From: Blasia pusilla
Lineage: Eukaryota
NCBI GenBank assembly: GCA_050084515.1
Contig: CM114271.1
Span: forward strand, 4,588,001 to 4,652,000
Length of the DNA stretch: 64,000 nucleotides
Direction: 5' to 3'
The translations under genes and the position numbers were made by a program. Positions 1-64,000 of the stretch are shown piece after piece (within the stretch, counting starts at the first letter, position 1; every line of letters begins with the position of its first letter). The notes below the pieces were generated by a model that made no database searches, was not told the DNA's origin, and worked only from the letters and a program-made list of their open reading frames with translations.

Positions 1-3000
1 GGATATGACTAACAATGTATACATGCATGAAAATTATGATATTATACATGAGAAGATAACTCCCAAGAGCTATGTTTCTCACATTAATCCTAGGAATCAC
101 TTTTTTTTATTAGGTTTAATAAGAGCTAGGACATTAGAGTCAAGACTTGTCCATCCCCTCATGACAAAGGATGGACATGGCTTAACGACATTATATATCA
201 TTGAAATTGAATTAGCCTTGTTTTTGGTTTTTAGGATTTTTGATATGATCTTGATGTAAATGTATGAGGGTGTTTACTATTTATGTGTATATAAATATTT
301 TCATATTATAGAAAGATTAACACTATGTGTGATATAGATGTGACAAATGCTATAAATCTTGTAGCAATGTGTATGTTGCATGTGCACACCATTTCTTTTA
401 TTTTTCATAAAAATTAATTCATTTCTTCTCCCCTATTCCCTCTTCCCTTTCCAATTACAGATTAAATATTTAATTTTACTTTCTCTTTTTAAAACTTGAT
501 CCATGATCTTTGGAGGGACTATGAAGGGATGGAGATACCCAATTGGCGAGGGGAGGATTGAATGTGAGACGCATAGAAAGAGAATAGGTAGAAATACTTT
601 CCAATCCTTCAAAGAGTAGATGTGTGGAGAGGATTGATGATAAGATGGATGGGATGGGATAAGTAAGACGCCCACAAGGAGGGACCCTTCTCCTCTCTCT
701 AAGGTGGGATGAGACTCATGTCATTATGGAGGATGGCTTGGGGAGAATGGAGTTTTGAGAGACCAAAAAGTGGATAGGCATTCGAGTGAGGATTCCAATG
801 CCTCACGCATAATACATGCACAAAAAGACTAGTTTCAAGCATCGACTAATCATGTTGTACACAAAATTCTTCTTCTACTGCCTGTAGAGGGGAATTTTTT
901 TTTCTCGCTGCCCGGTTGCCCCATGTCAAGTAAAGAGGTGTTTGCAAATCAAAAAGGCATCTATATACATAATATAGATGTATGTATATATCCATCATTC
1001 AAAATGGAGTAATTACAACCCCTACAATAGTTCGAACCCCTAGTGCAGGCTGAAAAATACAAATTATTTTGCACCTTCCTCAACCCTTGGATGACATTTG
1101 ATGTGAATTTCTAGTCGTCCAATTGATTTTTTTCCTTTCATAGACAATTAGTATTAATTAATTTCCCTTTATTAGTATTAATTAGTCCCTCCTCCGTTCT
1201 TCTCCACGCCGTGCCATGTTAATTCCACTTTGAAACCTGAAGCGCCTTAAGTGTGTTGCCTTTGTGCAAGTGTGTTCTTCCTGCAGCTCATGTTAATCTC
1301 CCATAATTTCTTTCCGCCGTGTTAGGATTAGTCTTGTCCGAACCCTCCTCCGGAACCTCTTTAATAATCCACACCGGGCCCCATACTGGTTATGTTAGAA
1401 TTCATTAAATTATAACCTAATATTAATTATTAATTAATAAAAAATAAGTAATATTAATTAATTAGAAACTTTCTGTCCCATAGGCACTCACGGCTGGGTG
1501 GACAAATCTAGTAAAATATGAGCACACGGATTATGTTTATTCGAGGAAAAGAAAAACTAAATAAACTAAATCATAAGGAAAATCCATCCTGAATTTTTTT
1601 ATAAAAAAGCTCGAAAAGTGAAGCCACAACTACAACTGGCTTCACTCTTTTTTTTGAACTGGAATAGGGTTCTCCATCCCTCTCGAACGGCGAACGGTTG
1701 TTGTATCTTCTATATAAAGGCAAATCCAGTAGAGAATCTCGCGATCATCCTCTTGAGGTCATGAAAGGAAAATAAAGGAAATACATGCTTCCGTCCAGCT
1801 GAAGTCGTTGCCATGTTAGATCACTCAACTGTTTCAAGAAGCTGTCCGTGGCTGTCACTGTGACGTCCGGATGAAGGGATCTACGCTGCACCGCCTTCGT
1901 TCATTCCTTCCTTCCTTCATGCATTCATGTGTGCTTGAGCGCCGGCGTAGATCCCGGGCACATGCGACGGTGTCGTGCTTACCGAGCAGCCAAAGACAAA
2001 ACAAAACATGCTGGCGTGGCCGACGACGAGGATCCTACTCGGCCTCCATATCGCCATATCCAGCACGACGGAAGCACAGCAACAATCTTAATGGGGGATT
2101 TGGGTGAACTCACCGACTTCTTCCTGCCGTTTCCGTTTCAGTCGATGGGGGAGTTGGGAAAGTAACGGATCTAGACGGTAAGACGGTAAGTAGAACGTCT
2201 CTTTTCCATGAATGGATTCATCGTCGCACGCAGGAGACAAATGCGGCAAATCTTCGGGATGTCGAGCCTCCTTAAAGGTGAGGAAGTGAGGAGTAGTGTG
2301 AGAAATTGAGAATTGAGGGCGGAAACTGTCACTGATCAGTACGACGTTGGTGGATTAAATCTGCTTTGAACATTTCTGCGTAACTACTTTCTCCGGTTAC
2401 GCGCGCAGACGCAAGGCGTAATTCGCATGCAAATGCTACAATGGCTAGATTACGATTAAAATGAATGGCATGCTTATCGAAACGGTGGGGAGAGAAGGAC
2501 ATCAGTCTAAGCATGATTCCAAACAGTGTGATCCGACATTACAACCTGGCATTCTTCTTCCTTTCTTTCTCACAGGCTAGCGAGCGGATAGACTAAACTT
2601 TCAAAGGGAAATCAAACGTCTTGTCAGCCGGGAAGGGGACTCCGGTCAGAGGCTTCTATAGGAACCAGGCTCTCGTTGAAGGACCCGGTCTCCTTGGGAA
2701 ACCGCGGTTCCCAGATGAATGAACTTAGTCCCAAATCGGATCGATGGATATTCGCGGTATCGAAAAATTTGTGTGCCACGATGAACTGCAGCAGGCTTGC
2801 AGCAGTCAGCTCATGTGTTTCGTGGACTCTAGTCTCAAGCTATTCCACCTGTCATCATAACTGTCCATCTCCTGAGTGTTTACATGTACTGTGTGTACCT
2901 CCGTTCATCAAAATTGCGTGTCTGCCTCTTTGGCGTATACGGGTGTTAGCCGGCTCTGACAAGGGAGAGGTAGATCTCCTACATTCTATTTAAGGCCTGT

Positions 3001-3509
3001 TTCAAGTCGACAGAACGATGAATCTTCTAGAAATTCAGTGACCAGGAACAACCTGAGTGAGATTTTCCCGGACGGAAGGAAGCCTTGGACTTTCTCACCG
3101 ACGAAAACTGTTACAAGCTTAGTTTGAAAATTTGCAGGAATGAATAAGGGACAGAGTGTAGGACAGCGGACTACATGACCAGACGATTTCCGAGATGAAA
3201 CATTCCCATCTGTTGTAAGAGGTAAGAGATGGACTCTGGAAATCCCTGCAGCTTGTCTCAGGGAGTCACCGTCACCTGTAGTGTTGGATCCTATCTGGAC
3301 TTTACCCATAAGGATCGCTCCTTTGAAGCGCAATGTCCACTTCCGATGGGGACATGTAATAAATTTTCGGGAGGTGTCATAAGAACTAGGACACATACTG
3401 ACCTCGATTCAAGGTGCTTCATTCACAAACTGCGTTGAATTGTATCTGTATAGTAGCACGGTTATGTCCACTATGTCCACGTTGGACTCCATCACTGACG
3501 GTGAAGACG

Positions 3510-3609
3510 ATGCGATTAGATGGTGAGAGTCAAACCACTGCAGTACCACACTGTGTGGACAATGCGATTAGAGCGTGAGAGCCAAACCACTGCAGTACCA
3601 CACTTTGTG
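3510..3609. repeat. 52-bp tandem duplication (~2 copies)
   Basis: atgcgattaga..gagagycaaaccactgcagtaccacact starts at 3510 and again at 3562. Confidence 0.85.
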
Positions 3610-5147
3610 CTGATGATGAAGGCGTCATGGAGAAAGTCGAGTGATGGGATGAACGTGGGAGGCCAAAACAGACCTTAATAGGCAAACAGTAGAAGGAGGC
3701 GGAGCGAAATTTCAGGCACTGTAGGAATAGCATCCGTCTCCGACGGCCACGAGCTCGAGGCATTGCGTTGATGTAAGCAACACGAAGATGTTTCTTGCTG
3801 TTTCTTGTTTGCCACTTGTACAGCTCACAAACCGGGCAAGATAACCAAACATATAATGCTGTCCGATAATCCCATAGCTGTGTTCATCGGAGTCATGCCA
3901 CAGATCGTTAGACTTTAACCAGAGGTATGCATTGCTTGTTTACCACCGATCCACTCTTCCAGTAAGATAAACGCTGCAACTGCAGGGTCTTCCTCTTGTA
4001 ACATGTTCAGCAAAACCTGGATGCTGCATGTTGCGCACATGATCTCACCATGTACGCAACACCGGTCCAACGCGCGTGACCAAGGGCCAAATGACGAATC
4101 AACTGCGTATTGCTACCGGTGTTACAAATAAAGCAAGAAGTTGACAAGTTAGTCTATCCATCAATAAACCATAAACATAATGATAACATGTAATTACTTT
4201 GTAGCAATCGGTCATCGACAAAATCCACCATTCCGTCTGCGCTGTCTTTCCCTTTGGCTTTTAATTGGTTAAAACGAGGGCTTCCCCATCCTAGTACGGC
4301 GTCGTTCCCCATATTCTTTCATTCCTGTCCCGTTCTTCTCACAACAGTCAATCATAGCAGTAGTTGAAGTTTCCCTTTCTAGCGGAGCTCCTTCTTCTGT
4401 ACCTCGCCGAAATGGCCGTTTCCAAGGGCAGACGTTACAAGTCTCATCTCACGAATCCCTCCCTCCCTCCCTCGAGCGAACTCTCAGGCATATCTGTCCA
4501 TCAGGCACTCCACATGAGCGCAGAATTCTCGCCTTGCAATCTGTCGCAGACGCTTGTGATTCCAGCTCATATCCTCCGCCCTCTCTCCACAAACACATGG
4601 GCGAGATGGAGTTCGCGCTTGACCCTCGAGCCTTCGCCCACCCGACCTACACTGTGACGTAATACGTGTTTCTTATAAGAACACTCCAGCCACTTGAGCG
4701 TTTCATCCGATCTGCGGACAAGAACCATGGAATGGCGGGAGGCGACGGAATCTTGTTTCGCCGTTCATCCTCCGTTCATCCCCCGATCATCGTATATCGC
4801 TTAACATCCGAGGGCACTCGAATTTTTATTTTATTTTATTGAGCCGTTCATTTGTGGTATGTTTCAAGTATTTAATGTGAGGTTTATATACTAGGGAGGT
4901 TTAAATTATAATTTTAGAAGTAAATTGATATTAGTATCAATGATAGTATTAGGTAGATGGGAAGCTGGTTTATATGATATCCCATACCTCTCATAATTTT
5001 AAATCGATTTAGAGTGATCCTATTGGCTCAAAGGGCTCGATTTAGAGATTCCATTGGTTGAAAATGCCGACGGTTGAAAGGGCACTCTCCAATAATAAAA
5101 TAGATTTGAATAGATATAAATATTGATTAAAGAAGTGGATTAACGTT

Positions 5148-5595
5148 CAAGATTGCACATTGACAAAGTCCGTGTCCGTAGACATGTCCAAGTTCGTGCA
5201 GGCCCTGATATCCACGACCCGCTCCCGAGCCCGTAACCTAGATCCAAGCTAACCGAGCTTGCACCCATTTTGTTAACCCCACGCGGCCCGCAGCAAGCCT
5301 GCATGGTGGGATAGGCCCCTATTGGGCAGACTCAAGCCCAGGCAGGGTCCTGAACCTCGAGCCTGCCCTACGCGGGCGTGATGCCCACCGTTCAAGGGCC
5401 CTATGCAGGCTCAGTTGAGGGCCATGTGCATGCTTTAGCCCACCCAATGGGGGCCCAACCTGCCATGCGAGCCTGCTCTAGGCCGCGCGCGGGCCACAAA
5501 ATGGGCCCGGCTCGGGTGGGAGCAAGGGACCCATTGGGCATGTATGTGGACATATCAGTCCCATGGACAAACTTGTCCCTTTCCGTGCAATTTTG
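5148..5595. mobile_element. non-autonomous TIR element (MITE, hAT-like ends)
   Basis: Ends caagattgcac / gtgcaattttg are inverted; subterminal gacatgtcc/ggacatatc motifs; GC-rich interior in AT-rich flanks; resembles 30274-30695. Confidence 0.6.
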
Positions 5596-6625
5596 AAAAG
5601 GTTTGAATCCAAAATTCACAAATAGAGAGAGTAAGAGATTTGGTTCCCAATAGCTATGCCATAAAGTGAAACTAGTTGGCATCAAAGAAGTTGAAATAAC
5701 CCTATTCAATAACATCCTCCATCTACAATATGAAGAGAGGATGCTTCTTGATTATCAAGAGCTTACTTGCTTAACCCATGGCATTTACGCACCATGACTA
5801 TATTTCATGACGAAAAAAATATTTTAGAGGAAGTGTGCCTATGTAAGATAACCACTCATTCCATGCTTAACACATCATTTATACTAGTATTAGTGGAAAA
5901 CAAAAACAATCCCTAATCATCCCTTTTTGCAATTTCATTAACTGCAAATATAGGAATGAAGCCATCTTATAGTGGAAATCTTTTCCAACACCAAGGTACT
6001 CAATGGTGCTCCACTAGTGTGTCGTGATCACATAATCTCACCTTTCAATTCCTTGTGCAAATTTTAATTCACACATACACCTAATTGTTTGCTAATATTT
6101 TCAATCTACTTATATCCCACGTGGTGCGACAATTATAATTTTTTCAATATCTAATTATAAGTTACCCGTGTTGGATTAGGCTAACAATAGCGTGTTTTAC
6201 TTATGTTGTTGGCACTCCGTGGCTGCTGGTTGTATCAATTTCGGGACCTAAGTAAGCACGTAATAGTATTTTTGTGCCCATATCATGCACTAGGTCTTAG
6301 AGCAAAGGGACCAAGAGAAGTAAGCTATCTCCAACATATCTTTTTTTCAAAACATACCATGCATGAACATATCACGTTCGTGCATTGCACTAGACTTACA
6401 TATTGAAAAGGATTTAGTATTAATAATATTCTTTTGAATCTCTTCACTTATCAAGAAAGTTCCTATAGCATAAAATTGAAAACGTGGAAAGGCACACCCA
6501 TTCTATTTTCATGAGATCTCTTTAAAATATTCTTTTTTTCTATATTAAATTTCTTACATATGCTTTATTATCCTTGCAATGAGAGTCGCCATGTTCAATT
6601 GCTTAAATTTATTTCACCATATTTT

Positions 6626-6628
<3 letters not shown>

Positions 6629-6679
<51 letters not shown>
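6629..6679. repeat. compound (TC)n(TA)n microsatellite
   Basis: directly visible. Confidence 0.95.
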
Positions 6680-9261
6680 CACTTTTAAATTAATTCTACA
6701 CCTCAATTAGAATTGAAATAACCCAACTCTTAAATAATTTCACTCCTTCATAAAAGTTCAAAGAATACCTACTCCTCCCCTTCCACACTTCCCACCAAAA
6801 TAACATCCTCTACCTAAATTTTTAGTTAATTTTAATTAATTAAATAATTTCCATTTCCTTATCCCATTCAAATTCATTTTCCTTTCCCAAAATATCAAAA
6901 TTAAATAACTTGATTTTATTTTTTAAATCATATTTTTCATTTAAAATTTTAATAGAATTTCCATTTTCTTAAACCTTAGAAGAGTAATAAAATTCCACTC
7001 TTCTAAGTAATTCCACTTCTCAATTAAAATTTCATTGATATCCTATTCTCCTAAATAATTCAACCCTTCCGTAAAATTTAAAGAATATTTACTCCTCCGT
7101 GAAAATTCATTTTCCCTTCCCATAAAATATGAATTTATGGAAATTTTGAAAATATAGAAAAAAATTGAATTTTTTTCTTCAATATCTGAAATGAGTTTCT
7201 TCAAGCTATAAAGAATTAATACTTCTTGCATTTAGCAAATTAATGCATTTTTTTGAATAATTTCTAAAATAAGCACTAGTTCAACTAGAGTGAATGCTAA
7301 ATGATACACTAAGGTATCCTCTCTTTATAGTATGGATGCTATTAAGTAATTCAAGCGATGATTTAAGGTTTCGCACTCTAAATTACTACAAATTGTAACT
7401 CATTTAATCAAATCCATAAAATTATAGGAAAAAAAGGGACACACTTAAAGTAGATACAACAAATAAAAATAATTAATAATGGGTAATTTTAATTTTCCAT
7501 GATTGATGTGCCCAATTAACCCCCTAAGGCATCCCAAATGGACACTCACAATTACTTTTCTTCCCACCCTCAAAGGGTGGGAGGGGTGTTTACTAATTAT
7601 TTTCTCTCTCAATAATCTAAGATATAAAAACACTACTTTTGAGGGAAAAATAATTACAAAAAATGCGCGAACTTGTCTGCATATCGTATCGGCTTCATAG
7701 GCCAGAATTACCGTTTCCGGCTGGAAAAAGAAACTCCCGAACTCTACACAAAACATGAACTTGAAAGATAAATGACCTCACAATACTCGTGGACGATGAA
7801 GGAATAAGTGTGACTGAAAAGATGCGCCGCATCTTTCCCTTATATATATATATATGATCTTTTGATTGGGCCGTTACGCAGAAATACTACACTTGATTTA
7901 GAGATTTGTAGGTACCTTCCATTTAATTGCCTTAAATTAAATTCTGTATTTTCTCCTGTCAAGTGACAAAAATAGCTTCAGGTTGATGGACGACTAGAGG
8001 CTTCGTCCTACGGCGGTCTAGTATGGCGGACGTAATCTGTACCCTCTGGCCTACGTCTTTCTGTGCGCGTGCGTGTTGCGGACACCCCTTTGGACGGAGA
8101 ATATAGCTTTAGCGGATGGAAAGCTTAACTTTCCATCCGCCATCTTCGCCAGCGCACAGGCGCGAGGAAACGTGAATTCAAGTTTGAACGGTGCAGATTA
8201 CGCGAGGAGGCTGAGCGGACGATCGATCGATCGAGTGCCCCGGGGCTCAGAAGACCCGGTCCCGTCGTCCAACCGTGCCGCGGGGAAAGCCACGTAGAGC
8301 GGTCGGTGGGTCCCATCAAGCGGCGGCGCAGCCTCGCTCGCTTCGTCGCTCTCGTTTCGGGCCACAGTGTGTATCTTTCTAAAGATGCAATCCTTTCTGG
8401 AGCTCCGCGGGCAAGACAGACGATTTGAGTTCTGGCCTTTTCGCGAGTTTGTTTTCTGGACCTGCGTTTTCCCAAGTCCAGAAGTTCAGCAGAAGTGGGA
8501 GACGATCCGCATAGTGCGCATAGTGAGTGAGTGAGTGAGTGATATGCGTGGTCGTCCAGTTATTAGTGCTGTGAGGATCTGTAGCAGGAAAGGCTCGTCG
8601 TCGGTTGGGAGAAAGGCTGGAGGAGGAGGAGGAGTGGTGGTGGTGTTTGAATTCACTCGTTGCAAAATGATGAAGTGCGCAATCCCATGAAGAAAGTGGA
8701 GGGAAGAAGAGTCGCAGTCTGGTGATGAATGAAGCGTTGCAGTGGCAACATACGAGTGTGAACTTGCGAAGGAAGTAGTCCTTTCATTTAATGGGAGAAT
8801 CTGGCCACGGCGATGGCGTCATTGCGTCAGTGAAATTCTCGTATTGATTGATTGCTGACGATACGTGTACGTACGTCACACCGGCTCGGACGTGGATTCG
8901 TGGAAGAGAGAGATTACAGCGGCGGGGACCGAGTGGATCAGAGCCTACCTCATCAGCAGGGGGATCATCCATCGCTTTACGACCGTAACAGTTCGACTTC
9001 TTTTGATTTGAATGAATGCAAATTGCGAGCGAAATCGCCTTTCCGTGATCCTGAAGATTTTCGTTTCGGACTAAGAACACCCGATTCGGCGGGTGTGGGA
9101 GGATTGTAGCCAACCCCCTGCACATTAATTGTGTGCAGATAAAGCTGTGAGCTACAGTTTACGATTCAGTGGGAGGACCGCGAGGACAATTTTTGGAGCG
9201 CCTTATAAATTAGCTTTCTTCTCCCACTGCTTCGGATCTTCCCGTCTTTTCAATTTGAGGG

Positions 9262-9298
<37 letters not shown>

Positions 9299-9667
9299 TC
9301 AGCGTTTGGCCGGGGAAGTTGCGATTGAGACTGCGGGGGGATCATGTCTGGTCTCCTTACATTCCAGCCGCAGGAGCTTCGAGATGGTGAATCGCTCAGG
9401 TGTAAGATGGAAAGATTCTCTGTGACTTGGGACTCCGGGAAGGTGTTCACATGAACTCACGTTCTGATCGAGGAGCAGCATACGAAGTGCCAAATCATAC
9501 TCTGGAAACTCGTAAGCACGCGGGCCACTATCGCGACGAGCCTCCGGAGTTGTCATCACCAAAAACTAGAATCGGATACTATAAGTTCCATTTGTTCACT
9601 GTATCTAATCAATCGCTGACGGAAATTTTCGACAAGCGCTGCATTGTACTATTTCTTGTCAGCAATC

Positions 9668-11257
9668 ATGCCGCGCAGCGCCAGCTACGTCCGCCTGCGG
9701 GGATCCGAGTCGAACAAGCTCGAAGAGCAAGAGCTAGAAGACTACGAAGAAGCGGGGATCCGCACTGCGAACCAAGATCTGGAGCTCGAAGAAACCGATC
9801 GTCATGGATCGCCACCACCACTAGAGCAGAGCTACCCAAACTCCATCCACGAGCAAGAGCAGAAGCAGCTTGAGGACGTGAACGTCTCCAAAGGCCTTGC
9901 GCACGATCAGGAGCGTTCGTTGTCGCAGCAGAATCACAACCATGAGACAGGCATTGTTTCGAACACGGCCGTCAACACGAAGGTTGAGATCAAGCAAGAT
10001 GTCCGGCTCGACCAGCTCAAGCGAGTACCTTCTTTCCGAGATAACAGTGGTGTCGGGCCGAAATTGGGAAAGTCTCAGAGCGGTCGCTGGCTGGGAAGTA
10101 GTCCCGCAACAGAAGAGAGAACGCCGTGGAGAACGCTGAGCGGAAGGTGGAAGGGCTCAGTTGACGAGCAGTGGAAGAGAAGCACAAGCAGTCCTCTCTC
10201 AGGTAGAGGTAGTCCCGCTCCGGAGGACACAGCGGCTGCGAATGCCATGGGCCAGTGGGCAGCTTCCATTCAGAAAGTCAATTCCTATCGAGAGAGTCTG
10301 CAGCAGCAACAGCAGAAGCAGCAGCAACAACAACAGCCACAACAGCAGGTAGGATCTCAGGAAACAAAGGAGGATCAATCCGGCACAAGCACATTGCATC
10401 CAGCATGCCAAGAACCTCAAGAAACTCCAGTTGTTTCTCAGCGATTTCAGCGGGTTCCAACGAAGAGGTTCGAAAGAGAGACCTCGGGCACCGACTCCCC
10501 GACTCGTGCAGTTCATCCTCCAACGGTGCCCCGACCCGCTCACATCATGCAGTCGCAGAGGAGTTTCTCCATGAGAGAAACCCCGACGCCACGCGCAGAT
10601 AATTTGCCTACCGAGCAGGCTCCTCGACGCAAATCAAGTGCTACCGCGATGAAGCCAAGGGTGAGCTTCTCCGAAGTACACGCCTCCATTGAACCCCTGG
10701 CCGACCACAGTGCAAATGGAGACTCAGGAGCGCGAGTCCACGAAAAATGGCGAGAAAGCCCTGCCGCTGTCCGTCAGGCGAAGCAGATCAACAAATTCCA
10801 ACTCCCGTCCCTGCCCTACAATTACGAGCAGCCGGGATTCGTGGAACGCAAGTCTGTCGAGGGCTGCGGCAGATCCTACAGCAACGGAGGAGGATTTCGC
10901 ACTTTCCGTGAGGAAAGCTCTCGCCAGCCACCGATGACGAGAACCTTCTCCATGGCAGAACGCGGCTCCACCTACAGAAGAATGATGAGGACCTTCACCT
11001 TCGGCACTCCAAAGCTCGTGCAGCCGCTCGTCATGGAGTGTGTTACCTGCGGACGAGGCCTGGGCATCGTCGTCAAAGGCATTCCCGACACCGACACCAC
11101 CTGCCCGACTTGCAAGTCCGGATCCAACTGTGGTCGGGTTTGGAGCAACTTCCCCGAGAGAACCACCACCCGATCCCAATCCACCGGGGAAAATGGCAGG
11201 AAGACGAGTATTCTGGATTACTGCCGCAAGCTGTTTGGCCTCACCAAGAGATATTGA
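9668..11257 (+). CDS. uncharacterised 529-aa low-complexity (S/Q/R/E-rich, polyQ) protein with C-terminal CVTC-x17-CPTC putative zinc ribbon; intronless CDS
   Basis: Stop-free 1.6-kb GC-rich ORF. First ATG at 9668 lies just after a polypyrimidine-AG acceptor (tttcttgtcag, ending 9662), suggesting a 5' UTR intron. Confidence 0.8.
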   Translation: MPRSASYVRLRGSESNKLEEQELEDYEEAGIRTANQDLELEETDRHGSPPPLEQSYPNSIHEQEQKQLEDVNVSKGLAHDQERSLSQQNHNHETGIVSNTAVNTKVEIKQDVRLDQLKRVPSFRDNSGVGPKLGKSQSGRWLGSSPATEERTPWRTLSGRWKGSVDEQWKRSTSSPLSGRGSPAPEDTAAANAMGQWAASIQKVNSYRESLQQQQQKQQQQQQPQQQVGSQETKEDQSGTSTLHPACQEPQETPVVSQRFQRVPTKRFERETSGTDSPTRAVHPPTVPRPAHIMQSQRSFSMRETPTPRADNLPTEQAPRRKSSATAMKPRVSFSEVHASIEPLADHSANGDSGARVHEKWRESPAAVRQAKQINKFQLPSLPYNYEQPGFVERKSVEGCGRSYSNGGGFRTFREESSRQPPMTRTFSMAERGSTYRRMMRTFTFGTPKLVQPLVMECVTCGRGLGIVVKGIPDTDTTCPTCKSGSNCGRVWSNFPERTTTRSQSTGENGRKTSILDYCRKLFGLTKRY

Positions 11258-12864
11258 AGCAAGTGGCCCATGGTTGGCCATTGCGTAGACAGGATCATAT
11301 TCATAGGTCAGCTCGTTTGAACTCTTTGATTTCTTTGAAGACTGGTAGAATTGCGTTATTCCAGCCAGCTCCATTCTGAGATGACTGATCATGCATGCGT
11401 TTGTGCGTGCGAGCGATCGAGCTGAATTGGAAGTATTAGGGAGACGGGCAACAGTAACCAGAAGATGGTTGTTGCGCGGTAGAAAAAACTTGTTGATGAG
11501 TGTCTAGGAAACGATCTACTTGCCTGGGGTTGTGAAATGATGATGTATATACAGATGATGGAGCGGAGTTTAAAAGATCATTTTTTTTGACCTGACTACC
11601 GTGTGTGGCTTCCAGTTAATCAACCGTGATGTGATGTGATGCTGCTGCCCTTCTTGGCATTCAATTTACATTTCTCTCGCCAGGACTCTCCATGATCGAT
11701 AATGTCTGAGCCTCTCGTCCATGGAGTCTGCCATAGTAGGATATACAAACACCTGCGCTCATTATCCTATCTTAGAGAATGCCGTCAGAAAGTGTTCCAA
11801 GTTCTTATGAAATTTGTGGACTGACTCAGAATTCAGGGAGTTGAATTTGAATCCATGTTATTTCAGTCCGAATCCACGCGCGATGCGTGACAGTTGCATG
11901 ATTTAAGTCTTTAAGTCTAAAGACTTTCGGCCATGATAGAAGCTGAGGCAACCTTGGATAGAAAATCCTCCGCAACTCGAAAAACATGAGTGGAATCGAT
12001 TGATTATAGGGTGTGCTGTAACTAGATAATTTAGCTCCTCCGTGCCGATTTCTCTCATCAATCAGAAGAACGGAGGCAAACATTCCTAGCATAGAGCTGT
12101 GGTAGTAGTACGCAAGAGGGAGATCGGTCTTGATCGGCCGCAAACCAATTTGCTAAGTCTGATGGGAGTGTTCTCCAAGGATGAAGGACATTTCTAAGGA
12201 CGAAACGTGAAAAACGGTCTGATCATTCCCTTCAAGTCGACGTCAACAAGCGATTGAAGTCAACAAAGAGGCAGAGTGAGTGCAATTCTCCTCCTCCGCT
12301 TACAATGGCGCAAGCTTACAACAGCTTCTCCTGGTGCCTTCAGAATTCCAGAATTTTTGTCTCGTGCTACGGCAAAACTAAACCCTCAACTTCAAGTCTT
12401 TGTACTGCCCGACAACGCCGTTTCATCTCGTGCAGTGAGTTTTCTTGAATTTGTAGAATGAAAGTGATGTCTCCTTTTTCGTCATAACTTCTGACGCATC
12501 TGTTACAGCGTTGTTCAGTGACAGCCACAGAGAAAACGCTGGAAGCGATGCGTCGTCAGGGACCTGTCTGCGCGGGCCTCGATGCATCTATCAAGAAAGT
12601 CGAAACGTGGAGAAATCCCTCAAACTCTACTCGGATCCTTCCTCGGTTTCCGAAGTCAATGCATCCGGAGGGTGACTGACGGAATGATATCCTGCCGCAG
12701 TAGAACGGCGACGATGGTCAGGAATTCATGGTGATTTCTAATCTGCTACAAAGAATCCTCAGTGCGCACTTCGCATCTCGACACCTCTAGCCGTGCCGCG
12801 GTACGCTGTCCCTTGCTGAGATTCTCACTTCTCATCTTTTATGGCGAGAGAGGTAGAGCACGTC

Positions 12865-12895
<31 letters not shown>

Positions 12896-13317
12896 AAAAT
12901 AAGAAAAGATTTTCTGACCTTTAAGATGAGGATGGAGACCGCTGCAACGTCTTCTTCCTCTGGTCCGAGATGTAGCCCTCCTCGCTGTGATTGTTTACGC
13001 CGCATCCGGAGAAGAAAGCACGGCCGTGTTGGAACAAGATGAAAGAACAAGAAGAAAGGGCCTGAAGCGACCCGCCGAACTGTAGTGCGTATGACACCAG
13101 CGTGCGACCGAAACACAGCAGCTCCAATGGACGAACGAATCGCTGCCTACGCGTACTTGAATTCTGAGAGATTCAAACGTTTGTGAATCGGGATGTCTGT
13201 GCAATAGGCGCACATCTCGAGTAATAGCTTGGCCAAATCGACCCGGAGTCTTGGCTCTGCCACTGCACGACGCTCCGCCTGCTGCCCCCATAGCGTTCCA
13301 AAATTGCGTACGCCGGA

Positions 13318-13440
13318 GTATTCTACCTCCGGATGAGGTTGAGTTGTAATGTGAAAAACACGTGTGGAGGTACTCGTATTCTACCTCCGTATGAGGTTGA
13401 GTTGTAATGTGAAAAACACGTGTGGAGGTACTTGTATTCC
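13318..13440. repeat. 58-bp tandem duplication; each unit has an internal tacctcc/ggaggta inverted repeat and a CACGTG G-box
   Basis: gtattc unit starts at 13318, 13376 and 13434. Confidence 0.9.
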
Positions 13441-14129
13441 CACGGAAAAGTTTATTATTATGGGAGAGTGATTTTTAAATTTGCAAACACCTCTGGTTTT
13501 TAACCGGCCCTCAATATAATATTTTCCATTCATTTGAGTAATGACACGTAGCGTTTTGAGGAAGGCCGACACGTGAAGGGGGGGGAGGGGTATTCAAGTG
13601 AAGGGGGAGGGGTATTCAAGTAGTGAAGCTTTAGGGGTAGGGACGAGAGTTCAAGTAATGAACATGTTTGAATTTTATTATTTAAATTCTACTAGAAATA
13701 TTCGAGAAATATTCGTGCCATAAAAACTTTGGATACCACGAAGAGATGGCGATCTTGGGATTTTGAATTGTATGTAGAGCACTTGTTCGAATCCTTCCTT
13801 CCTAGAAGACTTCCTTTACTTATTCCTAAGATATGACGGTCTTTACAAAAACAATTGTCTTATACAAGAAAAATTTCAGGTCCCAAAGTATTCTAACCGG
13901 AATCTAAAAGCCCCTATAAAGGGGAAGCAGAGACTTTTGAGAAAAGTAGGGGTGCGTGGGGATCTTGTACTACGTAGATGTAGGGTTGTGTAGAAATATC
14001 TAAACGTGGATCTTTGCTCGTCAATGTTAGGACATCGTCTCGAACACATACAAATTGCTACATAACATACATGGTTATGATTGAACAAACACACATAACA
14101 CTACACTAACTCTTTCACCCACCAAATCC

Positions 14130-14680
14130 AAATTTGAAGGCGGGTCAATAACGTAAGCAACTTTACAATTGTGCTAAATCCCTTGACGTATCACCTACAG
14201 AAGTTCGTCAATCCCATGAATGCATGAACCCAACTCACATCTATAGGGCATGGAACGCGTGAAATATACTCTATCTTTGTATGTTGAACATCCAATCCCC
14301 ATGGATATATACAGTGACCCAAATAGTCAATTTGGTCATAGAAGAACTTGCAATTTCTTGGATGTAGCACCATTGCTTCAGGGTATGTAACTGCAATAAT
14401 CAAACCATCTTCGCAAGATGTCACTCATGTTCTTCAACCATGGTACTTATGACAATGATGTCATCAATGTAACATCGAGCAAACTCCAAGCTTGCCAAGA
14501 TTCTATCCATGGCCCACTAAAACTTTTCCAAGTCGTTCTTCAACCAAAATGGTAAGAATCACCATTGATACAAAGGATCCTTCCCATGAGGATCAATGCC
14601 CCAAAATGTACTCTTTTGTTTTTCCTCCACTTTGATAGGCAATTGGTTATATCACACTCGCAAATCTAATGAATCAAAGA
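14130..14680 (-). mobile_element. degenerate Ty3/Gypsy reverse transcriptase fragment
   Basis: CKFFYDQIDYLGH and AFMGLTNFCR motifs plus a Y(I)DD-like region; truncated by the LTR starting at 14681. Confidence 0.85.
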
Positions 14681-17600
14681 TGTCACGTCTTTTAGGATAG
14701 ATCGGTGAGATCTAGTAGAGCGCCTTTGCGAGTAGTGGAGGACAGGCTTAGGAGGTCTAGGATGACCCGCTAAGGCTCCTTGAAACCTAAAGAGCATTCT
14801 CTTAGGTTTCCCCTCTGTTTCGGCTCATTTGGAGCCATATTGAGCAACTTATTATTTTAGGTAAGTACCATTTTGAGTAAATGGTCGATTTCTAATTTTG
14901 GAATTATCCCTTGACCTCCTACATTAGGTCAATAGCCAAGGAGGTGACTTGGGACCATAGGTTACCATGGAGAGGGTAGGGATATACTTCAAGGAGAGAG
15001 AGCTTGAGAGCTCATTCTCTCTTTGTTGAACCTCTTGGCACGAGGCGGCGGATCTATGGTCCCTTGCCTTGTAAGTGTAACCCAAGTCTCTCATTTGGAG
15101 AGTGGGTTTGGTTTGACATTGAGAGAGACATGTGAGAGTGCACACATTTGAGAGCTATGGTGTTGAGAGAGATTGGATCTTATTTTTACAAAGAGAGAAT
15201 GAAAGAATGAGAGAATAAGGATTTGAGAGCTACGATGGAGGAGCTTGCTGGTGTTCGCTATTTCTTGCAGGTTGGGGGACCGTGTTCCCCGCTTCATGGC
15301 TCACGAGATTGTTCATGGGACCAGGAGCCATTCGTTTCATGTCATTTATTGCTGATTTTTTGTTCATGAGAGTGGCGCGCCAAAGCGCTGCCCAAATTTT
15401 GGTAGAGATTGATTATGGGGGCGGGTTGCTCCATGTTGGTGCTCTCAAAAGCTCCATGTAGCTCTCTAATTTGTTCTTTTTTTCAGGTTTTCAATTTTTG
15501 TTGGAAGAAATCAGCGCGGAAGCGCTGCCAAAATTTATGTAGGAGAAGAGACGTTGGGATTTACGACTCTCCCTGTCAATTTTTATTGGAAGGTTTGATT
15601 CAAAATATTTTTTGATGTTGTCATAGATCATGAAGTTGTGCACGCTATGCAATAGACATTGCGTGATTTGGAGTTGTGAGCAAAAAGTTATGGTCAATCT
15701 TGCAAAATTGCCATTGCTAGGCGATTTTTAGGGTAAAATTGTTAAAACCCTAAACCAGCCACCGCACCGGCGGCGGCCGTCACCGTCATAGTCACCATCA
15801 ATGTTCAACTGTCACCATTGATGGTCAACCATCACCATCAATGGTCCACCATTGCTGTCAGTGATCCACTATCGATCGTTGACCATCGGCCGTCGCCGCC
15901 GCCGCCTAGCGCTGCTCAGAGCCGCGTTCAGCATTTGCTACCGTTCGTTGCCATTGACACCATTGCAGAATTGATGGTCTTCCGCGATGACCATTGATCC
16001 TTTGATATGCACCGCCACCACGTACTTTGTTGTGAACGCCACCGTCATCGCACTTTCACCAATGATGGCAAGTGACCTCGGGTTATGGTGTTTGAGATTT
16101 CATTTCATTTTGCTATGTTGTGATTGGTAACCGCTCGACAACGATCGAGTATCGTGCCGTGACGCCCATAGCCGCAACGCGCCGCCAACTTCCGCGTCGT
16201 GCCGCTCGTGGCCGTACCGCACCGTCTCGATCGCGGAGCCGCTCCTTCACTAAGGAGCAAAGTGTGTGTATTTCTGATTAAGGAGGGTATGATGCAGAGT
16301 GCCACATCCCATTATTGAGTGCCATGCCATTTTGAAGCCGTTCCGTGCTGCACCGTACCGCTGGATCTGCACCGCATAGTGAGAAGGTTTGAGCAGCGTC
16401 AATACTAGAGGAGTACGACTTGTTGACTGGAGGAGTTATCTTCTCGACCGAGTTGGGGTCAAGATTTGCAATTGCCAAGGAGCGACATCAACATTTTTTT
16501 AGGTTATCCATTCTGTTTTGTTTACCCTACACGTGTGAGGGAATTTAGGGTATTGGGCAGCTATTTGGGGATATTGGGTTTCGTACAGATGGTGAGAGCA
16601 TTATTGATGTATGGGATGTCTAGAGTTTAGGGTATGTCCTGTTGATGAGATGATAGGACGGTAGCTGATTGCCACACCACGCCGCTTGTTTCCGCACATC
16701 ACACGTCTCACTAAGAGAGTCTATATTGAGTGTCGCATGTTAGATTGAGTGATTGATTGATTATGCGTGAGGTTGAGAGTGATCGCGAGAGAGGGGTATG
16801 AGGGTCATCACGGCGTCCTTTTGGGACTTTGAGAAGCGAGGTGGTGGACCTGAGAGTAGCTCTAGAGGGTTTACCCAGAGTGGTGCAAGGTTTCGAGGAT
16901 CTCCACGTGAGAGACCACCTCGATCTTCTTCTATGTTGTCTTCACACAAGGGAGAGAGTGTAGAGGAGTATGTTAGTGATTTGCAACACACACTGAGTGG
17001 TCCTACCAATTGGGCATACGACATAGACGACCGGGGTAGAGGACCACGTAGATTTTTGGGTATTATAGGCACCATAGAGTTCCACAACTTCATTGCGGAG
17101 TTTAGGAGTTGGTGTAACTCACAACAGGCTAGGAACTCCAGAAAATTCAACCCGTTTACAACATGGAACGGAATGTTCCAGCACCTATAGGGAATCAATG
17201 GAAAATTACCATTCTCCCATAGATATGCCCAAGAGAGATTGAGGCATGACGACTCTACTATGATCCACACTATGTGTCATGGACGGAGCCGTTCCCAAAT
17301 GAGGAGGAGGAATGAGGAGAGGCCACTTCCTCTTCCACTAGTGATGTTTTAGGAGGGGTCACTTACATTGGAGCAGTTGCACCATCCAGCGGGTGCGTCC
17401 CAAGTTCAACCCCGTGGTTGAGTTCTTTGATGAGTTGCGGGCGAGCTACCAAGGGGTACGGACGGAGAGGTTGCAGAGCATCGACGAATTCCAAAGGCGC
17501 CCGGGTGAGATTTTGCGTGAGGCTTACACTCGCTTACGTCGATTGATCAACATCACTCAAGGGATGACAGAGGCTTAGGCTATCTAGTCATGGTACGTGA

Positions 17601-18758
17601 TGTTGGATCGAACCCTGAGGATATGGGTGCGGGAGGGGTGCTTCTTATGAACACCTCCCCTACATTGAGAGATGTTTTTAGGACCACCAAGAACATTGAG
17701 CGCAACATGGCGGAGAAGAGTGTAGCCAAAATGGGTTTTGGGCGAGAGCAGTCACGATTGCCTACACCACCAGTGCAGCAACGTGGATTCCAAGATAGGT
17801 CTGTGGTACCACAAGCTCAAGGAGGATATCAGGACGCCGTGCCACAGAGACCTGCGCCTCAGCAATAGCCGTATGCAATTATTTTTTGGGCATCTGGTGG
17901 AGCACATCACCAGCGTGATTGCACTTGTCAGGGTCATGGATATGTGCCTCAGCCTAGAGGAGGAGATGGTGCTGGACCAGGAGGTTATCAATGTGACTAT
18001 TATTAGAGGTACCGTCATACATGCATCAATTTTTTTAGTTTACACCCAGAGTTACATCCGGATCGAGGGCCAGAGATGGCACCAGAGCGAGTTGCCAGTC
18101 CGGGTGGGCCTAGAGGTTGTGCACCAAGTGGTCCCATTGGGGGACGAGGAGTTGGAGTTGCCCAAGGGGTTGGGGGAGTTTCCCGTGGATGAGGTAGAGT
18201 TCTACCACCTAGACGCGTCGAGGGAGACATCACGCGTGAGGCTAGGATGGCTGCTCAGCTACAACACCTACAACAACAGATTGCCCCTATGGCATTGAGG
18301 TTACTTGATGTCAGATCGGTGGCATCGACGTCTTATGGAGCAGCCAGAGATATGGAGGATCTTGCTTGGATGTGTGGGGTTGCCCAAATGGAGGCCGTTG
18401 TAGTTGTTACGCGTGGAGTAGCGTAGAGTTGGATCCGCATGGAGGGGAAGCCACGAAACAGATTAGGCTTCCTTAGTCTTTCACATTATCTAAGGTGATG
18501 AGGACCCCATCGATGGGTCCTGATCCGAGTTCCCGGAGAGTTGGTAATGTTGTTGGTGTGCAGGCACGAAGGGCAATGGGAGAAGCGAGTGCAATGACTC
18601 CTATTGCTGATCATGCTCAGGAGGAGCATGTGTCGAGCACGTTGTTGGGGGCGGCCACCGTTGTGTACCGCGCTCCTTTATTTTTTGTTTATGATGTTAT
18701 GACGTTGTGAGGTACCCCAGCCAAGGTTTTCCGGCTGGCCGCTACGCTATGTGAGCGT
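14681..18758 (+). mobile_element. Gypsy-type LTR retrotransposon 5' part: LTR (starts TGTCACG) plus decayed gag with degenerate Zn knuckles; interrupted at 18759
   Basis: 14681-~16060 aligns by eye with 51602-~52960; gag fragments at 16798-17870 resemble those at 54577-55450. Confidence 0.8.
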
Positions 18759-21700
18759 CACTAGAAGAAATCCTTGGTTTTATGACTGGGTTATATGACT
18801 CATATAAGTTATATTTTACATTCCACGATTGGAAATGACTGACAACTACTTTAGACACAAAAGCCAAGTCATATTTGTCTGGCGATTAGGCTAACTAGGA
18901 TGGTCGGCTTAGGTGGACACTTGCACATGACTAGAGGGTGTAGTCATGAGGCGATGATAGATGTGTCATTCAATGACGTGTAAGAATGATACGTCAACGT
19001 ATGACATGTACTAATTGGTGTGACATGTCACTGATGACGTGGACTTTGGAAGATAACTCATGTAGGCATATCTAGGGTATCTATCTAGTTACCACTAATG
19101 ACTACAGTAGTCATGTTTAGTCAAGTAAAAGTACACAATATCCAATGACAATGTGACAAGTGTACCCCATGGATGAGGAATCCACTTGGCGGTAATAGTC
19201 ATGTCTCCAAAAATCATTAAATTTTTGGATTCAGTCCTAGTCAAAAACTCATGTAGTAATTTCAATTTTTTTCCAATATTGTAATGTACTCGTGTAGTCA
19301 CGTTTAATCACTCGTCAAGTCGTGACTCATGACTAGAGTAGAAGGCCCTACAACTGGTGTAGACATAACAATACGACTGTGGGAGTTACGGACATGACAG
19401 AATGAGTCCTACATTCATTGCAATACGACTCAATGAGTCGTTTTTATTGACTAGGTAGGAATGAAAGCTCGTTGCACCAATAAAATTGATAGGATTGATA
19501 ATGAATGAAAATTTAATTTTTGGAGTTTTTGATGGGTTTATTAATGCCTTTTGAAAGATCTTTCATTTGTAGTTGGATCTAAATGATTGAAATCCTCATG
19601 TCCATTTCTATTTTGAATTGCATCACTAAAGCATACACCTAAGCATATCGTATAATTTGGAATAAGGGCACACTACCAACAACATAGCAACTCAACTACA
19701 AGGGGATGAAATGAAAAAAGAACAGAATATGAGTGTCTTAAAAGTAAGATCTTACATCAGAATTAGCACGATTTCATGTGATGCATGGCAGACTACCATC
19801 ATCTAAACTCGACCCAATTGCTACTAATTACAAATCGTATCCCAAGACCTACTATTGAGGGGCGTGAAGTTGAAGATTGACACATAATATTTATGTCAAG
19901 ACACAATCCCTAGATATGATCTTCCCGTCACACGAGCTAGAGTGGAACTCCCAACTCAACCGCCACGGCACGATACATTTACCAAACCACATCCTACTCG
20001 CAGGTCATCGCTGATGAGATCAAAGGTTTACACCATTGCCGGAGAAAGTGAAGCTCTCTGGTTAGTGCAAGTTCAAGAGTAGCTCACTTCCTATTCTCCG
20101 TGCATGCCTCCACTCACATGGTTTCAATCATCGTAAAGTAACACCAGTGTTTTGAATCTAATCATGAACTGATATACTTCAGCATATATGTCTCTAAAGC
20201 TATCCCCGCTGCACCCTGGCAAAGAAGAAAGGAATTCCATTGGTGAAATGCCATTACACTTCCAACTAGAGAAGGTAGAATGATGTACTGCTCACGGATG
20301 CACTTAGAAACTGATCATTAAGATCTGAAATTCTTATTCATAGAGTATTCTCCACACGGCTTGAGATAAGCAGAGCTATCCCCCCATTGCTTACAAACAC
20401 CGCAACATTCACCGAATTTGCACACATACCAAAGCTCTTCATGTCACTAAATAGAATTTGTTTGAAAATGAAAGCACTCTTACTAACAATAACGTCTCAA
20501 GTATTAATACGATGGAGAATATGATGATGGTCATAGAGGTGGATATCAAACCCAATCAGTGATAGATCAAAATGAGTTGGTAGTCTTCACTCACCAGGGT
20601 AACAGTTGGAGATTCTACCTTCAGCAAATTCCACTAATTTCTCACTCAATGCGTTTATTAGTAAATTTTTTGCGGCTTAGATTTTCATTCTACCTAAAAT
20701 TGATTTCCTCTGTGGCGGCATGCGGAAGAACAAAAAGTGACGCAGGGATACAAAAAGCAAAATTTAGTGAAAATTATTTAAATTTTACACGTGCCATGCC
20801 ACGCGTTAAAAACTTTGAGATGCAAAAAAACACGTGTCAAGCATAGAAGGTCTCGCCAATCCACAAACCCTCCTCCAATAATAGTATAGATGGAATGAAA
20901 GACGAGAATACTTAAAATACAACCCATTGGGAATACAAACCAATGAGAGCGGGGTAGAAATCAATTATGACATGTGGAGAGAAAAAAGAAGTGCTTGTAG
21001 AGGCTATAAAGAGGGGACTGAAAGAGTTCACAATGTGCCTGGAAAAAAGAGGCAACCCCCTATCTACTAAAACTATTTACTGCTAAACATATTAATTGCG
21101 TAAAGAAAACCATGACTACAGCTAAAAGCGCCTCTAGCACCAATGTCTCCTCGAATGTCTCCCAGCACATGAGCCCACCTCAGCAACCTATTGTCTTGGG
21201 CACGCTGCAAAGTTGTGGAGTCTTTTGGCTAATCTATAGAGTCACAAAAATTTAAAGACAATCCATTTATCCACTAGAGATGATGAGTGCAATCTGTAAG
21301 GAATGAATCAAACCTCTCGCCCATAACCCCATACATCTATATAACTAGATGAATAAATTGAATTTTGTTATGAAGTTAAATGTATATATGGCTCTTCTTC
21401 ACCAAAGTCTCTCCTTGTAGCAATCTCCCTTGTGCCACCATATGGGCTCGCACAAACTTGTTTGATAGAATGAACAACAAGTGTGCAGCTAATAGCATAA
21501 AGAAAGTAATTGTAAATAATTGGATTCTCAACATCCACTCCTCTGAGCACCATTGATTTGATCGGCCCCCTTGTATGAGGAGAAGCCTAGATCGATGGTT
21601 CCAACTTAGACGTCGAAGGAGTCATAGTAATATGACGTAGGTGGTTTACGGAGTAGCGTTACTAGGTTTATCTAACCCTATATTGCATCAGGGTGCGGGG

Positions 21701-23466
21701 CGCGGGGGTCCGGGGGCGCAGCCCCTGGTATGCCAAGACGACGCGGGGATCCGGGGGCGCAGCCCTTGGCAAAAATTTTCTATTAATAGAAACAAAGAAA
21801 AATAGGTAAAAACCCTAGTTTATCCGAGTAGTCAAATAGTCGGGAGCCGCAGCGGTAACGCATTCTCGTATGTCAAGTTATCTCCCAGTTCAGGTTCCAT
21901 CGAAGCTCTTCTGTGAGCGCACGGACGGACTAGGCCACTTTGTATCTCTAAGTTTTGTAAAGATTTCAGTGATTTAGTCACTTTCTTCTTTTCTCACATA
22001 GATGAAGTAAATGGAGAGTCTAGTTGGTTGATGCAAATTTATGAGTGAGAAAATATATAGCTAATGGCAAGTTAGATGGGAATTATTGCCACTCAATCAT
22101 GAGCACCAACTGGACTACATGATTATTGATCCATACTATGTTGGGGACCAATACTCACGTTCTCGAAAATTCTCGGTTTTTAAGTGACCAATATATTTTT
22201 TTGTTGCTCCCAATACCATGTGTCAATCAAGACGTTATCCTCCCTTACTAGTATAGATTTGGATTCTCTTGTTGCTCCATCCCATGACATGGTGCTTGAG
22301 ATCATGTCATATCTATCTTTTAAATTTTGGTCCCTTCATCTCAAGAGATGTTATCTCCCAATCAAACCAACCCTATCCTCAACGAGAGAGATTGAAGGTA
22401 TGATGCATATCATCATCACCTTGCCCTAGCTTTGTGGAAGCCTTAGTTATGGAAAGATTAGCAGCTCCAAACCTCCTCTCTAACCACAACTCAATATGTG
22501 ATTCACGCATCAATGTCCAATGTTGGTATTTGTGATTTACTACTTAATTTGACTTGGCTTGGTGTCAAAACACCAAAGCCAACCTCTTAATCTATTCAAT
22601 GCCCTTGGTTCATTCCCATGGCTTCCAAAATGGGGTGATCAACAAGCATGACTACTTCCATTGGCGACACTTCTTCAACTTTATGGGGGGCGAGCATTGA
22701 TTTGCCAAGCCAAGCCTATGCTCTAGAGTGAAACGGGATAGAGTTACCACATGCTCTAGGAGGGGAAACGTTGACACCCTTGGACAACACACCAATTATA
22801 CGGCAATATTTGATTAGATTAGATCTCATTAGAGGGATTAGTTTTCCTTTGGCTACAATATTGCAAGTCGGATTATGTGAATAACATAATTTGTATGTTG
22901 AGAGGGATGAGACTGCACATAAAGTCTTATTACATCATGTGTCAATGAGACATCTATGTGTAGTCAAGACTAGAGTAAGATCCTCATTTATTGCCATTGC
23001 AAGTTGTCAAGGGATATCGGCATATATTTTTTCTGGTCAAAATTTCATTGTTGGGGGTGCAGGACCTAGATAGGGTTGGTCTAATATATTTGGTAGTGGA
23101 AGGCTGGCCATGTCAAGGTCATTCTTCAATAGGTCGGGGGCTTGGTTTGCAACAACCGAGGTTGACTATGTTCTAGCCTATATTTTTGGAGAACGTCCCA
23201 TTCTAAGGTAACACTCGAGCCCGAGTTATGGTGATAGTGCATGAGGTACGGTCATGGATAGGATTAACGGTGATGTTGGAAGTGACGAGTGTTGGATCCC
23301 ATGCACACCATCCAAAATTGTAGTGGATGAACCTTCTACCATCCAAGTTGTTGAGACGAGGTTATGATGGATTTCAAATATCATCGTCACTTACAATGAA
23401 TGCGATAACGGAACAAAACTCTGCATAGGAGAATAAGAGTGTCACACCTTCCGAAAGTACTCCTAG

Positions 23467-23612
<146 letters not shown>

Positions 23613-23619
23613 CTTCAAA

Positions 23620-24638
23620 ACACACAAGGTGAGAGCATATGCTCATATTGCTAACTTGGTAACACCAAAATTGTTCAACACATTCAGTAGCCTTGATTCA
23701 TTGCCGAAAGGTGAGGCACTGGTATGTAATGTCTATTGGGGATCCCAATCAAGTAAAGTAGATAGTGTTGGTTGACACTTGGAAGCTCCGCACCAACACA
23801 TTGGCAGGTCAACACTCACACTATATGAGAGTGTCTCCCTCCTCTCATATGGTACCTTCTTCACTTGTTCCTCTCTCTATACCTATCCCAATCTCAAGCA
23901 CCGTCCAATCAGGGCATGAGGTCTATGGTTGCAAGGCTACGACAAGCACTACTTAATGACAACAGTCTCTCTGACCGCATACCATAACAAAAACAATGGG
24001 CAAATACTCACAAAAAACGAGCAGGGAAGAAGCCACAAAAATGTGTGACCTCTCTCTCTTGACGTTGTATATCTTGAGAAGGCAGAACTGAAAAACTATT
24101 TGCGAGGAACCCCTTGCTTGAGAACCCAACTCAAGTTCAAGTTTAGAACGGGGGAAATCCCCTTGAACCATGAGAAAAGCAACATGGGAACACAACTAAA
24201 ATCTTGCGCCTTGTGTGATGATGGGGATGAAACCTCTAGTCATTACTTGGTCTCCTACACAAAATTCACAATACAAAGAGGAAGAGCATATGTTGATATT
24301 GCTAACCTGGTAAGACCAGAATTGTTCAACACATTCAATAGCCTTGATTTATTGCCCAAAGCTGATGCATTGGTGAGTAATGTCTATTTGGGATCCCAAT
24401 CACGTAAAGTAGATGGTGTGGTGAAGAGTTTCTTGGTTGACACTTGGAAGCTCCGCACCAACACGTTGTTTTGTCACCACTTACACTGTATGAGAGTGTC
24501 TCCTCCTCTCATATGGTAACTTCTTCACTTGCTCCCCTTACACCCATCCTAGTCCCAAGCACTGTCCAACCAGGGCGCCGGGTCTATGGTTGCAAGGCTA
24601 CGACATGCAATACTTAATGAGTACAGTCTCTCTCTCTC
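23620..24638 (+). mobile_element. two tandem 5'-truncated LINE 3' ends (~23620-23972 and ~24090-24638)
   Basis: About 330 bp shared between the copies; second copy encodes KFRTG..CALC..ETSSHYL (decayed LINE C-terminal CCHC region); both end in ggtctatggttgcaaggctacgac..tctctct. Confidence 0.65.
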
Positions 24639-24640
24639 AG

Positions 24641-26270
24641 GTTGAAACCTCCTCCCACTATTGTTCAAGAGAAAGAAGAATTGGGTTTAGGATTGGAGAC
24701 CTTCAGAGCACAATATGAACAAGAACTTCAAAAGTTTGTTAATGAGAGAGCACAACTCATTTCTAACATCAATGGGCTAGAGTCTAGCCTAGCTAGTCAG
24801 AAGGAGGACAAGGAAAGATTGATAAAAAGTTTTGAGGAGCTCAGTAAAAATTACAGCACTTGGTTTCACAAGCAGATAAATCTACCATGAGAATGAACAA
24901 ATTACATGAGATTGCATCACTATGCAATAATATAGCCAAATTAGAGGAGGCCATGCAAGTGGTAGTCACTGCTAGGCAGCAATTTAAGTCACATGTAGAG
25001 GGAGTGGTAGCGATTCTGCAAGAAACTATCCAAGAACGTGGAATTGATAGATCTACAAGTGGAGCAGAAGGTTGGTCAGCCAATTCAATACGTAGTAGTC
25101 AACTTGAGGCCTTGAGTCATGTTTTTGTCAAAAAGTACAAGACAGTTGTTCAGGAAGTTGAGAGACTCTCAAAACAAGTGGTGTTGATCTCCCATATGGA
25201 GCACAACTCCAAGGAAATGGGATCAACTGACAAAGAAATTTTGCATGAGTTGTAAAAATTCTTGAATCAAAGGATCTAGAATTGAGTGAAATGGGGAAGA
25301 GAATGGAAGAGGCTGTTGCAAACATGGCTGAGCAAGAAGATGTTGTGCAAGGCCTTTTTCAACAAGTGCACAAGCTCAGAGCCCAGATTGCAAAAGTTAC
25401 AGGGCAGAGAGACGCCTTGCAAGTAAAACTTGAACTCTCAGAGCAAGAGTCATACTGATCAAGAGCAGCTAGTTGCAAAGTACAAAGAAGAAATAGAAAC
25501 CAAGGACTTTACTCTTGAAAGTACCAAGAATGAACTGCTCTTGTGATTAGAACAAGTTATGGCTTTGGAACTTGAGCTCTCTTCTTTGAAGAAACTTACC
25601 TCAATCCTTGACTCAAACTGCAAGACAAAAGTAACATTTTGCAAGAGCTAGAGAGAGTGCTTATTATCAGCAACACCCCAATTGATTGGCAATCAAGGGA
25701 TCTATTGGAGAAAGTTGAGTGGTTGGTTTCAGCACTAGTTGATGTCCAAAATAAGGCAATCCTAGTTGGTCAAGATTCCAAAGTCGTGATGGCCACTTCC
25801 ATGCAGCTTAGTACGGAGTTGAGGAATGCCCAAAGTAGGATAGGGGTTGAGGAGGAATTGCACTCAATCTTGGCATTAAAGTTGGAGAAGACATAGAATG
25901 AGTTGCAATGGTGTCAGTTGTACATAGTGCAATTGGAATCTCAACTGATTGGTCTTAGAGGGGCTCATTTACAGGTTGAGATTCTATCTGAGAAAATCCT
26001 GAATCTAGAAGCACTCTTGCACCTAAAGCAAGAAGAAGTTGGGAAAGCTGAAAATGTTGTTTTTGCTTGGGCAGAACGTTCTGAAGTGACTGAAGCTTAC
26101 CTACAGTCAAGTCAGGTGAGAATATCAGAAGTGGAAGCCCAATTGGAATCTATGGCTAGGTTCCAATTATAAGCAACAAAGTTGTAAGAGCACGTTGCAA
26201 ATCTTGAGGAAGTCATTTAGCAAAAGAAATCTTCTTTGAAGGCAGCATAACTTTCACGTTGTAAGATAAA
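24641..26270 (+). pseudogene. decayed coiled-coil host gene fragment, TNO1-like (TGN-localized SYP41-interacting protein 1)
   Basis: Heptad-rich frames broken by stops and frameshifts. Motifs VTGQRDALQVKLELSEQ and LQELERVL..PIDWQSRDLLEKVEWL recall TNO1 (from memory, not searched). Confidence 0.55.
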
Positions 26271-26449
26271 CTAACCTGTAAGCGCATTCGTCATGCCAAA
26301 AACCCGCAGCCATGGCTAGAGCTTGACCCTAAATCCTTGATCTTGATACTCTTCAATGTAATGTTGCGGTGTGCTCCACATTCGCACCCTTATCTCAACC
26401 TCAACACTCTCTCTTCGGATCTGCCTCAACAATCTTTGTCTTCCTCGGG

Positions 26450-26820
26450 CATTAGCGCTCTCTATGCCTCGAGCTAACTCGCCCACTTTCTCCTCCTTGG
26501 GCTCACTCGATCATACTCTCTTGCATTAGCTCTCACTCTTCCTCAAGTTTACTCACACTAGCTAGCTCTCCCGCGTTTGCTCTCTTTGCCTTCGGCTCTA
26601 CAGATAAGCTCGATCCCGCCCTCGTCATTAGCTCTCTATGCTTCAAGGTAACTCGCGCACTCTCGCGTTAGGTCTCTCTCCTCCTCCGGCTTACTCAATC
26701 AAGCTCTCATGCGTTAGCTCTCACTGTGCCTTAGGCTCACTCACGCTAGCTCTCACGCGTTTTCTCTCTTTGCCTTTGACTCTACAGATGAGCTTGAGCC
26801 CGCCCTTGTCATTTTCTGCG
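26450..26820. repeat. ~180-bp diverged tandem duplication built of ttagctctc subrepeats
   Basis: ..tctctttgcc..ctctacagat..cccgccct.gtcatt occurs near 26580-26630 and near 26765-26812. Confidence 0.7.
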
Positions 26821-27565
26821 CTCTGATTCTTCCTTAGGTATCGGTCGTATTTGTTAAGAAAGCCTTCTTGTGAGTCACACTACTCTTGCCTCCTATACCT
26901 AAGATCCATCGCTCTTCATAAGGTAAGTGTTTCTCGGACTTTTTCCCAACCCATCTACAAGCTATTTTTTTTTGTGAATGATGTTTTATTCCATCAAGGT
27001 GGGAGTATAATTTCATTTGGTTCAAAATATAAGTAAAGCTGAGATCATTATTCTATTGAAATTTTTATTATTAATAATAACATAAAATCTATAGCATTTT
27101 AATTTATGATTAATTTATAAATATACTTCATTTGATTCAAAATGACTCAATATTTTTTGAGATATTTCACGATATAACTAAGAAAAAATCCAAAGTTATT
27201 CAATGACTCACTCATATTCCTATAAGACTGAAATATTACATGTTAGAGTTTTTGAAAGACTCAATTCTTAGCAAGTCATTTGGGGACATGATAGAGCGAT
27301 ATCCCAAAATTCTACAATGACTTAGTCAAATTTTTATATGACTAAGATGTTAGTATTTGATGGAAAGATATAACTAAGGGACATTCTAGTCATATGTTTG
27401 AGTCGTGAAAAACATCATTCATTTTTTTATATGACTAAAATTTTAGTATTTGATGGAGAGATATGACTACCATATGACTGAGGGACATTCTAGTCATACG
27501 TTCAAGTCATGAAAGACATCAGTCATTTTTGTTTTAGTCATAAAAGCCATGCTTTTCTTCTAGTG

Positions 27566-29300
27566 AACCGTCTGGCTTGTTGTATGATATGATCCCGCTC
27601 TCAGGCACCCATTGTGCTTGCCATGTTGCTAGTACATAGGTACTCCAAGACTACCCGATCCTTATGGATATCTCGACCACTTGTCATCTCCTCATTAACC
27701 TTTGGATCTAAGGGCTCTCCACATGACCTCACCATTGAGATCCCAACACTTTGGCTCTCCATAGCCAATAGACCCAAATAAGCTAATACTTGCCATCTAG
27801 GCACTATCTCCTCACCACTCTCTCCATACCAACGAGCTCCAATCGCATCTCGTTGACTCAAACATGGATTATAACTTAACTCATTCGCATCATGGTTGAG
27901 CATTCTAGATCCATGTTCTACATGAAAATCATACTCCTTCAATAATAGAGCTCATCTAGCATGCTTCCATATAAGCTTGTTGGACTTCATCAACCACTTA
28001 AGTGGTTGATGATCAATAATGATGGTAAAGGGGCTGTCAAATAAGTGACACCTAAAATGTGCAACAATCCACATTGCAACCAATCACTCACCCTCACATG
28101 AGCTATACTTTGCCTTTACAGCGTTGTTCGAACGACTAGCGTAAGCCATCTCCAATTCTTCACCCTCATCATCATGCTAGGTAAGCATTGCTTCAAGCCC
28201 CAACATACTCCAATCTATATGCAACTAGAAAAGACGCCCCCAAAAGATCTCCTTAGTATGGGCTCGGAAGTCAATCAGCCCTTGAGCATCTAAAATGCTC
28301 TCTCTTGCTTATCCCTCCAATGCCACTCATATTGTACCTTGGTCAGCAATGTTAGTGGATCATCAAACTGAAACCCTTGATGCACTGTCGATAGAAGTTT
28401 GCCAATCCCATGAATGCACAAACTCGACTCGCATCTACATGGTATGGAAAACATAAGATAGCCTTTACCTTCATCTATTGAATATCAAGTCCGCGTGGAT
28501 ATATGGTATGACTCAAGTACTTAATTTGATCGTATATGAACTTGCACGTGTCTAGATTTAACATTAGCCTATGTAATTGCAATTTTCTAAACACCTCCTC
28601 TAGATGTAGCCCATACTTATCGACCGTGATACTAAAGACTATGATGTCATCAATACAACACCTACCAAAATCCATACTTTCCAAGATCCTATCCATAACC
28701 TCTAAAACTCTACCAAGGCGTTTAGGGTAAGAATCACCATTGGTACAAGTAAGAACCACTAGTAAGAACCACCATTGGTACAAAAAATCCTTCCCATAAG
28801 GATTGATGCCTCAATTTTTTTCTTTTTCCTATCCTCTCGTGTCCTCCAATCAGATAGGCAACTGATGGTATCTGCCTTGGAGATCTAAAGAATTGAAAAT
28901 TTTTGTATGCCCAATACCATTAAAGATCTCTTCAAGAATAGGCATGGTATACCTATCGGACGTTGTCTATCGATTGATAGGTTAATAGTCTCCACACATC
29001 TGCCTATCCATCCAATTTCCATGCACATCCTTCTTGGCGAGCATGATAGTGGTAGATGCATACTCTCCATGCGACATTGCACCACTCCCTCCACCAATCT
29101 TGGCTCTCACTCTGAATCAAAGCCCTCTCTATATCACTATACTTGTAGGGTTGTTAAAAGATTGGCATGTTGCTAGACAATACAATTTTCATCCCTATAC
29201 CCTTCACTATACCCAAATCATGCATACTAATGCAAAACAACTCTTACAACTCCTAAGGAACAGTTATATCGGGCACTCATCTCCTTGTTAACTTAGGGCC
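27566..29300 (-). mobile_element. degenerate Ty3/Gypsy pol (RT, RNase H)
   Basis: CIDDIIVFS, CKFIYDQIKYLSH and EYDFHVEH..NHDANELS motifs; many stops. Confidence 0.9.
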
Positions 29301-29645
29301 CATATTTATCTCCCAAGTTGCCATCATGACTATTGTAGAACTATCTGACGTTGGTGGTTTTGGTTGTCATGGTGCAATTCCATTGCCAACAAGACACTTC
29401 CATACAAGCAATCACTACATGAACTGTCTTGATAGGAATGGGACTAAAAGGGTAGAAGGTATGTATTGCAACCTCATCTAACGTTACTCAACTACTCCTA
29501 ATTAAGCTTATAATCCATGTCAACCACTCTAGGTTCATCACCTGACTTTAGACTTGACATCAAAATATCTTTGATAGTAACGATATAACGGTCATCCTTG
29601 TGGGAAAACTCAACGCCCGCCCTCTATATAAATCACAAGCACTAA

Positions 29646-29651
<6 letters not shown>

Positions 29652-29717
<66 letters not shown>
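29652..29717. repeat. (TC)n microsatellite
   Basis: directly visible. Confidence 0.98.
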
Positions 29718-29721
<4 letters not shown>

Positions 29722-30273
29722 TAAACCTATACCACTCTCCTAACAAAAGGCTTGGGTTACTCATAAGGTAAGGAGGATCAAAGCTTTGCATGGTAGCCTA
29801 TGCATGTAGGCAAGTCATCTCCTTGGCTCTTGACTTGTTGTAGGGGATCAAGAGTCACTTCTCAAAGTGGAAATCCAACTACACTCTCAATAGAAATTGA
29901 TACGAAATATTAAGTTTCTCTACATAACTCCAAATGAGCCAAAACAAAGAGGAAACATACTCTCTCAAGTTACATAAGGCCTCAATAAGTGATACTCGAC
30001 CTCTTGAGGTTATCCTCCAATATCTTTGAAGCCGCTCTTCCAACACTAGTCAAGCTATCCTAAAAGACATGACACTATGTATAAAAAAATAGAAAGGAAG
30101 TTGGTTCATTTGACCATCAATTGATTGCCATCCTAGTTGATAGGCAACTATCTCCTCCCAAAAATCAAGCATGAACACAAAGAGATACGATATTGTACCT
30201 TAAGTCCCTACCAACACATCTTATAACTTTATCAATATCATTAACGTACGTGTGCATACCATTGCATTACCAG

Positions 30274-30695
30274 AAAGGTTGCATGGAAACGGATATGTCC
30301 ACGGACATACCCAAAGCGTTCCCCGCCCGGGTTTTTTCGGTGCCCGATGGACCATGCGAGGACCGTGCAAGTTGATGACGCGAGAAAAAGTGGAGGCTCA
30401 CATTAAGGAAGGCGGGTAGGGATCGAGTGGGCATGCATACTATGAGCCCTTGCCTTGCCTCCATCAAGCTTGCGTGCGACCCGCATCGATTGCGGCTAGC
30501 AAGTGCGGGCTTAAGGACGGCTCAGTGTGAGCTACAAAATTGGTGACAAGAACGGGTGACAGGTTCCTAAACTAGATCCGCGTTGTCCAGGCCCAGGTCT
30601 ACATTGTGGATGGGATGGGCTCGTCTGCATGCCACATGGATATGTCCGTCCTAGGGGCAGACATAAGTCCATGGATATGTCTCCATGCAACCTAG
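30274..30695. mobile_element. non-autonomous TIR element (MITE, hAT-like ends)
   Basis: aggttgcatgga ... tccatgcaacct inverted termini; ggatatgtcc subterminal motifs; flanks attaccag/actactac may be a decayed 8-bp TSD. Confidence 0.7.
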
Positions 30696-30779
30696 ACTAC
30701 TACTTGGATGTTGTGTTTGGACTCTCATAGTGAACTCCTATGAAGTATTAAATTACATTTGTGAAACACCTCCAAGACA

Positions 30780-34022
<3,243 letters not shown>

Positions 34023-37000
34023 CATACATACACAATTTAGATTGAGTCTCAAAGACTCAATCTCCCTCGGGTGCCTCTTTTCCAAGCCTTGACCAACCCC
34101 AGAAGTTGCTTGCTTAAACCACAGTACCGTGGTTAATTCCTCAAGGTTACATCCCTTAGCTCAAATTTAAAACGCGCATCATGATTAGTTCCTAGTTCAA
34201 GGACTTGAGCGGATAGAGAGGGAGAGTGTCCCCCCTATAGATATTTTTGGGTTTCTTTGGGAAAACCTTAGTTTCCCCATTGACCCTTGGTTAGGCATTG
34301 GTTGTTTGATAGAGGAAGTGCCTTTGATAAAGTAAAAGATTGGGGAACCTCAGCTTTTAGCCCATCAGTTTCATCACATGGATTAAACTCAATCCCATCT
34401 CCTTTAGGTTCTGTCACTCTCACTATGTCCTAAGTCATCACGCCAACAACCTCAACCTACGCCATATTGAAAATAAATTCCATACTAATGAAATCCACTC
34501 TCATATCATGATGTAAGGTGGAGGTTGAAGCTAAAGTATATGCCCTTAGCTTCATATCCATTTTTGGTAGACCAAGGTATCCACCTTCAAGGTAGACCTC
34601 ATGGTGTATAACAACATCACATCCCAAACTCTCTAACCTAGTTTTCAATCTAGAAACCCATACTTATACTTCATGGTGTATGCCTCTATCACTCCATAAG
34701 GAGCAATGATCAATCATTGCATGCGCATCAATTCCTCCCAAACTTCTGAAGACTCTCAGCCTAGCTCCGCTGAAATTCCTAAATATTGACTCTTAATATT
34801 TTAGGTTTATATGCCCTATAATTTCCGCCCCATCTCTCCAAAAAAACTCATTTTTGTGTTGAAACTAGGTAGCCCCTACTACTCAAGTCTATGCCACCCC
34901 ACTCTTGTCAATCTTCCTCTAGTTCCTAATTTTTTTGGTGTGGATATATATAGTTGTTGTCACTACTCCATCATACACCTTACAACCACTATTGGTGACG
35001 TTATATGGAGCCCAATAAACCATTCATTCATCAATCTTTATTTCGTGTAAAGATCAAAACTCACGATAGACATCCATAATAGATCCCTCCAAATTTCAGA
35101 ACAAAACCTTCCACAACATGCAAAGGGTTGAACTATGTTGGATGTCATATCTCTTGGAAATCATACCATATGTCAAAATCTTAGATGAAATCATCTAAGA
35201 TACTAAATCAAAAGTGCCTACTACATCTGAAAAGTGTCGCTTGCCCCTAGGCCTCCTATAGGCTCATGTCCTCCATATCTCTCCACATGATATGATGACA
35301 CTCACTTTGTCTAAAATCTTGTCACTAGATTTGTTTTCCAATGATGAGAAGATAGCCAAAGATGGAAGCCTACGTGGTTCCTCACTTAAATCCCATCCTC
35401 TCAATATCTTACTCCACTCTGAGTAACTCCTCCACTACCACTCAAACTACCCCACTCTTCCAAATCCTAGAAGAACATCGTGGTGACAATCCTACCTCAT
35501 ATGCTCAAGCACTCAAACTCACCATTGGCCTCTCACACTCCTCACTAGCTCACATATGGTAATGATAATCCTATGATGATAAACTTACCTTAAGCCTCTC
35601 ATACTAACTCACGTAAGCTACCAATAATATTGAATAATACACAAGAATCCTACTTAGGAAACCGCCCTATATCCAAAACCATGCTATACACAAAAGGTAT
35701 ATGCACTTGACACCCTCACTACACAAATGTAACATAAGCTCTACTTGATATATACCCAGCACCCTCAATGACAAGAGACAAATATGGGAATAGGACTCGA
35801 ATGAGTAACCTAAACATGCACCTTATCGATCACTCCTCTGCAAGGACAAAAATGATTGCATTGTATAGTATAGCTATCTCCGCACCATGATAACCTTTTC
35901 AACCAGCAAGTTGAGCCCCTCATCTGTAGATGTTGACTACTTGTTGGCATCAACATGTGTATTACCACCTCCAACATTGTGTGGCGGACCGTTAGTGGAG
36001 ATCACTCATCTCAACACATGTTTGCACTATATTAACTAGTCGAGAACTCACACAGGGTTGGATAATCTTATATCCATGCACCACCAAATGCGTTGCATGG
36101 TGGCAAAATCACAAGTCATAGAAAACCATCACTAACAATTTCGAGGAAAAATTGTGAGTTCCATGAAGTCCAAGTGGATCACTTAGAAACCAATCTATGT
36201 GAGTCACTCTCTAGTCAGTCTCTTATCATGTTGGAGGCTACATGGTTGGCCTTACCACCATGGTAGATCTACTACCATGTTGGTTGCTCTAACCTTGTTG
36301 CTATTTGTCTATATTGTTATTGCTTTAACTACTACATATTGGCATGCCTTCGATGACGATATAGCCCACCCCTCCAAAGTAGCTACCTTGTCATCCCCAA
36401 CTTCATCCGCCTGTTGTGCAACTCTTTCCACTCGATTGCTACTACTAAAAATGGGTTGCGCTTCCTTGCACAACGTTTTGAACAAAAAAACACAACAACC
36501 TAAACACATCCAATGGGCTTTGCAATAAGGCAACTCAGGTTATCCTGGCCACATTCACACAAGGAATTCTCCTTTTCCCCTCATGCATCTTGCATCACAC
36601 ATCAAATTCCATTGTCAAATCTACATATCATCATCAAGTTATTTCCACCCTTCATCACAAGGGAATCCATACTCTAATTGTCAAGTTCCTACCAAACCTT
36701 CGAACGAGGAGTGCTTCCTAGGCTCAACATGAGATAATGACTCTTGAAAGACGTCTCCTCGCTTGTTAAACCTATGGGAAGAGCCAAAATGGCTCTCCTC
36801 CTAAACCTTCATAGACAATTTATTGGATGAGCATTGATTCAATCAAAGGGTCACCTGATCCAAAATAGGAAAGAAAGGGATTTGTCAAAAAATATTGATG
36901 GTAACAAAATGTGACCAACCTCATTGGAGCACTTAAGACAAAGTTATGTCCGAACAACCCTCTAACCCCCACACCTTCAACAAGGTAGAACTCTACCTAT

Positions 37001-37319
37001 CAACCAAGCATGATGTGACAAAGGTAAGGGGAATCCTTCTACAAACAAGAAAGGTTAGGTAGTCATGAGAATGTCCACTAACTCCAATCCATACGCACTC
37101 TTGCATGATATGAATCTATTTGCCTTCCTCCTTATGGTTCCCATATGTATAACCCCGCTCCCCTATTCTGGTCTTTCCTTTTTGGATGAATAGGAAGGAT
37201 TGGGGTAAGTTGGATTTGTTCCTCCTTCCTTCGTTCATGTCCTACGCATTGTGCATTTTTTTTTCTCTATATCTCCTCTCTTTTTATATCGAAATTCAAA
37301 ACTTATAAAAATACTCATG

Positions 37320-40300
37320 AAGAACTCGCTTTTCAGTATGCCTTGCTTGCCAATTTGGAAAATAAGTTAGATTTTCATTTCCAAAGCAAGGTAGAAGAGC
37401 ATCAAAGATATTGGAGTTGATTTACACTGATGTCTGGACAGCGTCATAACATAGCCTCAGTGGCTTCTAGTACTTTATTTCATTACTTGATGACTTCTTT
37501 AGGTATATATGGATATACTTTTTGAAAGCCAAGTCAGAGGTATTTTCATTGTTCCAAACATTCAGAATTCTAATAGAGAAGCAGACTAGAGATCACATTT
37601 AAAAATTTTGTTGTGATGGAGGAGGAGAGTATCTTTCAATAGAGTTTGATGAATATTTACCTCAGAATGGCATCCAACAACAAGTGATTTGCCGTTACAC
37701 TCCACAAAAAAATGTAGTGTCTAAGAGGAAGAATCGACATATTGCTTAGGCGGCACGTGCTATGTTGAATGAAAAGAATATGTCTAAGGTGTATTGAGTA
37801 GAGGTTGTAGCGTGTGTAATCTTCTTAATCAACTGAACTCTAATAGCACGAGTTCATGATAAGACTCCTTTTGTAGTCTTCATAGGAAGTCTAGGGGATG
37901 TCACTAAAGGAATAGTCGACAGCAACGTACGTCAAACTTATTTTTAATTGCCAACGGCTAATTTTTTGGAATTTCTTAGAACTTACACAAAGGAGGGGGA
38001 AATTAAAAATATGAAGTCGATGTAAGCAAGGCCCTCCAAAATTAGGGAAAAAAATTTCAGACTATAGTCGAAAGTTGTAAGGGATGAGGAAATTCCCCCC
38101 AAAGTTGATAATAAAGTCAAAAGTTGCAAGGGGCTATGCAATTCCAAAGTAAATATCAATAATAGAATATAAATATATTGATATAAGTATATTTTGGGCT
38201 TATTTCCGGTGATCCCCTCCTCCACTTGATTTCAAGGGAATGTTGTTACATTTAGGATTATTTCTAGGGATTCCCCTGGATTATTTTACTTTTCTCCTTC
38301 ATCTCCGGCCAAAATTCTTTCCACCATTGGATTGGATTGGAACTTTTGGGGTTTGGTCCTCCCAATGTAATCTCCCACGTTGACGGTTTGGATTTTCTAA
38401 TATTGACTCCAAGATGTAATTACAATCTAAGATCATATTTGTGGTCTTCCATTTTAATTCAATCTCTAGGTGAGCATTTGGAGAATATGTTTTTCTCCTT
38501 GCGACGCAAAACCATGGGGACATCATTTCACAAAGTTTCATGATTTTTGAGCTCGTGAATAGAAATCAAGGCCAAGAAAGGAAGGAGATAGTGGAAGAAG
38601 AGGGCTTGAAGTGGGGATTCACTTAGCTTCATTTCACTATTCTCCTTCATTTTGGGCACCATTGGATTGGAATGAAACTTGGTAGGCTTGGTCGTGATAA
38701 TGTAATCTCACACTTGGATGGCTTGGATTTGCTATTTTTGACTCCAAGATACTTAAAATCCAAGATTATATTTTTGGTCTTCCATTTTTAATTCAATGTT
38801 TGGATGGGCACTTGAAGAGTATCCACCCGTATTAGGAGAGATCCTAGATTCTTCAATTAAATCTATCAATCTATGGTCGGAAAGAATACGTATTCGTTCT
38901 ATTGATACTAGTCAAAGCTCGAGTCAGATATTAGTGGCATCTACCTCTAAACAACAACTTTGTAGATTAAGTAGAGTCCCACATCCTATTCATAGATTCA
39001 TAAATGAAGGATTCCTTGCAACACATAATACATATATGATGACTATCGTTCAAGAACAAGAACCGAGTTATTTTGAAGAAGCTCCAAGCAAGATCAAATG
39101 GATTGAAGCTATGGAGGAAGAGCTTGCTACATTAAGACACCAACAGACCTAGGAGGTGGTTGATATACCTTCCTGTAAGGAACTTATTGGTTGCAAATGG
39201 GTTTACAAAGTCAAGTGCAATCAAGATCGTACAATGAAGAGATACACACTCAGATTGGTAGCCAAGGGCTATGCACAATAATATGGCATCGATTATGAGG
39301 AGACATTTAGCCTAGTTGCAAAGATGACGACTACCGGAATAGTGGTTGCACTTACAGTAAGTAAGATGTGGAGATTATATCATATGAACGTCAAGAATGC
39401 CTTCTTGAATGGAGATATATATGAGGAGGTGTACATAACTCAACCACCTAGATTTAAGATATGAGCACCCACAATTTCCATTCCACATACGCGGATTAAA
39501 GAAAGCTCTATACGGGCCGGCTTAAGCAAGCTCCAAGAGCTTGGTATGGCAAGATTACAAACATCCTCCAAGAATTGGATTTTAGGTTATGTGATTCTAA
39601 CTCCTCGCTATATATTTTGAGAGGCAAAGTCATACGATTATCATTGTGTTATATGTGGACGACCTCTTGATTATTGGCAGTACTAAAAATATGGTACAAC
39701 AAGTCAAGTTAAAGTTACAGGCATAATTTGATATAAAGGCCTTGGGAGAACTCAAGTATTTCCTTGGTATTGAGTTTATGAAGGTAAGAGAAAGCATGTG
39801 GTTATTAGAACAAAAATATGCTCTTCACATGTTTTCAAAATATGGTATAAAGGCTTGTAAGCCAATTTCTACACCATTTGATCAGAGTGTGAAGCTAAAA
39901 GTGGATGAATGAGAGTTGCTTGCAGATTCTAATATGTATAGGCGCATGGTTGGAAGTTTGATTTATCTCACTATAACCAGGCCAAACTTTAGCTATGCAG
40001 TTGGCCTAGTGAGCCAACTTATCCAAGCACCTCGGAAACCTCATCTTGATGTTGAAAGGAGGATTATGCAATATGTGAAATTCTCTATTCAATTCGAGCT
40101 TGAGTGTTCAAATTCAAGCTCAAGGTTCAAACCTTTTCCGAAATTAGGATTACAGGGATTCACAAATGCTGATTGGGCAAGAAGCATGTGTGATAGACAC
40201 TCCATATCTAGTTTTTCATTTATCTTGGGAAAGCGCAGTTATAAGTTGGGCTTCAAACAAGTAAGCTATATTTGCTTTATCTTCAATAGAGGTTGAGTAC

Positions 40301-40345
40301 AGAGGAGCAACCAATGTAGCATGTGAGGGGGTGTGGCTGTGGCGG
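37320..40345 (+). mobile_element. degenerate Ty1/Copia pol (integrase ~37330-37890, RT/RNase H ~39030-40345) with an AT-rich insert at ~37890-38830
   Basis: CLACQFGK, IYTDVW, DGGGEY, YTPQKN, IGCKWVYK, RLVAKGYAQ, YVDDLL and ADWA motifs in integrase-before-RT order. Confidence 0.93.
38290..38815. repeat. diverged direct repeat (~180 bp, offset ~350 bp) inside the Copia insert
   Basis: tctccttcat..ccattggattgga..tgtaatctc..gactccaagat..ggtcttccatttt occurs at ~38293 and ~38641. Confidence 0.7.
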
Positions 40346-41513
40346 CAAAGTTGGTAAATATGTCAACAAGAGAGCGAGTCATGGTGACACTAGGTGTGGT
40401 ATTGTTGGACAATCGAGCTGGAGTGTTTCGCTTGGTTAGTCTCACGGATACAATGTATCATCCACAACGCATTACTCCCTCCTCTTCCTCTTCCTCTTCC
40501 CCTTCCTGTTGAAATTCCACCCCATCCCTTTCCCTTTCCCCACTATAAAGTTATCTTTATCTTTAGTCTCCTTTTCACTAAAATCAAAAACTCCTTACAT
40601 TTTCTTATTTGTGCATTTCTCTTCCCTTCCCTATTGAAAATTAAATTTTATATATATTAAGGTCATATGTTAAAAGTAGAGCAATTAAAAAACTTCTCGT
40701 GAAACTCTCCCTAGTTGAAAACTTATCCCTTGTCTTCTCCTCCCTCAAGATTGCAAACATACAAAGTTTGCATCACCACATATGAACAGATATGTCAATC
40801 ACGTGGACAAACTCTCCATCCATGACATTCTTCCCACACAAAGCTCTTATATCCCTCCTAAAACTCCACCCCCACCACCTATCCCCAAATATTCGCATTA
40901 AAACCATTAGCAATGTAATATCCAAAACCAGACTTCCTACAAATCAAGCTTCACCCAAAGAGGTCATATATTATTTCCCTTTTCAGGGAGAGCTTAACAA
41001 CCTTAACATATCTTCAAATGCCTTCCTAATCAGTGGAGACTAATGAGGACTAACTAGTTCTAAAATTTAGAGAGGAACATCCCTGACATATCTTCTCAAT
41101 AATTTTGCTACATGCACAAATGCATATCCTAAATGTGATAACGTCATGGTATCCAACAGGTGATCCATAAAGTTTTTGGGCCTCATAATCATGAACGACC
41201 ATTCTCTTCTTGGATTTGGACATAAGCGAAAGCTAGAAACCTAATAACCTTACATTGTTTCAATATGTAAAAGTAAAAAACTTAAACTATGATTTCTTAG
41301 TGAACCTTCCCCACATGGTTTGAATTAATCTAACTTAATTTAATTGCTTGAATACCTATAGATTCCAAGTTCAAATGCTACTAATGAGCTTATTTCATTT
41401 TGGAACATGATGAAACCTCAAGCTCTTCACTCTTCCACCACTTCGGAATATGATTTTAAACTTGATTCTTGCTCTTTGGGCTTCGAATACACTCTAGAAC
41501 ATGATTAGTTCCA

Positions 41514-44500
41514 TCATGCTTGCAACTCCTCCAACACTTTGCAAACCTCTACAGAAAGACCTGCATTCATGAGAATCCATATCCAAGCTGTTTGCTGCTC
41601 GGATAGCTTGTCTCGAGGTCCCTTCACCTCAACAAGTTTTGCCTCTCCTTGTCTGATGCTCTTTGTGTTAGAAGCAGTCTCCCCCATGACGATGCCTGCC
41701 GGTTCTCCAACTTGACATGAGAGCAGGCCACTTTCAGTAGCAGAGCTCCTTTCTTTTGAGATACAACTGCACTTCGAGCAAACATCCTCATTTTTACTGG
41801 GTTCTGAGAGATCGTCTTTTGCATCTTGTGTGCGCCAGAGAAGAAGATCTGGCATGCCTCCAGTCCAGCCAGCATGGTCTTCTGCCAGCAGCCTGCACAC
41901 ATGTGAGAGCCCTGGACCTCCGACACATGACCCAATGGTTTGAAGATCAGCCAGTGAGTGACGCTCCCAGTTAACACCAGTGCACAGAGTTCCATAGTTT
42001 TCATTCCATGTTTTAGCAAGAAGCTCTGCAGTGTTCCCAGCCGCAATTGTGGCAAGCCTTGTCTCAATCAAACTTTGTCTCGCCGAGAAGAATAACTCGG
42101 TGTTGAGATCCAGGGGTGCTGTCTGCAGTAGACATCTCTAGTCAGCAAGTAAATTTCAATAGAAATGGCAACTTCTCACTCTATTTACTAAACTTCGCAG
42201 TGAAAAAATCCAAAACAAAGATCCAGTCAATCAGTGAGCTTAAGGACTCTCCACCACACACTGCATATAATTGGCTGACATTCACCTGAATAGATGTCTC
42301 TTGAAACTGGCAGGAAATGTGGGAGGACAATGAGTTAGAACCTGGAAAGAAGTCTGGAAGACGTCTGGAACATCTGCAAATAGCACATCCCACATCAGGA
42401 GACCAAAAAAGGTCATCCACACACCACCTTCACAATGTATGCCTTGCCAGCGTCCACCCTCCTCACTGGCATAGTACTGCAGAGCCAGCTCTTCCACTCC
42501 ACATTGCTGCTCATCATAGCCATAGAATCGACTCTTAATCCCAGCTGTGCAATTGAGTGGTCTGCCCCGGATCTGCACCTGCCAGATTAGAAGTATGTCA
42601 GCCAGGGCATCTTCTGGAAGCAAGCATACTTGATGGTTGAACGATGCAACAAATGGGCAGTATCTAGGGACGACTTTGCACAACGATCAAGGTATCAAGA
42701 CACAATTCTTCAAAGTGCTGGGGACCCCCTTAAACTAGTATTTATCAGTGATTTTAGGTAACTTTCAGCTATCATTGGGCGGCTTGAACACTCGGCGTTG
42801 TCTTATAACTTGTACAGGAGAGACCTCAATGATGAATGCCTAGAGTCAATTATTGGATGTACAGCATTCCCCAACTCTGTCCCAACTCTGGGTTGATGAG
42901 GATGCAAGTATGACCCAAAATTATGGTCAAAGAATTGATCCTTACCTCTTTGCAGTTTCTTTTCAAAGCTTCAGCATATGGAGGTTTCTTCCACCTTCGA
43001 GGTGGCTTTCCCAGACGAACCACCCGTCTTTGAAGGGCAACGCGATCACCTCCACGAATCCAAGGATCATCAACTCCTACTTCAGCAACCCGTAAGCTTT
43101 CTTCTTTGCAACCAAGGTGGTCTAAATTGATTGACAGCCTCACTGTCCAATAACCCCACCTTCCTGATCGCATCTTAGAGTTCAACAACTGTCTCAAGAC
43201 CTGAACTGCTTCTTTGTATCTGTTAAACCATTGAGATGGATTCACACGAAAGAATTTAATTCAAGTTACATGAAGCAGCTATCTGCATCAAAACTATCTG
43301 CATCAAATAGTAAAACTCCAAGAAATTACCAGTGATGCATGGAACAAATTGAAATACGGGCAGCCATACCTTCTTTCTCGTTCTAAAATAGAGATACCCA
43401 GTGTACAGACATTCCTATACACATATGAGGCAGAAAAGCGAGCAAGAAATGTAGGTGTTTGGTTCGCAGCTTCGTGATCTGCTTCCTCGCAGCTTATATA
43501 ATCTCGTGCTCTTTTTAGGAATTTCAATGCACCTTCGATGTCATTCTTCTCTAGAGCCATGTCCATCCCCTGAGCTACCTCTAGAGCCTGTCAAAACCAG
43601 CCCGAGGTTTTCAATCATGGTGTAATTGGAAAAGGTATTTTAACACACATAGAGGAGTCCTACCAAAAACCCATAGACAGAAAGTACTGTGCACGAGTTG
43701 ACTGCATGTTGATGGCATTACCCAGCTTGCTACTAGAATAGCACGGGTGTTTCAAGTGTTCGAGTAGAAGATTGTATAATTGAAGCTATACTCTCACACA
43801 GAATAAACCATGATCCCTAGGGAACGGCCACATGCATCAACTATTGATGGATACACAACAAGCAGATGAAGATGCCCTCATAGAGAAACCCAAGAGAGTC
43901 ATGGAAAAGGGACCACCTCTTCATAGGCGACAAGGACCTCATGAGTTTCGAAAACATGTCGTGACCTCCAGCATTTATACCGTGGATACTTCATCAATCC
44001 CATGTCGACCAACAGAAAAGTCGAGAGATTTCTGTCTCCATTCAGAAAGAAGAGTCTCTATACATGGCTCCAACGCTCGAGACTTCAGCTTCTTATCAAG
44101 CTTTCAATAAGAGAGCTTACATTGTTATCTATTCAGTAAAAACAGAAACACTCAACACAAAAGAAGGGGAAGAGAATCTTGTGTGGAAAGAGCATCTGAT
44201 AAAGTTCAAAATACCATACAGCCTTAATCTACAAGGAGAAGAGTAATAATAATAATAATAATCATATACTTGTGTTCTTCCGTGACAATACCAATCAAGT
44301 CTCAAGTATTCAGGATTCATCTTTCCACCCAAGGAAACATCAATAATATGCCACTGTAAAAATCATGAACCAGATTCAGATTACACACCTGCAGCCGCCA
44401 CAACAAAAAATCTGCTGTATTGGAAACACGGATGCAACTTCCAGTGATGTCAATGAGCATCTGCATGAATGTTGAATCACTACCGACAAACAAACAGAAA

Positions 44501-47500
44501 ATAAAGGTTAGAGGCATTTGGTTCAAGTTTCCGATAAACAATCAGAATACATTGTGACACTGCTCCAGTACAAGCCCAGTTCTAAGACTTTAAAAGACCT
44601 AGGAAACAAAGAGGCAGTGACAGGAATGTCACCTGGCGCCTGACTTGTCAGAAGTAGACTGTCTCTTCATTCCAGCGGAGACTGCCAGGCTTATGAGTTC
44701 CTCCCTCCTAGTTGCAGCAGCCTCAGTCTTTTTCTGCAGGGATTGATTACATGAATAGAAACCCAGCAGCTGAAAGATTTCTCTTAAGTGCTTCCGCAGC
44801 ATTACACCCTTACAAATCTTGCTCACAAAGTGGAAGTGCGCAACAGGGCCTCCCATGGAATCAATAACATTGAATATAGGATGTGCTAAAGATGATTCTC
44901 GATATCATTGTTAAGTGACTTCTTGACACTAACCATAGTCTTGCAAACCCAACTTCACCAACTTTATTTGCAAGGGTGATGTAAAAATATAGTTCCAATT
45001 TGGGATAGTTCAGGTGCACTGACTAAAGACCTGTGGAAACAAAGGTGAAAGGAAGTGCTACCTTCAAAGAAGAAGCACAAACTAGTTGCCTCAGCTCTGG
45101 CACATTAAGAACCTCAATTCTTCTCCGCAGTGCAATTTCAGACGCTTCGTCTGGGTTGCATGCAGTAGTTATGTAACCAGCAGCTGCACGCAAGGATACT
45201 TTCAATTAGAAAGAAAAACTCTCTTCCACCAAAATCTGGATGCTAAATTACTTGATCTCATCCACACTGTACATTCAAACTCTTCCAGTAATAAGATACA
45301 AGTCTGGTTGACAGACTATCCGGTACATCTTGCTCAATTTAACATTTTTCTATCGATCAACTTTGGCATGCACCATTTGTTTGTCAGTACATCACAGAAG
45401 CTTTCAGTTTTGTCATTCAATGAGCCTTTTCAAGAAAACTTTTCATACAGCTCATTGTTCCAGTATTTGTTTATACACCCCACTCAATTCTTAGTGTCTC
45501 AACCTCATCAGATTGCAATGACAGAGCAGAAAAATGAATAATAAAAGCAGGTGCCTACCAATTAGCTCATCTGAGGCCGCACACACATCATCAACATCTT
45601 TGTATAGTAGACTTGAAAGACGAAACCAAGGCCCTGTGGAAGTTTTTGCACAAACTACCCACCAATTCAGGTCCCAAAAGCAATTCCTCTCATAAAGATA
45701 AAAAACACATAATATGACATTGGTTGTCATGGACAAATTGACTACTATTGTAAAAAAGATCCTGTCCATTATAGGGTCCAAAAATGCTCTAACCTACCTT
45801 TCCTCTGATAAAGACGTATGAAGAGTCTTTGAGCATCGGCCGACATGGAACTGAATGTCCCTGAAGAGAAAACAAATGAGAGAGTGAACTTGAAACATCT
45901 TTACCATGTGACAAGACCAGAAACGTTCAAACAAACTTCAAAACAAAGAACTCCTGTTGGGACTATGACTTTTTTTTGAAAGTGAGAGGAGCTCATTATG
46001 AGCCCAATGCATATTGGACACTACACTTCAATACTATCTTTTCATGCAAGCACGTTTTACAAAGAAAAATCACAGTTTTTACCTCATTACTCATCAAAGT
46101 CCACATTAAGTTTTACAGCACACGTGCAAATGCAGCCTGAAAATCTACAAAAAGTATACTGGGAACCTTGGAAGGATAAGGTCCTGAACAATTACCTAAG
46201 AAAGATTTCTCTTCGTCTTTAAATAAATGGGAGTCCCGCTCCAGAATTGTTTGTAGCATAGCCAAAAAGTTTTTTTGACACTTACTGCCAGTTGATATGA
46301 AAGAAGGTTGAAGAGAAGCATTGCTTTCACCAGCAGCAAGCACAAGCTGCTGCCAGTCATCCAGTGTCGTAAAGTCCACACCATCATCTTCACCAATCCT
46401 CTCACAGTAAAGTTTCAAAGATGCATTTCCAAAACTCTTCTCAGGAACAGCTGTCACAGACCCCTAAATCCCTCTGACAAGTCAGATACTAGATGGTCTT
46501 TAGATATTAGGCAGTACAATATCACCAAGACAAGACCAACTAGTGTATCTATATCGACATGGCAGTAAGAAAGGCAAGAGTTTACAATGGCCTCACAGAT
46601 GCATACCCAAACTTGTAAGCAGCCCTTGTCAAGGAGACCTGAAAGATGACGACTAATTTCTCTGGGCAAGTGACCTAATGCAGGACCACTACGAGTTTCC
46701 AGTGGCACAATCTGATGCATGAAGAACAAAAGACAGTATCAGCATCTCAGAATGTAAGCAAAGCAAGTGCAGACACTGAAACATCCAAGATAACTACGAC
46801 AAATATCAAACAAGGACTGATCCAGATAGACCCATGTCCACACCAACCTTGATCGAATTCGAGTCTTTGGGATTATCTGGTTCTCTCAAAACAGTAACCT
46901 GCAATCCCTCCTTGCAAACTACCTTTCTATTGAATCTCCGGCCCACAATTTTTGTTTCTAACACTCCAACCAGTGCAGAATTTGTCACTTGATCTGATGA
47001 TGCAGTCATAGCCACGTGACCTCTTCCATTCCTTTGAGGCATGTCAACCTTGCCCTTCTCCTCAGACTCAAGAAAGCTTGTTCCATAAATATTCTCTATA
47101 CCGTCTGCATGTGTATCGATCTGCTTCCCATCACAACTCTCTGTAATTTTCACTTTACAGGACAGGCTATGGCAGAGACAGGCACATGCAATCTTTGCTG
47201 CTTGATAGACAGATGAGCATACTTCAGGGGTATTGAAGTTCGCAGATATGCATGCTTTGAGTTCAGGCTCTTCAGACTTTATCTGAAACCTGAGTCCACC
47301 ATTGCAGTTCAATACACGCCCCAATTGCTCTTTACTCTGAGCACAGTCCAGTCTCTCATTGTGATCAAATTCCTGTTTTAGTTGAGCCTTGGTGTGGCGA
47401 TTGTGACTACCCAGAGCACAGACAACTTCAAGCCCAGGTCGCTCTAGATCTACACTGCCCTCTGATTTATCATTCAGCAAAATCTCCTGGTTCTCTTTCT

Positions 47501-48614
47501 TAATATTCTCGCCAATCTGCATGCCTGGGGCTTTATTCATGTACTTGTTAGTCCCAGTAGGACTGCCAAATTGCGACAATGTAAGCTGCTTGCACTTTTG
47601 CCTCTTACCTTTCAGCCCCCCTTGTAAGCAAAGATCTGTAATCCCACCAATGACGGTGTCAAGGACTGTCTGGTACTTAAGTGATTGATACAAGCTGGAT
47701 TCCACAGTGGTCATAACCTATCCACACTCCTCATGACGCCAACCATTCTGTCTCATGATCAAAAGATTCTGAATAACACCATGCTCCCAAAATGTTATGA
47801 TGTAGATTGATAGCATTGACACCACTATACATCTCAGGCTTTCAAGATTCCACCTCCACCTCCACCCCCTTCCTCTCCCTCTCCCTCAATTCCACCCCAT
47901 TAATTGAGTCCTCAGATCAAACCTGGGTGTCATCAGATACAGTCCATACATACTATTATGCCAATGCTTATGAAAGCAGACCCAATAACATGAGATTCAA
48001 GAAGGCTAATCGAGCTGACCAAGATGACTATTTATTGCAGAGTCGCCGCCTCTCATACTCTTGGAGCAAATGGGACACCGAACCCATTCCATGGAGCTGA
48101 CCTGCTTACAAACCCCCAAACCATCCTGTTGAGGAGTGCAAATGTTCTCCTTGAGTGTGAAAATGCTTTCCACATCACCAGCTTTCTTCACATTGATCTC
48201 TTTGTCATAATTTGCAGGGTTTGCGGGAAATGGAATCTCCATATTTTCCCCGGTACTCCACGTACTGGAAGTCACTGCCGAGGAAAACTTGACCTGGAAC
48301 GCATGAAAAAAGAAGTTCAAAATCAAGTTTTGGTTCAAATACATCACTAGCATCCGTGCTTTTCTCTCAATCTTTCAAATCTGTTGATTAAAGTTTCCCA
48401 TGACATTAGCCATTAATGGTTACAAAATTTATCCAGCATGATTAAACAAGTTATCCCATGCAAACAGAAGCAGTTCACATACACTTGAAAGGATTTCCTT
48501 CTGCTCCACACCAGAAGGAGCCTTTCTATCGCCGGGAGACAAAGCAGACAGAGACAGATTGCGCCGCTTGCCCACGAGTTGAACCAATGTTTCATGCCCT
48601 CTCAAGGAGGACAT
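41514..48614 (-). CDS. FAN1: Fanconi-associated nuclease 1 (UBZ, HIRAN, SAP-like, TPR, VRR-NUC), ~1165 aa. Exons: 48483-48614, 48020-48293, 46848-47635, 46607-46711, 46196-46463, 45798-45860, 45559-45633, 45062-45183, 44633-44733, 44389-44479, 43917-44057, 43370-43587, 42946-43219, 42342-42578, 41514-42122
   Basis: All 14 introns are GT-AG with consistent phases. Motifs: CPIC..INSHLDLCL (UBZ4), TKIVGRRF..LREPDNPKDSN..GHLPR (HIRAN), RLYQRKGPWFR, VEELALQYY, GMPDLLLW..LVEVKGPRDKLSEQQ (PD-(D/E)xK). An alternative in-frame ATG lies at 48638. Confidence 0.95.
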
Positions 48615-51601
48615 GGCAGGACCCTCTCCTCTCCTCATGTCTAAGCTTGTCTGGTCAAAAAGCTCTTTTTGCTGCACTGATTCCGACTACTCCTTCAGTC
48701 ACCAATTCAGAACCTCCACCGCCCTTATCTCAGCCAGAGCGTCACCTGACCCCCAAGGCTCCTCCTCTACGCCTCGTGAGTTCAGGGGTAACAAGTATTA
48801 TAGATTCGACATCCCAAGTTCCTCCTTTCCAGACTCCTCCTCTCATCCTGGACTTCATCCGAGTGTTCCTTCACACGAAACGCACGATATGAGCCAGGCG
48901 CCCATGAAGACCCATCGCCTCATAGAGATCCCGGGATCGGAGGGAGATAAATAAATTATCATGTCAGCGTTTCAATCAATCCTACGAGACATTCAGAACA
49001 TCGTCCGCCGCATTCCGTGCCTCAATTCAAGTAATCTTTACGCACACTCTGATTCAGAATCTGCTTAACTCCACGTTGCGCCTGTGACCTGATCACTTGC
49101 ACACAATCAAATCAAACAATACAGGTCATCTACGCCATTCTCTCTCTTCACTTGGTCAGGTTGTACTTCAACTGATATAAGATCCAAAGAAATCTCCGGA
49201 TCAACTCTCCCTTACAGTTGGCGTCCCCTACCTAAGGCATAGATGACTCAATTTCGAGAGACATGTACGATTTGTGTAACTTACTTGGGTCAAGAATTTG
49301 GAAAAAAATTCCAGACCTTCACCGAAAAAACAAATCTCCTTGAGAACCAAAACAGAAATGTTTGAAATCTGGATGAAGGTGCCTGTCACATATATGGAAG
49401 GGGTCCCATAGGAGTGGTTTAGGGTCTAATTCTAAATTATCTCTCTGTAACCCTGTCTGTGCTGTGACTCTCTTGCTTGATCGGCATGCTTTGGTGCTGC
49501 AAGTATTGTAATTCCACGTCACACTGCCCTCTTGGGTAATCTGCGGCCAAAACCTCAGTTCATTCATTCTCTTTCACTCACCATCACCTTTCCTATTGCA
49601 ATTACCACGATCACATCAGCCTAGGGTTCTCTATCTCTTCCAAGGACTTGCCCTCACCGTCTCTGATCTCATGCTAGAAAGAACCACGTTCAGATCGCTA
49701 AATTCTTACATAGGTATGTGAAGGCTAGAGAAGTCACCCGGAACAGACGAGCACGTAAGCCCCCTTTGGTGGTGCGCTGTCTGTGCTCTTCGATTGTTGC
49801 ACACTTCGCTAATCGAAAAGTCCCCTGTGACAACTTAATTCCTAGCACCTCACTTTGCGCGTTGGATTTCGTATATACTGCTCGTCTTAGCATGCTCTGT
49901 TGTCAACATTTTGTGTATTTGTGGAAATGAAGCCCCCTGACTCTCTCGGGTCCCCTCGTGGACAACTAATCACGTCATTCGTTCTGTGTATACTTGTGAG
50001 TTCCCTGATCTCTTCCAAGTCACTTCATCCGTACCTCTGAGTCTCATCCCCGGAGTAACGAAGCTCGATTAATTCGTTCTCAACTTTCCACACCTGCGCC
50101 AATTCGACTAATCTCCTCGAGTATTCTCCGCTTCAGAATCTCCCTCGTCCCTCCACACATTATACTCCAAGGAAGTTCGGGGCTCCATCCATCCTCTCCA
50201 TCTCTCTCTATACATAACAAATCAATTATCTCATTCATTCATTCTCTCTCTCGTCTGCGGAAAGAAACACGACGGTGTTGATGCTTCCCACCTAATGACG
50301 CAGTTTCAAATTCGCGCTCCTCGTCCTCTTCACTGTTGCAGATCTTTGCCACATGAGCCAGTTTCTTCGGGAAGACTGCCATCTTAATTGTCAACAGCTT
50401 CTCGGAGAAGATTCTCATGTTTTACAAGCTCCATGAAACTAGTATGCGGCCAGAGTAGTATGACTAAGGAAGGTTTATTAGTGTAATTAATTACATAAAT
50501 GGATTAGATTCGGGGTGAAAGTTATTTGAAGTTTATTAAATGGATATGAATGGTAATTTGATGCATTTGATAGCAGTGATTAAATTTATTGGATCATGAA
50601 TAATAAAAATATTGGATGGACATGAATAATAATTTAAGGGATCATGTTCTACTTGAAATAGTAGAGTCTCATAAGTGAGCATTGGTTGGGTGTAGAACAC
50701 TAGAGTCTGATAATAATTAGGCAGATGCAAGCTGGTATGTTGTGAATGAGTGCAAGTGGTTCCTTTACCTTGACCATGAAGTGTACCAACAGTTGGAGAA
50801 TTTATTTATGTGTGATCTTACATGTATGAGTGTGAAACTAAAGTGAATTTCAATATAGCTTGAAATGAAACTGACACTAAATTCTCATGTACCTCAAGAG
50901 CAAATAGAGCTAAAGTAATGAACAGGATCAAACATCGTAGATATGAGTACTTTTACTAAGTTGAAAAGTAGCATGCCTACATAATCTGCAGATTCATGTT
51001 CAAAGATAGCTCTACCTGCTATCAGAAATATCAATTCCTTTGAGCAATGTAGAGGAGTTAAAACTTTTTAAATCAGGAGCCAATATCTGAGAATGTGATT
51101 GAAATTCTCAATGTGGAATCAATACAAACTTGACAGAAGATTTGAAGTAAAAATTCTGCCATGAGAATACCATGGAACTAAGGCTATCCCATAAGCGGTC
51201 TTAGATCTTTAAAAAACACATACATGTAGTAGTGGTACATACACACTGAATTAATGTGAAGAACTAACTCCTCAGCATGGACTGAATTACAAGAAGTTGA
51301 AGCTTAAGTCTAGGATCATCAACAACTAAAGGAGCAACATCTTTGGAGAACTCCTTAAACTTATCTCTTGTTGCACTTAAATTTTCCTTTGTCATCTGAA
51401 TCTTCTGGAGTTTGTTCTCATTCTCTTCACATGCATTGTCCAACATGTCTTGTAGAGTTGAAATCTCTCTTGACAACTGATCTGTTCTATTCTCTGTATC
51501 ACTAAGTGCCCTGGAAATGTTGTGGTAAACATTTAGTGGAACTGATGGCTGCCTGAATGTGTGGTGTAGCTGACTTGGAGGACCAAGATCTAAATGAATG
51601 T

Positions 51602-54600
51602 TGTCATGTCTTTTAGGATAGATCAGTGAGATCTAATAGAGTGCTTTCATGAGTAGAAGAGGACACGCTCAGTAGGACGGGGATGACCTCTTGAGGCCCC
51701 GGGAAACCTGAGAGAATAGGTTTCCCCTTTGTTTCGGCTCATTTAGAGCCATATTGAAGAACTTACTATTTCAGTAAGTACCATTTTGAGTATATGATCG
51801 ACTTTCTATTTTTGGTAAGTGGCCCTTGACTTCCTACATCAGGTCAAGAGCCAAGGAGGTAACTTGGGAGCATTGGTTACCATGGAGAGAGCTTGGGAGA
51901 GGGGAGAGGTATACCTCAAGGAGAGAGAGAGCTTGAAATCTCATTCTCTCTTTGTTGAACCTCTTGGCACGAGGCGGCGCAGTTATGGTCCCTTGCCTTC
52001 TGAGTGTAACTCAAGCCTCTCATTAGGAGAGTGGATTTGGTTTGACATTGGGAGAGACCTGTGAGAGTGCACACATGTGAGAACTATGGTGTTGTGAGAG
52101 AGATTGGATCTTACTTTAAAAAGAGAGAATTGAGTGAGTGAGAGAGCTTATGGGGGAGCTCGCTCGTTGCTCGATGTTTGGTGAAGGTTGGGGGACCGTG
52201 TTCCCCGCTTCATGGCTCATGGGAGTGCTCACCGGAGCAAGAGTCGTGCGAGTTTGCTGTTTTGCTTTGCTGATTTTTTGTACGGGAGAGTGGCACACGG
52301 AAGTGCTGCCCAATTTTTGATAGGAATTGAGTATGGGGGCGGATTACTCCATGTCGGTGCTTTCGTGAGCACCATGTAGCTTGCTGATTTTTGTTCTCAT
52401 AGGTTTTACATTTTCGTTGGGAGAAATCAGCGCGGAAGCGCTGCCAAATTTTGTGTAGGAGAAAGAGATATTGGGTTTTACGACAGTCCCTGTCAATTTT
52501 TATTGGAATGTCTGATTCCAAATATTTTTTGACGCCGTCGTAGATCGTGAAGCTCTGCATGTTGTGCAACAAATGATGCGCAATTTGGAGTTGCGAGCAA
52601 AACATTATGGTCACTCTTGCAAAATTGCCATTGCTAGGCGATTTTTAGGGTTAAATTGTTCAAACCCTAAACCAACCATCGCGCCGGCGGCGGCTGTTGC
52701 CATCACAATCATCATCTACGGTCCGCCATCAATGGTCAACCATCACCGTCAATGGTCTGATGTCACCATCAATGGTCAACGATCCACCGTCGGCCGCTGC
52801 CGCCGCCTAGCGTTGCTCAGAGCCGAGTTCGGCCGTTGTCCACCCTTTGGTTGCCATTGCTGCCATTACAGAGTGGAGGGTCTTCCACGACCACTGTTGA
52901 TTCTTTGACTTGCGCCGCCATCACGTACTTTGGTTTGGCTGCCACCGTCATCGCAGTTTCTTCATCAACCATGTCACATCTGAGTAGCCGATAGGCCGAG
53001 ATCTATCGTGGATAGGGCGTAAGAGCCAGCGGACTATCTTGAGTGTAACTTTGTCCCATGGTGTCGGATGAAGTTGAGGATAGGTTCATTGTGTCAGGAA
53101 CGTCGTTTTTGACAACTTTTATGTTGAGGTCTTTCACAACCGGGTGACTTGTTGACCAAGTCACACGCCCTTGGTAACCTATGCGCGCAAGTTACCAAGG
53201 GGAGGGCTATTTTTAGGGGAAGAGCCTTTTGGCTCTTCCCAACCCTATATAAGAGAGGAAGATGGCTTTCCTAAGCCATATTTCTCATGTTTGGCCATTG
53301 GAGCACCTCTCTTGTATGTGTGTGAGATAGGACTAGGGTGCTAGCATCCGGATTCCCTGATAGCACAGGGTGGACGAGGCTTGATATGCCGATGTAGATT
53401 GAGGAGTGGAGTTTTAGGCCGGGTGTGTCGTTTTTACTACTCTTTATTTTTACATGAGAAAGATGTCAGGGGGCTGGTGGGAATTTGTTGTTTGTAGGTA
53501 GGCAAGCGAGTTGCCTTGGTCGGCAGCCCGTGGAGACGTTGGTTGGCGTCGTATTTGTCATTTTTCGGTTTTGAAGGCCGTGGGCGGAAGCGCTGTCCGT
53601 TTTTCTCATATTTTGCTCGTACGGATTGACGTGGGACAGCAGCCGAGTGTAGTGTGCAGTGGGGCGGCAGGTGTACACGAGTGAGGGTGTCGGGAGAGAG
53701 AAGAAAAGGGCATGTTTGGGTCTTTCAGCCGCCGGGGGGCTATCAAGTAAAGACCGCTAGGTTAGGTCGCGAAGGCTAGGGTTAGGGCGCGGCGGACGGG
53801 CGGCGACGCAGCGCTTCGAACGTGGTAGCACAGTCCGATATGGTACCATAGTTGGCGGGAGTGACGTGGTAAAGTTGGACGTAGTCAGAAGGGAAGACAT
53901 GGTTGAGAGCCGACCAGGGTGAGTCAGATTACATACCGCGTGTGGGGATGGACGGAGAGGTTTGCGCAACATGATGTTTTTGGGGCGCGACAGGGCATTG
54001 CGAGAGTTGACGATGGAGAGGCAGTGCACATGATGCCGACAGTTTGTCCGCATCTGTTGACAGGAGGATCTACGTATTGGTCGAGGAGAGTGTTGTGTTG
54101 CGGAGGTTGTCATATCACGTGGAGGAGTGCATGTTGACGGTGCAGCAGGTTGGAGGGCGTGATCAGGTTATCCATTCGAGTCCCTTTTCCCGCACTTGTC
54201 GTGTGTGATTGAGAGTGCTGGGTATCGGGTAGTAGCTGGTGCTAGGTGGGTGCAGTGATGGTGACGAGTGTAGATTCTATTCATGTGTAGCATGTTGGTG
54301 GATATACGGAGGTTGCCAAGTAGGGGTCGCGTGTATGACCCGAGAGAGTGTCACTAGGTTAGGTGAGTGAGTTGGGAGGGTCATGGTGAGCCCGAGTGTT
54401 GAGTGTGCGTGAGGCCGGGTATGTCATCACGGGATTGATGTTAGCATAGGTGAGCTAGTGAGGAGTGTGGGAGACTCTTGGTGAGTCTGAGTGCTTGAGC
54501 GGGTGAGACATGGTTTGTCATCACGGCGTTCTTCCAAGGTTCGAAATAATGGGATAGTGCGAGTAGTAGTAGTGGTGTGACACAGAGTGCAGTGAGATAC

Positions 54601-57600
54601 CGAGGGGTTACCAGTGAGGAGCTACCTCGACATCCATCCGTGGTTGGATCGTCATCACTAGACATTGGGTCTGGTGACGAGATCGCAGACACAGACAGTA
54701 GTACTTGGCAGGAGATGGATGACATGGGCCATCAGGGCATGCGTCGTTTCTCGGGTGCAGTGGGCACCATCGACTTAGATGATTTTATCCAGGAGTTCGA
54801 CACGTGGTGCAACTTCCAGGAGATACGGACCCCGACACGGTTCAACCCTTTCATGGCATGAAAGGGATTGTTCCAGCACTTGGAGGGTCCTCTGATGGAT
54901 GACTACATGGAGTTTCAATCACTATATTCAGTAGAGATTGATGCCTGGAGGATGTATTGGGCTCTAGGATATGTGTCCACTAGTGGACGCGAGGCATATG
55001 ATGGGATTGTGAGAGGAGATAGATCCACACCATCATCCCAATGACTAGATGGAGAGGAGGGCAGTGAGACAAGCGATGTGGCAGAGACCTCTGGTGGTAG
55101 AGGACCACCCAGCTTCAGCCCCACAGTGGAGTTCTTCCGACAGTTGGGGAAGAGCTCCCAGGGCGTACGCACTGACAAGCTGAAGAGTCTACAGGATTTT
55201 CAGCGATGATCGGGTGAGAGTTTGAGAGAGGCATTCACACGCATGAGGAGGCTGATCATTGCTACGTATGGAGTGATTGAGGCGCAGTCAATCTAGTATT
55301 GGTACGGGGTTTTGGACGGAGAACTACGGAGGAGAGTCCGAGATGCGGTGTTGATTCACACAGCGAAGCCCACATTGAAGGTGGTTTTTGAGTTGTCTGA
55401 GCGTATTGAGCTCAACATGAGTGAGGAGCACGTAGTGACCGCTGGATTTTCTCGAGAGTTGACAGGTCCACGAGCGACGGTGACCCCACATAGCAAGCAC
55501 CAGTACCACGGGAGCGGGCCAGTGTGCCCAGAGAGCAGGGCGGGTACTGTGAGCCTATGAGGCAACGACCCGTACCTACATATGTTGCCCAGCAGGGACC
55601 GATGTGGTCTTGCTCTATATTCAGTATTGGTGGCGAGGCATGCAGACTGACGTTCAGCAATTTGTTGCTAGATGCATGGTGTGTGATCGAGTTTGAGCAG
55701 CATTCAATGCTCCAACTCCATAGTTGCATCCACTTCCGATCATAGGTTTAGGTTATAGATGGAGTTTGGATTTTGCAGGACCTTTGCCTTTGATGGAGCG
55801 CCATAGTCGTTATGAGTTGGTGATGGTCGAGCACTTCTCAAAGTGGATAGAGTTGGTTGCATTTCTTGACAAAGCAAGTGAGGGAGTAGCGTATGCCTTC
55901 CTAGATCGAGTGCTGAGTCATTACGGCGCACCAACTGAGGTATTGACAGACCAGGATACAGAGTTCGGCGGGGAGTTTCAGGCCTTGTGTGACCAAGCAC
56001 TAATCGACCACGACACTACTTTGCGAGATCATTGTGAGGCGGATGGACTAGTGGAGCGGTTTGTGCAGACGATGAAGAGAGGACTATGCAAGTATGGCTT
56101 GCAGATAGGTCACCTAGGAGATGTGGACCTTCAGTTACCGTGGTTGGCGATGGGATACAAATTCAGCATGCAGGCATCCTTAGCATATTTCTCACCGTAC
56201 TTGTTGCTTTATGGCCGAGAACCAGATTTACCTGCGGCCATTCGTCGAGATGTTGGTGAGGTGTTGAACCCTGATGACCCTGATCTATGGATGAAAGCAT
56301 ATTCTTAGAGGGCTAAGTTGTTTTGGAGAGTGATGCCCATGGCGTTTGAGAACTTGGCGATTGCCCAACATCGGGATACGTTGAGGTATGGGACTATTCG
56401 GGGAGGTGGTTATCGATCTACTATCCGGAGGTTTCATTAGGGAGACTATGTCTACTTGCAGCAGAGGACACCCACGATATTGGATGTGACTGCAAGGCGC
56501 ACCATCTTGAGAGTGCGTAAGGTTTTGCCATCCGATGTTCTCTTGTTGGAGGGACACGATGGTATGGTTTGGAAGGACCATGTGCATAACTGTGCGTCAT
56601 GTCATCTTTCAAACACTAACAATACAGTTGATCCAAGCCTAGCAATAGTTCATGGAGGCTTGTGGTGTATGTTGTGTGGTTCCGCCCGTGGTGCAACCAC
56701 TATGCTAGTCTGAGATGGGTGTTCGAGAGGATGGCATATGGCATGTTTGACGCCACCTCTCACTAGGGTTCCTCATGGATGATGGATGTGTCCCAAATGT
56801 ACATAAAGTAGGTAGTTCTACATTCTGACTTGTGTCTGTGAGATGGATGACAAAAAGGCGACTAACGATGGGGCCACATGAGCATCCTTCCTTCTTGCTC
56901 TTAGCGTCCGAGAGATGTATGTCATGGTAGGTAGGGATAGATGGCTATCTGGAGTTAGAGGGACCTAACCACCAACAGGGAGGATGATTGGAGATATTTT
57001 GGTACTTCTTATCTCATTGTTTGGATGCCATGAGTTAGCATGGGATTGTGCGTGTTTGTGTGTGTGTTCGGTGACAATGATATATATTGTGTAGCGATGT
57101 GTATGCCCACGACAACTATCACGTCTTTTAGGATAGATCGGTGAGATTTAGTAGAGCGCCTTCGTGAGTAGTGGAGGACATGCTCAACAGGTCGGGGATG
57201 ATGTGCTGAGGCCCCAATAAACTTGAGAGAGTAGGTTTCCCCTTCGTTTTGGCTCATTTGGAGCCATATTGAGGAATTTACTATTTTAGATAAGTACTAT
57301 TTTGAATATATGATCAACTTTCTAATTTTGGTAAGTGGACCTTGACCTCCTACATCAAGTCAAGAACCAAGGAGGTGACTTGGGAGCATAGATTACCATG
57401 GAGAGAGCTTGGGAGAGGGGAAGGGTATACCTCAAGGAGAGAGAGCTTGAGAGCTCATTCTCTCTTTGTTGAACCTCTTAGCACGAGGCGGCGGAGCTAT
57501 GGTCCTTTGCCTTCTAAGTGTAACCGAAGCCTCTCATTTGGAGAGTGGGTTTGGTTTGACATTGAGAGAGACATGTGAGAGTGCACACATGTGAGAACTA

Positions 57601-57759
57601 TGGTGTTGTGAGAGAGATTGGATCTTATTTTATTGGAGATATTTTGGTACTTCTTGTCTCGTTGTTTGGATGCCATGAGTTAGCATGGAATCGTGTGTGT
57701 TTGTGTGTGTATTCGATGACAACGATGTATGTTGTGTAGCGATGTGTATACGCACGACA
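51602..57759 (+). mobile_element. Gypsy-type insertion (decayed gag ~54577-55500, integrase ~55724-56600, PHD finger 56666-56806; protease/RT/RNase H absent) with A1..B1-A2-B2 repeats
   Basis: TG at 51602, CA at 57759, TSD atgt/atat; integrase WSLDFAGPLP..VLTDQDTEF..DGLVER; A repeats 51602-52117 and 57117-57631; B repeats 56987-57114 and 57632-57759. Confidence 0.88.
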
Positions 57760-58109
57760 ATATCCACATTGATGTCCTCTTGTGTACTTGCATGAGATCC
57801 TGATGTGTTGTAATTCGGCCTTCTTGATGGCTTGCGTGATCTCACATGGTGAATCTGAATAGAACGAACAAAAATTTGTGTTAGAAAGGGTGCTCTAAAA
57901 CACATGTGGATTTACTACATACTTACAAAAATTCTAGAGATGATAGGTATTGTAATGAAAATCTGATAGATTGAACACTTAATCTGCAAAGAAACTAAAA
58001 TATGAAATGTTGACTAAAATACATGATTATACCAATAATGCCAAATATTGAGAATTGCACAAGTACAAATTGAGACTATACCAACAGTATAGCAAAGTGG
58101 GTAAATTTT

Positions 58110-58185
58110 CACTATGCATACGTATATACATCTAATCTTTCAAGGTCCAGTTTGAAAGATTAGATGTATATAGGTATGCATAGTG
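58110..58185. repeat. 34-bp inverted repeat (1 mismatch, 8-nt loop)
   Basis: cactatgcatacgtatatacatctaatctttcaa-ggtccagt-ttgaaagattagatgtatataggtatgcatagtg. Confidence 0.95.
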
Positions 58186-59879
58186 TACCGGTATAAATGA
58201 AACAACTACAACATGAAGATGCTTGAATTTTTGCTGTAGTGAATATGCCTAATATCAATCACTTAAAATGACACAAAGAGAAAGTCGTGTAGTTCATTTT
58301 GAATTGAAAATACATGCATGCACAACCGAATGTAATAGCAAGGTTCTTGGATGATCAATCAGAACATAAGAAAGGAAGTGAAAATCTATATATATAAGCG
58401 GTATAGTCCGGAGGAGACACTTGATGATTCAACACAATATCATAGTGTATCATAAGATCTCAGTAAGAAGACATGGTTCAAGTGGCAAAATTCTATGAAT
58501 AATGGAGTAGTGAAGACTGAAAGTGTATGATATTGTCTTGAGAGGCACTAGTTGAGCATGACATCTTCTGCCTGCAAGAAGAACATGTCACATTACAATC
58601 ATGATGAAACACCAGGAATGAACTAAACAAGAGCTGAAATGAATGTTTTAAAAAGAAACATGTATGTCAAATTTGCAAATTCTAAAGAACATAAAACACA
58701 AGAAGTTGAAGTGAACCTACTTGCTCATGTGCTATGCGCATTTGTGCTTTTTTTGTGAAGTAACTATCCCACTAGAATCGTAGGATGGACCTGGAGTAGA
58801 TTTGTCACTTGGGAAGTCATCAATAATGATTGTATTAGCTTGAGTAGTGGCTCGAACAGAGTTTCTTGCAGATGTAGTGGTTGGTTGTAATGGAGTTGGT
58901 GCAATTTCATCAAGATCTGGTGGAGTCGGTAGATTGTGTGGATCATCAAGGTTAATACGCAATGGCTCAAAGTCAGGAAGCTGACCGGCTTCTTTAGCTG
59001 ATTTCATATGTTCCAAAAGGTGATTTGCCTTGACTGAGTTTAGATCAAACAACATACTTAATGGTAGATGCATCTCATGTTTGAATGTGCAGAGTTGATC
59101 CAATCTGATCCCCCCCCCCAAGACTACACTAAACAACCTAGCACCGTCCTTACGTGTCAATATAGTTTCTTTGAAATCTACATTCTTGAACCTCGGTGCT
59201 TCTTTCTGGATTCCTAAGAATCAAAGCAATAAGGCTAACATTAATAATTGAAGAGTTCAACTGTAATAGTAAAAAGCAACTGAGATGAAAAAAAATGATA
59301 GTCTACCTGTTGCACGTCCATCCTTATTGATGCGCCTGAATTTAGAGTCCCAAATTTGGCCTTGACCAATCAAGGTTTGAATTTTTCGTCTTATAACTCC
59401 ATGTTCCCAGAACGGTGGCTGGTATCCTAGGTTGTCTAAGTACTTCATCTGGTTTTCAGTGCGAGTTGTGAAATGTGGACGTATATCATGCTACTGTGAA
59501 TTTATGTCCTCCAATATCATGCTCGCAAAGTCCAGATAAGAACTTGGAACCTACAATACTATGTAAGATTATTATAAAGTACATATTCTAAGAAACAAAC
59601 CAGAAAGTTGAACTAGATTACGTGTTGGGATTGAACTTTAGTGTGGCGTGGAGATAGTGGTCGCTCGGGCACAACCACTGTGGGATTAGTCTCGTGCTCA
59701 TAGAGTGGAAGACCTTGTCCAACTTGCGATGTGTTCAATATGTAGGCAACCTGACTTGAATGTCGTGACCCTCATCCTCTAGATGGGTTGGCCCAAGAAG
59801 ACATGTTGTTCTAAATGCAACAAAGAAGTGTGTTTGAGAGTTTGAAATATTTCTAGAACATTGTAATGACTTTGAAATC

Positions 59880-62800
59880 GGATGGCTCTAGCATACCAAA
59901 AATCCTCAGATTTTCTCTAGACTTCACACGTGATAACATAACATAGGCAAGTCCTAGTGCAAAAACTGATCTAATGACAAGGAGACAACGCCCAACTACA
60001 ATACATCCCTGAATTTATGTCCCGTGATAGCATACCCAATAATAAGTGGAAAGATATTTTTCATTTACTTTTTGTCAGAGTCCTACTTGAGAGTCGCAAA
60101 CTTTGTCCTTGAAATTGTAACAAGCTTGTCGTTAGATAAAATTCTAACTAAAATACTCACTAGTTCGTCATGTTTGTACAGTAGATCAGACACAATCCCC
60201 AAAGATCCATTGGATGATTGTAATTTCATGTTTATATTACAAGTGAGCACAACTTTACAGTGAAGTGCAAGAAATGGCAATTGGTGGAAAGTGTCATCTG
60301 CTAGCCAAGTAGCAAATGCTAATTCATGAGGTGCATATGACTTGACATGAATTTGAACAATGGAGGCATCTCCAAATAAACGTCTTAATGTCACGAGATT
60401 GAACAATGCAACATCTTCACAATGGGTGCAAATGATTGTTGTATCAGCATGTATAAAGTCTGCAACTTCATTCTTAGAAACAAAACAATTACCTAAACAT
60501 GCCATTATTTGTTCGTTAGATGGTGGAGCAATTCTTATGGTTAACAGAAACTCTAAGTATTCTCTATCTTTATGTTGCCTAATTGGAATGAATTGTGGTA
60601 GCTTTAACATGAAGCCTAACAGCTATAATGCCAGTTGTGGCAGTCAAAAGAGGACACACATCTACAGATTTCTAGTAAGAATACATATAGGATATGAAGA
60701 ATTTTTTTCCACATCCGGGTGGACCTTTGAGAATTACAAGTCTGAATTTCCGAGTGGATAATTGTGAGAATAATAGCTGATGTTCATCATTCAGTAGGGT
60801 AATGTCTAAAAGTTCAGATGGAGTGTCATCAAGGTATGTAAGTGTTGTGGGATGGTCTGAAGGTGGTGATAAAATCTCATGAATGTCTAATTCAAATTGA
60901 GGTCTGAGAAGGTATGTAGGTGTTGTGGGATGGTCTAAAGGTGGTGATAAAATCTCATGAATGTCTAATTCAAATTGAGGTCTGAGAAGGTATGTAGGTG
61001 TTGTGGGATGGTCTGAAGGTGGTGATAAAATCTCATGAATGTCTAATTCAAATTGAGGTCTGAGAACATCAAGAGTTTTAGCAAGTATTTCTCTTGTGTG
61101 AACAGTAATCCATATGTTTCCAAATGCATGATTTTTAATAAGGGCTTGGACATCATCTAGACTTGTAATAATATCTTTGTAAGCACATTCATGAAGGTAT
61201 GTCCACAATGCATTATCAGACGACATTAAAGTGGACTCAGAACGAAATGGAACCTCATATGTCAAGGTCATATAGAAGAATTCATTCCATTGATATAAAG
61301 GGTGGAACTCTATGACTCTAACAATTCTTTCTGTACTACACACTATTTTACCTAGATTGTCTATGCCAAATACATTTTTCAACTTGCTAGGATATGATTT
61401 GAACGATTCATATTGTGATCAGTATTCTATGAAAGTGAGGAACTCAAGCTCTAAAGTTCTTTTTGAATAAATAATTGAGGGATGTATGTATGGAACTGAA
61501 GCATTCTTATATAATGAATTTCTTCTACTTGGTGGATTACTGTCTATGTAGTGAACGGCTTGTGATTTGTATATAATTGGAATTTGCATCGATGTAAGGG
61601 AAGCCTCGGTTGAGGACACTGAATGATTCAATACTACTCCTAATACAAGCTTCAACTTCATCTCATCTAAAGATCCAAGACCCAAACAGCGAGTTGTATT
61701 AGTGTCTATGTCAAGAGATCCACTTGGCTCCGATTTTAAAGCATATTTAAGCAGATAGAATGATCAGTCAGTATTGGTAACTCACTGAATTTTCATGTGA
61801 GCCCCCCCATAAGAGAAGTATAAGTGGATGATATGGAATCACGTTGCGGTGGTGGAGGGATGGCCTAAAGTAAGTCCATCTTATAGTTTTTGGATCATTG
61901 AAGGGTGTTGTCTTAAGATTTGGACTGATAGGAAAACCTAACCAACAATCCGGTTTCTTGTTTCTTTTTCTCAAAATACAAACATTATCCTTGCATCTAT
62001 GTAATTTTTTACTTACTACATAATCAAACATAATACTCACCGTGTTGAGTCTCTTCTCTGTAGCCAAAGCATTTAATCGTGTATGTGGTTTTGAGGGAAT
62101 GTAACAGCAAGAATCTGTGGATCGGAAAGAATAAATTGAAAATGGAATGTTTGTAGGCGAGCTGAAGTGTGGAAAATTTGGGCACATTTTGAGGGTACGT
62201 CACACCATGTAAAGTCTTTTTTAAATTGTACCAGTAAGTTCTGTATATCAACAATCTCAATCCAATGTGTGGGTGAGGCTTCATCGGAGGTTAGTGTCAA
62301 GAAAAAGTGGGGCATGCCCCATTTATGTACCATTTCTTTTAGGTCTTTGAGATGCCTTCTGTGCCAAGAAGGACTACCGAGTAATTACGGGCTAATGGAA
62401 TATTTAGATAAATGCTTGTATAAGTCTTCTTCTTTTAAGGTTGGCTTATCTTTCCTAAGCTTGTTGAGTTCTCTATCTAGTATGAAGGTCCTACTTGCTG
62501 AGCATAGAGCAATAGACTATCATAATTTTTACATTAGTAGAGTGTACGGTTTGTAGAGAGAAAAGATATTGAGCGATTGTCTAGATTTGTTTCGTATGTA
62601 GTCGGAAAATGTGGAATGACCAGTATAAAACCCACGTAAGAAGGGAAATAAAAATGGAAATAAAGTTGTCTCTAATGTAAATTTGGAATCTAAAGAACTT
62701 CCAGATGAATTAGCAAGAAGAGTAGTGCGCAAACTTGAGGATGACCTCAGCAAAAGGCTACCACTGTCAAATATGTCAGTAGATTTTCTTCGTTTCATAG

Positions 62801-63521
62801 GAACTGAGTATGAAACATCTTTTAGTACATTTAAATGAGGATGATAGGGATTGTACTCCATGTTGTATGTAACTTGACCTTTAAGCTGAGATGAGCTTAT
62901 TATAGATTGAACACATGACTCAGATAGAATAACCAGGCCACAAGATGGATTTGGTACCTCTAGTAGAGTGAGATGAATCTTGTATAGCTCATTTGTCTGG
63001 AAATTTATGGATAGTATACATTTTAAGGCTGGACATAGGGCATCAGTGTTAGCATCTATACTGGTTTTCATGTTAAATGCCATTAAAGGGGAATCCAACA
63101 ATGAAGACATCTTGAAGAAACCCTTATGGAACCCATTGAACTTAGTTTCTATTCCGATCCTTGAGTCTACAATGGAGAGTAGTTGTAATTTTAATGGATC
63201 TACGCTTAGTATAGTCCGTAAATAAGACAAAGTCATGTACACATTCAAAGCTGTCTTGGGATTGCTAGAAACGAATGTGTCACAAACATGGAAGTGATTC
63301 AACCAAGGTACAATATACTCCCTTAGGAACCCGTTACATAATGCATAAGGTGGAGGACTATCTGAGTGAACAACATCCATCTTAGAACGTGGATTACTGA
63401 ACAACACAATACCACAATAACCACAACACTGCATTTTCTTTATGATGGAAGAATAGGTCTCTTGCCATTTCAGCAAATATACATTTGTTGATGGCCAATG
63501 AGTGCAATGTGGTGAAGACAT
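59880..63521 (-). pseudogene. Helitron Rep/PIF1-helicase (RepHel), frameshifted and internally deleted
   Basis: Rep motifs GMPHFFLTLTSDE, NVIPYHPLILLLW and YLLKYALKSEP; helicase motifs GPPGCGK, IRQHKD, NGSLGIV, YAITGHK and LAYVMLSRV. Confidence 0.9.
60832..61065. repeat. three in-frame 78-bp tandem units (LRPQFELDIHEILSPPSDHPTTPTYL)
   Basis: units start at 60832, 60910 and 60988. Confidence 0.95.
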
Positions 63522-64000
63522 TAATTTTTTTTCACATTGACTTTCTCACGTGTAGATGATCTACATCTTTTGAGTTTTGTCTTATGTAAAATGAAAGATG
63601 TCCGAAATTTCACCTTTCTTAAGTTATGATAAATTGCTGATTGTAGTGGTTAAGAAATCACTTGTAATGCAGTTAGTGGTGGTCTATTGGTTGCTGACTG
63701 CGATTTCTGAATGTTGTCCCTAACCATTACTGTTTATTTATGTAGATAATCTAACAAATTGAATTATGGACTGAGAGATACAAAACTATACTCTTATTAA
63801 ATTACGCATAAGCCCGTGTTCTAATTTTGCATCTGAATGCTACTGATATCAATGGATAAACAATTCCAATATTAGCCACATATAAATGGGTTACAAAGAT
63901 GGTCTGGATACTTTATATGTGGACATTTGGTATCTTAATGTTCATAAGCATGTAAGCGCTTGAATTCAATGATGGTAATGGTATCACACGATATTGTATG

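Follow-up and report, generated by a model that had tools for sequence, protein, structure and literature searches.

We analysed a window of 64,000 nucleotides from Blasia pusilla (assembly GCA_050084515.1, contig CM114271.1, positions 4,588,001 to 4,652,000, forward strand), in which a Gypsy-type insertion with a DDE integrase lies at 51602 to 57759. As the preliminary description had reported, the insertion starts TGTCA, ends CGACA and is flanked by atgt and atat, and alignment confirmed its unusual layout: repeat A1 alone on the left, and B1 (128 bp), ac, A2 and B2 on the right. Its features, all on the plus strand, are as follows.

51598..51601, +: left target-site duplication (TSD) atgt, present in single copy at the empty paralogous sites L222 and L223
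51602..52117 (end approximate), +: A1, the left integrated end (TGTCA), 3' part of the reverse-transcription LTR of family F1
51908..51915, +: TATA-like motif in A1 (TATATA elsewhere in the family), putative promoter
51943..51953, +: putative self-primer and transcript 5' end, complementary to the site after A1
52118..52133, +: putative self-priming primer-binding site, abutting A1, slightly decayed
52134..52971, +: F1 5' non-coding region, split by the nested insertion
52972..55618, +: left part of an insertion from another family (F2), nested in F1, the right part being lost
52972..53451, +: F2 A'
53246..53252, +: F2 TATA
53280..53290, +: F2 self-primer motif
53452..53464, +: F2 primer site
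about 54550..55560, +: F2 broken gag
55619..56803, +: F1 integrase (zinc-finger end, rve core, GPY/F-like motif) with C-terminal PHD finger, stop-interrupted
56977..56986, +: polypurine tract (PPT), decayed (a G-run in other copies), abutting B1
56987..57114, +: B1, 5' part of the reverse-transcription LTR, with GACA at its end
57115..57116, +: 2-nt spacer ac, putative internal, uncut integrase attachment site
57117..57631, +: A2
57631..57632, +: A2/B2 seam, blunt here, putative end-joined LTR-LTR junction
57632..57759, +: B2, the right integrated end (GACA)
57760..57763, +: right TSD atat

This copy is a dead, internally deleted chimera of family F1 and a nested F2 fragment, from which PR, methyltransferase, RT and RH are missing; what remains of its integrase matches Pfam rve (E 1.7e-9). 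The two repeat pairs had been judged by eye to be similarly diverged; A1 and A2 are 88.8% identical (K2P 0.12), B1 and B2 90.3% (K2P 0.10). Aligning A1 with A2 takes 2 gap openings, against 7 for A2 with the copy at 14681, which fits the earlier remark that A1 and A2 share indels absent from that copy; in substitutions only, A1 is no closer to A2 (0.109) than the 14681 copy is (0.108). The ends are true insertion ends, as had been proposed: both target paralogues examined are empty, and in them the two flanks of the element overlap by exactly 4 bp. The further proposal that removing the element and one TSD restores an open exon holds for the reading frame, as a minus-strand frame, with 111 open codons to the left and 50 to the right, is in register over one TSD; the target is multi-copy sequence (17 matches) and at most a candidate exon. 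Long open frames next to the element gave no matches in a Pfam search.

Dozens of independent insertions with their own TSDs repeat the A...B-A-B order. As one of the earlier alternatives had it, this is a Gypsy element with DDE integrase that is built with split repeats, and the arrangement did not arise by chance. All 40 scored matches to the B-A junction (the best 40 of 4240 candidates) run near full length, and a search with B only, over 30 loci, gave 20 copies with int-B-nn-A(-B), 6 solo A-B, 3 in which int-B meets the flank directly and 1 belonging to another family. B precedes A at none of 30 F1 left-end loci, and copies cut on the right (A/B-GC-A-int-B) are absent from the 30 F1 and 18 F2 left ends alike. 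Thirty-one sites were fetched, 16 of them with both ends, the others being truncated, nested or out of range; a 4-bp TSD flanks 15 of 17 end-paired copies (9 exact, 6 with one mismatch), and the remaining 2 show no TSD match. Among 62 spacers scored in the Blasia genome, AC (32) is commoner than the GC (9) that completes the palindrome GACA-GC-TGTC, and a perfect palindrome may thus not be required.

The longer copies encode Gag-PR-Dnmt3-like methyltransferase-RT-RH-DDE integrase-PHD, with RVT_1, RT_RNaseH, Integrase_H2C2 and rve in Gypsy order (Pfam), the protease being recognised by a D-S-G-type motif only, without a Pfam hit. The methyltransferase, placed between PR and RT, matches PF00145 in L083 (E 4e-5), a hit that clears the cut-off; its best solved structures are DNMT3B and DNMT3A (E 1e-4), DRM2 being weaker. 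Its region has 13,832 first-look candidates in the Blasia genome, and ten copies with longer open methyltransferase frames, chosen to seek separate young families, have F1-type ends where these are recognisable, most being disrupted by nesting. The PR-RT-RH-IN order, the DDE integrase, the TG...CA ends and the 4-bp TSD are those of Ty3/Gypsy elements (Metaviridae); unlike the Ty3/Gypsy standard, the left end is A alone instead of a complete LTR, and the PPT and primer site abut repeat ends that are not TG/CA. The nearest named integrases come from Calypogeia and Riccia (83-89% identity). No Pfam tyrosine recombinase family was found in 78 stop-free segments (including, from four stretches, 69 out of 71 six-frame segments at least 95 aa long), a search of limited sensitivity in such decayed copies, and because no recombinase was found an identity with DIRS was rejected.

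The PPT stands directly before B in 69 F1 int-B rows and at 6 of 6 F2 right ends. The complementarity between the primer site and a motif below the TATA box occupies one position in both families, the F1 and F2 sequences being different; the complement is perfect over 16 nt in 7 of 29 scorable left ends and over 17 nt in 1, and those of the window copies (11 nt in F1, 10 nt in F2) were matched by 0 of 200 shuffles each. A tRNA-type primer site (TGG start after A1) was absent from the 46 rows read. With the PPT before B1 and the self-priming site after A1, the LTR of reverse transcription would thus be B-GC-A. Reads over the element from three raw RNA runs filed under the same species name, and putatively from the window's species, are sense, 3'-biased and derived from diverged copies; 31 of them cross the A/B seam, and no sharp transcript start or end in A was seen in these runs.

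The preliminary description had likened B1-A2 to a circle junction. The end-joined junction of circle type is most likely A2/B2 instead, and B-GC-A, or B1-ac-A2 in the window, appears to be an internal integrase attachment site left uncut in the right-hand LTR. Among 64 seam rows, 41 are blunt, 17 carry one extra A and 6 are aberrant, the latter including a full 13-nt copy of the primer site (L015) and microhomology deletions; an F2 seam (L190) holds a partial copy of the primer site and L153 an inverted fill-in. In a tree built from 51 A copies, the extra A, unlike the neighbouring bases, is not inherited: it requires 14 changes (shuffled mean 12.4, with 500 of 500 shuffles at or below 14), against 3 for the base 4 nt before the seam (shuffled mean 15.2; 0 of 500) and 6 for the base 14 nt after it (shuffled mean 11.7; 0 of 500). 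Recurrent slippage may account for some of this one-base variation. Truncated elements made of A and part of the 5' region (L066, L078, L080) are joined exactly at the start of B and have perfect TSDs. Within-element B identity is not significantly greater than between-element identity (p=0.16), and A-distance and B-distance correlate weakly (rho 0.44, p=0.07).

The layout extends beyond Blasia. Among 53 metagenome loci with enough sequence, 25 have a short repeat pair, 19 of these with a junction of the GACA-nn-TGTC type, and 28 have no repeat pair. Three outside copies combine the full A...B-A-B order with a 4-bp TSD, their primer-site complement being 16 nt in L301, 8 nt in L273 and only 6 nt in L253. 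The layout had been thought possibly undescribed; one sentence of the Fig. 4c legend on KnitGypsy-Dnmt3 of Klebsormidium nitens has already reported it, saying that the repeats are arranged as in DIRS (A-coding-B-A-B; de Mendoza et al. 2018, PMC5890265), and this limits the novelty of our finding. That legend is the single mention in the accessible text, with no TSD, PPT, primer site or mechanism given there. KnitGypsy-Dnmt3 shares the Gypsy domains and a Dnmt3-like methyltransferase in Pol; the Blasia family differs in its very large expansion and in its host, probably a bryophyte, and the two may be related, the Blasia integrase being 56% and 52% identical to two K. nitens proteins. A literature search found the layout only in PMC5890265 and the term 'permuted LTR' in none of 25 retrieved papers; most subscription journals and Repbase were outside its scope, and a description there is possible. 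A preprint (bioRxiv 10.64898/2026.05.21.726589) mentions a streptophyte Gypsy-DNMT3, the repeats not being described in its accessible part. Troyka, likewise an LTR retroelement with unusual ends, was ruled out, having CG...CG ends, a 3-bp TSD, no GPY/F motif and a distribution in animals only (PMC12440569).

Read from the insertions alone, these elements probably form a Gypsy-type clade in which the integrated copy is circularly permuted relative to a conventional Tf1-like cDNA. The RNA would start in A, about 30 nt below the TATA box; its first 13 or so nucleotides would act as primer at the site next to A1, and plus-strand synthesis would begin at the PPT before B1, giving a linear cDNA with a B-GC-A LTR at both ends and no integrase signals at its termini. 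These two ends would be joined, by host end-joining or by an end-to-end jump of the RT, to form the A/B seam, and the DDE integrase, perhaps after this joining, would cut inside the left LTR at GACA-GC-TGTC and insert with a 4-bp stagger, leaving A-int-B-GC-A/B. Since no right-cut copy is seen among the F1 and F2 left ends, despite equal surroundings of 128 bp and 515 bp at both sites in a joined circle, some asymmetry is needed, and one might speculate that the left LTR, as the first to become double-stranded, is the one that integrase binds.

Tf1, Sushi and Tcn1 elements have ordinary paired LTRs. As far as the accessible text goes, their RNA begins with a sequence complementary to a primer site beside the 5' repeat (PMC7175516, PMC6317226), to which the putative self-primer of the Blasia elements would correspond, and they share with these elements the lack of a tRNA-type site and a PPT before the 3' repeat; they differ in having chromodomains, where here the integrase carries a PHD finger and its TG/CA ends lie inside the LTR.

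Restoration of the ends as in DIRS, PAT or Ngaro is an improbable alternative to this permutation: an RNA running from A1 into B2 would use the B1-A2 junction to template both missing ends, the seam would be inherited and integrase would act on the restored linear ends. This would account at once for the single permutation and for the RNA reads across the seam, and the repeat order is identical to that of PAT/Ngaro and SymbioDIRS, some of which also have a methyltransferase. It does not sit well with a PPT and a self-priming site placed at precisely those sequences that the seam brings together, with a seam variant not inherited among inherited neighbours, with primer-site sequence trapped in the seams of L015 and L190, or with truncated elements joined to the exact start of B. 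The Blasia elements differ further in their DDE integrase, protease motif, 4-bp TSDs, TG...CA ends, PPT and primer site, and no tyrosine recombinase was found in them; to our knowledge DIRS, PAT and Ngaro elements have no integrase-type TSD.

It is still less probable that the substrate is a free, covalently closed 2-LTR circle with either attachment site cut with equal chance. Such a circle would have an end-joined seam, and A-int-B copies with perfect TSDs (L159/L212, L154/L218) could be 1-LTR circles cut at their sole site. About half of the insertions should then be right-cut, and the absence of these from the 30 F1 and 18 F2 left ends makes a free circle with two equal sites unlikely; both traced copies with int-B against the flank are A-int-B, not permuted, for which recombination between B1 and B2 is another possible source.

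In the circle junctions of the IS3 family a DDE enzyme cuts a palindromic head-to-tail junction in closed DNA. Foamy virus integrase likewise cleaves the palindromic LTR-LTR junction of 2-LTR circles, in closed DNA (PMC1180852, accessible text), and is a precedent for the integrase cut proposed in the permutation reading. In both systems the cut site is the end-joined junction itself, whereas the cut suggested by the Blasia insertions falls at an inherited site within the LTR, the seam being a passenger.

That the window holds a one-off, through tandem LTRs, a nested insertion or mis-assembly, is next to impossible: the TGTCAC at 52972 is a real F2 left end, as suspected, and the copy is a chimera, but nesting leaves the ends unexplained, these recur at dozens of TSD-bearing insertions and along the 40 junction matches, F2 and outside contigs have the same layout, and the other supposed element end (TGTCATGG at 56920) was rejected because it sits in a 3' non-coding region common to other copies up to the PPT.

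In the textbook view, LTR elements integrate both ends of a linear cDNA, and joined circles are by-products. The genome record indicates that in this clade the ends are joined and the cut falls internally, and we lean, by a narrow measure, towards a green-plant LTR clade, from algae to bryophytes, in which cDNA-end integration has been abandoned, end joining is obligatory and the integrase serves as an endonuclease specific to an internal attachment site. In that case the end-joined form would lie on the main path, where other LTR elements make it as a by-product. This bears on end-joined forms as real intermediates of DDE integrases, and on the origin of DIRS-like split repeats without a recombinase. 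LTR-finding programs, which expect paired LTRs, would overlook this family or misplace its borders, although it has thousands of candidate loci here, and its Dnmt3-like methyltransferase cargo, apparently in a land plant, would also go unnoticed.

A Gypsy-type insertion in the window carries its repeats in the order A1...B1-A2-B2, as the preliminary description had it: the block starts with TGTCA and ends with CGACA between the flanks atgt and atat, and self-comparison bears out both the order and the 2-nt spacer (ac) separating B1 from A2.

Features of the window copy (percentages from self-comparison)
51602, + strand: left end, TGTCA, flank atgt
51602-52117, + strand: A1, 88.8% against A2
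52972, + strand: TGTCAC, own left end of the second family (F2), start of the nested part
56987-57114, + strand: B1, 90.3% against B2
57117-57631, + strand: A2, 88.8% against A1
57632-57759, + strand: B2, 90.3% against B1
57759, + strand: last base of the right end, CGACA, flank atat

The K2P distances are 0.12 for A1/A2 and 0.10 for B1/B2. The insertion lies in a multi-copy sequence (17 matches), of which both paralogues examined are without the element, with flanks overlapping by 4 bp; the ends are thus true insertion ends, as had been proposed. This target (51260-51601 and 57760-59250) is possibly another mobile element and holds a minus-strand open frame of unassigned family. The copy is chimeric: a left part from its own family (F1) ends at 52971 and is followed by the left portion of F2, whose gag is only 41-45% identical to that of F1, and by an F1 integrase from 55619. 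It has no protease, methyltransferase, reverse transcriptase (RT) or RNase H, and is an old, dead chimera. The earlier idea of a nested element is thus right as to the F2 left end, and wrong as to a one-off origin, since the layout recurs throughout the family.

Elsewhere in the window, a second F1 copy (14681-18758, + strand: A1, 5' region, gag, then truncated) adjoins a reverse-strand RT fragment (14187-14673). On the reverse strand, 27566-30286 and 34581-35819 hold remnants of related elements (RT-RNase H, protease and gag), with an A-like end (72% to A) from a further family at 30074. An intron-containing nuclease gene (41517-47717, - strand) has VRR-NUC (E 1e-26) and HIRAN (E 1e-4) segments, a pair from which we take it to be FAN1-like. 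At 60801-61066 a 78-bp unit is present in three tandem copies that are 98-99% alike.

The split-repeat layout is a real, family-wide and clade-wide feature. The best 40 of 4240 candidates for the B-A junction were scored and all matched; the 30 loci fetched all run from integrase-region sequence (int) through B into the start of A, with B again after A in 27, the other three being a tandem int-B-A-5' region, a truncated and an inverted locus. At left ends, B was upstream of A in 0 of 30 loci, and 29 of the 30 had a TGTCAC-like end on unique flanks. A search with B only, unbiased as to context (n = 30), gave 20 int-B-nn-A(-B) loci (nn, the spacer), 6 solo A-B, 3 int-B|flank and 1 of another family. 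Both ends were recovered in 16 of 31 sites fetched at length; with the window copy, these 17 comprise 9 exact 4-bp target-site duplications (TSDs), 6 with one mismatch and 2 without a match, so that the order proposed for genome-wide checking recurs in independent copies (15/17 with at most one mismatch). A1 is nearer its own A2 than the A2 of other copies (0.067 vs 0.095, Wilcoxon p = 8e-5); for B1/B2 the within- and between-element distances did not differ significantly (0.072 vs 0.080, p = 0.16). Divergence of A within elements spans 0.6% to 11%, which implies activity over a long span. F2 is built alike, with int-B'-nn-A' right ends in 6 of 30 loci, B' upstream in 0 of 18 left ends followed by the primer site, and exact TSDs in two end-paired copies and three solos. 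One tandem element (G000:C5:21779723-21790956, fetched as L022, L048 and L108) shares a common B-nn-A unit, int-B-A-5' region...int-B-A-B. L182 and L184 (G000:C5), both F2 insertions, lie 40 kb from each other in inverted orientation; they have the same flank and thus reflect segmental duplication, not independent insertion.

The coding content of the longer copies (about 10 kb) comprises Gag, which has a zinc knuckle, a protease-like motif, a C5 cytosine methyltransferase, RT and RNase H, together with a DDE integrase and a PHD finger. The solved structures nearest to the methyltransferase are DNMT3B and DNMT3A, and a first look across the genome (390 Mb) gave 13,832 candidates for its region. 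A diverged methyltransferase fragment in the window (22795-23413, + strand, 37-49% to the F1 domain) probably derives from a different family within the clade. Relatives of the integrase are present in Calypogeia and Riccia (the best matches, 83-89%), Sphagnum, Closterium, Klebsormidium nitens (52-56%) and Tetrabaena; several of them share a polyprotein with PF00145. From these matches the host would probably be a bryophyte. Membership of DIRS, tyrosine-recombinase retroelements with split repeats, was rejected, as a DDE integrase is present and no tyrosine recombinase family matched among 78 scanned segments. The architecture is not undescribed, as had been suggested: the legend to Fig. 4c of de Mendoza et al. 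2018 (PMC5890265) gives KnitGypsy-Dnmt3 of K. nitens a DIRS repeat structure with Gypsy domains, the DIRS arrangement being given there as A-coding-B-A-B. In the literature searched, that name appeared only in this paper and no explanation of the layout was found; the layout itself is noted in print once.

We also scanned metagenome contigs with an integrase alignment, keeping 80 loci and examining 56 of the longer ones, 53 of which had 1200 bases after the integrase. A short repeat pair was present in 25 of the 53, and a GACA-nn-TGTC-type junction in 19 of these 25 (about 11 distinct after merging replicate assemblies by eye). The full A...B-A-B with a 4-bp TSD was found in L253, L273 and L301, the last two having common flanks and counted once. 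In the other 28 of the 53 no pair was found, perhaps through collapse, truncation or a different architecture.

B1 is immediately preceded by a G-rich polypurine tract in the 69 int-B rows of F1, as is B' in 6/6 F2 right ends. The stretch directly after A1 is complementary to sequence about 30 nt below a TATA motif in A, a Tf1-type self-priming arrangement (as described in PMC7175516). Among the 29 F1 left ends that could be scored, perfect complements span 7-17 nt, with 16-17 nt in 8 of them; the window copies have 11 nt (F1) and 10 nt (F2), lengths reached by 0/200 shuffles, and F2 has the same arrangement with another sequence, its complement being 14 nt long in most copies. Read through the standard LTR pathway, the two signals imply that the LTR reads B-GC-A; its outer ends are without a TG/CA signal, the TG and CA ends being internal, back to back around the spacer. 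Among 62 spacers scored (AC 32, GC 9, GT 8, AT 5, AG 3, others 5), GC yields the palindrome GACA-GC-TGTC, intact in several outside contigs, and AC, GT and AT would be transition products of it. In distant relatives (L241, L242, L276, L283) the inverted symmetry around GC is longer than in local copies, up to about 16 bp. In L003 and L141 the sequence past A and the primer site is the reverse complement of what lies above the self-primer motif, which suggests a template switch at the primer pairing. Three raw RNA-seq runs under the same species label hold sense, 3'-biased transcripts, with 75 junction reads across A|primer site and 31 across A|B; showing no sharp transcript start or end, they neither confirm nor refute the priming.

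The A2|B2 seam behaves as though it were made anew with every insertion. In 41 of 64 seams the two predicted cDNA ends meet bluntly, and in 17 a single A is added, which is the base that begins the primer site. The remaining 6 are aberrant; among them are a complete 13-nt copy of the primer site and four deletions, most of these located at short stretches of shared sequence. One F2 seam retains 8 nt of the F2 primer site, and an inverted fill-in is present in one F1 seam. By eye, 69 rows of the polypurine tract|B1 border show no such deletions or foreign insertions, only G-run length varying. On a tree of 51 A copies (seam excluded from the build, aberrant seams omitted), the extra A changes 14 times against a shuffled mean of 12.4 (500/500 shuffles as low). 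The tree is largely star-like, with 5 well-supported branches, and its power is shown by control bases 4 nt before (3 changes vs 15.2) and 14 nt after the seam (6 vs 11.7), each with 0/500 shuffles as low.

These patterns are most likely explained by end joining of the cDNA and an integrase cut at the left internal site. A linear cDNA, B-GC-A-int-B-GC-A, would have its ends joined, and integrase would cut the left internal site and insert A-int-B-GC-A|B, the stagger being 4 bp. For foamy virus, integrase has been reported to cleave a palindromic LTR-LTR junction (PMC1180852). Three short elements, all with perfect TSDs, run from A through part of the 5' region straight into the very first base of B, the form expected if a truncated cDNA were joined to the left end and cut at the left site. 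A closed circle with two equal sites would also be cut at the right one, yielding A|B-GC-A-int-B, but this form is found at 0/30 F1 and 0/18 F2 left ends. From its absence we infer that integrase engages the left site before the molecule becomes symmetrical, possibly at a stage when the right LTR has yet to become double-stranded, or else that cutting and insertion come before closure of the seam. Tracing two int-B|flank copies to the left end showed A-int-B with perfect TSDs, the product that would be expected from a one-LTR circle or later B1xB2 recombination; a third A-int-B copy (E5) has no TSD match. In reverse transcription the element would work like a self-priming, Tf1-type Gypsy, whereas its integrated form departs from the paired LTRs of Ty3/Gypsy.
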